Source: an uncultured Gammaproteobacteria bacterium (lineage in GTDB: Bacteria; Patescibacteriota; Microgenomatia; Levybacterales; UBA12049). Taken from it: a DNA stretch of 64,000 bases. The translations under genes and the position numbers were made by a program. Shown here piece after piece: positions 1 to 64,000 of the stretch. Within the stretch, counting starts at the first letter, position 1. Every line of letters begins with the position of its first letter. The notes below the pieces were generated by a model. The model searched no databases. It saw only the letters and a program-made list of their open reading frames with translations, and had not been told where the DNA came from. Location of the stretch: positions 16,739 through 80,738 of the forward strand of contig CAZBFH010000001.1 of assembly GCA_964491185.1 (NCBI GenBank), read 5' to 3'.

Positions 1-1185
1 CTTTCTTGTTCTAATCGCAGTATCTACAACTTTGTATTCATCCCATGGTAAATCACGATTTCCATAAGTCATAGATTTTTCGTGAGCCTTCCCAGTTACA
101 ACAACTAAATCTCCTTTTCCTGCCATCTCAATTGCTGCATTAATCGCATCTTTTCTATCGGCTAATCTAAATACTTTTGCATCTTTTTTCTTAATCCCAC
201 TTGCAATCTCGTCAATAATTTTATCAACATCTTCGCTTCTTGGATCTTCAGCAGTTAATATTAAAATGTCAGCATGCTTTGAAGAGGTTTCTCCCATGAA
301 AGGCCTTTTTGCATGATCCCGCTCCCCAGCTGAACCAAAAACATGAATTATCCTACCACTTGTATGCTCACGTAATGAACCGAGCAATTGCTCGAACGCA
401 TTTGGCGTGTGTGCAAAATCAATTAGAACTGAAAAATCATCCTCATATACAAAGTCCACTCTTCCAAGTGGAAGCTTAAAGGTTTTAATGGCGCTTCTTA
501 TCTCTTCGTGAGTTAAACCTAATGTCTTAGCGACAGCTGCGCCAGCTAGAACATTATATTTATTAAAACTATCAATCATTACACGGGAATCGAACGGAAA
601 GTTATTAAGATTTACATCAGCGCTTTCGGAAAATCCATATGTAATCCAATTTTTATTTTCTTTACTGTTTTTTGCATCCGATAAAAGTGTATAACTCCCA
701 TCATCCCTATTAACTATTGCAATCTTCGCCATTTTTAGAAGCTTTTCTTTTGTATGTAAATAATTATCAAAAGTTTTGTGATAATCTAAATGCTCGCTTG
801 TAATATTTGTTAAAACACCCACCTTAAAAGGTATGCCCCAAGTCCTGTATTGGTCAAGCGCATGAGAGGTTACTTCCAAAACGAAATACTTACTTCCTGA
901 TTGAACAGCCTGTCTAAGAAATTTTTGAAGAGCAAAAGGATTTGGAGTAGTTACATGAAAACCAGTTTCATAATCTTTCTTGCCAACTGATGCACCAATA
1001 CTCGTAAGCATGGACACATTTCTACCACTTGATTTTAGAATGTGATAAATAAGATTTACTGTGGTTGTTTTTCCATCAGTTCCCGTAACTCCAATTACTG
1101 TAAGTTTTCTTCCTGGGAAAATATATGTTAGATTTGCAAAAAAAGCTACTACATGATGGTAAACATTTTTAATTTTTTGAAACAT
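1..1185 (-). CDS. murE: UDP-N-acetylmuramoyl-L-alanyl-D-glutamate--diaminopimelate/lysine ligase (MurE-like). N-terminal part only; the gene continues past the window start.
   Basis: Own translation from ATG at 1185, with an in-frame TAA just upstream. It gives MFQKIKNV...VIGVTGTDGKTTT (Mur ligase P-loop). Further on it gives LEVTSHALDQYR and LTNITSEHLDYH, matching the MurE DHLDYHG region. The gene sits in dcw-cluster context downstream of ftsI and the MurF-like gene. The P-loop is at about residue 32, so the canonical N-terminal domain is missing. Confidence 0.65.
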   Translation of the reverse strand, partial: MFQKIKNVYHHVVAFFANLTYIFPGRKLTVIGVTGTDGKTTTVNLIYHILKSSGRNVSMLTSIGASVGKKDYETGFHVTTPNPFALQKFLRQAVQSGSKYFVLEVTSHALDQYRTWGIPFKVGVLTNITSEHLDYHKTFDNYLHTKEKLLKMAKIAIVNRDDGSYTLLSDAKNSKENKNWITYGFSESADVNLNNFPFDSRVMIDSFNKYNVLAGAAVAKTLGLTHEEIRSAIKTFKLPLGRVDFVYEDDFSVLIDFAHTPNAFEQLLGSLREHTSGRIIHVFGSAGERDHAKRPFMGETSSKHADILILTAEDPRSEDVDKIIDEIASGIKKKDAKVFRLADRKDAINAAIEMAGKGDLVVVTGKAHEKSMTYGNRDLPWDEYKVVDTAIRTRK

Positions 1186-1203
1186 AGTTTAATTATACCC
1201 CAA

Positions 1204-2523
1204 CTACACTCGGCGCATCTTATTCCAAAAGCTTCCTCGTCTCGGTAAAAAATCTTCGTCTCCTTTATTCTTAAGAAGCATTTCCACTGCTCTTTCAAGA
1301 AAAAGCGTATTCTGCGAGCCTTTTACTAAAACTAAATCTCCTTTATGAATTTCTTCTCTAATTACATCCTTAGCCTCTCTGAAAGTTTCAAAACATTTAA
1401 ATTTAAAATTATTTTTTTCTAAAATTGGAGCGACGAATTCGCTCATTAGCGGGCCAATAAGAATTACGAAGTCTAAATTTTTAAGAATTACTTTTGCGAG
1501 ATCCGTATGCTGTATTCTACTTAAAGTTCCAAGCTCTCTCATATCTCCCAAAATTCCTACTGTTCTTCCTTTTTTAATTTCACCAATTATCTCAATTGCA
1601 CCTTTTGCTGCAGCTAAAGAGGAATTATACGAAGAATCTATGATTAGAGCATCCTTTACACCTTCAAATATTGAAAACCTTCCCGGAGGAAGAGAAAAAT
1701 TTTCCTCAATTAATCGTAGTGCTTCATTAATGCTGAATTTACAAATAAACGCTATAGCAACAACTTCCATAAGTGAGTAGGCAAAATACTTAGGCAGAGG
1801 CATTGGAATATTGAGACTATATCGATCTTTTAGAAAGATAAAATTAATTGTAAAATTTTTCTCAGACACCTGAATACTAGAAATATAAAAGTCTGCATTT
1901 TTATCATTTGCTGAAATCGTAACTGTTTTGGACTTTAGAGGAAGAAGGTTTCTTATCTGATTGTCATCAAGATTTACTACCGAAGTACCATTCGCATCAA
2001 TTGCCTTAAGGAGTCTTCCTTCTTCCTTAGCGGTAAGATTCAAAATTTGCTCTCTCCTTTTTATATCATCCTCTTCATTTATTAAGTTATCAAAGTTAAG
2101 ACTATGCTCGATATCTATATTTGTCAAAACTCCAACATTTGGCGTAACGATAGAAAGAAGATATTCCATATTTTTCGGAGGTTTTGGACTATCAATTCCC
2201 ATTTCTAAAACCAAAAACTCATATTTCCTGCTGTTTGTTAAAATTTTAAAAGGTGCAAAAAGTAAAACCTTAAACCATTCCTTGAGGGTATAATTTACAA
2301 CATCAATATCAAGAATATTTAATGGGATCCCTGTCTCGCTATTTTTCCCTTTTCCTTCTTTAATATTAAATTTCGATCCCAAAACTTTTCCAACTAAAAA
2401 AGCTGTTGAAGATTTTCCACTCGCTCCTCCAATCCCAATTACAACAGGATTTATTTTCTTAAGTTGAATCTTTGCAAAATACCGAATATAAGACAAATAA
2501 AATTTTATTAATAAATTCCTCAT
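1204..2523 (-). CDS. murF: Mur ligase, MurF-like (UDP-MurNAc-tripeptide--D-Ala-D-Ala ligase) with a short N-terminus
   Basis: 439 aa. P-loop VVIGIGGASGKSSTA at about residue 30. C-terminal GILGDMRELG...LVKGSQNTLFLERAVEML resembles MurF (vLGDMaELG...LVKGSRS..mEevV). In-frame TAA two codons upstream of the ATG bounds the start. Lies directly downstream of ftsI. Confidence 0.6.
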   Translation of the reverse strand: MRNLLIKFYLSYIRYFAKIQLKKINPVVIGIGGASGKSSTAFLVGKVLGSKFNIKEGKGKNSETGIPLNILDIDVVNYTLKEWFKVLLFAPFKILTNSRKYEFLVLEMGIDSPKPPKNMEYLLSIVTPNVGVLTNIDIEHSLNFDNLINEEDDIKRREQILNLTAKEEGRLLKAIDANGTSVVNLDDNQIRNLLPLKSKTVTISANDKNADFYISSIQVSEKNFTINFIFLKDRYSLNIPMPLPKYFAYSLMEVVAIAFICKFSINEALRLIEENFSLPPGRFSIFEGVKDALIIDSSYNSSLAAAKGAIEIIGEIKKGRTVGILGDMRELGTLSRIQHTDLAKVILKNLDFVILIGPLMSEFVAPILEKNNFKFKCFETFREAKDVIREEIHKGDLVLVKGSQNTLFLERAVEMLLKNKGDEDFLPRRGSFWNKMRRV

Positions 2524-2535
2524 ATCTTAGTTAAC

Positions 2536-4218
2536 CTATTCGTCGGGAGCTATTCCATAATAAGTAAAAAGTTCTTTTGCAATCCCAAAGAATATTGGTG
2601 CAGCTGTCTCTGCACCGTAGATTCTAGCAGTTGGCCTGTCTAAAATCACTAACATAATGAATTTAGGATCATTTGCAGGCGCAAATCCTATAAATGAAGC
2701 TATAGTTTTGTTTGGGTCATATTTTCCCTCAACTGGGATAGAGGCGGTTCCAGTTTTTCCTGCTACTTTATACCCATCTATTTTTGCCCATTTAGCTTCT
2801 CCTTTATCAACTGCATTCACTAAAACCTGCGTCATCACTTTTGCTGTAGCTGGGCTAATAGGTTTTCCAATTTCCTTAGGTGGAATTTTGGTTACCTCTC
2901 CATGAACATCAGTAACAGAAGAAACAATATGTGGCTCCATCATGATTCCATTATTAGCTATGGACGAAAAAGCTGTTAAAAGTTCAATTGGAGTAATCGA
3001 GATTCCTTGTCCAAAACCAGTAGTTGCAAGATCTACTGCATACCAATTCTCTTTAGCTTTAATATCAGAAACTACTTCTCCCTGCAAGTCAATCCCAGTA
3101 AGTTTTCCTATTCCAAAGCGATCTAAATATTTCAACATTCGATCCAGGCCTAACTTTTGAGCCGTATAGACCATTCCAGTATTATCGGAATGCTGAATTA
3201 CTTCAAGCATAGTCGCATTTTCATAATATTCATCATTCCATGTATGAAGATCGTATCCGCCTACTGAAACTGGACCCGAGCAGATCGGACATTTACTTTG
3301 AGGTGTTAATAGTTTTTCATTAAAAGCAGCTGACATAACAAGAGGCTTAAAGGTAGAGCCAGGCTCATATAGATTTGTGACAAATGTATTCTTATATAAA
3401 TCACTTGAATATTCGCCGTATTTTGCAGGATCATACGTAGGAAAATTTGCCATCGTAATTATAGCACCCGTCGCTGGATCCATAATTCCCACCATTCCAC
3501 CTGCTGCTCCATATCTTTCAATTCCCTCCTTAAGCTTTTTTTCTGCCAGAAATTGTATTGAGCGATTAATATGAAGGTTTAAACTGCTCCCGTCAGTTCC
3601 AAAGGATTTCTCATTATCTACTCTTGCTAAAATTGGCCTACCTATAGCGTCGTGTATTTGAATCGCAGATCCATTTTTTCCCCTTAAAAGCCTATCATAG
3701 TATCCTTCAATTCCAGAATAACCTTTACTGCTGCCATTATCATCTTTTCCAACAAAACCTAAAAGATTTGCTGCCATTGAAGCCTCAGGATAAAATCTTT
3801 CAAATTGTTTTTCAAACCCAAGACCTAATATTTTTTCTTTTTCTATCTGCGCCCGAACCTGAGGATCGATTCCATGGGCAATTGGCACCCAAAAAAGATC
3901 TTGATCCAGCTGTGCACTGATTGATGCTTCATCAATTCCTAAACTCTGGGATAAAAATCTTGAAACTTGAGTTTTATTTTTTACTTCTTTGGGATTTGCA
4001 TATAAAAGATAGGTAATTTTATTCGCTGCAATAGGAAATCCATCAGAAGTCATAATTTCACCCCTTACGGGTTCAATTTTTATAGATTGCCCATACTGGA
4101 TTTGACCTAACTCAGATAGAGCTTCAGCCTTAACAACTTGCCAGTAGAAAAGACGAAGCAAAATAACCCCGAAAATTAAAGTAAAGAAAAGTAGAACTGT
4201 ACGATATCTTAAAATCAT
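2536..4218 (-). CDS. ftsI: Penicillin-binding protein transpeptidase (FtsI/PBP2-class)
   Basis: 560 aa. N-terminal TM helix. SxxK motif in PGSTFKPL, SxN in HSDNTG, KTGT in AGKTGTA. Position ftsL-ftsI-mur in the dcw cluster. Confidence 0.88.
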   Translation of the reverse strand: MILRYRTVLLFFTLIFGVILLRLFYWQVVKAEALSELGQIQYGQSIKIEPVRGEIMTSDGFPIAANKITYLLYANPKEVKNKTQVSRFLSQSLGIDEASISAQLDQDLFWVPIAHGIDPQVRAQIEKEKILGLGFEKQFERFYPEASMAANLLGFVGKDDNGSSKGYSGIEGYYDRLLRGKNGSAIQIHDAIGRPILARVDNEKSFGTDGSSLNLHINRSIQFLAEKKLKEGIERYGAAGGMVGIMDPATGAIITMANFPTYDPAKYGEYSSDLYKNTFVTNLYEPGSTFKPLVMSAAFNEKLLTPQSKCPICSGPVSVGGYDLHTWNDEYYENATMLEVIQHSDNTGMVYTAQKLGLDRMLKYLDRFGIGKLTGIDLQGEVVSDIKAKENWYAVDLATTGFGQGISITPIELLTAFSSIANNGIMMEPHIVSSVTDVHGEVTKIPPKEIGKPISPATAKVMTQVLVNAVDKGEAKWAKIDGYKVAGKTGTASIPVEGKYDPNKTIASFIGFAPANDPKFIMLVILDRPTARIYGAETAAPIFFGIAKELFTYYGIAPDE

Positions 4219-4499
4219 CTAAGAGATGCGATTGGCTTAGCCTTTGTTAGGGCAAAATTTGACTTACTGTCAACAAAGCCGATTCGCGCAGCTTCTGAAG
4301 CAACATGAGTTAGGGAGCTTAAGGAATAAATTTTTTCTCTTAAAATAACATTCTCAGTCCTAACCCTCACTAGCTCATCTTGAGTTTTTCCAAGAGCAAC
4401 TCCTTTTGTTGAAATTTTATTAGAAATTGCAGTTCGAGTTATAAATAGTCCTACAATTACTAATATTAAAATGGCTAAAACAAATATTGGTTTTTTCAT
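4215..4499 (-). CDS. ftsL: Cell division protein FtsL-like (septum formation initiator)
   Basis: 94 aa, single N-terminal TM helix then a coiled-coil-like segment. Lies between rsmH and ftsI with 4-nt overlaps on both sides. Confidence 0.5.
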   Translation of the reverse strand: MKKPIFVLAILILVIVGLFITRTAISNKISTKGVALGKTQDELVRVRTENVILREKIYSLSSLTHVASEAARIGFVDSKSNFALTKAKPIASLR

Positions 4500-5374
4500 A
4501 ACTTTTCAAATATCCTAAGCTTTGCGCTTTTACTCCTGCCATTTTCTTTAATTTCCTCTTGTGTTGGTAATATCGGTTTATCTGTTAAAATTTTCCCAAG
4601 TTTTTTTGCTTGAAATTCCAGGAATGCTCTTTTCACTATCCTGTCTTCCAGGGAGTGAAATGTGATTATCGCAATTCTTCCCTCATTCTCAAGTAAATCT
4701 AATGCCTTAGGAAGTGCTTCTTTTAAGCTTCCTAATTCGTCGTTAACCGCTATTCTTAATGCTTGAAATACTCTTTTTCCTGATGTTGCTCTTGCAAAGT
4801 CATTTACTGTCTTGAATCCATAAGCTGTTGCTAAGGTTAACGTTAAGTCGTCTGTAGTTTTAAATGGCGCTATCTTTCTTCTCTTAATAATTAAATCCGA
4901 AACTCTATTTGCATTTGTTTCTTCACCAAAATTTTTAAATAATTCTATGAGCTCACTTTTACCTAAGGCATTTACTAGATCGCTAGCCTTAACAGTTAAA
5001 TCTTTATCCATCCTCATGTCTAAGGGTCCAGGTAAAATGTATGAAAATCCCCTCTCCGGCGTATCAATCTGGTGTGAAGAAATTCCTAAATCAAAAAGAA
5101 TTCCCCATACCTTCTCAAATCCGTGTGCCCGAGCTACTGTGTCAATATTCCTGAAATTTCCCTTAGCGAGAATCAAGTTTTTACTATCAAGTCTAGCTTT
5201 AACAAAAGAGAGTGCTTCATCGTCCTGATCAATTCCCAGAACTACTCCACCACGGTTTAATAACTCTTCAGTGTGTCCACCGCCACCAAGAGTCGCATCA
5301 ATATATTTTCGACCCTTAGCAACATTCAATGCATTAATACCTTCATTTAAAAGTACAGATTTATGATATTTCAT
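4496..5374 (-). CDS. rsmH: 16S rRNA (cytosine1402-N4)-methyltransferase RsmH (MraW)
   Basis: 292 aa. GGGGHTEELL SAM-binding motif, FDLGISSHQ, IAIITFHSLEDR. Follows mraZ. Confidence 0.9.
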   Translation of the reverse strand: MKYHKSVLLNEGINALNVAKGRKYIDATLGGGGHTEELLNRGGVVLGIDQDDEALSFVKARLDSKNLILAKGNFRNIDTVARAHGFEKVWGILFDLGISSHQIDTPERGFSYILPGPLDMRMDKDLTVKASDLVNALGKSELIELFKNFGEETNANRVSDLIIKRRKIAPFKTTDDLTLTLATAYGFKTVNDFARATSGKRVFQALRIAVNDELGSLKEALPKALDLLENEGRIAIITFHSLEDRIVKRAFLEFQAKKLGKILTDKPILPTQEEIKENGRSKSAKLRIFEKL

Positions 5375-5798
5375 TGTTTTTTGTTATTTTTTCAGTAATT
5401 GGTTCGATTTTTTTAATTAATTCTAAATTATGTTGTTCCCAACGCTTTTTGTCCCAAATTTGCACATATCTAATTACTCCCAAAATACTTACTTCATCAC
5501 TCAAGCTCGCATATTCTCTTAAATAGGCAGGAATTATAAACCTTCCCTTGTCATCTAGTCCAACTTCCGAAGCATTACCCAAAAGAAATCTTTCTATCTC
5601 TCGTGCGTTTTTATCAATAATTGGTTTTCCTCTTGTTCCTTCGAGAAGAAGTTCAAATTTACTAACCGATATAACTATCAAAGAGCCTTCAAATCCTTGA
5701 GTAACAATTAAATTGTCACCCAGTTCACGTCGAAATTTAGCTGGTAATATAATTCTGTTTTTCTCATCAATTTTAGTATCTTGCCTGCCTATCAACAT
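5361..5798 (-). CDS. mraZ: Transcriptional regulator MraZ
   Basis: 145 aa with two MraZ half-domains (DEKNRIILPAKFR and DDKGRFIIPAYLR). First gene of the dcw cluster. Confidence 0.85.
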   Translation of the reverse strand: MLIGRQDTKIDEKNRIILPAKFRRELGDNLIVTQGFEGSLIVISVSKFELLLEGTRGKPIIDKNAREIERFLLGNASEVGLDDKGRFIIPAYLREYASLSDEVSILGVIRYVQIWDKKRWEQHNLELIKKIEPITEKITKNNEIS

Positions 5799-5852
5799 AT
5801 TTACCCCGCAGTTGGCGCGGGCTGCCTGATTGGATCAATGTGGATCAATTGT

Positions 5853-5870
5853 CCCACTTTTTCCCACTTT
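5853..5870 (-). promoter_or_regulatory. Putative MraZ operator: two direct AAAGTGGG repeats at 10-bp spacing (minus-strand sense) upstream of mraZ
   Basis: Plus strand reads cccacttt at 5853-5860 and 5863-5870, 55-72 bp upstream of the mraZ ATG (5798). A third copy lies in opposite orientation at 5961-5968. A consensus -35 TTGACA (minus strand, plus coords 5907-5912) lies just upstream. Confidence 0.45.
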
Positions 5871-5992
5871 GAACCATAAACATATTGTGCTCAATTCCGT
5901 GAAAAGTGTCAAGAGGCATTTCACGAAAATAGTGTGATTTAACAATCAAAAACACTACATAAAGTGGGCTTATAAGAATTTACCAGGAAGCT

Positions 5993-6361
5993 CTAAAGAC
6001 CAGCTTCAGACGGAGGCAAAGGATTTGCTCTATTGTAAATTTCTTCAGCTTCTTCCAGCGTTAAGCCCCATTGCTGTCTACCAGGGCCTAAGTATTGACC
6101 TTGACTGTTTTCTAAGCCCCATAAACCTTCGCCTTGATAAACTAATGATGTATCTTTAGGAACCACAAAACAAATTACTCGACTTTCCTCTTCCATAGGT
6201 TTGCCGACTTGATAAGGCATAAACACAAGCTCACTTCCATCTCTCACTAAATTGTCGATTACACTTGGCCATCTTAAATCAGCAGGTGCGGCAATTTTAA
6301 TTTCTTCTGGACGATTTTCAACCATAACGAAACTTATATCACGGGTTTTCAAAAATGTCAA
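5993..6361 (-). CDS. Hypothetical protein (GC-richer than neighbours)
   Basis: 122-aa ORF with no recognisable motif. Separated by 16 nt from the upstream ORF, suggesting co-transcription. Confidence 0.4.
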   Translation of the reverse strand: MTFLKTRDISFVMVENRPEEIKIAAPADLRWPSVIDNLVRDGSELVFMPYQVGKPMEEESRVICFVVPKDTSLVYQGEGLWGLENSQGQYLGPGRQQWGLTLEEAEEIYNRANPLPPSEAGL

Positions 6362-6377
6362 ACTAAAACGAGGCTAA

Positions 6378-6854
6378 TTAAAGTTTTACGATTTTTTGGA
6401 CTTGGTACTCTTTTCCATCTTTCTTAGTGACTTTTAAGTTAATTGTGATATCTGAGGTTACATTATCATAACGGCATTTTCCAGCTGAACAAGTTCCAAA
6501 TTCTCTATAGTTGGTGTCTGTTCGTCCGTCTTTTCCGATTTCCATAATTCCGAAAATTCCTTCATTCGCAGTCTCACCCTCAACCTCTTTCTCATATTCA
6601 ATCGTATATTCAACTAATTCTATGTCCGAAGCTTTTGTGAGATCAAACATAAGAGCTTTATTGTCAGGCCTTATGGTTACTTCCATTCCTATATCTTCGG
6701 GGGTGAGAGTAGGCAAATCTGACTCTGTTATTTCATCAGATGGACGCTCCGAAGAAGAACCTTGCCTAGACCAGAGAAATACTCCTCCTACAACAGCAAG
6801 TATTAAAAATACAGCTACCGCTGCAATTAACTTTTTATTTTTTAATTGATTCAC
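6378..6854 (-). CDS. Hypothetical secreted/membrane-anchored protein
   Basis: 158 aa with an N-terminal hydrophobic helix (LIAAVAVFLILAVVGGVFLW). TTGACA -35 candidate at 6886-6891 (minus strand). Confidence 0.5.
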   Translation of the reverse strand: MNQLKNKKLIAAVAVFLILAVVGGVFLWSRQGSSSERPSDEITESDLPTLTPEDIGMEVTIRPDNKALMFDLTKASDIELVEYTIEYEKEVEGETANEGIFGIMEIGKDGRTDTNYREFGTCSAGKCRYDNVTSDITINLKVTKKDGKEYQVQKIVKL

Positions 6855-6903
6855 TAGATCTAGAATAAACGAAAAAACGACTTAATGTCAAGGATTCCTA
6901 ATC

Positions 6904-6936
6904 TTAGCCTCGCAAGGCCTGGCCTTGCGAGGCTAA
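6904..6936. repeat. Perfect 16-bp-arm palindrome (TTAGCCTCGCAAGGCC t GGCCTTGCGAGGCTAA). REP-like element and possible bidirectional terminator hairpin.
   Basis: Read directly: 6904-6919 is the exact reverse complement of 6921-6936. Lies in the 3' intergenic region after the gene ending at 6955. No U-tract immediately follows on either strand. Confidence 0.55.
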
Positions 6937-6954
6937 ATCCCAAACCATCTCTTG

Positions 6955-7398
6955 TTAAGCAATTTTAGCTACAGGAGGAAAAATGTCTGGAAATGCATTG
7001 GGAATTTCTCGAAGCGCTTCTTCTCCCCTAATTGGCTCATCTTTCCCTTCCATCATGAGCTCAATATCTGCAATCTTTATATCTGGATTTAATGTGGATC
7101 TAGAAATTTGCATAAATAAACTACTTGATCCTTCTTTAAGAGCAACAGCGTCAATTGGAATTATACCCGCGCGTTCGCGAATATCTCCAGAATAACCATA
7201 ACTTTTATTTTTGTGGTCAAAGAAAATTAAAGATGGATAAGGCTCACCTGTATTAACTCCATGCAAAGCATGTGCCGTGATTTGCCCTTGCGCTTCTGGA
7301 ATCATTTCAAGCCTGCTTCCTAATAACTCAATAGCCTCTTCTACCTTCTCAGGAAATGTTAATTGGGGTTTTTCTGCTACCGCAGTGCTTTCAGCCAT
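6955..7398 (-). CDS. Hypothetical protein
   Basis: 147-aa ORF. Its stop overlaps the glyS region, and the ORF starts where glyS ends (7398). Confidence 0.45.
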   Translation of the reverse strand: MAESTAVAEKPQLTFPEKVEEAIELLGSRLEMIPEAQGQITAHALHGVNTGEPYPSLIFFDHKNKSYGYSGDIRERAGIIPIDAVALKEGSSSLFMQISRSTLNPDIKIADIELMMEGKDEPIRGEEALREIPNAFPDIFPPVAKIA

Positions 7399-8780
7399 TA
7401 CTTTATTTTATCAACTATAAAATCATGAAGCTTACTTATTTCAATTCTTTCCTGAGTAGCGCTGTCACGGTCTCTGATGGTCACGGTATCATTTTCAAGG
7501 GTTTCAAAATCCACAGTTATACAATAAGGAGTTCCTGCTTCATCCTGAGAAAGATACCGCTTTCCGATATTTCCTCTATCATCCCAAGATACATTAAAGT
7601 CTTTCTTCAAACTATCATATACGCCACGAGCCTTCTCTACTAGCTCTGGCTTGTTTGCTAAAAGAGGAAATATCGCAGCCTTAAACGGAGCTATTTTTGG
7701 AGAAATTTTCAGTAAGGTTCTCCCGTCAATTTCAGAATATGAATCAACCAAAACCATAAGAAGAAGCCTATTTAAACCTACCGCAGGCTCGATAACATGG
7801 GGCATAATTTTTTCATTTGTATTTGGATCCATAATAGTTAGATCTTTTTTAGAAACATCTGAGTGCTTCGCAAGATCATAATCTGTTCTATAAGCTAAAC
7901 CCCACAACTCCTTAAATCCAAAAGGAAATTTATATTCCAAGTCTTCAGTTCTCTTGCTGTAAAAAGATCTTTCTTTCTCATCATGCTCTCTCCATCTAAG
8001 ATTTTCCTCTCGTATTCCTAAATCCTTAAGCACAAATTCAAATACTCTCTCTTTCCATTCATTAAAAAGTTCCTCCCAATTTGATCTATTAGGATCAAAG
8101 AAATATTCAATTTCACCTTGTTCGAATTCAATTGTTCTAAATATGGAGTTTCCTGGAGTTATTTCATTCCTAAAGCTTTTTCCGATCTGTCCAATTCCGA
8201 AAGGAAGTCTAACACGAGTGGAGTCGACAACATTCTTAAAGTTAATAAATATTCCTTGTGCTGTTTCTCCTCTTAAATATGCTTGCCCTTGTTCTCCTTC
8301 TACAATTCCAAGCTGGATAGGGAAAAGTAAATTAAAATTTCGAACAGCGGTCCAATCTCTTTTACCGCAAACAGGGCAAGAGATTTCATTTTCGTTAACT
8401 AAATGCGAATATTCAGGCGGAGTCAAACCCTCGACTGATTTCTTCTCACCTTTTTTCTCAAAATATCCCTCAATAAGATGATCCGCACGCATTCTAGCTT
8501 TACAATTCTTGCAATCTATCATAGCGTCAGCGAAGCTTGCCGTGTGCCCTGAAGCCTCCCAAACCTTATGATGAGAGATAATACTTGAGTCGAGCCCTAC
8601 CATGTCAGATTGGTTTTGAATGAAAAACTTCCACCAAAGATTTCTTAGATTTCTTAAAAGTTCTGTTCCAAGCGGACCGTAATCATAGCTATTTGCAAGA
8701 CCTCCATAAATTTCAGATCCTGGATAGATAAATCCACGTCTTTTAGAAAGCGAGATAACTTTTTCCATTAACCCATCCAT
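7398..8780 (-). CDS. glyS: Glycine--tRNA ligase, class II alpha2 (archaeal/eukaryote-like) type
   Basis: 460 aa. Motif-2 region FRNEITPGNSIFRTIEFEQGEIEYF and a C-terminal anticodon-binding region. Length and motifs fit GlyRS. Confidence 0.88.
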   Translation of the reverse strand: MDGLMEKVISLSKRRGFIYPGSEIYGGLANSYDYGPLGTELLRNLRNLWWKFFIQNQSDMVGLDSSIISHHKVWEASGHTASFADAMIDCKNCKARMRADHLIEGYFEKKGEKKSVEGLTPPEYSHLVNENEISCPVCGKRDWTAVRNFNLLFPIQLGIVEGEQGQAYLRGETAQGIFINFKNVVDSTRVRLPFGIGQIGKSFRNEITPGNSIFRTIEFEQGEIEYFFDPNRSNWEELFNEWKERVFEFVLKDLGIREENLRWREHDEKERSFYSKRTEDLEYKFPFGFKELWGLAYRTDYDLAKHSDVSKKDLTIMDPNTNEKIMPHVIEPAVGLNRLLLMVLVDSYSEIDGRTLLKISPKIAPFKAAIFPLLANKPELVEKARGVYDSLKKDFNVSWDDRGNIGKRYLSQDEAGTPYCITVDFETLENDTVTIRDRDSATQERIEISKLHDFIVDKIK

Positions 8781-8835
8781 AACGCAATGATAGCAAAATA
8801 GCTACAAATGAACAATGATTTAAAAAATAAGAAGA

Positions 8836-9369
8836 TTAACGATGCATTTCTTGCGCAGCTTTAATTCCCAGTAAATATCCTGAGGCTGCAGTTATCAATG
8901 CTCCCCGATTATTTCCACTAATAATAACCCTTGCAGAAGATGATTCGGGACGATTATCAAAGCCAACAAATAGTCGTCCGTCTCGGGTTGTTTGATGTGA
9001 TTTTACAACTGAACCAATTTGTGTAAGTTTTGGAGCCCCAACATCATCTAATTGAAAATTCTGAAGAGGTATTACTTTTAAGCTATCAATTTCCGTTCTA
9101 AGCAAGACGTGTTCATCTGGAATTGCAGACACGTATGAATCCGGTCTTACGCCTCGAGAATAATTACCATCTAAAAAGTGAGCGAGCATTTCCCGTCCGT
9201 AAGGATCTAATCGTAGACTTAAAGCGCCTGGATACAATTCACCTAAATGTTCCAACATCCTTTCTGTAAATTTGGCAGGATCTCCAACTTCTAGATTAAG
9301 AGTTGTTTCCTGCTTTCTTCTCACTTCCTCATCTGGCGTACCCACACCTGGTTGCCTCCTATCTGTCAT
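8836..9369 (-). CDS. Hypothetical protein (GC-richer)
   Basis: 177-aa ORF. Candidate promoter on the minus strand: TTGACA (plus 9403-9408), 17-nt spacer, TAATAT (plus 9380-9385), then only about 10 nt to the ATG. Confidence 0.45.
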   Translation of the reverse strand: MTDRRQPGVGTPDEEVRRKQETTLNLEVGDPAKFTERMLEHLGELYPGALSLRLDPYGREMLAHFLDGNYSRGVRPDSYVSAIPDEHVLLRTEIDSLKVIPLQNFQLDDVGAPKLTQIGSVVKSHQTTRDGRLFVGFDNRPESSSARVIISGNNRGALITAASGYLLGIKAAQEMHR

Positions 9370-9414
9370 AAGAAGATGAATATTAGCACTTTTTCTTAAT
9401 TTGTCAACAGCTTA

Positions 9415-9948
9415 TTAAAAATTATTGAAGATTCGACGGGTTTTTATTTTCCGCTCCATTATTCCCTCTATAAAACTTTCTGAATCTTCCAAGAAAATCT
9501 GCTCCCTTGGCCAAAAGCCCAGCAAAACAATTAGCTCTTCTTCAAATCTTTTTATTCTTTTTCTTGGATCAGGAGTTATTTCTAAATCATAAAAAACTTG
9601 CTGAAGAAGATTAAAAGCTGCGCGGTTCTCCTGATGCTCTGGGAGCAAACCATCAACCAATTCACAAATATAAAAAGCATATCCTGCTCTTTCAAGATCA
9701 GATTTTAATCCTGAATGATGATTTAGAGTTTCTATTTCTGTAAGGATTGGCATGCGACCATCATGAAGATTAAAAATGCTTAAGTTAAGAAGCTCTATAT
9801 GAGATGATCTGCGACTTGAAATTTTTCTAACTCCCTTAGCGATGACAGAAATTTTTCCTCTATTCTTTGTTAAAACTGTAAGAATTCTATCAGCCTCTCC
9901 GTAATTTTTTCTCTTTATGACAATTCCCTCGGTTTTAAAGGATCTCAT
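9415..9948 (-). CDS. recO: DNA repair protein RecO (short form)
   Basis: 177 aa. N-terminal OB-fold signature MRSFKTEGIVIKRKNYGEADRILTVLTKNRGKISVIAKGVRK. Confidence 0.7.
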   Translation of the reverse strand: MRSFKTEGIVIKRKNYGEADRILTVLTKNRGKISVIAKGVRKISSRRSSHIELLNLSIFNLHDGRMPILTEIETLNHHSGLKSDLERAGYAFYICELVDGLLPEHQENRAAFNLLQQVFYDLEITPDPRKRIKRFEEELIVLLGFWPREQIFLEDSESFIEGIMERKIKTRRIFNNF

Positions 9949-9949
9949 A

Positions 9950-11914
9950 TTACAAGCTTAGTTCAATTTCTTTATCCTGATCGAGTATAAACTTTTGTTT
10001 TTGTTTACCATTTACTTTAATCGTGTATTCATCCTCCGCAGTTCCTGGCTGTTTTTGAATCATAACTGGAAGAGGTGAGCCTTTTTCTACTTTAAATGGA
10101 AGAGTATATTCAAGTGTAAGTTTTCCAATACCAAGTGGCCTGACCGTCAAGAATCCTTCGAAAACAGTTTTTCCAAACTCTTCATATGTGGTCATTTTTA
10201 CTTCTGATCCGCTTGAATCTTTTAATTTACTTCCCTTTGGAACATAAACGCGGAACCAATTTCTCCATGGAGCATTAAGACAAAGGCTATTCTCAGCTTC
10301 TAGATTACAGTTTGAAGGCTTATGTGTATTTTTATAGTTAACAGTAACTTTTTTAGTAATTACTCCATTTCCTCCAACCGTATATTCTTGTTCTACATTT
10401 TGATCTACGAATAGATTTGATTTTGCCCCTCCGAAATTAGCTTCGTTAAGATGGAAATAATCACCCTCAAAGTCCCTAATTTGTCCTGTCGCGTTAACCG
10501 CAGAGAGTCCTTCCATAGCATCTTTATTTTCTAAGCTAAACAAAATATGCTTCTGGCCAATTTCAGAGAACATTGCTTGCATAAGAGGCCCCCAATACTG
10601 CTTAGGCGAGGACTGGAAAGCTTTATTCATAATCGCAAGCATAAGATCCCCTATGATACTTTTCCTATCAGATCTAATATATTGAACTCTGATTCCCGCA
10701 AACTCTTCTAATTCATAAATAACTTGTGGACAATCGCATCTCTCATCAATCTTAGTTGTGTAAGTTTGCCCATTTACCTGAATATCTCCTAAAACATTCA
10801 TCGCAGCGACCAGCGCATTGGTATCAATAGCAATAATTCCGTCTACATCTACGTAATTACCTGCATCTTTATAAATATCTCTAAATTCTTTCATGGACTC
10901 CTGGAAGTCTGGAGAAAGATTACTGTCACGAAGATTTAAGACTGGAACTTTTGGTAGATATTTTAATATTGGCTCTGGAGCTTTTTCCTTACCTGAAATA
11001 GTGTTATCTAGGGTATAAATATCTTCTGAAGTATCAACTTTAATTACGCCTTTATTAATTCTAAAAATCGCATAAGCCGTAAGAAATCCTCCTGTAGGAC
11101 GAAGCTCTTTATCATTCTGGAAAAGCACGAAATATTTCTTTTCTTCTTTCTCTCCTAGAAGCTGCGGGAGAACCTTGATAAATGGACTCGCATCTTCTAT
11201 GAATTTAGTTCCATCATCTGCCAGAGTTCTCATGGTTACCATTCCATTCCTGACTTTTCCTCCTGCTATAAACTTTGGATAATCATTTGGATTTACATAA
11301 GATATTTCTTTCTGGGCGAGCTTTAAAGATTTTGCAATATCATCAATCCTAGGAGTGACCTTTCCCATGGTTTGAACTGCTGTTTCAATCCTTTTTTCTG
11401 CACTTCCCCCGACAAAGCTTCCTTGCCCCTTAAGTCCTAAAACATCTGCATATGGCTCTACCGACTCAACGAACACATCAGCTGCATCTAAACCATAGAA
11501 ACCAGCATTTACCATATGCCTCGCATCGTTATAGTAAATATTAGGTCCAGGAATAAATCTCATAAGAAAAAGTAAATTTAGTTTTTTCTGAGTATCCTTT
11601 AGAGCTTCGCGGGTTTTCTTAAGCTCCTTGCCCGTAGCTTCTATATCCTGCTTCTTAAGTGCGTCCACAGTGGCGTTAACCTGAGCATATGTCTTTTTAG
11701 CTGAAAGGTATGTTAGGAAACCCGGAATGATAATTAAAAGCACTAAAATAACGAAAACCACAAGAAGCCCAAAACCCACTTTTTTATTCTTAAGTCTGCC
11801 AAGTTTTGAAAACCTAGAATTTGCTCTAGGGCTTGTTTGGATTTTTTCTGTTGGAGTATTTGTTGATTTTACGGGCGCTTCTGAGCTAAGCTCAATCTTT
11901 TCGAATCCATCCAT
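9950..11914 (-). CDS. DUF4012-like extracytoplasmic envelope protein with N-terminal TM anchor
   Basis: 654 aa. TM helix at about residues 45-70. FQNDKELRPTGGFLTAYA resembles the conserved LRPTGGF core of DUF4012 proteins, which are often next to polysaccharide loci. Confidence 0.55.
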   Translation of the reverse strand: MDGFEKIELSSEAPVKSTNTPTEKIQTSPRANSRFSKLGRLKNKKVGFGLLVVFVILVLLIIIPGFLTYLSAKKTYAQVNATVDALKKQDIEATGKELKKTREALKDTQKKLNLLFLMRFIPGPNIYYNDARHMVNAGFYGLDAADVFVESVEPYADVLGLKGQGSFVGGSAEKRIETAVQTMGKVTPRIDDIAKSLKLAQKEISYVNPNDYPKFIAGGKVRNGMVTMRTLADDGTKFIEDASPFIKVLPQLLGEKEEKKYFVLFQNDKELRPTGGFLTAYAIFRINKGVIKVDTSEDIYTLDNTISGKEKAPEPILKYLPKVPVLNLRDSNLSPDFQESMKEFRDIYKDAGNYVDVDGIIAIDTNALVAAMNVLGDIQVNGQTYTTKIDERCDCPQVIYELEEFAGIRVQYIRSDRKSIIGDLMLAIMNKAFQSSPKQYWGPLMQAMFSEIGQKHILFSLENKDAMEGLSAVNATGQIRDFEGDYFHLNEANFGGAKSNLFVDQNVEQEYTVGGNGVITKKVTVNYKNTHKPSNCNLEAENSLCLNAPWRNWFRVYVPKGSKLKDSSGSEVKMTTYEEFGKTVFEGFLTVRPLGIGKLTLEYTLPFKVEKGSPLPVMIQKQPGTAEDEYTIKVNGKQKQKFILDQDKEIELSL

Positions 11915-11920
11915 TAAGAT

Positions 11921-11950
11921 ATGATACTAGGTCACAAATGGTCGTGTCAA
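11921..11950 (-). promoter_or_regulatory. Sigma70-like promoter TTGACA-18-TATCAT ending 6 nt before the ATG (leaderless-type transcript)
   Basis: Minus-strand reading: TTGACA (plus 11945-11950), 18-nt spacer, TATCAT (plus 11921-11926), ATG at 11914. Confidence 0.35.
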
Positions 11951-12003
11951 ATTGACAAAATGTGAAAGAAGAAGATCACGCAGTTAGTAACTAGTCAATC
12001 TTT

Positions 12004-12027
12004 CAAGGCCTCCCTGCGAGGCTAAAG
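12004..12027. repeat. Second copy of the GC-rich motif GGCCT(CCC)TGCGAGGCTAAA with short hairpin potential, directly after the stop of the priming transferase
   Basis: caaggcctccctgcgaggctaaag aligns with 6921-6937 (ggccttgcgaggctaaa). The gcctc/gaggc pair can form a 5-bp stem. Confidence 0.45.
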
Positions 12028-12687
12028 GGCGCCTTTCCCTGAAATCATGGCACCTGGGGTTTTCATAATTATAGACATATCATATGCAATTGATCTTTTC
12101 TTAACATACTCAGCATCCATTTTTATTCTTTTATCAAAATTTATCTCAGATCTTCCAGAAACCTGCCAATATCCAGTCACCCCAGGACGTACTGAAAGTA
12201 CAATTTTTACAGGCTCCCGAGTCTCCGGATATCTAACCTGTTGATCCCTAAGCTCATCTGGATAATATGCGCGAGGCCCAACAAGACTCATGTCACCTTT
12301 TAAAATATTAAAAAACTGAGGAACTTCATCAAGAGAATGCTTTCTAATAAAATGCCCAACATTTGTAATCCTTGGATCATCTTTTAACTTATAACTTCCT
12401 TTCTTATAATCCCTATACAGTTCTGCAAATTTAGGATTTTCCCGCAAAAGCTCATGAGCATTTTCAATCATGGAGCGGAATTTATACATCTTAAATAGCT
12501 TGCCGTTTTTTCCAACTCTCTCAGGAGTATCCGCCAAAACAGGCCCTTTTGAGTCAAGCTTAATGGCTATTGCAACTAAAATAATTATTGGGGAAAAGAT
12601 AACAATAAGAACAAGAGACAAAACTATATCTAGTAGTCTCTTAAAAAACTCATACAAAACACTTTTTCTGACTTCGATAATAGGCAT
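12022..12687 (-). CDS. Monotopic polyprenyl-phosphate phosphoglycosyltransferase (PglC/WbaP-C-terminal-like 'bacterial sugar transferase'). Priming enzyme.
   Basis: 221 aa. Re-entrant N-terminal helix, KFRSM motif, VGPRAYYPDE and PGVTGYWQVSGRSEINF, the PF02397 signature. Confidence 0.85.
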   Translation of the reverse strand: MPIIEVRKSVLYEFFKRLLDIVLSLVLIVIFSPIIILVAIAIKLDSKGPVLADTPERVGKNGKLFKMYKFRSMIENAHELLRENPKFAELYRDYKKGSYKLKDDPRITNVGHFIRKHSLDEVPQFFNILKGDMSLVGPRAYYPDELRDQQVRYPETREPVKIVLSVRPGVTGYWQVSGRSEINFDKRIKMDAEYVKKRSIAYDMSIIMKTPGAMISGKGAL

Positions 12688-12688
12688 A

Positions 12689-13762
12689 TTACGTAAGGTG
12701 TTCGTTGGGAGTTCCTGCGAGACTCTCTACTAACTTTTTAATTTTAGGAACAGAAGACTTAGGGCAAACCAAAACTACATCCTCAGTATTAATTACAAGC
12801 ATTTCCGATAAATCAATTCCTACAGTTAACTGGTTTGTGTAATTAAATACGAGGCTATCCCTAGAATCTTCTATCATGACTTTTCCCTTAGTCACATTTT
12901 CATCAACTTTTTCACTAAGCGCTTCTTTTAGAGCCTCCCACGCTCCAATATCACTCCACCCAATATCTACTGAAATTACTGAAATCTTACTTGTTGTAAA
13001 TTTCTCAAGTATTGCGTCGTCAAAACTAATCTTCTCAAGCGTTGGATAAATTTCATCAAGTGATTTTTCAAAATCTGAAGAGTCAACGATTTTGATAAGA
13101 TCCTCATACATTTGAGGCACAAATCTTTCAAATTTCTCAATCAGATAAGAAGGGGTTGTAACAAAATATCCTAAGTTCCAAACATAGTGTTCATCCTGAA
13201 AAAAGTCTTCAGCCTGAGACAGTTTTGGCCTATATTTAAGTTTTTTAAATTCTAACGCTCGAAGACCTTCCTCAGTCCAAAGCTCATCACCGCAATAAAT
13301 CCACCCTACATTTTGGTTTGCGAATCTGGGCTTTTGACCTATGAAAACAAAGTCTGATTTTCCATCAAGAATAGATTTTTCAGCCATACGAAGAGCTTTT
13401 TGAAAAATCTTAATCTCTCTAACCATATGATCACTCCAGATAATCGCCATGGGTTCGTTTGGGAATTTTTTATTAATTATGGCCGTTGTAAGTCCAATTG
13501 CAGGCCCAACATCTCTCATTTCGGGCTCAAAAATAAAATTATCTTTTGGAATCTCAGGGAGCTGCGAAATAACTATATCTTTATATCTTTTTCCAGTAGC
13601 GACATAAATATCTTGCGGGCTAAACTCCGGCTGAAGTCTTGCAACCGCATCTTGAAGAGTTGATTTGTCACCTATTAATTTTCCAAATTGCTTTGGAGTA
13701 TTCTTCCTTGATAGTGGCCAAAGCCTTGTTCCTACTCCTCCTGCGAAAATAACTACTTTCAT
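12689..13762 (-). CDS. manC: Mannose-1-phosphate guanylyltransferase (GDP-mannose pyrophosphorylase, no PMI domain)
   Basis: 357 aa. MKVVIFAGGVGTRLWPLSRKNTPKQF N-terminal nucleotidyltransferase motif typical of ManC. Confidence 0.78.
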   Translation of the reverse strand: MKVVIFAGGVGTRLWPLSRKNTPKQFGKLIGDKSTLQDAVARLQPEFSPQDIYVATGKRYKDIVISQLPEIPKDNFIFEPEMRDVGPAIGLTTAIINKKFPNEPMAIIWSDHMVREIKIFQKALRMAEKSILDGKSDFVFIGQKPRFANQNVGWIYCGDELWTEEGLRALEFKKLKYRPKLSQAEDFFQDEHYVWNLGYFVTTPSYLIEKFERFVPQMYEDLIKIVDSSDFEKSLDEIYPTLEKISFDDAILEKFTTSKISVISVDIGWSDIGAWEALKEALSEKVDENVTKGKVMIEDSRDSLVFNYTNQLTVGIDLSEMLVINTEDVVLVCPKSSVPKIKKLVESLAGTPNEHLT

Positions 13763-14844
13763 AAATTTGTATTCTTTTCTATGAATTCTTCCAAATTTTT
13801 CTTAAAGTTTTTATAAGAAAATCTCTCTGAATTCCTTATTATGTCAGCCTTATTATATAGTCTTTCATCAAATCTTTCCAATACCCTATTTATCGATTCC
13901 GGGCTTTGTTCTTGAAAAAACTCACCAGTAATTCCTTTTTTAACTATGTCCAATGCTCCTCCGCTTTTAAATGCTATGACTGGTTTTCCAAAAGCCTGGG
14001 CCTCTGCCATTACTAATCCAAAGTCTTCATTTCCGGGAAAAATTAAAGCTTTGCAATTTTCATAGTAATACCTAAGCTTCTCATCTGTCAATTCTCCAAG
14101 AAACTGTATGTTTCTATTTGAGCGTTTTTTTAATGATGCCATCATAGGCCCTCCCCCAATTATTTTTAAAGGAAGTCCATTTTTATTAAATGCCTCAACT
14201 GCAAGATCTACTCTTTTGTAATTACTAAATCTAGACATACGTGACACTAGAAGAAAATAATCGTTTTTTCTTTTTTTAATATTTTTGGGAATATCAAGCA
14301 TAAGTGGGGGGAAAATTATTTCACTATTTCGATCGTAATATTTCTTAATTCTATTTTTTACTTCCGAAGAAATCGCAATCATATAATCTGGTCTTTGAGA
14401 AGCCACAAGATCCCATTTTCTTAAATATTTTATGGATCCTGTTGATAAAAATTTAATCAAAGGACTCCTGAAATATTCATCATGCCCACTCCATAAATAT
14501 CTCGTTGGCGTAAGACAATAGCAAACATGTATTGTTCCCGTATTTGTAATTATTCCTTTAGCCGCTTCACTTGTTACTGAGATTACAAGTTCATAGTCAT
14601 CAAATGAAAAGCGCTCAAAAGCAATTGGCATGAAAACTGCAAGAAGCTCATTATACTTTCGAAGAGCAGAAGCACTTTGAAGAAATGAAGTTTTTATTTC
14701 AAAATCATTTGCCCATTTACTCCCTTCAAAACTCCTAACAGATGTGAACAAAGGAGCATCTGGAAACATTTTGTGAAGCGCTAAAAGGACTCTTTCTGCT
14801 CCACCCCATTTATTTACCCGATCATATACTAGTGCGACTTTCAT
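13759..14844 (-). CDS. Glycosyltransferase family 4 (GT-B)
   Basis: 361 aa. C-terminal EDFGLVMAEAQAFGKPVIA (E-x7-E GT4 motif). Confidence 0.8.
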   Translation of the reverse strand: MKVALVYDRVNKWGGAERVLLALHKMFPDAPLFTSVRSFEGSKWANDFEIKTSFLQSASALRKYNELLAVFMPIAFERFSFDDYELVISVTSEAAKGIITNTGTIHVCYCLTPTRYLWSGHDEYFRSPLIKFLSTGSIKYLRKWDLVASQRPDYMIAISSEVKNRIKKYYDRNSEIIFPPLMLDIPKNIKKRKNDYFLLVSRMSRFSNYKRVDLAVEAFNKNGLPLKIIGGGPMMASLKKRSNRNIQFLGELTDEKLRYYYENCKALIFPGNEDFGLVMAEAQAFGKPVIAFKSGGALDIVKKGITGEFFQEQSPESINRVLERFDERLYNKADIIRNSERFSYKNFKKNLEEFIEKNTNL

Positions 14845-14880
14845 ATTATTTATTTAGGCAGAGGTGGCTTATGCCAAATT

Positions 14881-15987
14881 CTATGAGGTGCTACCTTCAT
14901 AAACCGTTAAAGTTTCTCTAGCTGTTTTTTCCCACGAATATTTTCCTGCTTGGTCGTGTCCCTTTTTAACTAATTTCTCTTTATCGGAAAGATTCAAACT
15001 TAAGACGTAGTTCATTTTCGAAAGTATATCATCTGTTTTGAATTGATCAAAGTAAATAATTGAATCCCCAAAAATCTCCCTATGAACAGGTATGTCGGAA
15101 GCCAAGACTAAACAATCATTTTCAAGCGCTTCCAAAGGCGGAAGACTGAACCCCTCCATTAAGCTTGTCCTAACCAACGCAGTTGCACCTTTATAAAGCT
15201 CTGACAATCTTTCGTCCGATACATTTTCCAGAAAGTGCACGCTTCCTTCCTTAAAATTTTTCCTAACATGATCTTTAAGTTTTTTGTATAAAAAATCATT
15301 ACTTCCAACAAAAACTAAACGAAGAGATGAATCTTTTCGTGAAAGAATCTTAAACGATTCAAGAAGAAGTCCTACATTTTTATGCGCAAAAACATTTCCT
15401 ACATAAAGAAAATAATTTTTTATTTTCTCTTCTTTTTTATTGGATTTTTTCATATCATCAGCTGCCTCATAAATAACATCAATTTTTGATTTATTAACTT
15501 TTAAAGTCTCGCTTATATCTTTTTTTGTAAAATCAGAAACAGCAATAATTTTTTTCGAAACTCTAACTGCATTTGCAACTACAACTCGATAAGCGATAAC
15601 TTTAAAACCCAAAAGCCAGAGAGGAAGAGTTGAAGAAGCACCACTTACGTAATGGTGAAAAATTAAATCATGAATCGTTACTACGTATGGACGCCTATAA
15701 AAAATGGGAACACTAAAATAAGGAAAATGCATTAAGTCTAATTTTTCTTTTTTTATAACTTTGGGAAAGAATAATTGCTCTTTAATTGAGTGCCATTTAT
15801 ATTCTGCATTTACTATTTTCCAATTTTTATTTTTTATTTTTTCTTCAATTTCTTTTTTATCAGACTTTAAAACAAACAAAACATAAGAATTTTTATTATC
15901 TATCTCAGATAAATTTATAGTTAGATTTCTAATATATCTACCAACTCCTGTTTGACTCCAAAGGCGACAATCAACTCCTATTTTCAT
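14881..15987 (-). CDS. Glycosyltransferase family 4 (GT-B)
   Basis: 368 aa. EGFSLPPLEALENDCLVLASD motif. Confidence 0.8.
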   Translation of the reverse strand: MKIGVDCRLWSQTGVGRYIRNLTINLSEIDNKNSYVLFVLKSDKKEIEEKIKNKNWKIVNAEYKWHSIKEQLFFPKVIKKEKLDLMHFPYFSVPIFYRRPYVVTIHDLIFHHYVSGASSTLPLWLLGFKVIAYRVVVANAVRVSKKIIAVSDFTKKDISETLKVNKSKIDVIYEAADDMKKSNKKEEKIKNYFLYVGNVFAHKNVGLLLESFKILSRKDSSLRLVFVGSNDFLYKKLKDHVRKNFKEGSVHFLENVSDERLSELYKGATALVRTSLMEGFSLPPLEALENDCLVLASDIPVHREIFGDSIIYFDQFKTDDILSKMNYVLSLNLSDKEKLVKKGHDQAGKYSWEKTARETLTVYEGSTS

Positions 15988-16856
15988 ACTATTTTTTTTC
16001 TTCGGGTTAAAAATAATCTAATATCAATCCCAAGATATACTAACCAATTTAAAAAGAATGGATACTTTTTTGCATAATGTTTTTTGTAAAATATTTTCAT
16101 TGTCATATAAAAATATCCAAGTGATTTATTTTTTGTAGAATTATCTGCACCAGAATTCCTTTGACTATGTTTTTTAATGCCAGAAGACACTCCTTTGACA
16201 TGCAGAATTTTTACCTCTGGAACATACATAACTTTAAATCCTGCTTTTTTTACTCTAAAGCATAGATCAATATCCTCGCCGTAAAGAAAATAATCCTCGT
16301 CAAAATATCCAGTCTTTTCAAGTACTGATTTTCTTATAAACATAAACGCACCAACAACAGAATCCACCTCGTGAGTTTTTGACATATCTCTATTTGTTAA
16401 ATGATAAAGCCTATCGTTCTTTAAAAAGAAGTATAAAAACGAAGCGAATGGAGTCGGAAAACCTCTATGAGAAGCCGCATCAATTGAACCATCTTCTTTC
16501 TCGACTCGAGAAGAAGCAATTCCAACATCTAAATTCGTATCCATGTAATCAGATACAAACTTTAATGTACCTGGTGGAACTTCACTATCTGGATTAAGGG
16601 TTAATAAATATGGAGTATTAGCTTTTTTTAAAACTAAATTATGTGCTTTACCAAATCCTAAATTTTCTTTATTAAAAATAAAATTAAATTGGGGAAATTT
16701 TTCTTTAGCTTTTTCTTGACTTCCATCAGACGAATTATTATCAACTATGAAAACGTCAAATTCTAATTCATTCTCAATTTTTTTCAAAGATTCCAAACAT
16801 TTAATTAGATAGTCTCCAGCATTAAAATTAACGATAGAGATTGTTAGTTTTTTCAT
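15984..16856 (-). CDS. Glycosyltransferase family 2 (GT-A)
   Basis: 290 aa. N-terminal ISIVNFNAGDYL, D-x-D region, rhamnosyltransferase-like. Confidence 0.8.
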   Translation of the reverse strand: MKKLTISIVNFNAGDYLIKCLESLKKIENELEFDVFIVDNNSSDGSQEKAKEKFPQFNFIFNKENLGFGKAHNLVLKKANTPYLLTLNPDSEVPPGTLKFVSDYMDTNLDVGIASSRVEKEDGSIDAASHRGFPTPFASFLYFFLKNDRLYHLTNRDMSKTHEVDSVVGAFMFIRKSVLEKTGYFDEDYFLYGEDIDLCFRVKKAGFKVMYVPEVKILHVKGVSSGIKKHSQRNSGADNSTKNKSLGYFYMTMKIFYKKHYAKKYPFFLNWLVYLGIDIRLFLTRRKKIV

Positions 16857-18023
16857 TTAATTTAAACTTTCGTAAACTTTATCCAATTTTTCAGAAATAT
16901 TTTTCCAGTCAAAGTTTTTTTCTATGAATTTTCTACTATTTCTTGAAATCTTTTCATATAAATATTCATCGGAAAGAAGAAGTGACGCTTTATTGGAAAA
17001 TTCTTCTGGTTTATCGCAAATAATTATTTCCTCATTTTCCGTAGCCTTAATTCCCTCATTCCCAAGTGCAGTAGTGATCACAGGAGTACCGGTAGACATA
17101 GCTTCTAATATTTTAAAATTTGTTCCCCCACCCACCCTAATTGGAGCAAGTAAAATATCAGCCTCTTGAAAAATATTTTCCGTTTTATTCGAAGCATTCT
17201 CATCAAAAACAACAGAGAGGTCCCCAATTGCTTTAATAGAATCTGGAATTTTTTTCCCTACTACCCAAAGAGAAGTATTGGGATTATTCTTCAAAATTTT
17301 AGGCCAGATATTTTTTATAATATAAACTATTGAGTCTCTATTTTGAATCCATTTAAAATCTCCAATAAATAAAACCTTTTTGTGTGTTTTATCTTTTATA
17401 ATTTTTTTCATTTTAAATTTCTGAGTATCAACACCATTTGGAATTATATCTACATCCCTTTTCATCTCTTCTGCCTCTACTTTCGAGACTGCAATTAACT
17501 TAGTAGCTTTTTTCCAATATGCTTTTTCTGCTCTTTTCAGTTTTAAAATATCAAGATATAAAAGAGGACGCCCAATAATTAAACTTTTCTTAACAAACTT
17601 CTCATAAACTTTGTACTCTATATTATGCTCTGCTAAAACAACGGGTAAATTAGTCCTGGGTAAATTTTGCATCACGTAAAAGGTCTCTACGTGAATAAGG
17701 TCAAACACCTCTTCATTTATCAGTTTTGAAATAATTTTTTTCATTTCAAGATTTCTATGTCCTGTTATTAAAAAAGGATCTAAGGAAAATCCTGTTCTTA
17801 AAATGTTTTTCGGGGTCCATTGTTTTTTTCGGTCAACCGTATAAACCTCATCACAAATTTTGGAAACCTCCCCTATGTCTTTCGTAGTCTGATAATCTCT
17901 TTTTTCACAAACCAACGTTATTGAATGTTTTTCCGATAAATTTTTAATAAGATTATAAAGACGAATCTGTCCACCTGAAAAGAGTGGGTAGGGAAGATAT
18001 GATGAAACTATTAATATTTTCAT
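16857..18023 (-). CDS. Glycosyltransferase family 4 (GT-B)
   Basis: 388 aa. MKILIVSSYLPYPLFSGGQIRLYNL N-terminus, C-terminal GT-B nucleotide-binding domain. Confidence 0.8.
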   Translation of the reverse strand: MKILIVSSYLPYPLFSGGQIRLYNLIKNLSEKHSITLVCEKRDYQTTKDIGEVSKICDEVYTVDRKKQWTPKNILRTGFSLDPFLITGHRNLEMKKIISKLINEEVFDLIHVETFYVMQNLPRTNLPVVLAEHNIEYKVYEKFVKKSLIIGRPLLYLDILKLKRAEKAYWKKATKLIAVSKVEAEEMKRDVDIIPNGVDTQKFKMKKIIKDKTHKKVLFIGDFKWIQNRDSIVYIIKNIWPKILKNNPNTSLWVVGKKIPDSIKAIGDLSVVFDENASNKTENIFQEADILLAPIRVGGGTNFKILEAMSTGTPVITTALGNEGIKATENEEIIICDKPEEFSNKASLLLSDEYLYEKISRNSRKFIEKNFDWKNISEKLDKVYESLN

Positions 18024-19459
18024 AGGCTTTTTCTTAAATCAAAAATAATATACTGCTGAGTTTCTTCTAAAACAGCATAATTTTTTCTGAAATAATCATC
18101 GTTGGGTTTAGGGTTAGCAATTACTAGATATTGAGCTCCTAAATCTTTTACCATCACGCTTAAATCATTTTGATAACTTGCCCATCCCTTTCTTCTAGTT
18201 TGATATAAAAAGGATGTATCACCTTCGTAATTTGCAATAACTAATGCATCTTTTGGAGTTAGTCTGTCAACTGCATTTCCACCTGCGATTATCGCATCAT
18301 TTATATCATAGTAATCTCTTACGAAAAACCAACTAAACATACAGGAAAAGACAATAATACCAATAAGGATTATTGGCGTAAGATATTTATTTGCTAAGTT
18401 TTTTCCTAAGTTAAGTAAAAAATCCCCGCCCACTCCAGAAAGTAAACAAAGAGTAGGTAGAATCAATATTTGGTAATAATCATGTTGAATATTTCCCCTT
18501 GCTATTACAATTAAGTAAAGAAGTGAGGAGGCTAGAAAAGAATAGAAAAATAGATAACTTGATTTAGTTTTAGCAACTAATCCAAAAACCACTAAAACTA
18601 ATCCCCAGTAACCAAGTATTAGCTTGGCAATTCTTTCTGCAAAAATCCAATTAAAAAAAGCTCCCTTAAAACGCATGCCACCTTTATTAAAAAGCCATTG
18701 CGACATCGGTATTCCTTCAGGAAATTGTGTCATCCACTGCCTCCATCCAAGCATAGGAAGGAGTGATGTTATAGCAAATACCCAAAGATATGGATTAAGA
18801 ATCATTTTTAATCCAAATGAATTGTATGCTAGATAAACCATAGGAAGAGTAAAAAATACTGCAAAGGGTTTTAGCAAAAATGAAATCGCACTAAATAATA
18901 TTGCCAATAAATAATAAGTAAACTTTTTGTGCTTCGATTTTTCCAAAAGCCATAAATCGAAAAAATAAATTCCCGCTAAAATAGCTGCCGCGGTTGATGT
19001 ATCAGGCAAAATTGTTCTCCCATAATAAACACTAAATGGAAGGATTGCAAAAAAAAATGCACCAATTATTCCTGCTCTTTCATTCTGATGTCTTTTGAGT
19101 AATAAAAAAATTAACAATGCGGTAGAGAGAGATGCGAAAATAGTAACTAGTCTTCCCCATTCTTCCAGGGTAAAAACTGGAAATAATCTATATAACCCTC
19201 CCTGAAATAAATTGTAAATTGGAAACTCTACAAAACGATATCCATTTGGATTATTTAACCCTGAAGGAACATTTGATAAATCATGATACTTTGGATGAAG
19301 CAGATCAAATCCATTTTCTACAAAAAGTCTTGAAACGGATGATGTATCAGCTTGACGCCAGCTATGCCAGTCAGCAACTGGACCATTAAATTTATAAAGT
19401 CTTAGAATAAGTCCAAGGAGTAATACACCAATAAGAAGCCCCAAGTGAATTCTTTTCAT
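18020..19459 (-). CDS. Polytopic GT-C-type glycosyltransferase (ArnT/PMT/GT39-83-like)
   Basis: 479 aa with about 12 predicted TM helices. First loop motif WRQADTSS and the overall architecture resemble ArnT-like lipid-linked sugar transferases. Confidence 0.5.
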   Translation of the reverse strand: MKRIHLGLLIGVLLLGLILRLYKFNGPVADWHSWRQADTSSVSRLFVENGFDLLHPKYHDLSNVPSGLNNPNGYRFVEFPIYNLFQGGLYRLFPVFTLEEWGRLVTIFASLSTALLIFLLLKRHQNERAGIIGAFFFAILPFSVYYGRTILPDTSTAAAILAGIYFFDLWLLEKSKHKKFTYYLLAILFSAISFLLKPFAVFFTLPMVYLAYNSFGLKMILNPYLWVFAITSLLPMLGWRQWMTQFPEGIPMSQWLFNKGGMRFKGAFFNWIFAERIAKLILGYWGLVLVVFGLVAKTKSSYLFFYSFLASSLLYLIVIARGNIQHDYYQILILPTLCLLSGVGGDFLLNLGKNLANKYLTPIILIGIIVFSCMFSWFFVRDYYDINDAIIAGGNAVDRLTPKDALVIANYEGDTSFLYQTRRKGWASYQNDLSVMVKDLGAQYLVIANPKPNDDYFRKNYAVLEETQQYIIFDLRKSL

Positions 19460-19480
19460 TAAGTTTATTTTAATTTATCC

Positions 19481-22400
19481 CTAGGGCATTATCAAATCTG
19501 AAGTAGGTTTTATTTTTCGATCAACTTCCTCTACATTTCCCCCATCCGTAAATCTAAATACAGGATGCGCTAACGAAGTGCCTGCTGCTTCAATGGCACT
19601 CTTTTCATCTGAGTGAATAAATATTTTCGCATCGTCATTTTTAAATGCGAACCAAACTGCATCAGGAAGTCCAACTGGAAATACCCATGCCTGACCATCT
19701 TTAGTTGGCACATTTACAAAATGGAACTCTGTGTCCACCTGCGACCAATAACTTGTATAAAGTGACTCCATAGAAATAAAGAATCTCTTTGTTTTATTTC
19801 CTGCCTCATGCCAATTAAAGAAAGTGCTTTGATTTTGAATTAAATGAAAAAGGGCAAATACAATTATTACGACGGTTGAAGCCCCCAATGCAATTTCCCG
19901 TCCGCTGTTAAGCAAATATTGATGTAGCTTTTTGAATAGAATTGTAAAAATAAAGACCAACCCCATTGTTGATAGATAACTGTATCTTGAAGTCATATTT
20001 CCCAGACCTAAAAATGGAAGAAGAGATATTACAAAAAACATAAGACCAAATGCCATGATCTTTTTTTCACTCGCTTCAAATAGCTTTGAAAATACTTTAT
20101 AAGCAAAAAATCCTACTAAAACTACCAAAGGAATAATAATTACAAAAATTATTAAATTTTCTCTGGCAAATATTCTCACAGAATTGTAAAAAGATAATGA
20201 CATTGGGCCTATCAAGCCAAGCGAGAAATATCCAAATATGTTTCCGATTATATTGAAAGGTAAATTAAGCGGATCATAACTATAGTCACCGCTAAACCAA
20301 TGACTCTTCGAAACAACTCTAAGAAGCAAATATCCCGCAACTGGAATAAATATCAGGTAGTTCTCAAATTGCTTTGGCAATGTTTTCAGCGATGCTGTGA
20401 ATCCGCTTTTATAAATCTTGTATGCGATCATTAAGGCTGGCGCTACTACTCCTAATTCATGAAACATTAAGGCAAAACAAACACTTAAAATGGCGCCTAC
20501 TAAATAATATATTTTTCTTTTTTCATCCCAAAAAATAAACAGAAGTAATGCTAGAAGCGAGAATACGCCGTTAAAAAGATGTCCAATTGAAGAAATCCAG
20601 AAAATATTTTCAAGTGGTCCACTTAAAACTAGGAATGTGAATGCAGAAAATGCTGCTAGTTTTATATCTTTGAAAATTTTTCTTGCAATGATAAAGAAAA
20701 GGGCAATAGCAGTAAAGTGAAGCATTAAGGAAGACAAATGATAAACAACCTGATTTAGCCAGAAAATTTGATACATAAAGTAGAAATAAATTTTCATTCC
20801 AGGTCTATAGAAAAAACCATCAGAATTTAGAAAATAATTCGTAAATAAATGCACCTGTGAACAATTCGTGCAATCTGCTGCCCAGCGAAGCCAAGTAAAG
20901 TCATCAGCAACAAAATAGTTATTAAGCATTGGTGAAAATAGAACTACGGATGTTATAAAAAGATAAAGAACAATTGCATAACTACTTCCCAACGCTTTCT
21001 TAACTTCATTACTTAAAGTGAAACTATGAACCTGATAAAGCCTGAGAATTCCGAATACAATACCGACTAAAATCCAAAGTAAAAATGCTATCTTTGAAGC
21101 TTCAAATACGTCTATTAATACAGCATTTAAAGACAGTCCTATAACACCCGCTACAAAACCAAGGACGAAACTCTTCGCGAGAGGTGAGTCAATATCAGGA
21201 TATATTTTTTTAACATAAATTCCTAAAATCAGAAATAGAAGAAAGAATGCTAAGAATCCCAAAATTCCAACCTCTCCAAGAATTCTAAGAAAATTATTGT
21301 CTACTGCCAGACTAACAGAACCATAACCACTTCCTATTAAAAGGTTCTTTTTAAATGCTTCAATTGCCCTCGGCCATTCCCCCTGAAATCTAGTTGTAAA
21401 CGAAAGATCGTAAGCAGAGGCTCTCTTAACAATAAAATTTCCCTTTAATATAAGCGCCTGTCCAGACGAACTTGATTGAAGATTCTGAGGAATTTCTATA
21501 AAAAAACTATCTGCTCTTTTAATGACTGGGGAAAGATATAAGTTCGTATATCCAGTTCCCTGCGGCAAATTCTCACCTGTTGAAATATTTACAGCTGTAA
21601 GAATTGGCACTTCTCCGGGTATAAGTCTATAGGGGAGTATTATTGCGTCATCAGGGTCAATAGATTCTTTTTGACTCTCCTTAATGGCATTTGCTAGCTC
21701 TTCTTGATCCCTGACTGTTCTTTGAAGAACTATCTTATCTTTAAAGTACTCCTTAGGGACGAATCTTACATGCCCAACTGATTCACCTGTTGCTGCGTCA
21801 ACCAAAACATCAGCTTCCGAAACGGTACTCTTAAATCTATCAAAAAGCGAAGATTGAAAAGTGACGAAGAAAGTTCCTCCAATTAAAATAACCGGGATTA
21901 GTGCAATAACAAGCTTTCTTTTTTGGAAAAAAAGCAAAAATCCAAGTGAAACAAATAGTACAAAAAAAGAAACACGAGAAACTGTCATTAAAAGAAGCAT
22001 CACTCCCGCAAATGAAATACATGCCAAAATTATTCTGATAATCAAATTTTTCAAACCTAGCGAAAGACTTACCAGGATAGGAATTATTAAAACTAAATAG
22101 GCCGCTAAGTCATAATGACCTGCAAATGTTGAAGGCACACGCGACAATGCTGAAAGAGTAATTGGAGTACCCTTCGCAAACTCTTCATTCATTGTAAGAA
22201 ACGCTGGGAATCCGAGATATTTCTGACCAAAACCATATGCTATTACGCCTATTAATGTAATAACAACCACAGAAACTATAACTGGCATGTGCTTTTTATT
22301 CTTCATGCCTTGATAACCAATGAAAAACAAACTTAGGTACTCTATGTGACGAATTAAACTAAGGAAAGCAACATTTGGATATGCATTTGAAATAGTTGGA

Positions 22401-22753
22401 AAAATAAGAAGAATACCATGAATCGTAGCTACCCCTCCAATTATCCAGAAAGCTAAAATTGGTAAAGTAAGAGGAGTTTTAAGTGTAATTTTCTTTCTGA
22501 CAAGTAACGTTAGCCAAGAAAGAATAACAAATAAAATAACGAAATCCTCGACTCTTATATAAACCCACGTATTCTGTATATCAAGAAGTGGAAGCTTAGG
22601 ATAGAGAGGAATAAATAAAAGCAGGAAAAGACTTTCAAGAAACAAAATGTTTTCCCAAATCCAAGTTAAAGCTTTTCCTGGTTTAGTTTTTAAGAAGCTT
22701 GAGAGCTTGACCATAAGTATTTGTATAATAACTATTATTAGATATCTTACCAA
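19481..22753 (-). CDS. Very large polytopic membrane protein: O-antigen ligase/polymerase (Wzy_C)-like N-terminal half fused to a second multi-TM module
   Basis: 1090 aa. TVSRVSFFVLFV segment resembles the Wzy_C (T.SRg) core. A soluble middle domain is followed by a second TM bundle (about residues 600-1000). The start overlaps the upstream GT2 by about 70 nt. Confidence 0.45.
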   Translation of the reverse strand: MVRYLIIVIIQILMVKLSSFLKTKPGKALTWIWENILFLESLFLLLFIPLYPKLPLLDIQNTWVYIRVEDFVILFVILSWLTLLVRKKITLKTPLTLPILAFWIIGGVATIHGILLIFPTISNAYPNVAFLSLIRHIEYLSLFFIGYQGMKNKKHMPVIVSVVVITLIGVIAYGFGQKYLGFPAFLTMNEEFAKGTPITLSALSRVPSTFAGHYDLAAYLVLIIPILVSLSLGLKNLIIRIILACISFAGVMLLLMTVSRVSFFVLFVSLGFLLFFQKRKLVIALIPVILIGGTFFVTFQSSLFDRFKSTVSEADVLVDAATGESVGHVRFVPKEYFKDKIVLQRTVRDQEELANAIKESQKESIDPDDAIILPYRLIPGEVPILTAVNISTGENLPQGTGYTNLYLSPVIKRADSFFIEIPQNLQSSSSGQALILKGNFIVKRASAYDLSFTTRFQGEWPRAIEAFKKNLLIGSGYGSVSLAVDNNFLRILGEVGILGFLAFFLLFLILGIYVKKIYPDIDSPLAKSFVLGFVAGVIGLSLNAVLIDVFEASKIAFLLWILVGIVFGILRLYQVHSFTLSNEVKKALGSSYAIVLYLFITSVVLFSPMLNNYFVADDFTWLRWAADCTNCSQVHLFTNYFLNSDGFFYRPGMKIYFYFMYQIFWLNQVVYHLSSLMLHFTAIALFFIIARKIFKDIKLAAFSAFTFLVLSGPLENIFWISSIGHLFNGVFSLLALLLFIFWDEKRKIYYLVGAILSVCFALMFHELGVVAPALMIAYKIYKSGFTASLKTLPKQFENYLIFIPVAGYLLLRVVSKSHWFSGDYSYDPLNLPFNIIGNIFGYFSLGLIGPMSLSFYNSVRIFARENLIIFVIIIPLVVLVGFFAYKVFSKLFEASEKKIMAFGLMFFVISLLPFLGLGNMTSRYSYLSTMGLVFIFTILFKKLHQYLLNSGREIALGASTVVIIVFALFHLIQNQSTFFNWHEAGNKTKRFFISMESLYTSYWSQVDTEFHFVNVPTKDGQAWVFPVGLPDAVWFAFKNDDAKIFIHSDEKSAIEAAGTSLAHPVFRFTDGGNVEEVDRKIKPTSDLIMP

Positions 22754-23564
22754 ATAAGTAAACCATCCCAGCTTTTATAAAAAGAGTAAGTCTCACAATC
22801 TGATAACTTAAACCACCTTGGTGTTTTTTATAAAAATATAAAACTCCTTTATAGATATTTATGATTGCAAAACCTTTATTACTACTACCCTGCTCTAGGT
22901 GAATAGTAGAAACATCTGGGAAAAAATACGTTTTATATCCTTTTTTCTTTGCTCTAAAAGAGAGCTCCATATCCTCAACATACATAAAAATATTCCTATC
23001 AAATCCTTCAATTTCGTTAAATAATTTTTTATTAACCATTAGACTTGCTCCAGCCACCCAGTCAACTTTACAAATTTTATCCGGACTAGATTTTAACAGA
23101 CCAAACCTTTCTCCACCAAAAATCATAATGAAAAAATTTAAAAGTGTATAGAATTTTCCTACAGAAACCTGAGGCGACCCGTCAGAATTAGTAAGCTTTC
23201 CCCCTAGAATCACCACATCATTATGTTCTTTAAGAAAATCTGCCATTTTAAGATAACCCTTATCCTTGGTCTCTGTATCAGAATTTAAGAATAAAACATA
23301 ATCGCCTTTTGAGCTTTCAGCTCCAAGATTACATCCTTTTCCAAAGCCTAAATTTTCCAAACTTTTTATTAGTTTTATTTTTTTATGAGAATTAGTAAAA
23401 TTCTCAACTTCTTTAAGATTTTTTTCACTTGATGCATTATCGACAATAATTATTTCAATTTTTTCGTTTTTTATTTCTTGATCAAATTGAAGAATCAATG
23501 AATCTATGCATTTCTTGATTAACTGAGGCGTGTTATAGCTTAAAATTACAATTGATAACGTCAT
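22683..23564 (-). CDS. Glycosyltransferase family 2
   Basis: 293 aa. LSIVILSYNTPQLIKKCIDSL, D-x-D and ED motifs. Confidence 0.75.
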   Translation of the reverse strand: MTLSIVILSYNTPQLIKKCIDSLILQFDQEIKNEKIEIIIVDNASSEKNLKEVENFTNSHKKIKLIKSLENLGFGKGCNLGAESSKGDYVLFLNSDTETKDKGYLKMADFLKEHNDVVILGGKLTNSDGSPQVSVGKFYTLLNFFIMIFGGERFGLLKSSPDKICKVDWVAGASLMVNKKLFNEIEGFDRNIFMYVEDMELSFRAKKKGYKTYFFPDVSTIHLEQGSSNKGFAIINIYKGVLYFYKKHQGGLSYQIVRLTLFIKAGMVYLFGKISNNSYYTNTYGQALKLLKN

Positions 23565-24118
23565 TATCTAAACCAAGCAGCTCTACCTAATTTATATTGG
23601 AGGTCTTTATTGGATCTTTCTCCTATTTCTTTTGCTGGAACTCCACCTACGATTTTGAATTCAGAAACATTTTTGGTGACTACTGCTCCTGCTGCTACCA
23701 CGGCACCTTTACCTATGCTTACACCTGGTAAAATTATTGCTCGAGGGCCTATGAACACATAATCCTCGATTTCAACAGGCGCAGTAACAGCTTTGAAATT
23801 TTCATCTTTTATATCGTGTTCTGAGTTATAAATCATTACCCCCGTTGCGATATCTACGTGGTTACCAATCCGGAGCTTGTCTCTTCCATCTAAAACTGCC
23901 CATTCGCCGACTATAGTATCATTCCCAATCTCAATTCCACCTGGCTTATAGGTGGAAAGAGCCATGTGAATAGTGGAGCCTCTCCCAATCTTCATTCCAA
24001 AAACTCTATAGGAAAAGCGCCTTAAATGATGACTCGGAACAAACCCAATTATCCAAATGAGAAATCCATTTATGAATTCTAAAATTATTGCATTCATTCT
24101 TCTGTTTATCTTACCCAC
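23564..24118 (-). CDS. Hexapeptide-repeat (LbH) sugar O-acetyltransferase with N-terminal hydrophobic helix
   Basis: 184 aa. Repeated [LIV]G-x4 hexapeptides (IGNHVDIATGVMI..IGPRAIILPGVSIGKGAVVAAGAVV). WcaF/NodL-like. Confidence 0.72.
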   Translation of the reverse strand: MGKINRRMNAIILEFINGFLIWIIGFVPSHHLRRFSYRVFGMKIGRGSTIHMALSTYKPGGIEIGNDTIVGEWAVLDGRDKLRIGNHVDIATGVMIYNSEHDIKDENFKAVTAPVEIEDYVFIGPRAIILPGVSIGKGAVVAAGAVVTKNVSEFKIVGGVPAKEIGERSNKDLQYKLGRAAWFR

Positions 24119-25244
24119 GACCTACCCCCTCTAGTACTTCTAAAGTCTGTCTTGCTGATTTTTCCCAGGAGAATTTTTCTACTTGTTTTTTACCCTTTTC
24201 GATCAGCTGCTTCTTAAGATTATTATCTCCTAATAATTTTTTCATTTTATTAGCTATGTCATCTGCGTCATTTGGATCCACATAAAGAGCAGCGTCTCCT
24301 CCTACCTCAGGTAGACTTGATACGTTACTCGTTATGACAGGTGTTTCATAACTCATAGCTTCAAGAACCGGAATACCAAAACCTTCATAAAGACTTGGAA
24401 GAATAAAAAATTCCGCATTCCTGTAAATTGCTGGCAAATCCTCATCTGAAACATTTTCTAAAAACAAAACTTTGTCTTTTACGTTATATTTTTCAGGAGC
24501 ATTTAATATCTCTTCAAATTGCCAGCCGCGTCTTCCGACGATCACCAAACTAACATCAGTCTCAATCTTAGAATATGCTTCGATAAGACGCTCTATATTT
24601 TTTCTTGGCTGAAGAGTACCTACAAAAAGAATATATTTATTTTTTATTCCAAATTTTTTTTCTAAATCTTCCATTTTCAGCTTATTGTTAACAGGCAAAC
24701 TAGTATTGATTCCTGGGTAAATTACCTCTATTTTATTACCTGAAACACCGTATTCTTTGATTATATCACTCTTACTCGACTCACTAATTGTCAGAATCTT
24801 CTCGGATTTTCTAGCTGAATATTTCGTCCATTTTTTAAGCTGAATTAAATCTTTTTTCTTAAAAAGCTGTGGAAAATAAATATATGAAACGTCTAGGATG
24901 GAGACTACAGATTTTTTAGGTGAGAATATTGGTAAATAGTGAGTTGGGGTGAAAAAAACATCAAGCGATCTATTTTTCAATAAATTTAATGATAAAGATG
25001 TAATAGTCCACATTTTTCTAGAGGGTAACACGGTATACCTCCATTTATCAGTTGCTTTGGGAAGATCATTTGTCGGACTTTGGGGCATATAGATTTCGTA
25101 GTTATTTTCTTTATCAAGTTTTGCAAGATTTGTTAAAAGCTCAAAGCAATAAACACTACTTCCTACTCTATTTGGTAGACCAGTGTCTTTGTTATAACCA
25201 AACCTTGGAACCACTGCTTCGTAACCATTAATACCTATTTTCAT
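24111..25244 (-). CDS. Glycosyltransferase family 4
   Basis: 377 aa. EGFGIPVLEAMSYETPVITSNVSSLPEVGGDAALYVDP. Confidence 0.8.
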   Translation of the reverse strand: MKIGINGYEAVVPRFGYNKDTGLPNRVGSSVYCFELLTNLAKLDKENNYEIYMPQSPTNDLPKATDKWRYTVLPSRKMWTITSLSLNLLKNRSLDVFFTPTHYLPIFSPKKSVVSILDVSYIYFPQLFKKKDLIQLKKWTKYSARKSEKILTISESSKSDIIKEYGVSGNKIEVIYPGINTSLPVNNKLKMEDLEKKFGIKNKYILFVGTLQPRKNIERLIEAYSKIETDVSLVIVGRRGWQFEEILNAPEKYNVKDKVLFLENVSDEDLPAIYRNAEFFILPSLYEGFGIPVLEAMSYETPVITSNVSSLPEVGGDAALYVDPNDADDIANKMKKLLGDNNLKKQLIEKGKKQVEKFSWEKSARQTLEVLEGVGRG

Positions 25245-25245
25245 A

Positions 25246-25818
25246 TTAGATCGAGGGATAAATTACTTTTATTTTTTCTTTATCAATTTTTAGAATTTCC
25301 TCTATGTCTTTCTTGCTCGATTCTGAAATCGTAAAAACAATACTAGATTCTTTTTTAAGCCACTTAAGTTTTCTTTTTTGAGATGCAACAATATTTGGAG
25401 AGATCAATAGCCTCAAAGGACTAAATTCTGTTTTACTGTGTGTTTCTTCTGGGTATTTGTAAACAATTAAATCATATATAACTGTCGCTTTTTTTGCGCT
25501 TCTTGTAGGCGGTTCTGTCCAGTCAGATGTAATAAATATATCTACATCTCCAATCAACCACTCAATTGGAAGAATATGTAGCCTATTCCAAATAAAATCT
25601 AAAGCAAGAGGTGGAAACTTAAAAGTTTTTATAGTAACCCTTGGACTTTCCTGAACATTAAATAAAGAAAGATCTAAATCTCGTCTTAAAGATGAGAAAA
25701 ATAAAACATATTCATTTTTCGTATCCAGTTTTAGTAGATTCTCAACAAGATTAGCGAGATAATTCGCTACTCCAGTTTTTGAATACACAACTTGGCTAAC
25801 ATCAATTCCTATTTTCAT
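25246..25818 (-). CDS. GT4 N-terminal-domain-only fragment (190 aa). Truncated paralog or gene remnant, possibly a split GT.
   Basis: MKIGIDVSQVVYSKTGVANYLANLVENL resembles the N-terminus of the GT4 at 14881-15987. The ORF ends at IKVIYPSI, exactly where the C-terminal GT-B domain would begin. Its stop TAA is 1 nt before the ATG of the complete GT4 downstream. Confidence 0.45.
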   Translation of the reverse strand: MKIGIDVSQVVYSKTGVANYLANLVENLLKLDTKNEYVLFFSSLRRDLDLSLFNVQESPRVTIKTFKFPPLALDFIWNRLHILPIEWLIGDVDIFITSDWTEPPTRSAKKATVIYDLIVYKYPEETHSKTEFSPLRLLISPNIVASQKRKLKWLKKESSIVFTISESSKKDIEEILKIDKEKIKVIYPSI

Positions 25819-26046
25819 CTAATTATTATGACGAAGTTTAGCTAAATTTAAAATGACCGCAAATGAAAACAGCAAGAAAGAGAACCAAACTAATTTTTGT
25901 GCTGTAAAAAATACCCATTGGCTAAAAAGAGGAATTGAAACGATCAAGCAAGAGAGTCCCACGATAGCAAACATTTTTGGATCTCTTTTTATAAAGAGCA
26001 ACAGAAAGACTGCTATAAATAGTGTGTCCTGTGGTTTAAGATCCAT
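25819..26046 (-). CDS. Small 2-TM membrane protein directly downstream of the CsbB/GtrB-like GT2
   Basis: 75 aa with two hydrophobic helices. Position suggests an accessory role (flippase or partner) for the polyprenyl-P-sugar synthase. Confidence 0.35.
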   Translation of the reverse strand: MDLKPQDTLFIAVFLLLFIKRDPKMFAIVGLSCLIVSIPLFSQWVFFTAQKLVWFSFLLFSFAVILNLAKLRHNN

Positions 26047-26051
26047 TTGAA

Positions 26052-27032
26052 TTAACTGGAATATTTTAAGAGAACCTTTGATTCGCTTTCGTTCTTACTG
26101 TTTATATTTAAAACCAAGTCAGCAATGAGCCCTGTAAATCCAGCCTGAAGACCAGAAATAATTAAAAGCATACCTAAAAATAAAAGCGGTCTTCTTCCTA
26201 TGGATTCTCCCTGAAAATGAATAAAAGAAAGATAAAGAAGGATTACGAGACCTAGAAAAACTAACAACCCACCAAAAAATCCAAAAAAATGAAGCGGACG
26301 CTTACTATATTTACTTAAAAATACCATTGTCATCATGTCAGGCATTTGAGTAAGAACTTTTATAGCTCCGTATTTAGATTTTCCCCAGCGTCTTTCATCA
26401 TGAACCACTGGAACCTCAGTTACCCTAAATCCTTCTTGTGCAACCAGAAGCGGGATAAATCTATGCATTCCTCCATATAGATTTACTGACTTTGCAGCTT
26501 CACTTATGTATAGTTTCAATCCACAATTATAATCATGAAGTTTTACTCCCCAGAATGTGGACGCCACCAGATTAAAGACCTTTGAAAAAATAATTTTAGT
26601 AATTGAATCTTTTCTCTCTTTTCTCCAGCCAGAAACCATATCATAACCCTCTTTATGCTTTTCTATTAGCTTGTGGACCTCTGATGGCTTATCTTGAAGA
26701 TCTGCATCCATCGTGACTATCAAATCCCCTTTTGCTTTTTGAAAACCAAATGTCAAAGCTTCTGCTTTTCCATGATTTCGTCTAAATGAATAAATACTAA
26801 TATTTGAATCTTTCTTCTCAAGGTCTTTAATCAAACTCAATGTCGTGTCATTTGAACCATCATCTATAAAAACAATTTCGTATTCTTTAGACAGAATCTT
26901 TGCGTGTTTTGTGAGCTCTTCGTAGAAATGAAGAATACTTTCCTCTTCGTTAAAAACTGGAATAACGTAACTAATCATAATTGCGGATCTAAACCTAATT
27001 TTATCATTTCTGAAGCTTTTATCAAAATGCAC
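26052..27032 (-). CDS. Polyprenyl-phosphate sugar synthase (GtrB/CsbB/DPM1-like GT2 with C-terminal TM hairpin)
   Basis: 326 aa. ISYVIPVFNEEESI..IVFIDDGSNDTT GT2 core plus two C-terminal TM helices (HFFGFFGGLLVFLGLV..LLFLGMLLIISGLQAGFTGLIADLV). The true start may be the internal MISYVIPV. Confidence 0.78.
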   Translation of the reverse strand: MHFDKSFRNDKIRFRSAIMISYVIPVFNEEESILHFYEELTKHAKILSKEYEIVFIDDGSNDTTLSLIKDLEKKDSNISIYSFRRNHGKAEALTFGFQKAKGDLIVTMDADLQDKPSEVHKLIEKHKEGYDMVSGWRKERKDSITKIIFSKVFNLVASTFWGVKLHDYNCGLKLYISEAAKSVNLYGGMHRFIPLLVAQEGFRVTEVPVVHDERRWGKSKYGAIKVLTQMPDMMTMVFLSKYSKRPLHFFGFFGGLLVFLGLVILLYLSFIHFQGESIGRRPLLFLGMLLIISGLQAGFTGLIADLVLNINSKNESESKVLLKYSS

Positions 27033-27043
27033 TAGTTATTTTA

Positions 27044-27071
27044 TTGACAATCTAATAAAAGTATATATAAT
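27044..27071 (+). promoter_or_regulatory. Perfect consensus sigma70 promoter TTGACA-16-TATAAT, 11 nt upstream of the 27083 ATG
   Basis: ttgaca at 27044-27049 and tataat at 27066-27071, read directly. There is no SD sequence before the ATG. Confidence 0.5.
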
Positions 27072-27082
27072 ACTGCTCGAGT

Positions 27083-27619
27083 ATGATAACAGAAGCTGTT
27101 CCGGGCTTAAGACCCTTACACGAAACGCCAATACCAGAAAGAGATAGAATTGAACCTTTACTCCTGGCACTAGGAGTTACAAATGTTATACTTGACTATC
27201 CTTTTCCAAAATCTCCTACAGGAGTGAGCTGGGCATCACCAGGTCATTTAGACGAAAGGGTAAGAACAGCGGGCACTGATGGAATTGAACTAAGAAGATC
27301 TACCAAAAGGATGGGACCCACTCTTAAATACGCCACATACCCAGGCGTCTTTACATCAGCTACGCCTCACTGGGTCGAGCAGGAATTTGGAGAAATTGAA
27401 CATCCATCATATCAAGGAGACGATGCTACTTATACTTTTACAAGAGCAACATTTTCTGAAGGACAATATAGGATCCATACTCTTGTTGAAAGAACAGAAG
27501 GAGACGGCGTAGAAGCAGATTTTTCCGTTAAAGACTTGAGATATTTACTCCGTCCCCCAATAGAAACTGCAAAACAAACGCCTGCATCAAGACTTTCTTG
27601 GGCTGTAAGACAAAGCTAA
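27083..27619 (+). CDS. Orphan hypothetical protein. The only plus-strand gene in the window, with GC markedly higher than its flanks.
   Basis: 178-aa ORF with a non-repetitive, globular-looking sequence. Consensus promoter upstream. Its 3' end overlaps the stop of the convergent 27587-29560 gene by 33 nt. Confidence 0.45.
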   Translation: MITEAVPGLRPLHETPIPERDRIEPLLLALGVTNVILDYPFPKSPTGVSWASPGHLDERVRTAGTDGIELRRSTKRMGPTLKYATYPGVFTSATPHWVEQEFGEIEHPSYQGDDATYTFTRATFSEGQYRIHTLVERTEGDGVEADFSVKDLRYLLRPPIETAKQTPASRLSWAVRQS

Positions 27620-29560
27620 ATTCTTAATTAGGATAGAAATCAAACTTATTAAAACTACAGCACTTATCACTAATCCAATATTTACAAATTCCTGAGGTTT
27701 GTAATAAATTTCGAGGCCATAATTCCCATCTTTTGGCAATCTAAAACTGTTAAGATTTTTCTGATATGCTTCACTTCTTACCTCGAAATCCTCCCCTCTT
27801 GCTACCCAACCACTATCAAATCCTTGAGAAAAAACTAGCAAATCTCCTTTTTTAGCATTTTCTAATTTTAATTTATAAAGCGTAGGATTCTTAAATTCCC
27901 AGGAAATAATTAAGCTTCTATCTAAGTCATCCAAGAGAAGTGGTGCTGAAAAGAGATCTGTCTGGGAATACGTCAGATAAGTTTTAATACCTTCGTCAAT
28001 GCTTGTTCTTTGAAGATAATCAATTTTTTCAATTTTATTTATTACCTTTCTTCTTTCAACTTCACTATATTTTCGATCTTTCAAAAAAATTTCTTCATCT
28101 GGATCGGTTGGAATTATGATAAGTCCTACTGAATACCTAGCTAATTCTTCTTCACTGATTTTTTCTATATTTCTCCCCTTGAATAAAACTTCAGAATCGG
28201 ATGACGGAATTGATGGATCAAAATATCCATACTTTTGTCTCTTTGGGACCCAAAGAACTCTTGAAAAAGAATATTGCGAGGAATTATTCTTAAAATTTTT
28301 CAATTCAGAATTTAACTGAACATAGTCCACTGGAATTTCTTTTGGTTTAAAAATCCCGATTAGGTCACCGCTCCAAAATGGCTTGAGAATTAGGAAAAGA
28401 AAAATAACAAATGCGCCCACAATAAGATATCTAAATTTCTCAAATTTATCAGAAATAGAATTAAGGAAATACGGAATAAGAATGCTAAATGAAATTGCAA
28501 TTAATAAATAAAATTTTGTAGAATCCCTAAACAAAGAAAATCCCGGTAATTTTTCAAATAAAAAAATATAAATATCTCCAAAGGGATCACTTGCTCCCTT
28601 TCCTAAAAAAATGCCCACCAAACCGACAACTACAAAAAATAAAATTTCTTTTTTTGCCTTAAACATTAATGACCCAAAGGCTAAAATTGGAAGAACTAAA
28701 AATTCAGGTCTTTGAAAATAAATTTTCCCAAAAATATTTTCAGGCCAGTTGGGATGAAGAAAAGAAATTGTATTTTCTATTGTCGCAAAGCTTAAAAATT
28801 TTACCCCCGCTACAGACGAATAAGAACCCACGAATTGAGCACTTGACCCTAATATAAATGACATAATAGCTGGTAAAATCCAGTATGAATTTATTGCACC
28901 AGCGATCAAAAAGTTTATTAAAATAAAACTTATTTTTTTTAAGTTTATTTTTTTAATAAAAAACGTGAAGTACAAAAATGCGATTAGAAAAGTGAGCACT
29001 GCTACTCTTGGATCAAGCGCAATAACAAACCCCGATATCAAACAAGAAACAAACAAATTTTTATATGTCGTTTCATCAAATAAATTAATTATTCTTAGTA
29101 AAACTAATGGCGCTAATGCATATGCAAATGCGATTCCAAATTGTCCACCTCCAACTATTAAAAGGATATACGTATTAAATGTGAAAATTATTGAAGACAA
29201 ACTTCTAAACAAATCGTTTTTAATAAAAGGTTTTGAAAATTTAAAAGAAGAAAAGATTGATAAGGCAATAAAAGGCAAAAGCCAAAATATCCTTTGAGAA
29301 AACCACCAAGGAATATCTAACGAATTGGAAATAAAGTAAACAAAATTTGCATATAGATCAATCCACATCGTCTTTAAGGCTGATCCTCCAATTCCTCCAT
29401 TTCCCATGTAATCCCAAGATAAAGACCAGAAAGGAAAATAATCACGAGATTCTCTAAAGAGCAGGGGCCAATCATGAGCCACAATTACATATTTTGAAAG
29501 AAACGGCAAACAAAAAATAATTACAAATACAAGAAGCGGTGTGAGCTTAACTATCCTCAT
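27587..29560 (-). CDS. YfhO-like polytopic GT-C glycosyltransferase with large extracytoplasmic domain and C-terminal TM anchor
   Basis: 657 aa. N-terminal AHDWPLLFRESRDYF loop motif and multi-TM core with GASDPFGDIYIFLFEKLPGFSLFRD. C-terminal SQGFDSGWVARGEDFEV...LEIYYKPQEF followed by a final TM helix. Paralog of 29878-33318 and 59872-61524. Confidence 0.55.
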   Translation of the reverse strand: MRIVKLTPLLVFVIIFCLPFLSKYVIVAHDWPLLFRESRDYFPFWSLSWDYMGNGGIGGSALKTMWIDLYANFVYFISNSLDIPWWFSQRIFWLLPFIALSIFSSFKFSKPFIKNDLFRSLSSIIFTFNTYILLIVGGGQFGIAFAYALAPLVLLRIINLFDETTYKNLFVSCLISGFVIALDPRVAVLTFLIAFLYFTFFIKKINLKKISFILINFLIAGAINSYWILPAIMSFILGSSAQFVGSYSSVAGVKFLSFATIENTISFLHPNWPENIFGKIYFQRPEFLVLPILAFGSLMFKAKKEILFFVVVGLVGIFLGKGASDPFGDIYIFLFEKLPGFSLFRDSTKFYLLIAISFSILIPYFLNSISDKFEKFRYLIVGAFVIFLFLILKPFWSGDLIGIFKPKEIPVDYVQLNSELKNFKNNSSQYSFSRVLWVPKRQKYGYFDPSIPSSDSEVLFKGRNIEKISEEELARYSVGLIIIPTDPDEEIFLKDRKYSEVERRKVINKIEKIDYLQRTSIDEGIKTYLTYSQTDLFSAPLLLDDLDRSLIISWEFKNPTLYKLKLENAKKGDLLVFSQGFDSGWVARGEDFEVRSEAYQKNLNSFRLPKDGNYGLEIYYKPQEFVNIGLVISAVVLISLISILIKNLALSYSPRKS

Positions 29561-29891
29561 TTTTTTTAAAAATATAAATATAAATTCCCTGAAATACTCC
29601 CAGAAAAATAGCTACCATACCATAGAATGCTAACTTTTCAGCGATTAAATCCTGTCCTTTTATTAAAAGGAGTTGACATAAAATTATTAGAACTATCGAA
29701 ATTATATAAACGTATCTATACGGAAATCCTAAAATTGAAATCACTATTACTATACTAAATAAAAAAATTACTTGCGAGTCTAAGAAAATATTAAAGTATG
29801 GTAGGGTCGATAAAAAAACAAAAACAATAGAAAGTCCAAGTAAGAGAATCTTCATATTTTTTGGAGTAATATTATTTTTAATTCTTCCCAT
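29547..29891 (-). CDS. Small 4-TM membrane protein (GtrA-like size and topology)
   Basis: 114 aa, four hydrophobic segments. Lies between two YfhO-like genes. Confidence 0.35.
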   Translation of the reverse strand: MGRIKNNITPKNMKILLLGLSIVFVFLSTLPYFNIFLDSQVIFLFSIVIVISILGFPYRYVYIISIVLIILCQLLLIKGQDLIAEKLAFYGMVAIFLGVFQGIYIYIFKKNEDS

Positions 29892-32800
29892 GTTTTAATT
29901 TTAGCAAGATTAATACAAATACAAATAATGTCACTATGCTTATAATTATTCCTATGTAAAATGCTTTCTGAGGTTCGTAAAAGATTGCTATTTCAAAATC
30001 TCCTGTACCGTCAACATACCATGCATTTGAAAATCCGTTTGACTTAATATGATTAACTTCTGGTATTGGGTTAGTTGTAAATACAGGCACTAAACTTCTA
30101 TCAAATACTCTATCTTCTGATTTTAACTCTTTAATTTCTCCGTTAAAATATTCTCTTTTTACTTCATCTTCACTATCCCTGCGATTAAAGACATATGCCT
30201 TCCATCCCGTACTAAAGCTATTTCCAAAATTAAGAAAAAATGGACCTCTTGCATTAGTCACATTGACAACATAATGCGTGGGATTAATCTTTTTAAATGA
30301 GATATTAGGAATATTTTGATCCTCATTTTTTATATTTCTAAATAGATAAATTTTTGGTGAAAGCTTCCTGGTCAGTTTTAGATTCCTAATTGAAATATTG
30401 TTTTTATTTTTAGAAATATTTTTAACAATTAAATTTATGCCATTTGGACTTATACTATTATTTTTTAACTCCTGAGAAACAAGTTCCCAATCAGAATTTT
30501 CATATACATTAAACCTTGAATTTACAGACATGTCATGATCTGTTAAAGTTTCAATTATGGCCTCAGAAGATGTTTTATATTCAAATGTTAATAGATATTT
30601 ATCGTACTCACCAATGTCTTTTAAATTTAGTCTAATACTGTGGCCATTAGCTAAAGAGAACTCATCCAGTCTCTGATCCAAGACTTCACTAGATTCATCA
30701 TTAAGATTAACCCTTAACCTATGCTCACCTTTATCAAGAGTGATCGGACTTTCTAGTTCTATTTCTTTTTCATCCAGCAACATCGATGTAATATTTAATT
30801 TGTCGAAATTCTTAAGCTCATAACTATCCTTTTCCTCAATATTAAAAACTAGATTTTTCTCTTTCAGTGATCTAGGACGCCAAACATCTTTCTCAATCAA
30901 GGAAATATTTGCGTTAACAAATTCCGTTAGGCTAGATACCACTGATCTCAAGCCGTTATCATCTGTATAAAGTGTTTCTAGTAATTCTTTCTGTGAATAC
31001 AGATAAGCGGCTAATTTATATTTATATTTATCATTTTGAAGTCCTTCTAACTGATTAGATCCTTTAAGCGCATTTCCGATCAACTCTTTGTATTCCTGAC
31101 TCAAGACCTGAAGCTTTAATTCATTTTTCTTAGAGCTTACTTGAGACTGATAAAAAATGCCTTCAAATTCAGAAATTCTTGCATGTGAAAACGCTAGATT
31201 TAGATCAATTTTCTGTGCGGGGTCAGTAACTTGAGATCTCAACTTATTTTCCTTACTTATCTTGAATCGATAGAAAATAGATCCAGGCAAAACATTAGCT
31301 TTGGGTACTAATAGATTTATCCTCATTGACTCGTACTCCCGGTCAGAACATAAGATACACTCTGGCTTATTATAAATTTGATTACTAATTTTGTTAATTA
31401 TTCCCTGCTTGCCAGCATTTTCCACATCCTCATTAATCGATAATATTCTTTCCTGTTTTTCATTAGAAATTAGATCTAAGCTACTGTCTAATTCAAGATT
31501 AGAGCTAATTATTTTAAGCGGAGAGTAAAAAAGCGGAAGATAATAAGAAGAATTTACATTTAAAATTTCCCATTCACCAAATATTTTATCTGATTTTATT
31601 TCTTTGTTTTCTAATAATTCTTTTTTTTCTGATTGAATTATATTATCTCTATTTGATTTATTACTATAGATGATATCGTTTCTGACTAAGATTTTATTTA
31701 TTCCGGTTCTACCTAAGAGTTTCGTAAAGGATTCTGAATTGTTTTTTTCAGTTGCTTTATAGATTTGATTAACAATCTCGGGAGCCACTGTATCATTGGA
31801 AACTACTGAATTGTTCAGCGAAAGAAACGATAATGGCTCAAGACTCCAAAATCCCCAACCATAACTATCTACTTTATAGAGTGGGTCCAATTTCGGAATA
31901 AGGATTAACCTATTACTTGAGTCCAAACTATTCAAATATGTGTTTGAATCGTAAACATAATTTGGTACTGAAACTTTTGTTACAAACGGTTTATTGAATT
32001 GAAAAAAGTTAGAATTAAAAAATGGAAAATGGTAAACAAGAAGTATTAATATGACAAAAAATCCAACCATATTAAACATAATTTTATTCCGGATAAACTT
32101 ATTGAGAATTAAATTTAAATAAAAACTTGAAAGAAGAATTAATGAAAACCAAACCGCAGGACCAAATTTATAAATAGCGGATCTAAAAATAGCAAATCCC
32201 GGAATATGTTCAACTAAAAAAATATAAATAAACCCAAAAGGAGGATGTGATCCACCCGCAAACACGATCCCAACAAATAAAACGATAAAAAGTAAATGTA
32301 TTAAATCCTGCTGTTTTTTTATCATATCTTTTCTGTTTTGAAAAAATAATCCAAAAAGTATTAACAGTATTGGAACAAAACTCAAAACAATTAGAGCTGG
32401 ATTATTTATGAAATGATATGAGAATGAGTGACTTGGGTTATCATACCAATCAGGAATTCCCTGAAGCCTAATTAGATTTAGTACACTCGCATACTTATTT
32501 ATGGCGTTCTCCCATGCAAGTATTCCAGATATTCCTCCAATTGAAGAAAGTACACCCGAGTAACCATTTAATGCAGTGTAAATCTGAGGCAAAATAAAGT
32601 AAGCATTAATTGATAAAAATCCTAAGGCGAATAGAGCCACTGTTTTAAATGTATGAACTATTGCTTTAAATCCCGATTCTCTAATATTTAAAATTGTTAC
32701 GAAAACGAACGTTAATCCGTAAACAAGAATTAAAGATCCATAAAGCGGGGGTGAACCCCCACCATTCAAAAAAAATGAAAGAATAGAAAAGAGAATTGTT

Positions 32801-33318
32801 CCTTTTACCAATGAGTACTGCTTATTTAATGTTTTATAAATTATAAGAAGTCCCAAGGGAAGTGCTGCAAATAAAGAAAACTTTGCTCTCTCCGCGATAA
32901 ACCATGCCTGTAAAATAAAGAAATTGTACATGTGGAAAATGCTGCCAAAAATTCTCATAATCCAAAATTCTTTTTGAGGGAAAAAATTTCGTATGAATAT
33001 ATACATAGAAATTCCCATCACAAAAAACCAGAAAACGAAAGCCGCTTTTTGTCCCATAGCTAACGAGCCTAAAATAACGCTAAAGAAAGTTTCCGGGAAC
33101 TGAATAACAAGAAAGCCTTTAAGTATCCCCCAGTCAGTTCCGAAGTTGTGAAGAAAGTTCCATGAGTAAAATAAATTTATTAAATGATTGAGATAATTAA
33201 GCCTGAATCCTGAATCATGGCCTATTATTGCTTCTCCGTTTCGAAGCCACCACAACGGAGTGAGACTTGCCAAAAAAACCAGTAAAATTTCCTTGTGTTT
33301 CTTAAAATTTTTAATCAT
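29878..33318 (-). CDS. Giant YfhO-like GT-C membrane protein (1146 aa) with expanded Asn/Ser/Lys-rich extracytoplasmic region and C-terminal TM anchor
   Basis: N-terminal GHDSGFRLNYLNHL and GGSHPPFGFIYIFLVEHIPGFAIFRS align with the 657-aa paralog. C-terminal FGNSFSTGWKAYV...FEIAIFYEPQKAFYIGIIISIVTLFVFVLILL. Confidence 0.55.
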   Translation of the reverse strand: MIKNFKKHKEILLVFLASLTPLWWLRNGEAIIGHDSGFRLNYLNHLINLFYSWNFLHNFGTDWGILKGFLVIQFPETFFSVILGSLAMGQKAAFVFWFFVMGISMYIFIRNFFPQKEFWIMRIFGSIFHMYNFFILQAWFIAERAKFSLFAALPLGLLIIYKTLNKQYSLVKGTILFSILSFFLNGGGSPPLYGSLILVYGLTFVFVTILNIRESGFKAIVHTFKTVALFALGFLSINAYFILPQIYTALNGYSGVLSSIGGISGILAWENAINKYASVLNLIRLQGIPDWYDNPSHSFSYHFINNPALIVLSFVPILLILFGLFFQNRKDMIKKQQDLIHLLFIVLFVGIVFAGGSHPPFGFIYIFLVEHIPGFAIFRSAIYKFGPAVWFSLILLSSFYLNLILNKFIRNKIMFNMVGFFVILILLVYHFPFFNSNFFQFNKPFVTKVSVPNYVYDSNTYLNSLDSSNRLILIPKLDPLYKVDSYGWGFWSLEPLSFLSLNNSVVSNDTVAPEIVNQIYKATEKNNSESFTKLLGRTGINKILVRNDIIYSNKSNRDNIIQSEKKELLENKEIKSDKIFGEWEILNVNSSYYLPLFYSPLKIISSNLELDSSLDLISNEKQERILSINEDVENAGKQGIINKISNQIYNKPECILCSDREYESMRINLLVPKANVLPGSIFYRFKISKENKLRSQVTDPAQKIDLNLAFSHARISEFEGIFYQSQVSSKKNELKLQVLSQEYKELIGNALKGSNQLEGLQNDKYKYKLAAYLYSQKELLETLYTDDNGLRSVVSSLTEFVNANISLIEKDVWRPRSLKEKNLVFNIEEKDSYELKNFDKLNITSMLLDEKEIELESPITLDKGEHRLRVNLNDESSEVLDQRLDEFSLANGHSIRLNLKDIGEYDKYLLTFEYKTSSEAIIETLTDHDMSVNSRFNVYENSDWELVSQELKNNSISPNGINLIVKNISKNKNNISIRNLKLTRKLSPKIYLFRNIKNEDQNIPNISFKKINPTHYVVNVTNARGPFFLNFGNSFSTGWKAYVFNRRDSEDEVKREYFNGEIKELKSEDRVFDRSLVPVFTTNPIPEVNHIKSNGFSNAWYVDGTGDFEIAIFYEPQKAFYIGIIISIVTLFVFVLILLKLKHGKN

Positions 33319-34972
33319 TTTTTTGACTACTAATACTTGCTACTCTTTCTCTTGTCTCATCTGTGATATCTATAACTTTTTGATTACTACTATCGATAAA
33401 AAAACCGTGAACCATTTCAGTTTCCAATTTTTTTTCTTTTATTTCGCTGATCATCTTATCAATATCTTGATAATAACCAAAACTAAGTGCGCCTTTTGCC
33501 TTGTATCCTTCAGCACCCAAATCCCAAAGATAATTTTCTTCTAAAAAGGCTTTCGGAATTTTTCCTGAATCAAAATACCATACCTCTAAAACATAACCTA
33601 AGCCATTTTGAAATGGATTAGTGATATTTCCATAATAGTTTTTATCGCTTATTACGTAAAAAATAGAATTATTATCTGGTGTAGGATAAATTTTCTTAAT
33701 TCCATTTAAAACTTTTACCCTCTCTGATCCAATTTTCTCCTGATAATTAATTTCATTTTTTATTACCTCTGCATGATGAAAGAAAAAGAATACCGTAATT
33801 GGAATTATCAAAAATTTCGCAAATCTATTTAAGCTAGATAAGTGATAAGCCACAAAACCAAATAATATAGAAGCTGTTACTGCTCCAACATAAAAATATC
33901 TTGATGAAAGATATGAACTGTCCCTATGAACAACCATGTAGGGAAGGAAGCTTAGAAAGAAAAAAGCAAGACAAAAAATAATATTTCTCTTAGTATTCCT
34001 ATCTTTTAACCTAAGAATAATTATTAGGATTATCCCCAAAATCGAAAAAGATCCAATTACTGAAACCATATCTGCAGCTAGACTTTGCGCAACTAAATCT
34101 CTTGCTGGAGAATCTATAAGAAATTTATACTGAGTTTTAATAATTTCAGGAGTCAAATTGTAGAGATCCGTAGGTGGAACAAAAATCTGAAACAGAGAAG
34201 TAAGCGGATATAAAACTACGTGAACAAGTGCAGACTTAATGGGACTTTGCCCTGCATTTACAAAGCCCACAGCATTATCGGTCCTGAAGAATAAACCAAG
34301 ATATCTAAAAAAACCAATGAGAGAGCCATAAATTAGCAAAGGTAAATGAACAATGAACGCTTCTCTTATTTTTATTTTTTCTTTAAAAGTAAAATAAGTT
34401 AAAGGATATAAAATAAATAAAAACAAAGCACTCTCCTTAAAAAGGAGAGAGATGAGTCCCAATAGATAACTTAGGTATAAAGTTTTTCTTTTCTCTGATT
34501 TTAAAAATTCTATGAAAAAAATTACCGAAAGAATTAGAAATGTTGTTGCGGGTAATCCACCCACAGCGGCAGCCCATGTCACAGCCTGGGAAGAAACGCT
34601 GGAAACTAAAAAGAACAATGATGCACTAAAAGAAATCCATGTTTTGTTAAAAAGTTTTTTCGCTAATATATAAACCAAAAGCGCGTTAATAACATGAATG
34701 GAAACAGCGAATGCGGCAATGGGTAAAATTTCAAATCTAAAATAATTGAGCAAAATTAAGTTAAGTGCGCGACTTAATGGTCTCCCACCCCCCAGCAAAA
34801 GCTGCTCCGGAGTTGTGTAATGAACAATATTACCGACTCCCTGAACTAAATTATGACCAATAGCTTGCCACTCATCTTGTTGATAAAAAGTTTTTGGGAG
34901 ATCCCAAAAGATAAATAAAGCCAATATTATTATTACCGGTAAATAAAAGTATTTTTTAATTATTTCGAGCAT
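33311..34972 (-). CDS. Polytopic GT-C-like membrane protein (PMT_2/GT39-like) with C-terminal soluble domain
   Basis: 553 aa. First extracytoplasmic loop YQQDEWQAIGHN with acidic DE motif, then about 11 TM helices. Confidence 0.45.
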   Translation of the reverse strand: MLEIIKKYFYLPVIIILALFIFWDLPKTFYQQDEWQAIGHNLVQGVGNIVHYTTPEQLLLGGGRPLSRALNLILLNYFRFEILPIAAFAVSIHVINALLVYILAKKLFNKTWISFSASLFFLVSSVSSQAVTWAAAVGGLPATTFLILSVIFFIEFLKSEKRKTLYLSYLLGLISLLFKESALFLFILYPLTYFTFKEKIKIREAFIVHLPLLIYGSLIGFFRYLGLFFRTDNAVGFVNAGQSPIKSALVHVVLYPLTSLFQIFVPPTDLYNLTPEIIKTQYKFLIDSPARDLVAQSLAADMVSVIGSFSILGIILIIILRLKDRNTKRNIIFCLAFFFLSFLPYMVVHRDSSYLSSRYFYVGAVTASILFGFVAYHLSSLNRFAKFLIIPITVFFFFHHAEVIKNEINYQEKIGSERVKVLNGIKKIYPTPDNNSIFYVISDKNYYGNITNPFQNGLGYVLEVWYFDSGKIPKAFLEENYLWDLGAEGYKAKGALSFGYYQDIDKMISEIKEKKLETEMVHGFFIDSSNQKVIDITDETRERVASISSQKND

Positions 34973-35948
34973 TTTGAGAATCTCTATACCATTCTATAGT
35001 TTTTTTTAAACCTTCGTCCAACATCACTTTAGGTTCATAGCCTATTTCTTTCCTAGCTTTCGTATTGTCACTATTCCTTCTCGGACTACCATTTGGCTTT
35101 GAAGTATCAAGCTCTATTTCATATTTCTTACCTGAGATTTTTAATATTTTTTCTACCAACTCTCTTACTGAAACCTCTTCATCGGTACCCAAATTAATTG
35201 GATCAGGCACAGGATATTTTTCTATAGCATGAATCATTAACTCAGCAAGGTCTGTGACATACAGGAAGGCCCGAGTTTGTTTTCCATCTCCCCAAACTAT
35301 TACAGGATTCTCTCCTTCAGTTATTCTTTTAATAAGTGCGGGAATTACATGAGAAGTTTGCGTGTCAAAATGGTCTCGGGGTCCATAACAGTTATAAGGC
35401 CTCACAATTCCAACCTTCATTCCAAACTCTTGTGCGTAATAATAACCTGACTTCTCATTTATTCTTTTTGCCCACCCATATCCTCCATTCGTAGGTTCGG
35501 GTTCATCTAAAAATCCTTCTGACTCAGGCGTCGGCACACTACAATTTCTTGGATAAACACATGCAGAGGAAATAATCAAAAACCTTTCTACTCCAGCTTT
35601 TCTGGCAGATTCAATCATTACAGAACCTATAAGTAAATTATCCCGAAGCATAGTCGCTTGGTGTTTTCTGTTATAGTCTATGCCTCCTACTCTAGCGGCA
35701 AGATTCATAACAATGCTTTGCCCCTGACAGGCTTTTTCTGAAATACTAGAATCAGTGCAGTCACCTTGAATAAATTGGAATTTCCCAGCATACGCTTCTA
35801 AATTCTTTATGCTTCCATTCTGAAGATTATCTAAAACTGTCACAACTGCTCCTCTTTCAATTAATTTTTCTACAACGTGACTCCCTATAAAACCTGCCCC
35901 ACCAGTAACTAATACTTTTTTATTTTTCCAAAACTGTGAGGTTTTCAT
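34956..35948 (-). CDS. NAD-dependent NDP-sugar epimerase/reductase (extended SDR)
   Basis: 330 aa. VLVTGGAGFIGSHVVEKL Rossmann motif, VLDNLQNGS, catalytic YGWAK (YxxxK), GKQTRAFLYVTDLAE. The SSACVYP segment lacks the Asp-Glu dyad of 4,6-dehydratases. Confidence 0.65.
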   Translation of the reverse strand: MKTSQFWKNKKVLVTGGAGFIGSHVVEKLIERGAVVTVLDNLQNGSIKNLEAYAGKFQFIQGDCTDSSISEKACQGQSIVMNLAARVGGIDYNRKHQATMLRDNLLIGSVMIESARKAGVERFLIISSACVYPRNCSVPTPESEGFLDEPEPTNGGYGWAKRINEKSGYYYAQEFGMKVGIVRPYNCYGPRDHFDTQTSHVIPALIKRITEGENPVIVWGDGKQTRAFLYVTDLAELMIHAIEKYPVPDPINLGTDEEVSVRELVEKILKISGKKYEIELDTSKPNGSPRRNSDNTKARKEIGYEPKVMLDEGLKKTIEWYRDSQNARNN

Positions 35949-36886
35949 TTTTTGGCTAAAATGTATAGACCTGGCCAGAATAAATCTGTACTTGAGGCAA
36001 CAAATCTGGCAATTTTTCTAAGAATATCAAATTTAAAATATTCAAAAAGTAATGGCACTTCTAATCGATTTACATCAATGTTTGATTTTTTAAATCCTGA
36101 CTCTTTAAATATTTTTCGAAGTTGTCTCTTCGTAAATGAATATTCATATCCATAAATCATACGTCTACTTTTAAATATTTTTATATGCACAAATTCAGCA
36201 ATTTGTTTTAAGACCGGAGCATTTGGGATGTTTCCCCAGACCTGCCTATATGTTAAAGATCCTAGGTTAAGATAAGGCACAGTATTGAATGCTACTCCGC
36301 CTGCTTTCAAGACCCTGTAATTCTCTTTTACAACTCCTACTGTGTCTTTAAAATGCTCAATTACTCCTCCACCATATAAAAGATCAAACGTGTTTTCTTT
36401 AAATGGCATCTTAGAAATATCACCACAGACTAATAGGTAATTCTTTATCTTTTCCTCATCTAAATAAAATTTAGCAAGCCTAAGCGCATTAACAGAGTAA
36501 TCAATTCCGACCACAAACGATCCCATTTTAGCTAGTTCTTGCCCTACAAAAAAAGGTCCACATCCAATCTCTAAATATTTCTTGTTTTTCAATGATGCAA
36601 AATTTCTCTTTATATATTTCATATTAGAATCAAGATAAGTATTTTGAAAACCTCTCTTTAAGCCCATGAGCTCTTTCTTATTTACCGTTTTTTTATATTC
36701 GTCATCCCATTTCTCAAGAGATAGCTTTACATCTTTCGCCATTGAGGAAGGTAGAAGAACTGGAACGTTATTTACGATGGGATAGTCTAGTTGACACTTA
36801 ACGCATTTTAGTTTTTTATTTTTCAAAACCAGATTTCCCCTACACTCAGGGCAACACAGAAACTTTACGTATTCTTCTTTAAACAT
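35945..36886 (-). CDS. SAM-dependent methyltransferase with N-terminal Trm112-like zinc ribbon
   Basis: 313 aa. CCPEC..CVKC four-Cys ribbon followed by class I MTase motif YLEIGCGPFFVGQELAKMGSFVVGIDYS. Confidence 0.65.
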   Translation of the reverse strand: MFKEEYVKFLCCPECRGNLVLKNKKLKCVKCQLDYPIVNNVPVLLPSSMAKDVKLSLEKWDDEYKKTVNKKELMGLKRGFQNTYLDSNMKYIKRNFASLKNKKYLEIGCGPFFVGQELAKMGSFVVGIDYSVNALRLAKFYLDEEKIKNYLLVCGDISKMPFKENTFDLLYGGGVIEHFKDTVGVVKENYRVLKAGGVAFNTVPYLNLGSLTYRQVWGNIPNAPVLKQIAEFVHIKIFKSRRMIYGYEYSFTKRQLRKIFKESGFKKSNIDVNRLEVPLLFEYFKFDILRKIARFVASSTDLFWPGLYILAKK

Positions 36887-38033
36887 AATTGATATGGTTC
36901 AATTTTTTAAATGCACTGTCAAACACATTATCCCATGAATATTCTCTTGAAAGCTTAATTGAATTTTCCCTCATCACCTCAAGTTGTTTTTTATTAGATA
37001 AGGATTCGATAATTGAAGATGACAAATCTGAAATATTATCCGAAGTTAATACACCTGCATTTCTATTTTTTATAACATCCGCTATGTGTGAAATATTTGT
37101 CATAACTATTGGCAGACCTGCTCCCAGGTAAGTTTTTATTTTACCAGGGTCTGTGAAGTATTTAAAGCTCTTTTTTGTTATTAGATATGGGGCAATTCCA
37201 AGTTGCGACTGAGAAAGGATTTTATCCACATCCCTATTTTCTTTAACAAACCCCAAAAACTCGACATTCTTTTCAACTTTTAGCTTCCTAGCCATCGCGG
37301 TTAACAAATCAAGCTCTTCACCCGAACCAATGATGGTAAGTTTTGTTGTGGGAATTTTTTTTACAATCATAGGCATGCTCTCAATCAAAAGATTAATGCC
37401 TTGGTCTTTAGATAAAATTCCTAAATAAACTATTGAGTTCTCTTTTTTATTATTTTTTATTTTCGTAGGATTACAACCCACAGGCACTGTTATTTGTTTT
37501 TTTAAATATTTATCTTTTAGCCCATTATTACATCTGGCTACTGCCATTTGATCTGATAAGTTCCACGTCTGATCTGAGTATTTAACACAAAACAAATCTA
37601 TGTAGTTATAAATTTTATTTAGAATTGGATTCTTAAATCTATAAGGCACATAATCGATTACGTAATAAATAACTTTATCAACCTTTCCCAATTTTTTTAG
37701 AATAATTCCAGTTAAAGCATTTAAATTATCAACGCCAAAATAAATATTTGTTTTTTCATTTCTTAAAAAATAAATTAAATTAAAAAATACATCTTTTATA
37801 AAAAATAAAAACTCTGGTCCAAAACCTGAAACACTTTCCGTTTCACTTTTTAATTCTCCGCTCTTATAAAGCTTAATATTAGATTTTAACGAAACACTAT
37901 CTCTTGCCCCCTTAAATGGATGAGTTATATAAACAATTTTGTTTGATTTTTTTAAAAGATAAAAAAGTAATTCCTCTTCAACTAGAGATGTAATCGTATA
38001 CGTATGATGAATAATTGCTATTTTTGAATACAT
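36879..38033 (-). CDS. GT4-like glycosyltransferase (paralog of 50120-51268)
   Basis: 384 aa. GIILKKLGKVDKVIYYVIDYVPYRFKNPILNKIYNYID aligns with GLILKKTGKVNKLISFTVDYSPKRFSNSVLNNLYHFID in the 50120 gene. Confidence 0.65.
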   Translation of the reverse strand: MYSKIAIIHHTYTITSLVEEELLFYLLKKSNKIVYITHPFKGARDSVSLKSNIKLYKSGELKSETESVSGFGPEFLFFIKDVFFNLIYFLRNEKTNIYFGVDNLNALTGIILKKLGKVDKVIYYVIDYVPYRFKNPILNKIYNYIDLFCVKYSDQTWNLSDQMAVARCNNGLKDKYLKKQITVPVGCNPTKIKNNKKENSIVYLGILSKDQGINLLIESMPMIVKKIPTTKLTIIGSGEELDLLTAMARKLKVEKNVEFLGFVKENRDVDKILSQSQLGIAPYLITKKSFKYFTDPGKIKTYLGAGLPIVMTNISHIADVIKNRNAGVLTSDNISDLSSSIIESLSNKKQLEVMRENSIKLSREYSWDNVFDSAFKKLNHINYV

Positions 38034-39010
38034 TATTTTAATATTTTATTTTTAGTAAAAACATATGCATAAAGCGCAGGAACAGTAACACAAAAAATAG
38101 GATGCAGAAACCATGCTATATCAGGCTTCTTTAAAAAGTTTTTTATACTAATAAATAATGGGTATATTACCGTAACCATTAAAATTAGAGTTATAAAAAA
38201 GTGAGCGGAATTTACTCCATAATCATATTTCCTGAACTTTCTGTATTTCAAAAATAGGATCAAATTTCTGTATAGTTTTTTATGGAAATCAAAAAATGTA
38301 GAAACATACTTGTGCTCTACGGAAAATTTCATAAGCAGAAATTGATCATTTCCTTTTTCAACCAGCTCATAAATTGAATCTAAATGAAATAAATATGGTT
38401 CCCATGAAGAATTATCAACAATTAGTTTTCTCCGGGAGATATACCCCTGCGAACCCATTGTCGGCAAATTGTCTTTGTTAAATTTAGCAACAAAATATTT
38501 ATCGTTCTCATTTATAATATTTTCTTTCCTGATCCACTTTTTCTCTACAGGAGACAAAACTCCTCTTTTCCCTAGCATGTATACAAATGGATCATTTATC
38601 CCATATAGCTCACAATATCTATCATAAATATTATGGCTCTTACTATATTTCCAGTAAATTGCTTGTGCTCCAACCGCCTTTGGATTCTCAATAAGTGAAT
38701 ATATAAAATCTTTAATCCAGGATTTAGAAGTAAGTCTTAGATCAGCATCCATAAAAAGAACAAACTCCCCAGTTGCTTTTGAAATACCGATACTTTTTGA
38801 TTTTTCAATATGCTTAAATCCACTTACAAATACTTTTGCACCAAGTGATCTAGCAATTTCTACTGTGCCGTCTGTAGAATTATCGTCAATAACAATTATC
38901 TCAATTAGCTTTCGGGGGTAATCCTGAAGATATATAGATTCGATACAGGCTTTTATATTTTTCTCTTCATTAAATGTGGGGGTTATCACACTAATCCTTG
39001 GCAAACTCAT
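38033..39010 (-). CDS. GT2 glycosyltransferase with C-terminal TM segment (paralog of 53350-54360)
   Basis: 325 aa. ISVITPTFNEEKNI..IIVIDDNSTDGT. C-terminal PDIAWFLHPIFCV matches RDIAWFLHPFVCF of the 53350 gene. Confidence 0.75.
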   Translation of the reverse strand: MSLPRISVITPTFNEEKNIKACIESIYLQDYPRKLIEIIVIDDNSTDGTVEIARSLGAKVFVSGFKHIEKSKSIGISKATGEFVLFMDADLRLTSKSWIKDFIYSLIENPKAVGAQAIYWKYSKSHNIYDRYCELYGINDPFVYMLGKRGVLSPVEKKWIRKENIINENDKYFVAKFNKDNLPTMGSQGYISRRKLIVDNSSWEPYLFHLDSIYELVEKGNDQFLLMKFSVEHKYVSTFFDFHKKLYRNLILFLKYRKFRKYDYGVNSAHFFITLILMVTVIYPLFISIKNFLKKPDIAWFLHPIFCVTVPALYAYVFTKNKILK

Positions 39011-39876
39011 AAACTACTGAATAAGTAAGCTATATATTTACTTAATCCATCTTCCCATTTTGGCATAATAACTCCTATTTTTTTAGCCTTTACATTTTTA
39101 AGCACTCCATATTCTGGAACCGGAACATCATTATAATTTCCCCCTCTTTTAACAGGAATTATTTTCAAATCTAGCTTTGCGCTCCTGACAATTTCCTTAG
39201 CGAAATCCGCCCAAGAAGCTGACCCTTCATTCACCAAGTGGAATACTCCACTCGCTTTTTTATTTTCGGCAAGTTTTAACGTAGCAATTGCAAGATCATT
39301 TGCGTTTGCAAAACAGGCCTCATAGTCTGATGCTATTTCAAGTTCCTTTTTTATTTTTGCTTGATTTAAAATGTAAAGAACAAAATTTCCTCCTTTTATC
39401 CTACTCCCCTTATGTCCCCCAAATATTCCACAAGTTCTTATTACAATTGAATCATTATTATAATTTAATGACACCAATTCCCGCCCTAAACACGCAAGCC
39501 CATACATTTGCAGGGGATTTGCCAAATCTGTTTCAACATAAGGTTTTCTCTTTTTTCCATCAAATACCTTATCACTACTATAGTCTATATACCTTGCCCC
39601 AAGATCCTTGCAAACCTTCGCCATATTTTTCGTTGCAAAAACATTTATTTTGAAAAGCTTTTCTGGGTATTTCTCACAATCTACTAGCACATGATATGAG
39701 GCTGTATTTATTACAACATCAGGTTTTTTGGACACAATTTTTTTCCTTACTAACTCATGGTCAGTAATATCTAAATCTTTACTCTCATAAGCAAAGATTG
39801 TGTGACCACGCTTTTTACTTTCAATTAAAATTTCACTTCCTAGTTGCCCTTTCTTACCAATCAAAAAAATCTTCAT
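39007..39876 (-). CDS. RmlD-like NDP-4-keto-6-deoxyhexose 4-reductase (dTDP-4-dehydrorhamnose reductase family)
   Basis: Probable start is MKIFLIGKKGQLG (ORF-track start 39936 would overlap the RmlC-like gene by 60 nt). SSDKVFDG..PY.E.D..NPLQMYGLACLGRE matches the RmlD STDYVFDG/YGxSK pattern. Confidence 0.65.
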   Translation of the reverse strand: MKIFLIGKKGQLGSEILIESKKRGHTIFAYESKDLDITDHELVRKKIVSKKPDVVINTASYHVLVDCEKYPEKLFKINVFATKNMAKVCKDLGARYIDYSSDKVFDGKKRKPYVETDLANPLQMYGLACLGRELVSLNYNNDSIVIRTCGIFGGHKGSRIKGGNFVLYILNQAKIKKELEIASDYEACFANANDLAIATLKLAENKKASGVFHLVNEGSASWADFAKEIVRSAKLDLKIIPVKRGGNYNDVPVPEYGVLKNVKAKKIGVIMPKWEDGLSKYIAYLFSSL

Positions 39877-40394
39877 AATTTTATATCCGGCCATTTCGCA
39901 TCTTTTTCTGAAAGAATAGACTTTCCAATAGGCCACTTAATTTTTATTTTAGGATCATTCCATCTAACTCCATTTTCATATTCGGGTGAATAATATTGTG
40001 AAACAAAATACTCTACTGTTGTGTCATTTTCTAATGCTTGGAAACCATGGGCAAATCCTTTCGGCACTAGAATCATTTTATTATTTTTACTTGTTAGCTT
40101 TACCCCAAACCATCTTCCGTAAGTTTTTGAATCCTTACGTAAATCAATAGCGACATCATAAATCGATCCGCTTAAACAATGAACTAATTTATCTTCCTGT
40201 CTAGGTTTTTTTTGGTAATGCATTCCTCTTATCATCCCAGAATTTTTCGTGTAGGATTTATTAATCTGAACAATTTTAAATTTTCCTGGAAACAACTTAT
40301 CGTCAAAAACTCTTGTAAAAAACCCCCTTTCGTCTTCTCTCAATTCTAAATCTACGACCAATAAATCTTTTATTTTTGTTTTAATAAATTTCAT
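39873..40394 (-). CDS. RmlC-like NDP-4-keto-6-deoxyhexose 3,5-epimerase (cupin)
   Basis: 173 aa. MIRGMHYQKKPRQEDKLVHCLSGSIYDVAIDLR and GFAHGFQALENDTTVEYFVSQYY, the RmlC family signature. Confidence 0.75.
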   Translation of the reverse strand: MKFIKTKIKDLLVVDLELREDERGFFTRVFDDKLFPGKFKIVQINKSYTKNSGMIRGMHYQKKPRQEDKLVHCLSGSIYDVAIDLRKDSKTYGRWFGVKLTSKNNKMILVPKGFAHGFQALENDTTVEYFVSQYYSPEYENGVRWNDPKIKIKWPIGKSILSEKDAKWPDIKL

Positions 40395-40395
40395 A

Positions 40396-41424
40396 CTAAT
40401 TCCAATAAAGATTGTTATTTATTTTTTTCTCCTGTTGAAGCTTCTTTAAAACAGCAAGACGCGTGTATGTACCTGTCATTAAATCTCGCTTCGTGTAATG
40501 ATGCTCAAGATTTTTAATTAAATCTTTTACAGATTTATCCATATTCCATTTTTTCTTAAAAGATGGAAAAGTTTTTGAAAATTTATCAAAATCCACCCTG
40601 TAACTTCTCGAATCTTTTACTGTCTTATTTGCCAATTCAACATCACAATTCTTCAAATATTTTTTAACAATTTCCAAAACTTCTCTAATTTGATAATTCC
40701 CGTCATTAAATCCAACATTAAAAATTTCACCGTTTATTTTTTCTACATCAACTAATAAGAATTCTAAAAAAGCCTGACTTAAATCTCTGACATCAATAAG
40801 TGGTCTCCAGGGAGTTCCGTCACTCAATAATACAATTTTTCCTGTTGCTAATCCATTAACAATAAAATTATTAACAACTAAGTCATCACGAAATTTTGGG
40901 GAATATCCATAAACAGTAGAGTTTCTCATTATACCTACACAAAAATCATTGTCTGATATTTTTTTTAGATAATTTTCTGACAGAAGCTTTGTTTTGGCAT
41001 ATTCCGTTAGAGGATTTATCTTAGATTCTTCGCTTACTTTTTCTTCCTTTGTTTTTCCGTAAATACTACAACTTGAAGAAAAAATAAACCTCCTAATGCC
41101 AGCCTTTTTTGCTAGCATTGCTAAATTTGCAGTAGATTTAAAATTTATATCCTGAGTGAGCTTTGGATTAAGTTCGCCAATCGGATCGTTTGATAAAGCA
41201 GCTAAATGAATTACTGAATCAAAACCCTGTAGGTCAGTTTGGGAAATATCCCTAATATCTTTATTTATTGATTTATATTTCTTACTTTTAATATCAGTGG
41301 AAAGTCTTTTTTTATAAAAATTAGTATCTAGCCCTGTAACATCGTAGCCTTTTGATAAAAGTAAATCCGTTAATACTGCGCCAATATATCCTTTGTCTCC
41401 TGTAACCAAAACCTTTCTTGACAT
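40396..41424 (-). CDS. NAD-dependent NDP-sugar epimerase (extended SDR; not a 4,6-dehydratase)
   Basis: Probable start MSRKVLVTGDKGYIGAVL (ORF-track start 41520 overlaps the rfbF-like gene by 95 nt). SSSCSIYG...YAKTK catalytic region without the D-E dehydratase dyad. Confidence 0.55.
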   Translation of the reverse strand: MSRKVLVTGDKGYIGAVLTDLLLSKGYDVTGLDTNFYKKRLSTDIKSKKYKSINKDIRDISQTDLQGFDSVIHLAALSNDPIGELNPKLTQDINFKSTANLAMLAKKAGIRRFIFSSSCSIYGKTKEEKVSEESKINPLTEYAKTKLLSENYLKKISDNDFCVGIMRNSTVYGYSPKFRDDLVVNNFIVNGLATGKIVLLSDGTPWRPLIDVRDLSQAFLEFLLVDVEKINGEIFNVGFNDGNYQIREVLEIVKKYLKNCDVELANKTVKDSRSYRVDFDKFSKTFPSFKKKWNMDKSVKDLIKNLEHHYTKRDLMTGTYTRLAVLKKLQQEKKINNNLYWN

Positions 41425-41425
41425 A

Positions 41426-42133
41426 TTATTTCCAAATTTTCCATTTAGGATTTTTCTTCCACATCCTATTAAACTCTTCCATATCCTGATATGTATCCAT
41501 CGCATGCCAGAATTTATCATGATTATAAACCGCTAACTGCTTCTTCTTGGTAAGACGCAAAAATGCATCCTCAATCATTTCTCCTTTTCTTAAGTATGAA
41601 AGAAAACTCTTATTGAAAATCATAAATCCACCATTCACGTATTCCTTAAGGATTGGTTTTTGCCTAAAAGAAATAATTAAATTATTTTCGTCAGAATTAA
41701 TTAAACCCCACTTAGATGTTGGATGGACTCCCGTTATGGTACCGATTACATTTTTCTTTTTATGATATTTTATGAGGTCATTCACGTCGACATCTCCGAC
41801 ACCATCTCCATATGTAACCATAAACTTGTCTGTTTTAATATACTTTCTTAACTTTAAAATTCTTTCCCCAGTTAAAGTTTCTTGACCGGTATCAACTGCT
41901 GTTATGTTAAATTTTTCTTTATTATTTTTTGAAAAATAATCAGCAATCATTTCTCCCTTATAACCAAGTGCGAATATAAAATTATTAAATCCAAGATGCT
42001 TATACACCTTCATTATATGCCAGATGATTGGCTTTTCACCTACTGCAATCATTGACTTAGGCTTAAATTCAGTTTCTTCTCTAAGCCTACTACCTAAACC
42101 ACCACATAAAATAATAACTGGAATATTCTTCAT
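41426..42133 (-). CDS. rfbF: Glucose-1-phosphate cytidylyltransferase (CDP-glucose pyrophosphorylase, RfbF/DdhA-like)
   Basis: 235 aa. ILCGGLGSRLREETEFKPKSMIAVGEKPIIWHIMKVYKHLGFNNFIFALGYKGEMIADYF closely follows the RfbF consensus (GGLGTRL..KPKPMVEIGGKPILWHIMK..GYKGY.IKEYF). Confidence 0.78.
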   Translation of the reverse strand: MKNIPVIILCGGLGSRLREETEFKPKSMIAVGEKPIIWHIMKVYKHLGFNNFIFALGYKGEMIADYFSKNNKEKFNITAVDTGQETLTGERILKLRKYIKTDKFMVTYGDGVGDVDVNDLIKYHKKKNVIGTITGVHPTSKWGLINSDENNLIISFRQKPILKEYVNGGFMIFNKSFLSYLRKGEMIEDAFLRLTKKKQLAVYNHDKFWHAMDTYQDMEEFNRMWKKNPKWKIWK

Positions 42134-43125
42134 TTTGTTAAATTTTTAGTTAGAAGCCCTTTGATAAAATATGCTCCATAAGCAACATGTGTTAGTGGAA
42201 TTGCAAAAGAGACGATTACCGCACCAATTGGGTCAGTTCTTGTGACAGTAGTCATAAAATATGTATAAAGCATAAGTCCAAATATAGCAAGAACTGGAAT
42301 TAAGATAGATGGGAAAAGTATTACAGAAATCAGAGTTATAATAAGCCCAATGGTAAACAAAGAAGGAAGAAAATATATGATTTCTCTTGATGTGTCCGGA
42401 TATTTTTTCGCAAAATAACCACGATGAAGACCAATATTAGAAATTTGCTTAAGATGAGGAATAAAAAGAGATCTTCTATGATGATAGACAACCGAATTAG
42501 GTTCATACAATATTTTTTTTCCTGTTTTTATAATAGATAGGCATAATTTCGTATCTTCTCCACACCACAATGTAGTTTTAAATCCTCCTATTTTTTTGTA
42601 TAGATCTTTTCTAACTAAAAAATTATATGTTGGATGATCTTCAACAAAACTCTTTGTTCCCGGTACAAATCTTATCCTCGTAGACCCACTACAAAATTCT
42701 GAAGAAAGAGTAAGCCCTCCCAGCTTTTGGAAATATGAATCCTCCTGAGGTGTTACACCCGGACCGCAAACAGCACCTATCATTGGGTCATCAAAATGCT
42801 TTACGGCTTCTTTTAACCAATATCTATCGGGGTATGCATCGTCATCAATAAATGCAATGATTTCTCCTTTTGCAAAATTAATCGCATAATCTCTTTTCTC
42901 GCCAGGTCCCGTAATTTTCTTACCTGTATTAATAAATCTGGTTTTAGGAAGCTTAATTTCAGAAATTTTTTTATCTGAAACAATTATAATCTCGTAATCT
43001 GGGTAATCAATATTTAAATGATTCTGGAAGTCATTATAAAAAGATTTGGAGTTTAAGTTAAGAACTCGATGAAAAGTGGTAACAATAGAAACCTTAGGAA
43101 CCGATTCCTGCCGACTATATTTCAT
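42130..43125 (-). CDS. GT2 glycosyltransferase with C-terminal TM helices
   Basis: 331 aa. VSIVTTFHR..IIIVSD..GAVCGPGV, then two C-terminal TM segments. Confidence 0.7.
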   Translation of the reverse strand: MKYSRQESVPKVSIVTTFHRVLNLNSKSFYNDFQNHLNIDYPDYEIIIVSDKKISEIKLPKTRFINTGKKITGPGEKRDYAINFAKGEIIAFIDDDAYPDRYWLKEAVKHFDDPMIGAVCGPGVTPQEDSYFQKLGGLTLSSEFCSGSTRIRFVPGTKSFVEDHPTYNFLVRKDLYKKIGGFKTTLWCGEDTKLCLSIIKTGKKILYEPNSVVYHHRRSLFIPHLKQISNIGLHRGYFAKKYPDTSREIIYFLPSLFTIGLIITLISVILFPSILIPVLAIFGLMLYTYFMTTVTRTDPIGAVIVSFAIPLTHVAYGAYFIKGLLTKNLTK

Positions 43126-43153
43126 ATAACAACTGCTTGATTATACAGTCCGT

Positions 43154-43714
43154 TTAGGTAATTATCAAACGATTTTCTTTTATCTTTTTAATCACTTTTG
43201 CTGGATTACCTGCAGCCAAGGAATTCGCTGGAATATCTTTTGTTACAACACTCCCTGCTCCAATTACACAATTATCTCCTATCGTAACTCCTGGTAAAAT
43301 TATACATCTTGAAGTGATCCATACATTTTTACCAATCATAACGGGTTCTGCGATAATTCTTTGATAATCTTTTGGATCGTGAGTCGCTGTAATAATCATG
43401 TTTTCAAATGAAAAAGCTGACCCCTCTCCAATATACACAGGTGCATAGTCCATAATGAAAGTGTCATTAAGGTATACATTTTCAGCAAATATTTTTCCAT
43501 AAAAAAATCTAAAACCTGGTCCAAAATGAATATTGCGACAATCCTTTAAATAAAATTTAATAAAAAATTTAAATGGAGAAAGTAAAAGCAGAAACTTACT
43601 AAAAAGAACCATCATTAGAATAAAGTTTTTAGGCGGAATCGGTTTATAAACAATTGTTTCTTTTTTCATAGAAATTTTATTTCTCGTAATTATACAATGT
43701 TTTACGTAATCCAT
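43154..43714 (-). CDS. Hexapeptide-repeat sugar O-acetyltransferase (paralog of 23564-24118)
   Basis: 186 aa. IGKNVWITSRCIILPGVTIGDNCVIGAGSVV hexapeptide repeats and an N-terminal hydrophobic segment. Start may be the internal MKKETIV. Confidence 0.7.
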   Translation of the reverse strand: MDYVKHCIITRNKISMKKETIVYKPIPPKNFILMMVLFSKFLLLLSPFKFFIKFYLKDCRNIHFGPGFRFFYGKIFAENVYLNDTFIMDYAPVYIGEGSAFSFENMIITATHDPKDYQRIIAEPVMIGKNVWITSRCIILPGVTIGDNCVIGAGSVVTKDIPANSLAAGNPAKVIKKIKENRLIIT

Positions 43715-45143
43715 CCTTGTCGTAATAAAAAGTATATATATTGTAATTTGCGCTATTTTTCAGTTTCTTTTCCAAATCTTTTTTATTTAGAATTATACTT
43801 ATTTTTTCAAAAGGAACTTTATAGTGTACTGAGAAGCTTGCTCGAGGATCCATAAATGCTACCTGGATTGATGAATCAAATCGCACAATCATTGTACTTT
43901 CTTGAAAAACATCAAAGTAAAAAACACTCATTTTATATGGATCAACCCTGGGAACAAATTGCTTAAGATCAGAAAATAATTTTTCTGCATGAACACTTCT
44001 GTCTCTAACAAAATTCTCTTGATGATTAAAACTTAAATTCATTAATATGATCGTATAGGAAACTAAAAAAACGCAAAGAACCATTACTAATCTTTCTTTT
44101 GATAATCTTAAACAAAGTAAAGACAATAAAATTGGTGGAATCATTGAAAACCCTACGAAAGATAACGACAGATATCTATTTAATTCCGCATTTGCATCAA
44201 AACTCGGCAATAAAATAAAAAACCCTAAAAATCCACCGATTAAAAAAATCAAAGACAAGAGTAGGGATTTCGATAAAAGGATATTTTTTCTAAAAAATAC
44301 TACAAATGAAATAATGATGATGGTAAAACAGATACCCACTAAGTCTTTAGGTGCATCAGAGTTAATTGACTTAGGCAAAACCATATTCCCAATCACTGAG
44401 AAAAATAAACTGAAGTTTTCAAAGGAGAATGATTTAATAAACTTACCAAGCATTCCACCTCCATATAAAGCGACTCCTGAAATGAAGTACAAAAAAACAA
44501 ATACCAAATTTCTCATTATAAAAAACCTTACCCACGATTTTGTTGTTTTCAATTTTTTAGTACTTAATGAGATAACTAAATCCATTAAAATTAAAAAAAA
44601 TAACATTTGAAATGCTCTAAATGGAAACAGAACTAATCCTAAGGAAAATATCCCCAATGAAATAAAATAATAAATTTTACTTCTTGTTTCTAGATAATAT
44701 ATATTCGAAATTAACAATAGCATCGTTAAAAATACATTCAGATTATCAACTGATGCAGTATTCATTTGGGAGAAAGATTCAATGCCTATATAACCAGTTG
44801 CAAAAATTAGTGAAGAAAAGAAAGCAATAATTTTATTTTTTGTAAATTTTTCTACAAATAGATAGACCGACATGGATGCAAAAACATGAGTTATTATTCC
44901 AAATAGGAAAAATGGCTTAGGATTTAGTCCAAAAATATCGTAAATCCATCCATAAAACTTAGGAACAAATGTATAGAAAGGCGGATAATATTTTAAATCA
45001 TTAATGTGATGATATAAAACTGCATAATCATCTGAATAAAAATAAAAATCTAAAGTATTTTTAAGCGACAAATAGCTAACTAAGATTATTACCAGCAATA
45101 CAAATAATGAACTAATTCCTAGGTTTCGTCTTGTGATTTTCAT
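43677..45143 (-). CDS. Polytopic GT-C-like membrane protein with C-terminal soluble domain
   Basis: 488 aa. First loop FYSDDYAVLYHH (DD motif), about 11 TM helices, C-terminal 130-aa soluble region. Immediately downstream of the DPM-synthase-like GT2. Confidence 0.4.
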   Translation of the reverse strand: MKITRRNLGISSLFVLLVIILVSYLSLKNTLDFYFYSDDYAVLYHHINDLKYYPPFYTFVPKFYGWIYDIFGLNPKPFFLFGIITHVFASMSVYLFVEKFTKNKIIAFFSSLIFATGYIGIESFSQMNTASVDNLNVFLTMLLLISNIYYLETRSKIYYFISLGIFSLGLVLFPFRAFQMLFFLILMDLVISLSTKKLKTTKSWVRFFIMRNLVFVFLYFISGVALYGGGMLGKFIKSFSFENFSLFFSVIGNMVLPKSINSDAPKDLVGICFTIIIISFVVFFRKNILLSKSLLLSLIFLIGGFLGFFILLPSFDANAELNRYLSLSFVGFSMIPPILLSLLCLRLSKERLVMVLCVFLVSYTIILMNLSFNHQENFVRDRSVHAEKLFSDLKQFVPRVDPYKMSVFYFDVFQESTMIVRFDSSIQVAFMDPRASFSVHYKVPFEKISIILNKKDLEKKLKNSANYNIYTFYYDKDGLRKTLYNYEK

Positions 45144-45184
45144 TTAAATAATCTGGGGATAATACCACATTTCTATTGTAGTCC

Positions 45185-45877
45185 TTATTTACTTTGAAAA
45201 TAAAGCTGATTAAGCAGCGAGAGAATAAATTTGAGCCCAGTTATTGTTTTTAACTTTGACCTTCCCCATCCCCGTGCTCTCTCCCTACTTGGAATCTCCT
45301 TGATCTCATAACCCTTTTTAAGAACTGAAACTACCATCTCTTGTTCAACGCCAAAATCATCTGATTTTAATTTCAAACTCTGCGCAGTAGATTTCCTAAT
45401 CGCTCTAAAGCTGTATAGAATATCAGTAAGATTGGTCTTAAATTTTTGATTTACTAATGCAACAAGCACATCACAACCTGCAGCCCTAATTATTCCTATT
45501 AAATCGATGGTCACATCTGCACTTCCTCCTGTCCTTCTAGAGCCTATTACAAGATCTGCTTCATTTTTTAAAATGGGCTCTACGAAATCTGGGATATCAT
45601 TTTCGTCGTGTGATCCATCTGCATCAAAAAAAAGAATTATGCTTTTTTTTGCATTTTTAATTCCTATTTTTAAAGCATCTCCTCTTCCCTTTCTGTGATC
45701 CAAGAAGAATCTTGCGCCAAATTTTTCAGCTATCTCTCGCGTTCCGTCATTCGAATGACCATCAACTACTATTATGTCTGAGGAATATTTCTTAACTGAC
45801 TCGAGGATTTTCTTAATTCCTTCACCTTCGTTTTTACAGGCAATTACTATACTTACCTTGGATTTGTCGTAAGACAT
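45185..45877 (-). CDS. Soluble DPM-synthase/Ppm1-like GT2 (polyprenyl-phosphate sugar synthase candidate)
   Basis: 230 aa. VSIVIACKNEGEGIKKI..IIVVDGHSNDGTREIAE..FFDADGSH. Confidence 0.68.
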   Translation of the reverse strand: MSYDKSKVSIVIACKNEGEGIKKILESVKKYSSDIIVVDGHSNDGTREIAEKFGARFFLDHRKGRGDALKIGIKNAKKSIILFFDADGSHDENDIPDFVEPILKNEADLVIGSRRTGGSADVTIDLIGIIRAAGCDVLVALVNQKFKTNLTDILYSFRAIRKSTAQSLKLKSDDFGVEQEMVVSVLKKGYEIKEIPSRERARGWGRSKLKTITGLKFILSLLNQLYFQSK

Positions 45878-45878
45878 T

Positions 45879-46544
45879 TTATTTAGACTTCTTTACTCTA
45901 ACCACACAGTAAAGAGAAAGATCTAGAGGCATAAATGGAAAATAGTGAATTCTCTTATCTATCTTAACTTCTTCATTGATAGCCTTAAGAATCTGTTTGT
46001 GACCCGATGGATGAATATCATTTGGATCGAAACTTAAAAAGTGATCAATAATAAAATCTGTCATAGGATTTTTTACTGGAAATCCCATAACCAATGTCCC
46101 ACCCGGCTTCAAAACTCTATACATTTCACTAACCGCTTTATTGAGCTCTTTTCCCTTGAAGTGCTCGAGCACACTTATACAAACTGCAGCATCAAAAAAA
46201 TTATCTTTATATGGAGATTTAAAGATTGAACCCACAATTAACTCCGCATTTACCCCTTCTTTCTTTAGAATTTGCTTCACTAATTTCATTTGTTTTTCTG
46301 GAATCGTGTCAATTCCGTAGATTTTTTTGCCTAGCTTTGCAAGCATAGGAACAAATGTTCCACCCCCATATCCCACATCTAGAATTCTGTCGTATTTTTT
46401 ACGTCCTAACATTGAAAATGCCAACTCTAATCTTTTTCTCATGAAATATCCCTGGAAAGGTCGATAGTACTGATCAATCGTATAGTCGATGTACGTGTAT
46501 TTTAAAGGGATGAGGTTTTCTTTCTTAGGAATTTTTAATTTCAT
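45879..46544 (-). CDS. SAM-dependent methyltransferase (class I, Methyltransf_11/25-like)
   Basis: 221 aa. ILDVGYGGGTFVPMLAKLGKKIYGIDT and LKPGGTLVMGF. Confidence 0.7.
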   Translation of the reverse strand: MKLKIPKKENLIPLKYTYIDYTIDQYYRPFQGYFMRKRLELAFSMLGRKKYDRILDVGYGGGTFVPMLAKLGKKIYGIDTIPEKQMKLVKQILKKEGVNAELIVGSIFKSPYKDNFFDAAVCISVLEHFKGKELNKAVSEMYRVLKPGGTLVMGFPVKNPMTDFIIDHFLSFDPNDIHPSGHKQILKAINEEVKIDKRIHYFPFMPLDLSLYCVVRVKKSK

Positions 46545-46561
46545 TATTTGTTAATTTATTG

Positions 46562-46589
46562 ATTTTAGCATGTATTTTTTGATTTTCAA
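46562..46589 (-). promoter_or_regulatory. Candidate internal promoter TTGAAA-16-TAAAAT, 13 nt upstream of the methyltransferase ATG
   Basis: Minus-strand reading of plus 46584-46589 (tttcaa) and 46562-46567 (atttta). Lies in a 59-nt intergenic gap. Confidence 0.3.
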
Positions 46590-46603
46590 ATAGCAGTTTA
46601 TGC

Positions 46604-49096
46604 CTAAAGCTTTATGCGAGGCTTTAAAGTAACTGAATTTATTAAAATCTCAAACGGCCCGTCACCAAAGTCTAATGAGACATTTGTAAAATATTTTTTT
46701 AGATAATCACCACTTCCAGAATAAATTTCCCCTTCCGGTATTTCAGCATTTATTTTTTGATTTGCCAAACTAAATTTAAATGGAAAATATAAGTATTGAT
46801 AGTTCTGAACAGATCCTGTTTTATTCGTTTCCCACGTTAATTTTGCCCAAAAAGTATCAAGTCCGATTTTATGCAAATATTCTAGGTCTTGATGTCCATT
46901 CATAAAATCAAACATATTTACCATATCCTTGAATAATCTACTCCTATCACTATAAAGACCGACTATATCATTTGAAGAAGAATTGATAACTTCGAATTCA
47001 TCAATAGCTACAAAATCTCCTCCTGAAGTTGTATGAATCTCCATTTTTACGTATCTCGCAATAACAGGATCGAAGGAATCAATTTTTTCAAAAACAGTAG
47101 AATTTTTTACATCTATAACTTTTTTCCAATTCTTGTTGTCCCTAGAAACTGAAACTGAATATGTTGCAGGAATTCTCGTAGATTTCTCTAATGATCCCCA
47201 TGACACTGCAGAAATTTCCTTCTCCATTCCCAAATCCACCTGTATCCAAGGCACGAATGAGTCTGCAATCCACATGGATCTCTTACCCGGATTCCCATCA
47301 ATTAAATTTTTAGGCAAAACGTGAAAGAAGGGTTCTCCCTCTCTTTGAGACATTGTGTATGCTGTTTTTACTTTCACAGTTTTAAGATACTCATTTCTCT
47401 GAAGAGAGTAATTTGCTAATGCTCTAAACTTCTGGCTGTCTGGATTTCTTCCAATAACACTCAAAACCTCAAAAGCACTTAAATCCATATCCAAATTATA
47501 TGGCAAATCGACAACTGGACCCTGGAAATTAGAACTCTTGTAAACATTGTCAAATTTATTAATACTGATTTGATAATTTTTTTGGTTTAAGAGTAATTTT
47601 TTTGTTCTTTCAGTTTCATTAATTAATCCATTACTCAAACTGTGATCTAAAAAAACGACATCATTAATATTCACCTTGCCATTTTTTACTTTTGAAAGAA
47701 CCGCAATAAGCTGAGATTCAACTCTAAAAGGCTCATCTTCAAGATTTGAGTACTTTTTATCTTTAATCGTAAACCACTCCAAAAGATAATCTCCTAAAGC
47801 AGGAGCATGCGGATATAAATAAAAAGTAGTATTGTCAGAAAGTTTTGGAAAATATGAATTAAATTTTGTATAAAAACCTTTGGCTGGCTTGTAAAAATCT
47901 ACATACACTTCCCTTTCAATTTTCCATATTAAAATAAGATTAACAACCACAACTACTGCAACGAATAATTTTAATAGCTTTAAATTCGTAAAATAATTGA
48001 TTAAAATTATTCCCAAGAGAACACTGGTTCCTAAGAATGCAAAATACCTATAACGCATTGTGTTGTATTCATATGCTCGCGATAAAACCTCCGGAGTACT
48101 AGGAACAGCAAGTGAAACAAATACTGAGAACAGCCCTAACCAAATTAAGAAAAATAAAAATATTCTAAAATATGCTTTAGATTTTTTCAGTTTTAGCCAA
48201 ATCAATCCAAATAATCCAACGGTCATCCATCCAACAGCTGGAAAAAAGTATTTATTCATTGTTTCGTAATAAACAAACTTCGAACCTTGTTCCCTTAAAT
48301 AGTTCATAAGATCATATGGAATAATTTGCGGTGGAATTAGTTTTCCAATCGTGAGAAATGCAGCCTTAGCATACTCAAAATACAATCCATCACTCATAAA
48401 CCTCATTTGGAGCTTTACATTCCCATCAGCTGTATCTCCCGGAGTACCCCCATATAAGGATCTAATTAAAAAGAATCCCAGGATTATTAACGCGAATGGA
48501 ATTTGTCTTTTTACAATTCCCAAGATTTCTTTTTGTGAAAAAATATTTTTTGTAAAAATGACATCCATTGCAAAAATTAGAGGAATTAATACAATTCCTG
48601 TCTCTCTGACAAAAAATCCCAAAAAAGCTGAAAGAAGAGAAAGAACAAGCATTCTTTTATCATTTTTTTCTTTATATTTAAAAAATGCAGTTAAGCTTAT
48701 AAGTAAACAGATTAGGAGTAATGGATAATAAGAATTAAAGCTTCCCCAAGTGAGAACGTCGTTATAACAAGTGGTGACAGTGAAAATTAACGAGGAAATA
48801 AATGCAAGTTGTCTCTTTTTCGAAATCGTATATATAAATTTATAGAATAGAAGATAGGCAATTACTTGAACAATTAAAGCTGTTAAATACCATCCCCAAG
48901 GATTCCAACCAAATATTTTCCAGTCCAGAAAATATAAAAATCCATGACCTTTGATTAAATTTACTACCGTGTATGGAGCAATACCCGTTAACCACGTAGC
49001 TTCATACGCCTTAAAAAACCAAAAATTTAGTGTTGGGAACCAAGCTAGTACTCCAAGAAACGCAATAATTAAGTAATTCCTTTTATCTGGATTCAT
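46604..49096 (-). CDS. Polytopic membrane protein (GT-C-like) with C-terminal extracytoplasmic F5/8 type C (discoidin) carbohydrate-binding domain
   Basis: 830 aa. About 13 N-terminal TM helices. C-terminal NLIDGNPGKRSMWIADSFVPWIQVDLGMEKEISAVSWGS matches the discoidin signature (W..........WIQVDLG....I..V). Confidence 0.5.
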   Translation of the reverse strand: MNPDKRNYLIIAFLGVLAWFPTLNFWFFKAYEATWLTGIAPYTVVNLIKGHGFLYFLDWKIFGWNPWGWYLTALIVQVIAYLLFYKFIYTISKKRQLAFISSLIFTVTTCYNDVLTWGSFNSYYPLLLICLLISLTAFFKYKEKNDKRMLVLSLLSAFLGFFVRETGIVLIPLIFAMDVIFTKNIFSQKEILGIVKRQIPFALIILGFFLIRSLYGGTPGDTADGNVKLQMRFMSDGLYFEYAKAAFLTIGKLIPPQIIPYDLMNYLREQGSKFVYYETMNKYFFPAVGWMTVGLFGLIWLKLKKSKAYFRIFLFFLIWLGLFSVFVSLAVPSTPEVLSRAYEYNTMRYRYFAFLGTSVLLGIILINYFTNLKLLKLFVAVVVVVNLILIWKIEREVYVDFYKPAKGFYTKFNSYFPKLSDNTTFYLYPHAPALGDYLLEWFTIKDKKYSNLEDEPFRVESQLIAVLSKVKNGKVNINDVVFLDHSLSNGLINETERTKKLLLNQKNYQISINKFDNVYKSSNFQGPVVDLPYNLDMDLSAFEVLSVIGRNPDSQKFRALANYSLQRNEYLKTVKVKTAYTMSQREGEPFFHVLPKNLIDGNPGKRSMWIADSFVPWIQVDLGMEKEISAVSWGSLEKSTRIPATYSVSVSRDNKNWKKVIDVKNSTVFEKIDSFDPVIARYVKMEIHTTSGGDFVAIDEFEVINSSSNDIVGLYSDRSRLFKDMVNMFDFMNGHQDLEYLHKIGLDTFWAKLTWETNKTGSVQNYQYLYFPFKFSLANQKINAEIPEGEIYSGSGDYLKKYFTNVSLDFGDGPFEILINSVTLKPRIKL

Positions 49097-50123
49097 CTTT
49101 ATAATTTTCTAAATTCCCACTACTTAAAAAATAGTAATACTTAATATTAACTTTCCTCGTTAAAATATTTACAAAACTGTCATCATTTACTTTTCTGATA
49201 TTCTTTTGTACTTTCCCTCTTTCCTTTAACATTCTTGAAAAATTGAACATGTTCCAGAATATTGCTTTTTGAATTGCTACCGCATAACCTGGTTTTCCAA
49301 TCAACAGATAGAGAACGGTTGAAACTTCACAAATAATTAAATGCGGAATTAAAATTGAAATAATATTTTTTATTTCAAAATTTTTTAAATATGTGTAAAG
49401 TCTATTTTTAAAAGAATGGTATTGAATAAATGCGCTTGGAAGCTTCTCTGAGGTCTTTCCCCCTTTATGATAAATTATTGGCTTTGTGAGAATTTTAATC
49501 TTGTGGCCATTTAACCAAACTCTATGTGAGAAGTCAGTTTCTTCGAAATAAGCGAAATAGCTTTCGTCGAAAAGTCCAATTTCCTCAACTAGATTTCTCC
49601 TAACTAAAAAGCAGGCTCCATATGCTGTAAAGATTTCATATGACTCTTTATAATTTGAAGGTTTAAATGTTTTCCCGTAATCAAGGTGGTATAAGAATCC
49701 GCTTTTTAAGATAAAACTCCCAACTGAATTAATTTTTTCATGCATTGAAGTATTAGGTCTATGAAAAAGAATAGTCGGCTGAATAACAGCGAGACTTTTG
49801 TCTTTTTCTATAAACTCCACTAATTCATCAAGGAAATTTTTTGTGACAATCGTGTCATTGTTTAGAAATAATATATATTTTCCTCGACAATATTTAAGTC
49901 CAAAATTATTGCCACCAGCAAATCCTAAGTTTTTTTTAGATTTTATTATTTTGACCTTTGGATAATATTTTTCGGTAAATTCTACAGAATTATCTACTGA
50001 GCCGTTGTCCACCATTATGACCTCAAAATTCGAATAGGAAATTTTAAATAATGACTCAAAACAATCTTTCAAATGTTCCTTAGAATTCCAATTTACGATA
50101 AGAATTGATACTAATGGTTTCAT
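49083..50123 (-). CDS. GT2 glycosyltransferase
   Basis: 346 aa. VSILIVNWNSKEHLKDCFESL, IMVDNGSVDNS, D-x-D. Confidence 0.75.
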   Translation of the reverse strand: MKPLVSILIVNWNSKEHLKDCFESLFKISYSNFEVIMVDNGSVDNSVEFTEKYYPKVKIIKSKKNLGFAGGNNFGLKYCRGKYILFLNNDTIVTKNFLDELVEFIEKDKSLAVIQPTILFHRPNTSMHEKINSVGSFILKSGFLYHLDYGKTFKPSNYKESYEIFTAYGACFLVRRNLVEEIGLFDESYFAYFEETDFSHRVWLNGHKIKILTKPIIYHKGGKTSEKLPSAFIQYHSFKNRLYTYLKNFEIKNIISILIPHLIICEVSTVLYLLIGKPGYAVAIQKAIFWNMFNFSRMLKERGKVQKNIRKVNDDSFVNILTRKVNIKYYYFLSSGNLENYKDESR

Positions 50124-51268
50124 ATCAAATCTCCTTTTTTAAATGCATTGTCTAATGTTTTTTCAATATCGGTATCCTCTGACATTCTCAATGCATTTTC
50201 TCTAAGCGACATATAAAATTTTCTATCCAAAATAAGTTTTTCAATTGCTTGCGCTAGTTCTTTTTTGTCTTTTTTTATGTATATCCCTGCATTATTTGTT
50301 TTAATTTCTTCTGCTGTTCCAATATTTCCTGATATAACAACTGGAAGACCTAGAGCTAAATAGTCTCTCGCTTTCATCGAATCGCTGTAATAAGACCAAG
50401 GAGCATTATCAGTATAAATTGCAATTCCGATCCCTTGCGTAGCTAGAATCTCAAATACTTCTTTATGAGTTTTTAAACCCGCTAAAATTATATTTTTCGA
50501 AAGCTTTCTTAGCTCAATATCTTTTTTTAGATCATTCATTCCTTCACCCTGTCCGATAATAGTGAGTTTTAACTGGGGATGTTTTTTAACTAAAGTCTGC
50601 ATTGCATCAATAATTAATCCAAAATCAAGAGCTTTTGAAATTGTACCAATTGTAATTAGGTTTTGGGAATTTGGACTCTTACTAATTAGCTTTTTAATCT
50701 CTCTTACAGCGGGGGCATTGGGGACTAAGAATAAATTTTCTTTTTTCTTACCCTGAATTATCCGCAAATCAAAAATTCTGGATGAAACCACCCATGCCTG
50801 ATCTGATAATTTTAATGTGATTTTATCGATAAAATGATAAAGATTATTTAACACAGAATTACTAAACCTTTTAGGAGAGTAGTCAACCGTAAATGAAATA
50901 AGCTTATTCACTTTTCCAGTCTTCTTTAAAATTAACCCCCAAAGACTATTTAGAGGATCGATTCCAATGTAAGCCACCTTTTTACTCTCTATATATTTAT
51001 TCACAATTCTAATTGTCTGAATTCCTTCAATAACTCTATTCAATGGCTCAAAAAGACTTATATTGGAATCAATTTCAAACTCCTTAGATTTACCATCTTT
51101 TTTTAAATGAATTAATGTTTTGTCTCCTTTAAAAAGTGAGTGCCTAATGAAGAGATAATCCTCACCTTTTTTATCCAGATAAGAGACAATATTGTGTGCG
51201 GGTCCCGCTACGTCTTTTGTATCAGAGAGGACTGCATGAGTTACTACTATAAATTTATTTTTCATCAC
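50120..51268 (-). CDS. GT4-like glycosyltransferase (paralog of 36879-38033)
   Basis: 382 aa. See the alignment under 36879-38033. C-terminal GT-B domain ...GLPVVISGNIGTAEEI. Confidence 0.65.
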   Translation of the reverse strand: MMKNKFIVVTHAVLSDTKDVAGPAHNIVSYLDKKGEDYLFIRHSLFKGDKTLIHLKKDGKSKEFEIDSNISLFEPLNRVIEGIQTIRIVNKYIESKKVAYIGIDPLNSLWGLILKKTGKVNKLISFTVDYSPKRFSNSVLNNLYHFIDKITLKLSDQAWVVSSRIFDLRIIQGKKKENLFLVPNAPAVREIKKLISKSPNSQNLITIGTISKALDFGLIIDAMQTLVKKHPQLKLTIIGQGEGMNDLKKDIELRKLSKNIILAGLKTHKEVFEILATQGIGIAIYTDNAPWSYYSDSMKARDYLALGLPVVISGNIGTAEEIKTNNAGIYIKKDKKELAQAIEKLILDRKFYMSLRENALRMSEDTDIEKTLDNAFKKGDLI

Positions 51269-52139
51269 TCATTTTCTTTAGCCCTTCGATTATTTTAAGC
51301 GGCTTAATATTTAATTGTTTTTCAATTTTTAATGTGACAAAAGTTGTGTCCTTTGGCCTTGGGACAATATTTTTAAAAAAATCACTCGTTACTGAATTAA
51401 TAAGACTTGTGTCTAATCCAAAAACCTTCGCAGTCATTATGGCAAGATCGTATCTATTTATGGATTCTGCTCCACCCACATTATATGTCTCGTTAATCTT
51501 ATTCTTTTTTATAATTTCCCAAATTACATCTACTGCCTGACCTACATAGAGGTGGTTGTTGTACACATCATTTACTACATTAATTGTATTTTTTTTCTTA
51601 AGCTCTTCGATAACCCATCCAACAGGATTATTTCTTCCTCCTTTTGGCGCCCAGCCATACATTGTCATAAGCCTAATTATGGAATACTGCACTCCACTTT
51701 TTTTTATTATTTCTTCACCTTTCTCCTTAGTATATCCATAATAATCCAGTGGATGAATCTTCGAATCCTCAACATATGGAGGTTTTTTCCCATCAAAAAT
51801 TGCATTAGATGAAGTAAATATTACAAATGATCCGAACTCACTTGATGCATCAACAATATTTCTTGTCCCACCAACATTTATATTTTCCGCCTCATTCTTA
51901 TGAGTCTCACAATAGTCAACGTTCCCAATTGCAGCTGCATGCACAATATAATTTGGTTTTATTTTTCTTACTAAGTCAAACACCTCATCTCTATTTGAAA
52001 CATCAAGTGGATAGAAGTTTTTTTTCTTTAAATTACTATTTCTGTTAAATGTTCCAAAAAGTTCGAAGTCCTTATGAGAAGAGTCAAAAAAATATTTACC
52101 AAGAAGTCCTGTAGCTCCAGTAAATAAAACTTTTTTCAT
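51255..52139 (-). CDS. RmlD-fold NDP-sugar 4-reductase (CDP-abequose/paratose synthase-like)
   Basis: 294 aa. LFTGATGLLGKYF Rossmann motif. TSSNAIFDGKKPPYVEDSKIHPLDYYGYTKEKGE (YxxxK). Confidence 0.6.
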   Translation of the reverse strand: MKKVLFTGATGLLGKYFFDSSHKDFELFGTFNRNSNLKKKNFYPLDVSNRDEVFDLVRKIKPNYIVHAAAIGNVDYCETHKNEAENINVGGTRNIVDASSEFGSFVIFTSSNAIFDGKKPPYVEDSKIHPLDYYGYTKEKGEEIIKKSGVQYSIIRLMTMYGWAPKGGRNNPVGWVIEELKKKNTINVVNDVYNNHLYVGQAVDVIWEIIKKNKINETYNVGGAESINRYDLAIMTAKVFGLDTSLINSVTSDFFKNIVPRPKDTTFVTLKIEKQLNIKPLKIIEGLKKMSDEK

Positions 52140-53324
52140 TTATTTTTTACTCCTGAAGTATTTGTGGAATTTTTTAATCATATAATCTAATTCTTTTTGT
52201 GTTATTCCCATATGGCACCCTATGTAGAACGCATTACTATTAAGTTTTTTTGATACTGGGTACTTATATTCTATATCACCAAATAATTTTTTGTATACTG
52301 GTTGATTTACTAATGGTAGTAAGTATCTTGTCTCTACTAGATTCTTTTCTAAATAATTAACTAAGTCATTTCTGCTGTAGGGATCTTTAACAACAATCGG
52401 ATAGAACATGAAAGCGTGCTCAGTGTCTTTTCTTACTTTTGGTAGTTGTAAATATTCCTGTAAAGATTCCAGACCTTTTGATAAATATGCTGCATTTTTT
52501 TGTCTTTTTTTAATCATTTGCTTGTGTCTCTTTATCTGGCCGTAACCAATCGCTGCTTCAAGCTCAGTTGCTCTATATGAATAACCTATGTGTTCAAACG
52601 AAAATCTCTTGCTTACTATATTGAATAATTTTTTATTGTCTTTTACTTTATCATCGTCCATCGAAAGATATATACTATCTCTTCCATGATTAAATAGGCT
52701 TTTAATTAGAATCGCCAATTCAGGATCATTAGTTGTAGCAAATCCCCCTACTCCAGTTATTAAAATATGGGCAACGTAGGTTGAAAAACATGATACCTCA
52801 CCCCAGGAACCGGCAGGATTACCTTTATATTTTGCAAACATAGTCTCACATGAATCCTCCAGAATCTTAAGCCTATGTTTTTTAGCGATCTTTAGAATTG
52901 GATCCATATCGCAGGGATGCCCACCGATATGCACAGGAATGATAGCTCGAGTTTTTTTTGTTATAACTTTTTCAATTTTCGTAGGATCAATTTCAAAATA
53001 ATCAGGCTCCACATCTACAAACACAGGTTTTAATTTATTTTGAAGAATAATATTAACTGTAGCTACAAATGTTAGGGCAGGAACTATAACCTCGTCGTTA
53101 TCCTTCCAATTGTATTTGATTTTTAAAGCATGAAGTCCTGCTTGAAGAGCACTAGTTCCACTGTTACAGAACATTGCGAATTTCCTATCATGAGCTTTCC
53201 TAAATTCGTACTCGAACTTTTGATGATATTTTCCATATGACAGTCTTTCTTTAGTAAGGGCATCTAAGACATACTTTCTCTCAAGCTTTCCGATGGAGGC
53301 GTCTCCAACGCCAATTTGTCTCAT
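52140..53324 (-). CDS. DegT/DnrJ/EryC1-family PLP/PMP enzyme with His replacing the Schiff-base Lys: NDP-4-keto-6-deoxyhexose 3-dehydrase-like (E1/DdhC or ColD type)
   Basis: 394 aa. GEVSCFSTYVAHILITGVGGFATTND aligns with the family consensus GD.GCFSFH.TKN.TTGEGGAV.TND, with H at the lysine position. Confidence 0.55.
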   Translation of the reverse strand: MRQIGVGDASIGKLERKYVLDALTKERLSYGKYHQKFEYEFRKAHDRKFAMFCNSGTSALQAGLHALKIKYNWKDNDEVIVPALTFVATVNIILQNKLKPVFVDVEPDYFEIDPTKIEKVITKKTRAIIPVHIGGHPCDMDPILKIAKKHRLKILEDSCETMFAKYKGNPAGSWGEVSCFSTYVAHILITGVGGFATTNDPELAILIKSLFNHGRDSIYLSMDDDKVKDNKKLFNIVSKRFSFEHIGYSYRATELEAAIGYGQIKRHKQMIKKRQKNAAYLSKGLESLQEYLQLPKVRKDTEHAFMFYPIVVKDPYSRNDLVNYLEKNLVETRYLLPLVNQPVYKKLFGDIEYKYPVSKKLNSNAFYIGCHMGITQKELDYMIKKFHKYFRSKK

Positions 53325-53349
53325 AATCTTAGGAATTATAACATATGTC

Positions 53350-54360
53350 TTATTTTCTATTTAGCGATTTATTTACAACAGCCGCTCCATAAACTAATAG
53401 AAATGCAAAACAAACAAAAGGATGCAAAAACCATGCAATATCCCTGACTTTTAGATATCCCCTAACACTATCCATAAATGGCTTTATGAATGTTGCGGAA
53501 TAAATAACAAATTTAATAAGTCCTACGCGATCTGTCGAACTTACATATACCGCATATCTTCTTTTTTTCAAACTTTCAAAGTATTGTTTTTCCATTATTT
53601 TCCTGCGTCTTGCCATAAATCTTATAAACCAAAGTATTTTGGTTTTTTTGTAATGAATTATGTCATCCTTAACAAAGGCATACGTGTTATACCCCTTTTT
53701 GATTAAGTCATAATTTATATCAATATGGAAAAAATTCTCAGGTCCTTGAACAGTGTGTCTTAAGAGATCTCGTCTAATCATTGCGCCATTTGCCCCTAAT
53801 GTTGGAATTTTGGGTGGAGAAAACTTAACTAAAAAATATTTACCCATGTCTTGGCTTTCACCTAAAAGGTTATAGCTATCAAATGCCCAAGAAAGCCTTG
53901 CATCTTTTCCAAGATAGTATGGAACGGGATCAACTCCTCCAATTAATGCGAAGTATCTATCCAGGATATTATCATTTTTATTGTGATTAAAACGAAGAAC
54001 CTCAACTCCTGTTATCTCGCTGTTCTCAACTAGTGGCGCAACCATATTCTTAAGCCAATTTTTGTGCGGCAAGATATTATCGTGATCAATTAAAAGAATA
54101 ATTTCATTTTTTGCATGTGAAACAGCAACGCCTTTGTTGTACTCAGCTTCTTGTTTTTCCGGTGGAATTTTAAACAATTTATGAGGATAATTTTTTAAAA
54201 TCTCTAAAGTTTTGTCCTTGGATCCACCATCCGCAATTAATAACTCGATCTTTTCTTTGGGATAATCCTGAGAGAAAAGACTATCTAAAGAAAGCTTTAA
54301 GGAAAACTCAGAATTATATGTTGCCATTGCTACTGAAATGGATGGAAGTTTATTTATCAT
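53350..54360 (-). CDS. GT2 glycosyltransferase with C-terminal TM segment (paralog of 38033-39010)
   Basis: 336 aa. ISVAMATYNSEFSL..LLIADGGSKDKT. C-terminal RDIAWFLHPFVCFAFLLVYGAAVV. Confidence 0.72.
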   Translation of the reverse strand: MINKLPSISVAMATYNSEFSLKLSLDSLFSQDYPKEKIELLIADGGSKDKTLEILKNYPHKLFKIPPEKQEAEYNKGVAVSHAKNEIILLIDHDNILPHKNWLKNMVAPLVENSEITGVEVLRFNHNKNDNILDRYFALIGGVDPVPYYLGKDARLSWAFDSYNLLGESQDMGKYFLVKFSPPKIPTLGANGAMIRRDLLRHTVQGPENFFHIDINYDLIKKGYNTYAFVKDDIIHYKKTKILWFIRFMARRRKIMEKQYFESLKKRRYAVYVSSTDRVGLIKFVIYSATFIKPFMDSVRGYLKVRDIAWFLHPFVCFAFLLVYGAAVVNKSLNRK

Positions 54361-55469
54361 TGGTTTGCAAATTCTAAAAATTTATCAGTCGTATTTTCCC
54401 AAGTATGTTTTTTTCTCTCATCAATTGCTCCCTTTTGAAGTTTTAAGTACAAATCATCGCTAGTTAAAATTTTCTGGATGTTTTCAGAGAGATTTTCAGG
54501 GTTATTTTGACTACAAATTATTCCATTAATATTTTCCTTAACAATATCCCTAAGTCCAGGAACATTATAAACGACAGCTGGAGTCGCTCTAGCGCCCGCT
54601 TCGTGCACCGTAAGTCCCCATCCTTCTTTTACTGAGGGGGCGATCAATAAATGAGCTCTTGTTAAAAGTTCTTCCTTCTTTTCTTCACTCACAAAGTCTA
54701 AAAATTTAACATTTTCTAAAAGATCTAAATCCTTAACTAATTTTTTAAGCTCATTGACAAAATAATCTTCTCCGCGCCCTATTATCCAAAGTTTGATTTC
54801 TGGAATATTTTCTTTAATCAGTCCTACAGCCTTAATTGCATCTATTACTCCCTTTGTTCTAGAAAGCCGCGAAACAAAAATGATAGTTTTGTCTTTTTCT
54901 TTCCTAGGAAGTGCTGTTACCACATTTGAGTTTGATCCCATCGGAATAACTTTCACCTGTGATTTCGAAAATCCATTCTTTTCAATTTCTATTTTTGAAG
55001 ACTGCGAAATCGTAATAATAGGTATATTTTTATAAAAAATTGGGTAAATTTTTTCAATTATTTTTCCTAAAATATTGAAAGGGAATCCAACAGCAATATT
55101 CCAAAGATCTCCAGCTATTTCACAAATTAAGGCGACTTTTCTCTCCCGAACATAAAGAGTGGTAAAGAAAGGTATTCCATGCACTTCATCAATTACTAAA
55201 TCAACTTTCCCTTGAAAATCTTTTTTATAAAGCTTAAAGGCGAGGAAATGAACTGATTTAAAAAGTCTTCTCGCATCTGGATCACCAGTTCTAATTATCC
55301 TAACGCCATCTATCATCTCCTCTTCTTTTGCATCAGGAAACTTCGCGCTAATTTGCGTTACTGTATGTCCTTTCTTTACGAAACCAGCCGCCAACTCTTG
55401 TGTCAGTATTTCCGCTCCACCTGATAAAGGATTTTTAATATCTCTCCAGTTTAAAATTAATATTTTCAT
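54357..55469 (-). CDS. Glycosyltransferase family 4
   Basis: 370 aa. MKILILNWRDIKNPLSGGAEI N-terminus. C-terminal EGWGLTVHEAGARATPAVV. Confidence 0.8.
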   Translation of the reverse strand: MKILILNWRDIKNPLSGGAEILTQELAAGFVKKGHTVTQISAKFPDAKEEEMIDGVRIIRTGDPDARRLFKSVHFLAFKLYKKDFQGKVDLVIDEVHGIPFFTTLYVRERKVALICEIAGDLWNIAVGFPFNILGKIIEKIYPIFYKNIPIITISQSSKIEIEKNGFSKSQVKVIPMGSNSNVVTALPRKEKDKTIIFVSRLSRTKGVIDAIKAVGLIKENIPEIKLWIIGRGEDYFVNELKKLVKDLDLLENVKFLDFVSEEKKEELLTRAHLLIAPSVKEGWGLTVHEAGARATPAVVYNVPGLRDIVKENINGIICSQNNPENLSENIQKILTSDDLYLKLQKGAIDERKKHTWENTTDKFLEFANQ

Positions 55470-56800
55470 ATATCTGTATAAAGAATTATCGCCAGAAAAC
55501 TTAGCGAAAATATTCCAATTAAAAATAAGTAATTCAAAACAGGGATATAATTCTTAATTTTTTTATTTTGGAAAAATAGAGGCAACAAGCTCAAACTTGA
55601 TAAAAATAGATATGATCTAAAAACAATGAATGAAAATCCGAACATCTTAGTCCATGTTAGTTCTAAAAGTGAAAGTCCTATAAATAAAATAAACATAAAT
55701 GTAAGAAGAATATTTTTATTAAAATAATCTTTTATAAAAACAGCTAATGAAATTGCAAGAAATGGATAGAAGGGATACCTATACCATCCATGCCCTGGTT
55801 CGTTTGGAATTGCAAAAATAAATACCCCAAGATAAGCAAGGAGTCCTAGAACTGGAATTAAATTTTTTCTAAAATCTTTCAATAAAAGCAAGAAAAACGA
55901 TATCCACCCGAAATAAATCCATCCATCGATTAAATGTCTATCTGCCAAAAAGGGATCCTTAAAAATCGCGTACACGCTATTAAAAGTAAGATCGTATCTT
56001 TGAAGCTGCAACTTCCATAGACTAACGAAAAGATTCCAATCGTAATAATATCCATAAGCTAAGTAACCTAAGAAAAATAATAAGACAGTCGAGAATACAA
56101 TTAGACTTTCTTTATATTTTTTAAAATATATTAAAATTGAAATAACTGCTAAGCTCGCGGCTATCCATGGAATTTTTGAAATAATTAGTAATCCACAAAT
56201 AAGAGAAGCGATAATAATAAAAAACTTATTATTGGTTTTTATATACTTAACAGTTAGTAAAAGTGCCGTAAGAAAACCTGGAATAAAAAAATTCTCATTT
56301 TGAACAAGCCTTGAACCAATTGCAACAGTTGGAATTACTGCATAAATTAAACTTGTTAAAAGGGCAGTTTCTCGATCATAAACTTCTTTTACTAAAAGAA
56401 AAAGCACTCCAATCGAAATCACACCAAGAATGATTGCAAGTGGACGAATCCTCCCAACGTCAATGTCATACATGTTATCTGCTCCATTTAAAATAGCGAA
56501 TGATCCAGCAACAATTCCAAAAAAAGGTGGATGCTCTAGATAAGGATTAACTATCCAGAACGCGGCTCCTTTATAAATAAGGTGATCTCTCTCAGAATTA
56601 ATATATTGTGGATGAGATGACCAAGATTTCGGTACTCCTTCTTGAAAAAGATTTACTCCAAGCCATGTCCAAGCAAACTCATCCATTGTTGCGCCAAATC
56701 TAGGTGCAGTTTGATAATGATGGAACCTTAAAACAAATCCTATTAGAAGAATGGGAATTAAAATAATGAGAGTTTTACTCTTAAAAAGACTTACAATCAT
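55466..56800 (-). CDS. GT-C glycosyltransferase of the PMT/ArnT (GT39/GT83) type
   Basis: 444 aa. First loop MDEFAWTW...EGVPKSW with the DE motif, then YLEHPPFFGIVAGS (cf. the eKPPL motif of ArnT/PMT). About 11 TM helices. Confidence 0.55.
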   Translation of the reverse strand: MIVSLFKSKTLIILIPILLIGFVLRFHHYQTAPRFGATMDEFAWTWLGVNLFQEGVPKSWSSHPQYINSERDHLIYKGAAFWIVNPYLEHPPFFGIVAGSFAILNGADNMYDIDVGRIRPLAIILGVISIGVLFLLVKEVYDRETALLTSLIYAVIPTVAIGSRLVQNENFFIPGFLTALLLTVKYIKTNNKFFIIIASLICGLLIISKIPWIAASLAVISILIYFKKYKESLIVFSTVLLFFLGYLAYGYYYDWNLFVSLWKLQLQRYDLTFNSVYAIFKDPFLADRHLIDGWIYFGWISFFLLLLKDFRKNLIPVLGLLAYLGVFIFAIPNEPGHGWYRYPFYPFLAISLAVFIKDYFNKNILLTFMFILFIGLSLLELTWTKMFGFSFIVFRSYLFLSSLSLLPLFFQNKKIKNYIPVLNYLFLIGIFSLSFLAIILYTDI

Positions 56801-57528
56801 TTGTAATAGTTAAGGATCCTTATTCTATAAAAAACTGCCAAAGTATCAACCATCGTCCAAAAAGATATTTTCCAAAAATTCTTACTAGTTACACTCCCTT
56901 GCTTAAAGCTTAATTTTATAGGCGCTTCAATAATTCTTGTATATCCAAGTAACCTAGCTACAGCTAAAACTTCTACATCAAAAGCAAAAGCTTTTACGAT
57001 TATTTTTGGGAAAACCTCCTTAGCCGTTTTTTTTCTAAAAAACTTAAGCCCAACCTGCGTATCTCTAACATTTAGCCTAAAAAGTATTTTAATAAGCGTC
57101 CTATATCCCCAAGACAATATTTTCCGACTCAATGGATACTCTATTATCGAGTCTGGGTGTAGCTTACTACCAATTACAATATCAGCTCGCGACAATTCCA
57201 TCATATTAAGCATTATTGATATTTCAGAAGGATTTAGATCCATTCCTGCATCAATAAATCCAATAATATCCCCTCTCGCTTTCTCTACTCCAAGCTTTAT
57301 CGCAAACCCTTTTCCCTTATTTTCTCCATATCCAATTAGAATTACTTTATTATTTTTAATATCTTTTAATTTTTCATAAGTTTTATCTAAGAATCCATCA
57401 ACCACAACTATGATCTCGTATTCTGTGGATAATGAACCCAAAACAAAATCAAGACTTTTAATATCTTCAATTATAGTTTTTTCTTGTTTGTAAGCAGGAA
57501 CTATTAAAGAAATGAAATTAGCGGCCAT
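56797..57528 (-). CDS. Soluble DPM-synthase/GtrB-like GT2 (polyprenyl-phosphate sugar synthase candidate)
   Basis: 243 aa. ISLIVPAYKQEKTI, IIVVVDGFLDKT, FIDAGMD. 4-nt overlap with the downstream PMT-like gene. Confidence 0.68.
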   Translation of the reverse strand: MAANFISLIVPAYKQEKTIIEDIKSLDFVLGSLSTEYEIIVVVDGFLDKTYEKLKDIKNNKVILIGYGENKGKGFAIKLGVEKARGDIIGFIDAGMDLNPSEISIMLNMMELSRADIVIGSKLHPDSIIEYPLSRKILSWGYRTLIKILFRLNVRDTQVGLKFFRKKTAKEVFPKIIVKAFAFDVEVLAVARLLGYTRIIEAPIKLSFKQGSVTSKNFWKISFWTMVDTLAVFYRIRILNYYK

Positions 57529-57533
57529 AGTAA

Positions 57534-58817
57534 TTATTTGTAAGAATATTTGAACTCATTTATCTTTAAATAATACATGACAAGTGAAATCATAAGCAAC
57601 AATGATGAAAAAATAGATACGTATATAATTTGACCAAAATTAGAATGATATATCCACATTAAGATTATCTGAAGTGCTGCGAATAAAAGAGCAATCATAA
57701 ATACTCTTGTTTTTTTAATCGAAAGAAAAAAGCTGACAAAAACATTGTTAACGCTATAAATTGTTAAAAATATTCCAAAAAGACCAAGGTATGGAGCGAC
57801 TGATAAATACTCCCCTCCTCCTAAGAAAATTGAGACAGTGAAATTGGAAAAAAGAAAATAAAATCCAGTCATTAATATTGATGGGATAAGAACTAAAGAT
57901 AATGCGATATAGAAAAGATTATTATAATTTTCTTTATTAGTATGACGTTTAACGATTAACGGAAACATAGCTATTGGAATTGGTCCCGTAAAGTAAAAAA
58001 TAACTTTGCCAATTAGAGATAGGCCCCCGTAAAACCCGGCATCCTGTGAATTAAAAAAATGTTTAACAACTAACACATCTGTTGATATGAAGGAGGATAA
58101 AGAAAAAATGGCAATCGTCGTTGGTATAGCATAAGATAGAATGTCGTTCCTCCCAATATTGATTTTCTTACTTGCATTTAAAATCACAGATTTTAACGGT
58201 ATAAAACCAAAAACAAAATCAAGAAGAGAAAAAATTATTACAGCAGCTAATGCACCATAAACCTTAAAACCCATCATAATAAGAATTATTCCGCTTATCA
58301 GCTTTCCAACTCCCGCTATTAGATACAAAGACCCGAGTAACTTAAACTTAAGCATACTTTGGATAAATGCCATATTTAAAGTAGCTAAGTAAAAAATTGA
58401 TATAGAAAATCCAACCATAATTACAAGACCAATATCGTTAATCTTTAGGAATGAAAGTATTAAAGGTGAAAGCGTGATAATTCCAATATTTAAAATCACG
58501 CTGAACAATAGTAAATATTTGAAAGATTTTATATAAAACGCACCTGCTCTTTGAGTTTCATTTTTTGAAAAAAACTGGGCCGCGTATCTAACAATAATCG
58601 ATGATAATGAGCTTGCAGGAATTATCACAAGAGTAATTAAAGACATTAAGCTTGCAAATGTTCCATAATCTGAATATGTCAAATTCCTTGCGAAGTAAAC
58701 ATTTAAAATAAATGCTAGAAAACTTGATGCAGTAGTTCCAACTAAAACAAAAAAGCTCCCAGATATTAAATCATGCTTTATGCTATTTATTATGATTTTC
58801 CTTATTTTTTCGATCAT
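57534..58817 (-). CDS. Wzx-type polysaccharide/oligosaccharide flippase (MOP superfamily)
   Basis: 427 aa with 12-14 TM helices. N-terminus ...SGSFFVLVGTTASSFLAFILNVYFARNLTYSDYGTFASLMSL is typical of Polysacc_synt (PF01943/PF13440) proteins. Confidence 0.68.
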   Translation of the reverse strand: MIEKIRKIIINSIKHDLISGSFFVLVGTTASSFLAFILNVYFARNLTYSDYGTFASLMSLITLVIIPASSLSSIIVRYAAQFFSKNETQRAGAFYIKSFKYLLLFSVILNIGIITLSPLILSFLKINDIGLVIMVGFSISIFYLATLNMAFIQSMLKFKLLGSLYLIAGVGKLISGIILIMMGFKVYGALAAVIIFSLLDFVFGFIPLKSVILNASKKINIGRNDILSYAIPTTIAIFSLSSFISTDVLVVKHFFNSQDAGFYGGLSLIGKVIFYFTGPIPIAMFPLIVKRHTNKENYNNLFYIALSLVLIPSILMTGFYFLFSNFTVSIFLGGGEYLSVAPYLGLFGIFLTIYSVNNVFVSFFLSIKKTRVFMIALLFAALQIILMWIYHSNFGQIIYVSIFSSLLLMISLVMYYLKINEFKYSYK

Positions 58818-59875
58818 TTTTTATTGAAAATTTCAACATATGCATCATATGTTTCTTTAGCAGTCTTTTCCCATGAGAATTTTTTTACATTTTCAAATCC
58901 TTGCTTTATTAAATTCTCTCTAAATTTTTCATCTTCAATAACCCCACTTAACCCTGCTTTAATTGAATCAGTGCTTAATGGATCAACATAACACGCCCCA
59001 TCTCCTGCCACCTCCGCAAGTGACCCTAATTTTGAAGTTATAACAGGACAACCCGACTGCATCGCTTCAAGAATTGGCAAACCAAAGCCCTCATAAAGTG
59101 AAGGCATCACGAGAACAGTTGCAACGTTATATATCGCTACCAAATCCTCATCGTCAACAAAACCCAAAGAAATAACTTTATTATTTTTTGACGCAAGTTC
59201 TTGTGCTTTCTTTAAATCCTTATTCCAGAGATTATCAGCATCATATTGAGTATTTTTAAACGCCTGTCCAACGATCACCAATGAATAATTAGTATTATTT
59301 ATTGCCTCAATAAGTCTTGGAAGATTTTTATTTGGAGTAACATCTCCTACATATAGAGCAAACTTATCAGGTAAACTAAATTTTCTAACCACTTCTTTCT
59401 TTTTTTCTTCAGTAATTTGCCTAAAGTGCTTGGCTGCCGCAAGATAAATTACTTTAATTCCCGATGTTTCGTAACCAACGATTTTCGCTATATCTTTTTT
59501 TGATGATTCTGAATCTGTAATAATTAGATCTGAATTTTTAAGTATTTTTTTTTGTATTTGCCATTTAAATGCCCCTTTTATACCAACTGGGAAATCATTC
59601 CTGAAAACTAACGGGGTGAGATCATGAACCGTTATTATTGTTTTTACAGTCTTTATGATGGGAAGTGTTATAAAAAATGGTTCAAAATATGGGTAATGGA
59701 TTAGATCAGTTGAGTGAGAGATTTTATCACCTCTCTTAATCAAAACGAAATCCTCTGGGCCATATTTTTCTATTAAGGCCTCCTTGAGATTATTTAAGTA
59801 AAATCCAGTACCTCTTACTCTATGCTGAAGATAATGGCCGGAAGTTATGGGAGAAACATCAATTGCTACCTTCAT
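58814..59875 (-). CDS. Glycosyltransferase family 4
   Basis: 353 aa. EGFGLPILEAMQSGCPVITSKLGSLAEVAGDGACYVDP. Confidence 0.8.
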   Translation of the reverse strand: MKVAIDVSPITSGHYLQHRVRGTGFYLNNLKEALIEKYGPEDFVLIKRGDKISHSTDLIHYPYFEPFFITLPIIKTVKTIITVHDLTPLVFRNDFPVGIKGAFKWQIQKKILKNSDLIITDSESSKKDIAKIVGYETSGIKVIYLAAAKHFRQITEEKKKEVVRKFSLPDKFALYVGDVTPNKNLPRLIEAINNTNYSLVIVGQAFKNTQYDADNLWNKDLKKAQELASKNNKVISLGFVDDEDLVAIYNVATVLVMPSLYEGFGLPILEAMQSGCPVITSKLGSLAEVAGDGACYVDPLSTDSIKAGLSGVIEDEKFRENLIKQGFENVKKFSWEKTAKETYDAYVEIFNKK

Positions 59876-61524
59876 TTCTTAATTTTAATGTATTTCTCCC
59901 TCATAAACAAACAAAATAACGAAAACGTTGAAAATATTGTAATAATCAAAGAAATGATTTGAAGCTTGGTACTTTTTAGAATTATCTCCAGACTATGCTG
60001 ACCCCTAGGTACACTTACTTCAAATATCCCATCCTTGGTAGTTTTTATAGGTATCTGATTACCATCAAGCTTTACAGTCCAACCTGGAAAATACGCGATA
60101 TTAATTCTAATTTTACCCTCAGTTTCACCTGAAATAAAAACATTTTCACCTGTGACATTACTAGAGATAGTTTTTATCTTGATTTCTTTTGATGAAATTC
60201 TTTCATTTACTGGCTCAAGCTTTGCATTGAAATTAAGTGTATTGAAAACATTCCCTGGACTGTTTGTTCCATTGGTAAAATTATCCCTAGAAAGATAATA
60301 CTCATCGTCTCTTAAGTGATGATAAGGAGCCTTAATGTAATTAAACGAAAATCCAATTGAGAGCGCTATTAACACTAAAGAAAGAATGATTCGAATCTTT
60401 TCTTTTTTTATCAAAGTTTCTGAAACAATAAAACCGGCAAGAAATGATGATGCCAAGATAAGTACACTTAAGAGTCTCCATGGAAATTGAATATAAGACA
60501 CTAAGGGAACATTTTGCCAAATAAATTTAGAAAAGGGCGTTATCAGAAAAAGTGTAAAGATGAATATAAACAAGAATAAACCTACGATTCCAATTCTTTT
60601 CTTAAATATAAAAATTGCCGAACATATTAGTATTACCAAAAGATTTACGATTCCTATTTGAAATGACATTTGATCAGGCATATTAACTCCTGAAAACCCA
60701 TATCCCCATGATGAATAAATTAGTTTATAAATTACGGGGAAATGCTCGGTCGGATCGAAAATCTGAAGTCCTCTTACATATTTTGTTTCAAGAATGGCAG
60801 GTAGCCAAAAAATTGCCGAAAGTCCAATTCCAAAAAAAGAAATAAAAATCGAAGAGCTAAATTCTTTTAATTTAATTATGATATTTTGTTTTTTTGAAAA
60901 AGATGAAAAAAATGCATACACTAAAAAGAGGGAGAAGAAAACAACCGCAAGGATATTATGAGCTAAAACTATTAACGCTAGGATAAATGATGTTAATACA
61001 AAATATTTTATCTTCTTAGAATCCATATATGATTGATAACCCCACAATAATCCTGGGGCTAGTCCCAAGCTCCATACTTCTCCAACTGAACCTCTCACAT
61101 AAATATCAAGCAAATGATACGGTGAGTAGGCGTAGAAAACGGAACTCACTAAAGCACCCCAGTTTCCCCAAAACCTTCTGGACCATAGGTAAGTAAAAAT
61201 TGAACCAATAATAGTCGCAAAAATCATATTCAACTTTAATGAATCAATAAAACTAAATCCTACTAGATGCGTGAATGATGCTACATAGTTTGGAAGAGGA
61301 TAAACATAATTGAATAGTGGTATTCCATATCCATTATTAAAATCTTCAGCCCATCTTGGATAAAGAGTTCCTTCATTTATGGATTTGAAGAATTGCTGAA
61401 ATCTTAGAACATGAAACTCTCCATCATGTGTTGGTGGAAGACCAGGTTTTAAAAGAGAAATTACAGATAAAAACGAGATGGCGACTCCTGCAATCAATAA
61501 TTTATAATTTTTAGCTTTCTTCAT
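59872..61524 (-). CDS. YfhO-like polytopic GT-C glycosyltransferase with C-terminal TM anchor
   Basis: 550 aa. N-terminal loop PTHDGEFHVLRFQQF...LYPRWAEDFNNGYGIPLFNYVYPLP. C-terminal IAYFPGWTVKLDGNQIP...LEIILKS followed by a TM helix. Paralog of 27587 and 29878. Confidence 0.5.
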   Translation of the reverse strand: MKKAKNYKLLIAGVAISFLSVISLLKPGLPPTHDGEFHVLRFQQFFKSINEGTLYPRWAEDFNNGYGIPLFNYVYPLPNYVASFTHLVGFSFIDSLKLNMIFATIIGSIFTYLWSRRFWGNWGALVSSVFYAYSPYHLLDIYVRGSVGEVWSLGLAPGLLWGYQSYMDSKKIKYFVLTSFILALIVLAHNILAVVFFSLFLVYAFFSSFSKKQNIIIKLKEFSSSIFISFFGIGLSAIFWLPAILETKYVRGLQIFDPTEHFPVIYKLIYSSWGYGFSGVNMPDQMSFQIGIVNLLVILICSAIFIFKKRIGIVGLFLFIFIFTLFLITPFSKFIWQNVPLVSYIQFPWRLLSVLILASSFLAGFIVSETLIKKEKIRIILSLVLIALSIGFSFNYIKAPYHHLRDDEYYLSRDNFTNGTNSPGNVFNTLNFNAKLEPVNERISSKEIKIKTISSNVTGENVFISGETEGKIRINIAYFPGWTVKLDGNQIPIKTTKDGIFEVSVPRGQHSLEIILKSTKLQIISLIITIFSTFSLFCLFMREKYIKIKK

Positions 61525-62636
61525 TTGAAGACATTTTTCAATGCGGCCTTAATATCATTTAAGGAGAAAAATAGTAATCCAATTATCGGAGTATATGTGA
61601 CGATTATTTTAATTAAAGGAGTTATTCCAAAATGCGTTCCTAAATACATATAAGGAATATATCTAAGCATTAATCCGAATGACAAAGTAAATCCTAATAT
61701 TTTTAATTTTTTATTTTCTGAAAGTGATATAAAAGCTAAAAACCAAATTCCATACCAAGGGTAAATTTCCTCTCTGATTGGAGACAAAAGAAATATCACA
61801 AACATTAACGCGAAGGAATAAGTGTAAATCTTTTCCCAATCGATTTTTCTTTTTTTTATTCTGAGAAACAAATAATAAATGAAAACCGGTACAAGAAGAA
61901 TAGTGGCATATTTTATTAAAATCGAAAATACAAGAAATATAATAGCTAGAATAATCTTTTCTTTTTTTAAAAGATAAAATGAAAGAAATGCAAAAAATAT
62001 CATCGAAACGTCATTATGCCCCGAAACAAATGTTTCGATTAAAACTAGGGGACTTAAAGCAAAATATGCGACATTTCCAATATTCTTAGTGAATTTGTAA
62101 ATCAGATAAATGATCCCGAAATAGAAAATCATTACAAAGAGCTTAAAGTTAAACAACGTCAGAAGGAAATTATTAAATCCGAGAAAATGTGGAAGACTTG
62201 TAATCCCAATCCAAGATGGACCATAAAGAGCGACTTTATTTGCTGCATGCGTGAATCCTAAGTATGGGTCTCCTAAGAACTCAATTGGCATAATTATAAA
62301 GGGATTCTCGTGATATAAATATAAAATTTTAGCAGTAAAAATATAATTAAATATGTCATATGAAAGAATTGCCGGATAAGAAAAAAATAAGAGAACAGCA
62401 GAAAGAACAACAACATTCATTAATATTTTTTCTGTAATCCTCCTGAGAAAGAAAAAATAAAATAGGAAAAATAAAGAAATAAAAATTAAGTAAATAAGAG
62501 CAACCAATTCTCTATTAAGAGTTGCAAAGGCTGTATAAAGACTCGTCATGTAAGTCAGATTTTGATCTACAAATAAATATGAGAAAAATGTGAACGCCAG
62601 AAGAAATAAACCATAACCTAAAATCAAAAGCTTCAT
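61521..62636 (-). CDS. Polytopic membrane protein (GT87/DUF2029-like glycosyltransferase candidate)
   Basis: 371 aa with about 11 TM helices. SGHNDVSMIFFAFLSFYLL segment. No soluble domain. Confidence 0.4.
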   Translation of the reverse strand: MKLLILGYGLFLLAFTFFSYLFVDQNLTYMTSLYTAFATLNRELVALIYLIFISLFFLFYFFFLRRITEKILMNVVVLSAVLLFFSYPAILSYDIFNYIFTAKILYLYHENPFIIMPIEFLGDPYLGFTHAANKVALYGPSWIGITSLPHFLGFNNFLLTLFNFKLFVMIFYFGIIYLIYKFTKNIGNVAYFALSPLVLIETFVSGHNDVSMIFFAFLSFYLLKKEKIILAIIFLVFSILIKYATILLVPVFIYYLFLRIKKRKIDWEKIYTYSFALMFVIFLLSPIREEIYPWYGIWFLAFISLSENKKLKILGFTLSFGLMLRYIPYMYLGTHFGITPLIKIIVTYTPIIGLLFFSLNDIKAALKNVFK

Positions 62637-63157
62637 AAAACACTATTTCTAATATTTATTGAATCATCAATTAATCCCTTTAAATTTAAATTTGTTGAAG
62701 GAGATTTTTCCGGACTCCAATTAACCTCTTCTGGCAATTGACCCGCCAAACCCCCTAGAAGATCCATATGTCTCCGTGAGGCTTCCCTAAGCAACTCTTC
62801 TCTTTCAGAAATGTCTTTTCCATTTCTCTGAGCGTTTTCAAGATTAGGATAAATTTCCATAAAATATTCATCTGATTTCTTAAGAGCTTTTGTAGCTAAT
62901 AAATATTGCTTATAATCAAACAACGTCTTAGCCTCGACTAAATAATGGTCAGATTCTTTAAGATTGTAATCAAATTTACCAAAATCACCGAAATAAATAT
63001 ATTTACTTATTTTTGAAACAATAAGTCTTGGTTTATATAAAATATTTCCTGGCATATATGAAGGGTAAGGGAGAACATAAGTAGATTCAGCGCTAACATT
63101 TCCCGGCAAAAATAGGAATAGACTAAAACAGAAAATTAGGAAAATCTTCTTAGACAT
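62633..63157 (-). CDS. Secreted hypothetical protein (cleavable signal peptide)
   Basis: 174 aa. MSKKIFLIFCFSLFLFLPGNVSA-ESTY signal peptide with an AXA-like cleavage site. Confidence 0.45.
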   Translation of the reverse strand: MSKKIFLIFCFSLFLFLPGNVSAESTYVLPYPSYMPGNILYKPRLIVSKISKYIYFGDFGKFDYNLKESDHYLVEAKTLFDYKQYLLATKALKKSDEYFMEIYPNLENAQRNGKDISEREELLREASRRHMDLLGGLAGQLPEEVNWSPEKSPSTNLNLKGLIDDSINIRNSVL

Positions 63158-64000
63158 TTTTTGTATGCCACTGCCAGGCGGTTTTTACAATTGTTTCTAT
63201 GTCTGAATACTTTGGTGCAAATCCCAAGCCCTCTCTGGCCTTAGTGTTATCTGCATATATCATTGCAGGATCACCAGATCTTCTGGGCTTTATGTCTACT
63301 GGAAAATCTACTCCACTTACTTTTTTTATTTCTTCAAGAATTTGAAGATTTGAATATCCTATTCCTGCGCCTAAATTAAAATAATCACTCTCCCCTTTTT
63401 CTACAAGTAAATTCAGAGCTTGAAGATGCGCAATTGCTAAATCCTCTACGTGTATGTAGTCTCTCACGCAAGTTCCATCTTTTGTTTCGTAATCATTCCC
63501 AAACAAAGAGAAGGAAGCATTAGATATGGCTGCTTGAATGGCAATTGGAATAATGTGAGTTTCTGGATCATGATTTTCACCAATTGAACCATCCAGAGCA
63601 GCTCCAGCCGCATTAAAATATCGTAAATTAACATGCTTTATTCCATATACCTTCTCATACCAATCTAGAATATTTTCAAACATCAGCTTTGAGTCACCAT
63701 AAACGCTTTCTGGTTTTTTTGACTCATTCTCTGATACAGGTAAATTCTTAGGGGTTCCGTAAATTGCACATGTTGAGGAGAAAATTATCTTCTTAATCCC
63801 TTTTTCTTTCATAAATTCAAGGAGATTCAAACCACCTTGAATATTATTGTTGAAATATTTATAAGGATCTTTCATCGATTCACCTGCAAGAGCAGATGCA
63901 GCAAAATGTATTACCCCGTCAAATTCATATTTACCAAGATTCTCAAATAGAAAGTCTTTATTCTTAAGATCTCCGATAATTAAATTTCCACTAACCGCTT
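63150..64000 (-). CDS. galE: UDP-glucose 4-epimerase GalE (5' end lies beyond the window)
   Basis: ORF track begins at M63875, but own translation of 63876-64000 continues in frame without stops (…VSGNLIIGDLKNKDFLFENLGKYEFDGVIHFAASALAGES-MKDPYKYF). This matches the GalE vIHFAA..VGES region. Downstream: NLRYFNAAGA..DGTCVRDYIHVEDLAIAH. Confidence 0.8.
   Translation of the reverse strand, partial: AVSGNLIIGDLKNKDFLFENLGKYEFDGVIHFAASALAGESMKDPYKYFNNNIQGGLNLLEFMKEKGIKKIIFSSTCAIYGTPKNLPVSENESKKPESVYGDSKLMFENILDWYEKVYGIKHVNLRYFNAAGAALDGSIGENHDPETHIIPIAIQAAISNASFSLFGNDYETKDGTCVRDYIHVEDLAIAHLQALNLLVEKGESDYFNLGAGIGYSNLQILEEIKKVSGVDFPVDIKPRRSGDPAMIYADNTKAREGLGFAPKYSDIETIVKTAWQWHTKNV

Follow-up and report, generated by a model that had tools for sequence, protein, structure and literature searches.

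A putative ColD-type sugar 3-dehydratase from an apparent third lineage of DegT enzymes with a catalytic-site histidine

Results

A DegT-family enzyme that has His in place of the Schiff-base Lys is encoded in the window, i.e. the 64-kb stretch of DNA analyzed here. It is probably a ColD-type, glutamate-recycled GDP-4-keto-6-deoxymannose 3-dehydratase that supplies a surface glycan with a 3,6-dideoxyhexose. The coding frame is on the minus strand (Table 1); the plus strand frame at the same location has many stop codons. The minus-strand translation contains GEVSCFSTYVAHILITGVGG, which is identical to the motif quoted in the initial annotation. The Pfam DegT_DnrJ_EryC1 model (PF01041) is matched by residues 11–386 with an E-value of 1.1e-93, i.e. 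this is a full-length family protein.

Table 1. Genes of the window treated in the text, with coordinates and predicted products
Product	Coordinates	Strand	Length (aa)	Predicted role or position
His-type DegT enzyme	52140..53324	-	394	Predicted PMP/PLP-dependent NDP-4-ketohexose 3-dehydratase
RmlD-fold SDR	51255..52139	-	294	Predicted ketoreductase for C4 of the product of the dehydratase
GT2 glycosyltransferase	53350..54360	-	336	Directly upstream of the dehydratase gene, 25-nt spacer
GDP-L-fucose-synthase-like SDR	34956..35948	-	330	Candidate ColC-type epimerase/reductase for a GDP-4-keto sugar
Mannose-1-phosphate guanylyltransferase, ManC-like	12689..13762	-	357	Predicted GDP-mannose source for the cluster
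Methyltransferase with N-terminal Trm112-like zinc ribbon	35945..36886	-	313	
DPM1/AglJ-like GT2	45185..45877	-	230	Predicted polyprenyl-phosphate sugar synthase

The catalytic histidine

A phmmer search of the PDB aligns the query stretch ...STYVAHILITGVGG with ...SFYPAHHITMGEGG of wild-type E1 (3bcx) and with ...SFYPAKHITMGEGG of the E1 H220K mutant (3bb8); thus His186 of the query falls on E1 His220. In a three-way MAFFT alignment His186 corresponds to the first His of the ColD YSHH sequence, which is ColD His188. The initial annotation had read the Lys as replaced by His, and both alignments with E1 and ColD confirm His, not Lys, at the Schiff-base position. His186 is present in 121 of 121 sequences comprising the query and its closest database homologues, and with the genome loci added it is invariant in all 192 family members. 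When homologues were clustered at 50% identity, the 150 best representatives comprised 132 with His, 15 with Lys, one with Cys, one with Gln and one fragment. Judged on these sequences, His186 is not a chance substitution. The His-for-Lys substitution has been named the key distinction of 3-dehydratases from aminotransferases (PMC8987622), and the E1/ColD-type 3-dehydratase signature assigned initially is upheld.

The His of the query is preceded by Ala185; E1 likewise has Ala at this position, and ColD has Ser. Asn-Lys is the pair displayed by most Lys-bearing relatives, and no Asn precedes the query His. Conversion of ColD to a transaminase reportedly required both S187N and H188K; PDB entry 3gr9 is this double mutant. 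The family also has the insertion of 20–30 residues after the GRD sequence that is common to His-type enzymes and not present in aminotransferases (median 29 vs 15 residues). Positions S55, G56, E156, D157 and S181 are identical across the family, E1 and ColD; Asp157 is the cofactor-N1 position and residues 55–57 form the SGT loop.

An AlphaFold2 model of the protein has a pLDDT of 85, with lowest confidence at the His loop (185–191) and the insertion (215–222). Foldseek comparison of the model with the PDB does not discriminate between functions, as perosamine synthase, E1, ColD, ArnB and WecE all give TM scores of 0.8–0.9. A PDB search with the short His-loop sequence does not have ColD among the matches listed.

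Absence of the iron-sulfur motif and of E3

The initial annotation had raised the [2Fe-2S] Cys motif of E1 for this protein, and this motif is absent. None of the 192 family members has Cys at the positions of E1 Cys251, Cys253, Cys257 or Cys261. Of the E1 cluster cysteines, Cys193 alone has a conserved counterpart, which is Cys159 in the query, and the family does not display the E1 pattern C-X57-C-X-C-X7-C (Cys193, 251, 253, 261). Because the E1 [2Fe-2S] cysteines are missing family-wide, the query enzyme is ColD-like in its cofactor logic. A separate iron-sulfur site formed by the family-conserved C53, C159, C179 and C370 was considered and is not relied on, as Cys at 159 and 179 is also found in the aminotransferase 7b0m and other DegT relatives.

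No Fer2/FAD-type protein is found among the annotated open reading frames of the window, and no plant-type 2Fe-2S ferredoxin Cys pattern in its six reading frames. Only one of 890 neighbour proteins in related loci has a 2Fe-2S ferredoxin Cys pattern, and that protein resembles a zinc ribbon. An E3-like reductase is present neither in the window nor in 72 related loci. The initial statement that E3 and a 4,6-dehydratase are both lacking in the window is borne out by profile, tblastn and six-frame Cys-pattern searches.

Family breadth and placement

The query has 31% identity with E1 and 28% with ColD, and these two have 32% identity with one another; besides E1 and ColD, the family therefore appears to form a third deep branch among the His-type DegT enzymes. 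The 394 aa protein is orthologous to neither. Members are found in CPR bacteria, Chloroflexi, Elusimicrobia, Acidobacteria, Planctomycetes and DPANN/Methanosarcinales archaea, and the two signature peptide motifs of the family occur in at least 231 species representatives. Databases name members aminotransferase or perosamine synthetase (JGI gives "perosamine synthetase" for some); these are automatic family labels. Literature searches on colitose with Patescibacteria, on GDP-colitose and on ColD enzyme names gave no description of the family.

The window protein is 52%–62% identical to members whose genes adjoin that of GDP-mannose 4,6-dehydratase (Gmd), which lies within the 49%–98% that those members span among themselves. 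Of the 89 columns invariant among the Gmd-adjacent members, 85 are kept in the window protein, 46 in E1 and 40 in ColD.

Genomic context in related loci

Gene neighbourhoods of 72 non-redundant related loci were compared against the enzymes of E. coli K-12, and neighbours at least 45% identical to Gmd were counted as its orthologues. A true Gmd gene directly adjoins the dehydratase gene in 22 of the 72 loci, and three example neighbours score 460–533 bits on TIGR01472 (cutoff 415). About two thirds of the loci are without an adjacent Gmd. An Fcl-like, i.e. GDP-fucose-synthase-like, SDR is adjacent in 13 loci and within six genes in 23. RmlB (dTDP-glucose dehydratase) was found in none of the 72, and in four loci the dehydratase gene has a CDP-glucose 4,6-dehydratase nearby. 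In these related genomes Gmd is the 4,6-dehydratase that partners the enzyme, and not a CDP- or dTDP-glucose dehydratase. In five loci CDP-glucose pyrophosphorylase and CDP-glucose 4,6-dehydratase are found beside a Gmd-dehydratase-Fcl trio, and because of these genes CDP substrates are still possible.

The window itself has neither Gmd nor another 4,6-dehydratase (the best tblastn match is 25% identical), and none is found within 10 kb of the gene in two close relatives that are syntenic with the window (loci L090 and L091; proteins P0003 and P0011). The exact 371 aa protein of positions 61521–62636 was found on only one contig, of 5.4 kb, which ends inside GalE; a Gmd gene might lie further upstream of the cluster.

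Neighbouring genes in the window

The RmlD-fold reductase noted initially is confirmed by Pfam (RmlD_sub_bind, 1.6e-49). Its NCBIfam rmlD score is 148.7 bits, below the cutoff of 224, and dTDP-4-dehydrorhamnose reductases in the PDB match at about 90 bits. The stop codon of the dehydratase gene and the ATG of the reductase gene abut (TAAATG), with AGGAG 10 nt upstream of that ATG, and the two genes are probably translationally coupled. The position of the reductase gene is kept in the close relatives L007, L008 and L090; in L091 a protein with the same zinc-ribbon/methyltransferase make-up as the window methyltransferase is located between dehydratase and reductase. Chloroflexi have the dehydratase fused to a comparable zinc-ribbon/GT2/methyltransferase module, and in P0231 a His-type DegT is fused to a homologue (34% identical) of the RmlD-like reductase. 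The upstream GT2 (cluster c7) is kept in six related loci and is always at position -1.

Two genes that fit a GDP-sugar route had been overlooked when the pathway genes were initially listed. One is the ManC-like gene, whose product displays the Pfam domains NTP_transferase and ManC_GMP_beta-helix, scores 220 bits on TIGR01479 over the guanylyltransferase part of the model and is 30% identical to E. coli CpsB. The other is the GDP-L-fucose-synthase-like SDR, which aligns full-length with E. coli Fcl at 33% identity. The SDR scores 208.8 bits on the NCBIfam GDP-L-fucose synthase model (below the 500 cutoff), and in the PDB it matches GDP-fucose synthases at 189 and 157 bits, followed by GDP-mannose 3,5-epimerase at 153 bits. 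In many loci a homologue with 50%–56% identity lies beside the dehydratase gene or close by.

The DPM1/AglJ-like GT2 scores 130.8 bits on NCBIfam AglJ, 73 bits on PpgS and 67 bits on dolichyl-phosphate hexose transferase. No other protein of the window matches the GT2 domains of the His-type DegT fusions (P0121, P0127, P0131, P0204, P0210) as closely, and its cluster is found within six genes of the dehydratase in 32 of the 72 loci.

The block at positions 39007–42133, which the initial annotation had linked to the pathway, does contain a cytidylyltransferase with RmlC- and RmlD-like genes. However, its C4-dehydrogenase-like SDR (40396–41421) resembles neither a 4,6-dehydratase nor Gmd and has SSCSIYG where 4,6-dehydratases have the acid/base pair; among solved structures it is closest to 6vo6 (133 bits), which we take to be Cj1427. 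The block is probably a separate pathway.

Discussion

Since the identity to characterized ColD is only 28%, the function is assigned by signature and context, not by orthology. The proposed chemistry is the published ColD mechanism transferred to the 394 aa enzyme. PMP would be bound non-covalently because there is no Schiff-base lysine, and would react at the C4 carbonyl of a nucleotide-activated 4-ketohexose to give a ketimine, the likeliest substrate being GDP-4-keto-6-deoxy-D-mannose from Gmd. His186 would then take the C4′ proton and the 3-hydroxyl would depart. Hydrolysis of the ene-amine would give GDP-4-keto-3,6-dideoxy-D-mannose and ammonia, with PMP restored by L-glutamate, a step that would require neither an iron-sulfur cluster nor an E3 reductase. 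C4 may then be reduced by the RmlD-like reductase, the GDP-fucose-synthase-like SDR or both, with or without C5 epimerization, to a GDP-3,6-dideoxyhexose, e.g. colitose or an isomer. The sugar would enter the surface glycan of a 52-kb gene cluster in this CPR (Levybacteria-like) bacterium. A ColD-type dehydratase with separate C5-epimerase and C4-reductase, dependent on PLP and L-glutamate, is found in C. jejuni HS:5 and HS:11 (PMC10440746).

The DPM1/AglJ-like GT2 recurs next to the dehydratase in related loci, and the two have been fused independently in both orders. It is conceivable, if doubtful, that the product of this lineage is loaded onto polyprenyl phosphate by a dedicated GT2 of this type and moved outside the membrane by GT-C enzymes as in the Arn system, and is not used directly by cytoplasmic glycosyltransferases. 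In the clade of the window, where no Gmd gene is found nearby, the substrate might be a 4-ketohexose made by a C4-dehydrogenase, which would yield a natural 3-deoxyhexose, so far made only in vitro.

Other readings of the enzyme differ in substrate or in chemistry. The lack of a 4,6-dehydratase in the window and near the gene in close relatives is what would be expected if the substrate were a 4-ketohexose that keeps its 6-hydroxyl, supplied by the SDR at 40396–41421 and the adjacent cytidylyltransferase-like enzyme, so that the product is 3-deoxy and not 3,6-dideoxy. The altered acid/base site of that SDR and its relationship to 6vo6 agree with this, and Cj1427 together with a C. jejuni ColD-type dehydratase gives GDP-3-deoxy-4-keto-heptose in vitro (PMC10680097). 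However, the SDR is located 10 kb away, within a complete four-gene module of its own that includes RmlC- and RmlD-like genes, its homologues (30%–33% identity) are near the dehydratase in only two of the 72 loci, and the partner across the family is Gmd; the 3-deoxy product is unlikely. The nucleotide could also be CDP, with the enzyme acting as an E1-type CDP-4-keto-6-deoxyglucose 3-dehydrase (abequose, paratose, tyvelose or ascarylose type) whose intermediate is reduced by an external electron donor. E1 is indeed the closest characterized 3-dehydratase (188 bits over the full length; with the C-terminal half, 121 bits vs 63 for ColD), RfbH is the top NCBIfam model, the window has a glucose-1-phosphate cytidylyltransferase-like gene, and four of the 72 loci have a CDP-glucose 4,6-dehydratase near the gene. 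Yet the RfbH score (NF011936, 267.6 bits) is far under the cutoff of 423, the three cluster cysteines of the insertion are missing across the family, the window and the neighbourhoods have no E3-like protein and the window has no CDP-glucose 4,6-dehydratase. E1-type chemistry is highly unlikely.

It is also highly unlikely that the protein is not a dehydratase at all, i.e. that it is a His variant that still transaminates (as SpnQ does without a reductase), carries out other PLP/PMP chemistry or is catalytically dead. The databases do name the family aminotransferases or perosamine synthetase, the function of the lineage is predicted from sequence and gene context, and SpnQ shows aminotransferase activity in some conditions (PMC8987622). 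The strict retention of His186 and of 85 of the 89 family-invariant positions nevertheless argues for an active enzyme, the Gmd/Fcl context mirrors the colitose pathway, and all characterized His-for-Lys DegT enzymes are 3-dehydratases (PMC8987622).

With the ColD-type 3-dehydratase as the preferred reading, the result is a sound re-annotation of a large, uncharacterized family and not a new kind of biology. The 3,6-dideoxyhexoses are known mainly from O-antigens of enterobacteria and relatives; if the assignment is true they extend beyond these to CPR bacteria, DPANN archaea, Chloroflexi, Elusimicrobia and others. The family may represent a natural intermediate form, with an E1-like sequence that lacks the iron-sulfur site, and bears on the divergence of the reductive (E1/E3) and hydrolytic (ColD) strategies of C3 deoxygenation. 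Its practical value is a corrected family annotation and a candidate enzyme for GDP-3,6-dideoxy sugars.

Comparison with known enzymes

GDP-perosamine synthase (Per) of Caulobacter crescentus (PDB 3bn1, 3dr4) is the top Foldseek match, with TM scores of 0.85–0.92 and 29%–30% identity. It matches the N-terminal two thirds of the query at 182 bits, and its substrate, GDP-4-keto-6-deoxymannose, is the one proposed for the query. Unlike the query, Per has the Asn-Lys pair and is without the 20-residue insertion; it transaminates C4 and leaves the 3-OH.

E1 (AscC/DdhC/RfbH, the CDP-6-deoxy-L-threo-D-glycero-4-hexulose 3-dehydrase of Yersinia and Salmonella) has in common with the query the Ala-His dyad, the long post-GRD insertion and the Cys193 position. 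However, Cys251, Cys253 and Cys261 are replaced in the query family by a conserved I-Y-L-S-x-D-D-D stretch, the E3 and CDP-glucose 4,6-dehydratase of the E1 system have no counterpart in the window, and the query is below the RfbH equivalog cutoff.

ColD (WbdK; E. coli O55 and Y. pseudotuberculosis, with heptose homologues in C. jejuni HS:5/HS:11) differs in that the query is only 28% identical to it and matches it at 132 bits (over ColD residues 20–376, from the PDB alignment with the representative P0227), whereas characterized ColD enzymes are 62%–67% identical to one another (PMC10440746). The query has Ala and not Ser before the His, and its family is often fused or adjacent to a DPM1-like GT2. 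The window is without Gmd, and the immediate downstream partner is an RmlD-fold reductase and not ColC. The two nevertheless have in common the DegT fold, the His at the Schiff-base position, the insertion after the G-R/W motif, the lack of an iron-sulfur motif and no need of E3, and in a third of the related loci the gene order Gmd, dehydratase, GDP-fucose-synthase-like SDR is that of the colitose pathway.

Catalytic Histidine

The minus strand at 52140–53324 encodes a 394 amino acid open reading frame, and the plus-strand frame has stops throughout. The peptide GEVSCFSTYVAHILITGVGG, quoted in the initial annotation, is found in the minus-strand translation. The protein is a full-length DegT/DnrJ/EryC1 family member (residues 11–386, Pfam E = 1.1e-93). 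The initial annotation had read a His in place of the PLP-binding Lys, and this is confirmed by comparison with E1 (the AscC/DdhC/RfbH CDP-sugar 3-dehydrase) and ColD (GDP-4-keto-6-deoxy-D-mannose 3-dehydratase). In phmmer alignments against the PDB, window residues STYVAHILITGVGG align to SFYPAHHITMGEGG of wild-type E1 (3bcx) and to SFYPAKHITMGEGG of the E1 H220K mutant (3bb8), and therefore His186 is at the Schiff-base position. A three-way alignment, with E1 residues 41–433 and ColD residues 20–376 taken from the PDB alignments, places His186 on ColD His188 as well. His186 is kept in 192 of 192 family members; this invariance and the alignments rule out chance substitution or misalignment as its source.

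Family Placement

The window protein shares 31% identity with E1 and 28% with ColD; between E1 and ColD the figure is 32%. Judged by sequence, it is an orthologue of neither. The best NCBIfam model is RfbH (267.6 bits, below the cutoff of 423). Full-length PDB scores lie close together (aminotransferase 7b0m 190 bits, E1 188, GDP-perosamine synthase 182, ColD 132). The C-terminal half scores 121 bits with E1 versus 67 with perosamine synthase and 63 with ColD, and appears clearly E1-like. An insertion of roughly 20 residues, located after the GRD motif and absent from aminotransferases, is common to E1 and the window protein. The predicted structure (pLDDT 85) fits every DegT structure about as well as the next, therefore the fold does not discriminate.

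A profile search covered 1.84 billion cluster representatives. The catalytic residue among the best 150 is His in 132, Lys in 15, Cys in one and Gln in one, with one fragment; only 14 of the 132 His-bearing sequences have at least three cysteines in the insertion, as in E1. The window protein thus belongs to a large, mostly cluster-less, uncharacterised radiation of His-type DegT proteins. Two close representatives from profile A1, P0144 and P0172, display STYCGC (Cys) and STAGSQ (Gln) at the catalytic site; these could reflect either sequencing or assembly variation or a genuine change of function.

The close family (51%–94% identity) has at least 231 species representatives, in CPR phyla, Chloroflexi, Armatimonadota, Elusimicrobia, Acidobacteria, Planctomycetes, DPANN archaea and Methanosarcinales. 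Where the sources give a name, it is aminotransferase or perosamine synthetase. One member, P0140, is broken by an intein. Four related loci, L007 (CAYORA010000009.1), L009, L013 and L023, are from MAG records titled “uncultured Gammaproteobacteria bacterium”, but their gene content and synteny are those of CPR/Levybacteria loci, and the title looks like a taxonomic mislabel.

Iron-Sulfur Site and E3 Reductase

In E1 and SpnQ four cysteines bind a [2Fe-2S] cluster, and both enzymes require an external reductase, whereas ColD is cluster-free, its intermediate is hydrolysed and PMP is regenerated with glutamate (PMC8987622). A check for the E1 cysteine motif shows that, of its positions, Cys193 alone is retained, as Cys159 of the window protein. 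No Cys is present at the E1 Cys251, 253, 257 or 261 positions in the 192-member alignment, and this stretch is replaced by a conserved G-R-D-x-I-Y-L-S-x-D-D-D. The family has highly conserved cysteines of its own: C53 (170/189 members), C159 (183/192), C179 (191/192) and C370 (178/192). All but C159 are outside the cluster-ligand positions of E1.

The reported lack of an E3 reductase in the window holds: there is no ferredoxin-reductase-type protein among its annotated open reading frames and no plant-type ferredoxin cysteine pattern in its six frames. Among the 890 neighbour proteins from related loci, a single one has the pattern, which there resembles a zinc ribbon. With the other cluster cysteines missing and no E3 in the window, the predicted cofactor logic is that of ColD.

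Gene Neighbourhoods in Related Loci

Open reading frames were called in 72 non-redundant related loci and the neighbour proteins clustered. The most frequent neighbour of the dehydratase family is an SDR cluster, of which examples from position −1 or +1 reach 460–533 bits on TIGR01472 (GDP-mannose 4,6-dehydratase, cutoff 415). Comparison was made with E. coli K-12 Gmd (GDP-mannose 4,6-dehydratase), Fcl (GDP-fucose synthase), RmlB, RmlD and others. In 22 of the 72 loci a Gmd orthologue (at least 45% identity) directly adjoins the dehydratase, and 24 have one within six genes. An Fcl-like SDR adjoins the dehydratase in 13 loci and is near in 23. RmlB is found in none of the 72 and CDP-glucose 4,6-dehydratase in four. 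The recurrent order Gmd/dehydratase/Fcl-like SDR is the Gmd-ColD-ColC layout of the colitose pathway.

The window protein is 52%–62% identical to the Gmd-adjacent members, the same range as among those members themselves. It keeps 85 of their 89 invariant columns, the four changes being conservative (E1 keeps 46, ColD 40). Because of this identity and conservation, it is very likely isofunctional with them.

At five loci (L042, L043, L046, L070 and L083) the gene directly after the Gmd/dehydratase/Fcl-like trio is a true glucose-1-phosphate cytidylyltransferase (355 bits, over its cutoff). In four of them a CDP-glucose 4,6-dehydratase-like SDR comes next, while L083 is cut off by the contig edge. 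These loci thus pair a GDP-deoxysugar route with a CDP-deoxysugar route, and the dehydratase may have CDP substrates there.

The Window Gene Cluster

From about 12.0 kb onwards, every gene up to the right edge of the window is encoded on the minus strand, and together these genes make up one glycan cluster of roughly 52 kb (12022–64000). Besides the genes tabulated, it has many GT2 and GT4 genes, a flippase and a GalE truncated at the window end. At least six proteins are of GT-C type, and several GT2 genes are DPM1/ArnC-like; this content implies that a CPR bacterium relies heavily on lipid-linked monosaccharide donors. The large proteins at 19481–22753, 27587–29560, 33311–34972 and 43677–45143 have no family match.

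Features of the window glycan cluster and fusions in the dehydratase family
Feature	Location	Strand	Remarks
Priming phosphoglycosyltransferase	12022–12687	minus	
ManC	12689–13762	minus	
GT-C-type	18020–19459	minus	PMT_2
GT-C-type	29878–33318	minus	AftD-like
GDP-fucose-synthase-like SDR	34956–35948	minus	189 bits to solved GDP-fucose synthase; 33% identical to E. coli Fcl
Four-gene module	39007–42133	minus	cytidylyltransferase-like, SDR (40396–41421), RmlC, RmlD
GT-C-type	46604–49096	minus	PMT_2 with F5/8 type C lectin-like domain
RmlD-fold SDR	51255–52139	minus	
GT-C-type	55466–56800	minus	PMT_2
GT-C-type	59872–61524	minus	YfhO/PTPS-related
GT-C-type	61521–62636	minus	MptA_B
DPM1/AglJ-like GT2 fusions to His-type DegT, loci	L016:8591–11179, L019:2951–5563, L075:9794–11863, L082:9998–11857		
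DPM1/AglJ-like GT2 fusions to His-type DegT, proteins	P0121, P0124, P0127, P0131, P0204, P0210		
GT4 fusion	P0125		
N-terminal SDR domain fusions	P0130, P0137–P0139		
RmlD-fold SDR fusion	P0231		four-Cys E1-like member; SDR 34% identical to window 51255–52139

A GT2 precedes the dehydratase gene with a 25 nt spacer, and the RmlD-fold SDR starts after it without a spacer (TAAATG, with AGGAG 10 nt upstream). This arrangement is common to relatives at 79%–93% identity. A Trm112-ribbon methyltransferase adjoins the GDP-fucose-synthase-like SDR; in the related locus L091 a protein of the same domain make-up lies between dehydratase and reductase. As first annotated, the window has no Gmd or other 4,6-dehydratase, and none is found within 10 kb of the gene in the two close relatives examined. 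This is the main gap in the pathway reading.

The cytidylyltransferase-like member of the four-gene module is of glucose-1-phosphate type (216 bits, below the cutoff of 300). The module SDR displays SSCSIYG where dehydratases have the acid/base pair; its closest solved structure is 6vo6 (133 bits), which we take to be the C4-dehydrogenase Cj1427 of C. jejuni. RmlC scores 194 bits, above cutoff, and RmlD 210, just under its cutoff of 224. The module has the appearance of an oxidise/epimerise/reduce pathway yielding an NDP-L-hexose with its 6-OH retained, rather than of a 6-deoxy pathway, and resembles the known logic of the C. jejuni HS:2 heptoses.

Coupling to GT2 Glycosyltransferases

A DPM1/AglJ/ArnC-like GT2 also recurs as a partner: it lies within six genes of the dehydratase in 32 of the 72 loci and is fused to it in both orders. 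Chloroflexi loci and P0121 have the order GT2, methyltransferase, dehydratase, the Chloroflexi fusion beginning with an N-terminal zinc ribbon. The GT2 is C-terminal in an Acidobacteria locus, an Oligoflexia locus, P0127, P0131, P0204 and P0210. At 37% GC the Oligoflexia locus is too AT-rich for the long fused open reading frame to be an artefact. These independent fusions suggest that the dehydratase product is passed to a polyprenyl-phosphate carrier.

Proposed Mechanism

That the protein is an NDP-4-ketohexose 3-dehydratase independent of E3 can be held with good confidence. The narrower proposal, that it acts on GDP-4-keto-6-deoxy-D-mannose, is probable, though less firmly so. By analogy with ColD, PMP would form a ketimine with C4 of this sugar, His186 would take the C4′ proton and the 3-OH would depart. 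Hydrolysis of the ene-amine would give GDP-4-keto-3,6-dideoxymannose and ammonia, with PMP restored by glutamate. C4 would then be reduced by the abutting RmlD-like SDR, the Fcl-like SDR or both, and C5 may or may not be epimerised. A precedent comes from the C. jejuni HS:5 and HS:11 pathways, in which the epimerase and the reductase that work with a ColD-type enzyme are separate (PMC10440746). Direct results are the fold, the catalytic His, the absence of the cluster and of E3, and the linkage to Gmd and Fcl-like SDRs; the chemistry, the nucleotide, the final sugar and its destination are inferred.

A 3-deoxy route that omits 6-deoxygenation, fed by the module SDR, is unlikely. It would draw on the relationship of this SDR to 6vo6, taken to be Cj1427. 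Cj1427 with a ColD-type enzyme does give a 3-deoxy-4-keto heptose in vitro (PMC10680097). However, the module SDR belongs to a complete module of its own, and relatives of this SDR seldom occur close to the dehydratase. Strict conservation and all precedent speak against a dead enzyme or a non-dehydratase activity, which is very unlikely. Also very unlikely is an E1-type CDP route, for which the cluster cysteines, E3 and CDP-glucose dehydratase are all missing.

Comparison with Known Systems

The kind of enzyme and the kind of pathway are already well known. No description of this dehydratase family was found in the literature searched. What is new is modest but real: a large, phylogenetically broad and misannotated lineage with an E1-like scaffold that lacks the iron-sulfur site. 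Also new is that it is repeatedly coupled in the genome to polyprenyl-phosphate glycosyltransferases, a hint that 3,6-dideoxyhexose donors may be lipid-linked. From its sequence, the window protein looks closest to E1 but is predicted to work as ColD does, matching ColD in cofactor logic and not in orthology; it belongs to neither of the two orthologous groups.

Follow-up and report, generated by a model that had tools for sequence, protein, structure and literature searches.

Microgenomates-group CPR bacteria share a five-gene core of glycosyltransferases and a Wzx-type transporter, with a candidate polyprenyl-phosphate sugar synthase

A core of five genes in the order GT4 > MOP > GT2 > GT4 > GT-C is conserved across Microgenomates-group CPR bacteria. 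The MOP, GT2 and GT-C proteins almost certainly act jointly in attaching a sugar outside the cell membrane. As to how they do so, we give about an even chance to a scheme in which the GT2 makes a polyprenyl-phosphate-linked sugar, the MOP transporter flips it and the GT-C transfers it to an acceptor in the envelope.

Gene organization of the locus

Genes of the core, their neighbours and other relevant genes of the window (the whole 64-kb stretch of DNA that was analysed) are listed in Table 1. An earlier note, made from the letters of the DNA alone, had outlined the MOP, GT2 and GT-C ORFs; all three are on the minus strand with exactly the same coordinates. They are genuine genes that did not arise by chance: homologues number in the hundreds to thousands for every one of them, and E-values reach 1e-100 or below. 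The 4-nt overlap of the GT2 and GT-C genes, also noticed earlier, is a shared ATGA (56797-56800) in which GT2 ends and GT-C begins. ATGA overlaps are likewise found at the junctions of the upstream GT4 with MOP and of GT-C with the downstream GT4, giving translational coupling at three core junctions; MOP and GT2 are spaced by 5 nt.

Table 1. Genes of the five-gene core, its upstream neighbours and other glycan genes of the window
Feature	Position	Strand	Length	Remarks
MOP-superfamily Wzx/PST-type 12-TM transporter, candidate lipid-linked sugar flippase	57534..58817	-	427 aa	
Soluble GT2, DPM1/GtrB/ArnC/PpgS-like candidate polyprenyl-phosphate sugar synthase	56797..57528	-	243 aa	D-x-G-x-D variant metal motif
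Minimal GT-C fold glycosyltransferase (PMT_2)	55466..56800	-	444 aa	no large extracytoplasmic domain
GT4, core member, follows GT-C in the window	54357..55469	-	370 aa	PF00534 138.8 bits
GT4, core member, directly upstream of MOP	58814..59875	-	353 aa	PF00534 112.5 bits
YfhO/PTPS_related-type GT-C-like membrane protein	59872..61524	-	550 aa	PF10131 50.3 bits, PF09586 45.6 bits
Polytopic membrane protein, ~8 TM segments	61521..62636	-	371 aa	no match in Pfam search
DUF5667-like secreted or anchored protein	62633..63157	-	174 aa	weak PF18915 match
GalE-like NAD-dependent sugar epimerase	63150..64000	-		frame open to base 64000, past the window end
Bac_transf PGT, WbaP/PglC-type initiating transferase	12022-12687			PF02397 212.9 bits, TIGR03025 E 3e-76
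ArnC-like synthase candidate	26052-27032			homologue near core in 2 loci
AglJ-like synthase candidate	45185-45877			homologue in 13/59 informative loci

Conservation among related genomes

The co-occurrence of the three genes had been proposed as a check, and of 60 informative species-level loci from relatives, 55 indeed have them together on a single strand. The order was MOP > GT2 > GT-C in 54 loci and GT2 > MOP > GT-C in one (n = 60); MOP was upstream of GT-C in 54/60 loci, and GT2 was present in 62/65, either adjoining GT-C or one gene away. The triad is not self-contained, however: the two GT4 genes are equally conserved, with orthologues of the 353-aa GT4 in 56/59 loci and of the 370-aa GT4 in 62/69. 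The idea of a three-gene module thus holds for the association of its members but not for its limits. Each of the five core genes was present in 90-95% of loci, versus only 34-40% for downstream genes, and core gene order was maintained in >90%. In most relatives the 370-aa GT4 lies between GT2 and GT-C (its orthologues account for 40 of 45 genes found there), while in the clade of the window it comes after GT-C.

Among upstream neighbours, the YfhO-type protein was found in 44/55 loci, the 371-aa membrane protein in 36/54, the DUF5667-like protein in 30/54 and an orthologue of the GalE-like epimerase in 31/54. In 13 loci a second, AglJ-like GT2 directly precedes MOP, so that MOP stands there between two such synthases. 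No PGT, ABC exporter, GtrA or Wzy is among the 31 recurrent flank families listed, which leaves the focal and AglJ-like GT2s as the only recurrent candidates near MOP for charging polyprenyl phosphate. Median identity among species was 51-54% for GT-C and GT2 and 31% for MOP, the lowest value of the core.

The GT-C glycosyltransferase

The 444-aa protein belongs to the GT-C fold; its nearest folds are the monosaccharide transferases Pmt4, ALG12 and ArnT. Pfam gives a single match, PF13231 (PMT_2), whose 47.9 bits exceed the gathering score of 26.1. An acidic DE or DxD motif in the first extracytoplasmic loop is a hallmark of GT-C enzymes (PMC8698208). In the window protein, D40-E41 lie where the first loop helix begins, 14 residues past TM1 (helix 9-26), within a GATxDE[FY]AWTW motif; the pair is invariant in the family alignment and occurs in 116/120 homologues. 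E89-H90-P91-P92, within PYLEHPP, is also invariant in the family alignment (119/120 homologues). The DE-loop and eKPPL-like motifs read earlier from the sequence, and with them the classification as a GT-C, are thus upheld. No residue-level alignment to any solved GT-C was obtained, and hence D40-E41 is equated with D113/E114 of Pmt by position only.

The protein has no PF02366 (PMT) domain, for which precomputed matches exist in a minority of its homologues, no MIR domain, and neither a C-terminal extracytoplasmic domain nor OST motifs. A hint at protein O-mannosylation had been taken from the arrangement; nothing specific to mannose or to a protein acceptor was found in its support.

The GT2 glycosyltransferase

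The whole PF00535 model is covered by residues 7-173 of the GT2 (65.7 bits). Its best solved relative is PfDPMS (5mlz; E 7e-13 with the single sequence, q6-209, and 2.6e-17 with the profile), followed by GtrB (5ekp), with ArnC (9hwj) also among the top matches. Beyond the generic N-terminal nucleotide-binding half it aligns only with DPMS (q6-209). These matches agree with the earlier placement of the protein closest to polyprenyl-phosphate sugar synthases. No NCBIfam equivalog cut-off was reached: PpgS gave a weak full-length match (4-201/226; 47.1 bits, cut-off 370), as did AglJ (E 1e-7; 31.4 bits, cut-off 325), the ArnC model scored 37.7 bits (cut-off 529), and generic GT2 families such as PgaC matched too.

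In PfDPMS the metal is held by D91 and Q93 of the canonical DAD(LQ) motif (PMC5526996). The GT2 has D93-A-G95-M-D97 in place of DADLQ, so that D91 corresponds to Gly (G95) and Q93 to Asp. The canonical DAD was absent from all 120 homologues, every one of which has D-x-G-x-D/E; the two other synthase candidates of the window have the canonical DADLQ and DADGS, and of the three the focal GT2 resembles DPM least. The residues that position Dol-P in PfDPMS (R117, R131 and S135) have K122, R135 and S139 as their counterparts, none of which varies in the family alignment, and the pattern P..RK[IVL][ILV]S occurs in 101/120 homologues. The mannose-contacting K178 of DPMS is replaced by Asp (D184). The earlier note had named a lack of DPM-type catalytic residues as evidence against a synthase, and this is half of what we see: the acceptor-phosphate residues are kept, and the second, metal-binding Asp of DAD is Gly family-wide.

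No TM helix was predicted in the GT2. The helical hydrophobic moment peaks in the segment 132-153, which bears the acceptor-phosphate residues (0.56 versus a mean of 0.24 +/- 0.12), making it the most amphipathic helix. The GT2 is a candidate polyprenyl-phosphate sugar synthase.

The MOP transporter

The MOP protein matches PF01943 over model positions 3-272/274, scoring 22.6 bits, under the gathering score of 28.2; most of its homologues have precomputed PF01943 or PF13440 matches. The AF2 model (pLDDT 85.6) superposes over its full length on MATE, MurJ (6nc9) and WzxE (9g9p) structures, with TM scores of 0.70-0.78 over ~430 columns (Foldseek).

Comparison with known systems

The arrangement of a lipid-sugar synthase, a Wzx-type flippase and a GT-C has published precedents. 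The earlier note pointed out a Wzx-type flippase in the position of GtrA; such a placement has been described before, for GacK, for AglR/Agl15 and for a MATE flippase.

The GlcNAc side chain of the Streptococcus pyogenes group A carbohydrate is made by GacI/GacJ/GacK/GacL (Rush et al. 2017, bioRxiv 10.1101/180810; Rismondo et al. 2021, PMC8035078). In line with the scheme proposed here, the C55-P-sugar of that system comes from a soluble GT-A that lacks TM helices, its proposed flippase is a Wzx-type MOP protein, and a small GT-C adds the sugar on the outside; the genes are likewise grouped within a larger cell-wall glycan cluster. The CPR core differs in its two GT4s, in the D-x-G-x-D motif of its GT2 instead of DXD, and in the lack of a GacJ-like small membrane activator, for which the core junctions leave no room and which is not among the recurrent flank families listed. 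The likeness drawn here is one of logic and arrangement rather than of sequence-level orthology.

In the AglD/AglR/AglS and AglJ...Agl15 pathways of Haloferax volcanii (PMC3871713), a DPM-like GT2 charges a polyprenyl monophosphate and a membrane transferase finishes outside; the Wzx-like AglR and Agl15 were implicated in flipping Dol-P-mannose or Dol-P-tetrasaccharide. These pathways are archaeal, use a dolichol carrier and serve protein N-glycosylation with the AglB OST, whereas an OST domain is missing from the CPR GT-C and the GT2 matches AglJ only weakly.

The GtrA/GtrB/Gtr* and CsbB/GtcA/YfhO systems run in the same way from lipid-P-sugar synthase to flippase to GT-C, and a YfhO-type protein is common upstream of the CPR core. 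The candidate flippase of CPR is a 12-TM MOP protein instead of the 4-TM GtrA, and the candidate synthase lacks the C-terminal pair of TM helices found in GtrB and CsbB. Compared with actinobacterial Ppm1/Pmt O-mannosylation (PMC8698208), the CPR GT-C is shorter and does not match PF02366, and the GT2 differs at the mannose contact (K178 to D184) and in DAD. The Citrobacter pentofuranose system (PRPP-dependent synthase, MATE flippase and GT136 GT-C; PMC11127046) also places a MOP-superfamily transporter in the flippase slot beside a GT-C; its donor synthase is a phosphoribosyltransferase, not a GT2, and its GT-C is of another family.

Proposed mechanism and alternatives

[quoted passage not shown] On the cytoplasmic side, the most likely task of the GT4 pair would be to assemble that acceptor or to lengthen the lipid-linked unit. 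What the data show are the folds and family relationships, the conserved motifs, the translational coupling and the synteny; the lipid acceptor of the GT2, the cargo of MOP, the sugar and the final acceptor are what we infer. In favour of a lipid-P-sugar are the kinship of the GT2 with PfDPMS, GtrB and ArnC, its invariant K122/R135/S139 and amphipathic helix, the MOP fold, the synteny and ATGA coupling, the placement of MOP between two synthases in 13 loci, and the published precedents. Against it count the absent DAD, NCBIfam scores below cut-off, the standing of the focal GT2 as least DPM-like of three, the missing GacJ-like partner and the lack of a residue-level alignment to a solved GT-C. 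The two conserved GT4s, moreover, would be superfluous in a simple three-component model, and the low identity of MOP would be unexpected with one fixed lipid-P-monosaccharide as cargo.

MOP could carry the lipid-P-sugar of the GT2, the same molecule after extension by the GT4s, or an Und-PP-oligosaccharide of the ordinary kind. The last of these comes into view because the core is embedded in a >50-kb glycan array that holds the WbaP/PglC-type PGT, and because MOP is the one MOP gene in the window and thus its sole visible flippase candidate. No ABC exporter was found in the array, and GtrA (PF04138) had no Pfam match in the window ORFs scanned, unassigned membrane ORFs being scanned at a lenient threshold. 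As repeat-unit flippase for the array as a whole, MOP would then flip an Und-PP-oligosaccharide started by the PGT and built by GT2 and GT4 enzymes, while the GT2/GT-C pair merely decorates the product and its lipid-P-sugar crosses by another route. The many cytoplasmic GTs of the array and its 1090-aa protein with a weak Wzy_C match fit such a pathway, as do the two GT4s that flank MOP and the status of MOP as the fastest-evolving core gene, typical of a Wzx that tracks variable cargo. The PGT, however, is 43 kb from the core in the window, its homologues were found within 10 kb of the core in 0/75 loci, and no PGT is among the 31 flank families. MOP also keeps with GT2 and GT-C while downstream GT and tailoring genes vary, and is placed between two DPM-like GT2s in 13 loci. 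We consider this alternative unlikely, though to be taken seriously.

In a second alternative, the GT2 loads polyprenyl phosphate with the first sugar in the manner of AglJ, the GT4s lengthen it in the cytoplasm to a short monophosphate-linked oligosaccharide, MOP flips it and the minimal GT-C transfers it en bloc. The five genes that this would need coincide with the five that show 90-95% conservation and translational coupling; the conserved neighbourhood is free of a PGT, the match to AglJ is full-length though weak, and Haloferax, where Agl15 is the Wzx-like flippase, offers a precedent on Dol-P. But the 444-aa GT-C has no OST domain or motifs and its nearest folds transfer monosaccharides, and the GT4s might equally make a separate acceptor. 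We also know of no bacterial pathway of this type that has been described, and regard the possibility as improbable; if true, CPR bacteria would have a conserved assembly line for glycans that works without a PGT, in the style of archaea and eukaryotes.

Still less probable is an ordinary cytoplasmic, glycan-extending GT2, with the GT-C donor made by another synthase such as the ArnC-like or AglJ-like candidate: the loss of DAD, PpgS/ArnC/AglJ scores at least 10-fold below cut-offs alongside generic matches, and two far more canonical synthases in the window would suit it, but past its N-terminal half the enzyme aligns only with DPMS, its acceptor-phosphate residues are invariant, it is tightly coupled to GT-C (ATGA in the window; adjoining or one gene apart in 62/65 loci), and the canonical synthases are not conserved near GT-C (2 loci and 13/59).

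Significance

Given a general mechanism established elsewhere, the value lies in cataloguing and in CPR biology and not in a new principle. The family-wide D-x-G-x-D change in the GT2 provides a natural experiment in how DPMS-type enzymes bind metal, and the core offers a concrete five-gene target for heterologous reconstitution. CPR bacteria (Patescibacteria) are uncultivated and host-dependent, and their envelope chemistry is essentially unknown. The five-gene core is among the best-conserved clustered glycan genes in Microgenomates; from the high identity of GT2 and GT-C and the maintained gene order, it probably makes a lineage-wide envelope feature, which the variable downstream genes probably diversify.

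Conservation of the gene cluster

The earlier note had singled out three genes, for a Wzx-type flippase (MOP), a DPM-like GT2 and a PMT/ArnT-like GT-C; all three ORFs were found on the minus strand and their coordinates proved exact (Table). Five nt separate MOP from GT2. On the coding strand, ATGA start/stop overlaps are present at the GT4-353/MOP, GT2/GT-C (as had been claimed) and GT-C/GT4-370 junctions. Transcription is from the minus strand almost throughout the surrounding array, where GC is ~0.32.

A genome scan with one genome per species produced 76 loci, all of Microgenomates type (Levy-, Gottesman-, Davies-, Shapiro- and Woesebacteria), with 39-82% GT-C identity to the window protein. 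Dozens of related MAG records bear the title 'uncultured Gammaproteobacteria bacterium', and individual records are labelled Deltaproteobacteria or Eisenbacteria; these titles are probably placeholders or mis-assigned taxonomy, because gene content and the nearest named relatives are those of Levy- and Gottesmanbacteria.

Gene order was counted in the 60 loci whose sequence extends 3.5 kb or more upstream. The order MOP>GT2>GT-C was observed in 54 and GT2>MOP>GT-C in one; two loci had GT2>GT-C alone and three had neither gene upstream. The three genes thus co-occur in 55/60 loci, but the conserved unit has two more genes, both GT4s. One ~370-aa gene separates GT2 from GT-C in 36 of the 55 complete loci, and 40 of 45 genes intervening at this place are orthologues of GT4-370. 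Presence counts corrected for the sequence covered at each locus (Table) therefore define a five-gene core, GT4>MOP>GT2>GT4>GT-C; the genes that extend it upstream are more loosely conserved, and the region downstream varies. Comparison of the window with loci L009-L073 of other genomes indicated that GT4-370 has moved: in most species it occupies the GT2/GT-C gap, and in the window, as in its closest relatives (L001-L007), it follows GT-C, ATGA coupling having formed anew at the resulting junctions. In a 55%-identical relative (precomputed Pfam calls) the same core genes lie within another large cluster.

Features of the glycan array and presence of genes at related loci (corrected for coverage)
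Feature	Position	Strand	Description	Presence
PGT	12022-12687		WbaP/PglC-type phosphoglycosyltransferase	
GT-C-like	18020-19459	minus	PMT_2	
1090-aa protein	19481-22753		TTG start, ~20 predicted TM segments, weak Wzy_C (O-antigen ligase/polymerase), E 0.005	
GT4	24111-25244		377 aa, complete	
ORF	25246-25818		190 aa, N-terminal Glyco_transf_4 half only	
Candidate polyprenyl-P-sugar synthase	26052-27032		ArnC/PgfS-like, E 4.5e-50, DADLQ, two C-terminal TM helices	
GT-C-like	27587-29560	minus	weak AftD	
ORF	29547-29891		114 aa, 4 TM	
GT-C-like	29878-33318	minus	AftD GT-C + DUF5667	
GT-C-like	33311-34972	minus	weak PMT_2	
Candidate polyprenyl-P-sugar synthase	45185-45877		soluble, AglJ/PpgS-like, E 6e-38, DADGS	
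GT-C-like	46604-49096	minus	830 aa, PMT_2 + C-terminal F5/8 type C (discoidin, galactose-binding-like)	
GT4-370	54357-55469		core	62/69
GT-C	55466-56800	minus	core, 444 aa, GT-C-like	
GT2	56797-57528	minus	core, 243 aa	62/65
MOP	57534-58817	minus	core, 427 aa	54/60
GT4-353	58814-59875		core	56/59
YfhO-like	59872-61524	minus	GT-C-like	44/55
371-aa membrane protein	61521-62636	minus	GT-C-like	36/54
DUF5667-like	62633-63157			30/54
GalE-like	63150-64000		runs off window end	31/54
GT2-336			downstream	24/60
DegT			downstream	19/56

Catalytic residues of GT2

GT2 matches PF00535 with 65.7 bits. Among solved structures its sequence is closest to Pyrococcus DPMS (PfDPMS; E 7e-13, query 6-209), followed by GtrB, with ArnC likewise among the top matches; a family profile lifts the DPMS match to E 2.6e-17. 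NCBIfam matches are all sub-threshold, those to PpgS and AglJ being full-length. In PfDPMS motif 89-DADLQH-94, D91 and Q93 bind the metal and D89 contacts mannose, while R117, R131 and S135 position the phosphate of Dol-P; a D91A mutant retains residual activity (PMC5526996). HMMER alignments map D89, D91 and Q93 to GT2 D93, G95 and D97; R117, R131 and S135 to K122, R135 and S139; and F177, K178 and R202 to F183, D184 and K209. G95, D97, K122, R135 and S139 are invariant (n=20 aligned homologues), and D-x-G-x-D/E occurs in 120/120 GT2 homologues. At these alignment columns, two other short GT2s of the window read canonical DADLQ and DADGS. We considered DAGMD as a sign of a decaying pseudo-enzyme and rejected this, as the motif is invariant (120/120) and GT2 is 54% identical across species.

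The kept Dol-P phosphate residues argue that the acceptor side of GT2 is DPM-like; judged from the alignments, the metal site is systematically rearranged, with Asp97 a plausible candidate for the substitute metal ligand. The hydrophobic moment of the protein peaks in the helix bearing R135 and S139, which fits an interface helix. The DPM-like assignment holds for the nearest relatives and the phosphate residues but not for the metal residue D91, which is G95 here. That GT2 is no lipid-phosphate synthase at all is distinctly improbable. On the suggested mannosylation, Asp in place of K178, a mannose contact of DPMS, and the altered metal site argue against taking mannose as the sugar.

MOP and GT-C

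MOP matches the whole Polysacc_synt model at 22.6 bits, below the gathering score of 28.2, and its homologues carry PF01943/PF13440. A single-sequence search of PDB chains gave no match. The predicted model (pLDDT 85.6) superposes over its full length on MATE, MurJ and WzxE structures (TM 0.70-0.78). Conservation within the core is by far lowest for MOP (median identity 31% versus 41-54% for the others); family-HMM scores of orthologues are bimodal (about 250-300 versus 500-650), which suggests two subtypes or quicker evolution. Two relatives have a pair of adjacent or overlapping ORFs in place of the single MOP gene (L001, 7904-9264; L014, 6751-8020), owing either to a frameshift (pseudogene) or to an assembly error.

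GT-C does carry the proposed Asp-Glu loop and eKPPL-like motifs, as D40-E41 within GATxDE[FY]AWTW after TM1 and, 50 residues beyond, E89-H90-P91-P92; both are invariant in the family. The loop-1 DE of S. coelicolor Pmt was termed a GT-C hallmark (PMC8698208). That Pmt requires both D113 and H159, which lie 46 residues from each other; the likeness to GT-C is one of position, not of residue-level alignment. Searches of PDB chains with the GT-C sequence and profile gave no match, so the DE cannot be aligned residue by residue to a solved GT-C, and a fold search was used.

The surrounding array

The core lies in a continuous minus-strand glycan array of >50 kb (12022-64000), extending from about 12 kb past 64 kb. 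Besides the PGT it holds many GT2 and GT4 genes, rml genes, aminotransferases, methyltransferases and at least eight GT-C-like membrane proteins, an unusually high density for a small-genome bacterium. One of them ends in an F5/8 type C domain, which might serve as an integral module for binding the acceptor or a carbohydrate. Of three candidate polyprenyl-P-sugar synthases in the window, the core GT2 is the most divergent and the other two are more canonical. A second AglJ-like GT2 (homologue of 45185-45877) stands immediately upstream of MOP in 13/59 related loci.

The window yielded no GtrA, no ABC exporter and no clear Wzy, the weak Wzy_C match of the 1090-aa protein being the one hint; the core MOP is the sole MOP detectable there. 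The 1090-aa protein, for which other genomes have no homologue close to the core, could be a polymerase or ligase for the variable part of the array. A small GtrA- or GacJ-like membrane protein was looked for in the window and core; the core has none, and the 114-aa ORF gave only a weak YfhO-fragment match. Among the listed families of the 31 recurring in the flanks of at least three loci, five further PMT_2 families are present and PGT, ABC, GtrA and Wzy are absent. No tRNA or Rfam features were found in the window.

The 190-aa ORF, directly upstream of the complete 377-aa GT4, could be the remains of a GT4 or the product of a gene split. The GalE-like ORF is not a truncated pseudogene, its frame being open up to the window end. 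The downstream boundary of the array (9950-11914, 1204-5374) contains a DUF4012 protein, RecO, a class II aminoacyl-tRNA synthetase and a division/cell-wall block with MraW, a PBP transpeptidase and a Mur ligase, from which it follows that the organism synthesizes peptidoglycan.

Proposed mechanism

GT2 would load a sugar onto polyprenyl phosphate, MOP would carry the lipid-linked sugar across the membrane and GT-C would transfer it outside. We give this scheme an even chance; its strongest part is the link from GT2 to GT-C and its weakest the cargo of MOP. The module reading is partly supported: it holds for the three protein classes but not for the metal motif or for the triad as the whole unit. 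Three points count against the simple model: MOP has the lowest conservation in the core, no other flippase is visible for an array that a PGT initiates, and two GT4s are conserved in the core. That MOP is an ordinary Wzx with an Und-PP-oligosaccharide cargo is unlikely. The five genes together might form an AglJ-like pathway for a monophosphate-linked oligosaccharide, which we consider improbable.

Relation to known systems

The arrangement of flippase, GT2 and GT-C is already published in other organisms. S. pyogenes uses GacI (soluble GT-A), GacJ, GacK (Wzx-type) and GacL (GT-C) (10.1101/180810; PMC8035078), drawn as a second architecture of such systems in a 2021 review (PMC8035078). A gacL mutant accumulates the lipid intermediate. 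The Wzx-like AglR and Agl15 of Haloferax are implicated in flipping Dol-P-mannose and Dol-P-tetrasaccharide (PMC3871713), and in Citrobacter a GT-C is served by a MATE-family flippase (PMC11127046). Three features set the CPR core apart: a GacJ-like partner is missing, two GT4s are included and GT2 has the D-x-G-x-D motif. A literature search of limited coverage found no description of the five-gene module in CPR bacteria. The core is new to description; the kind of system it represents is already known.
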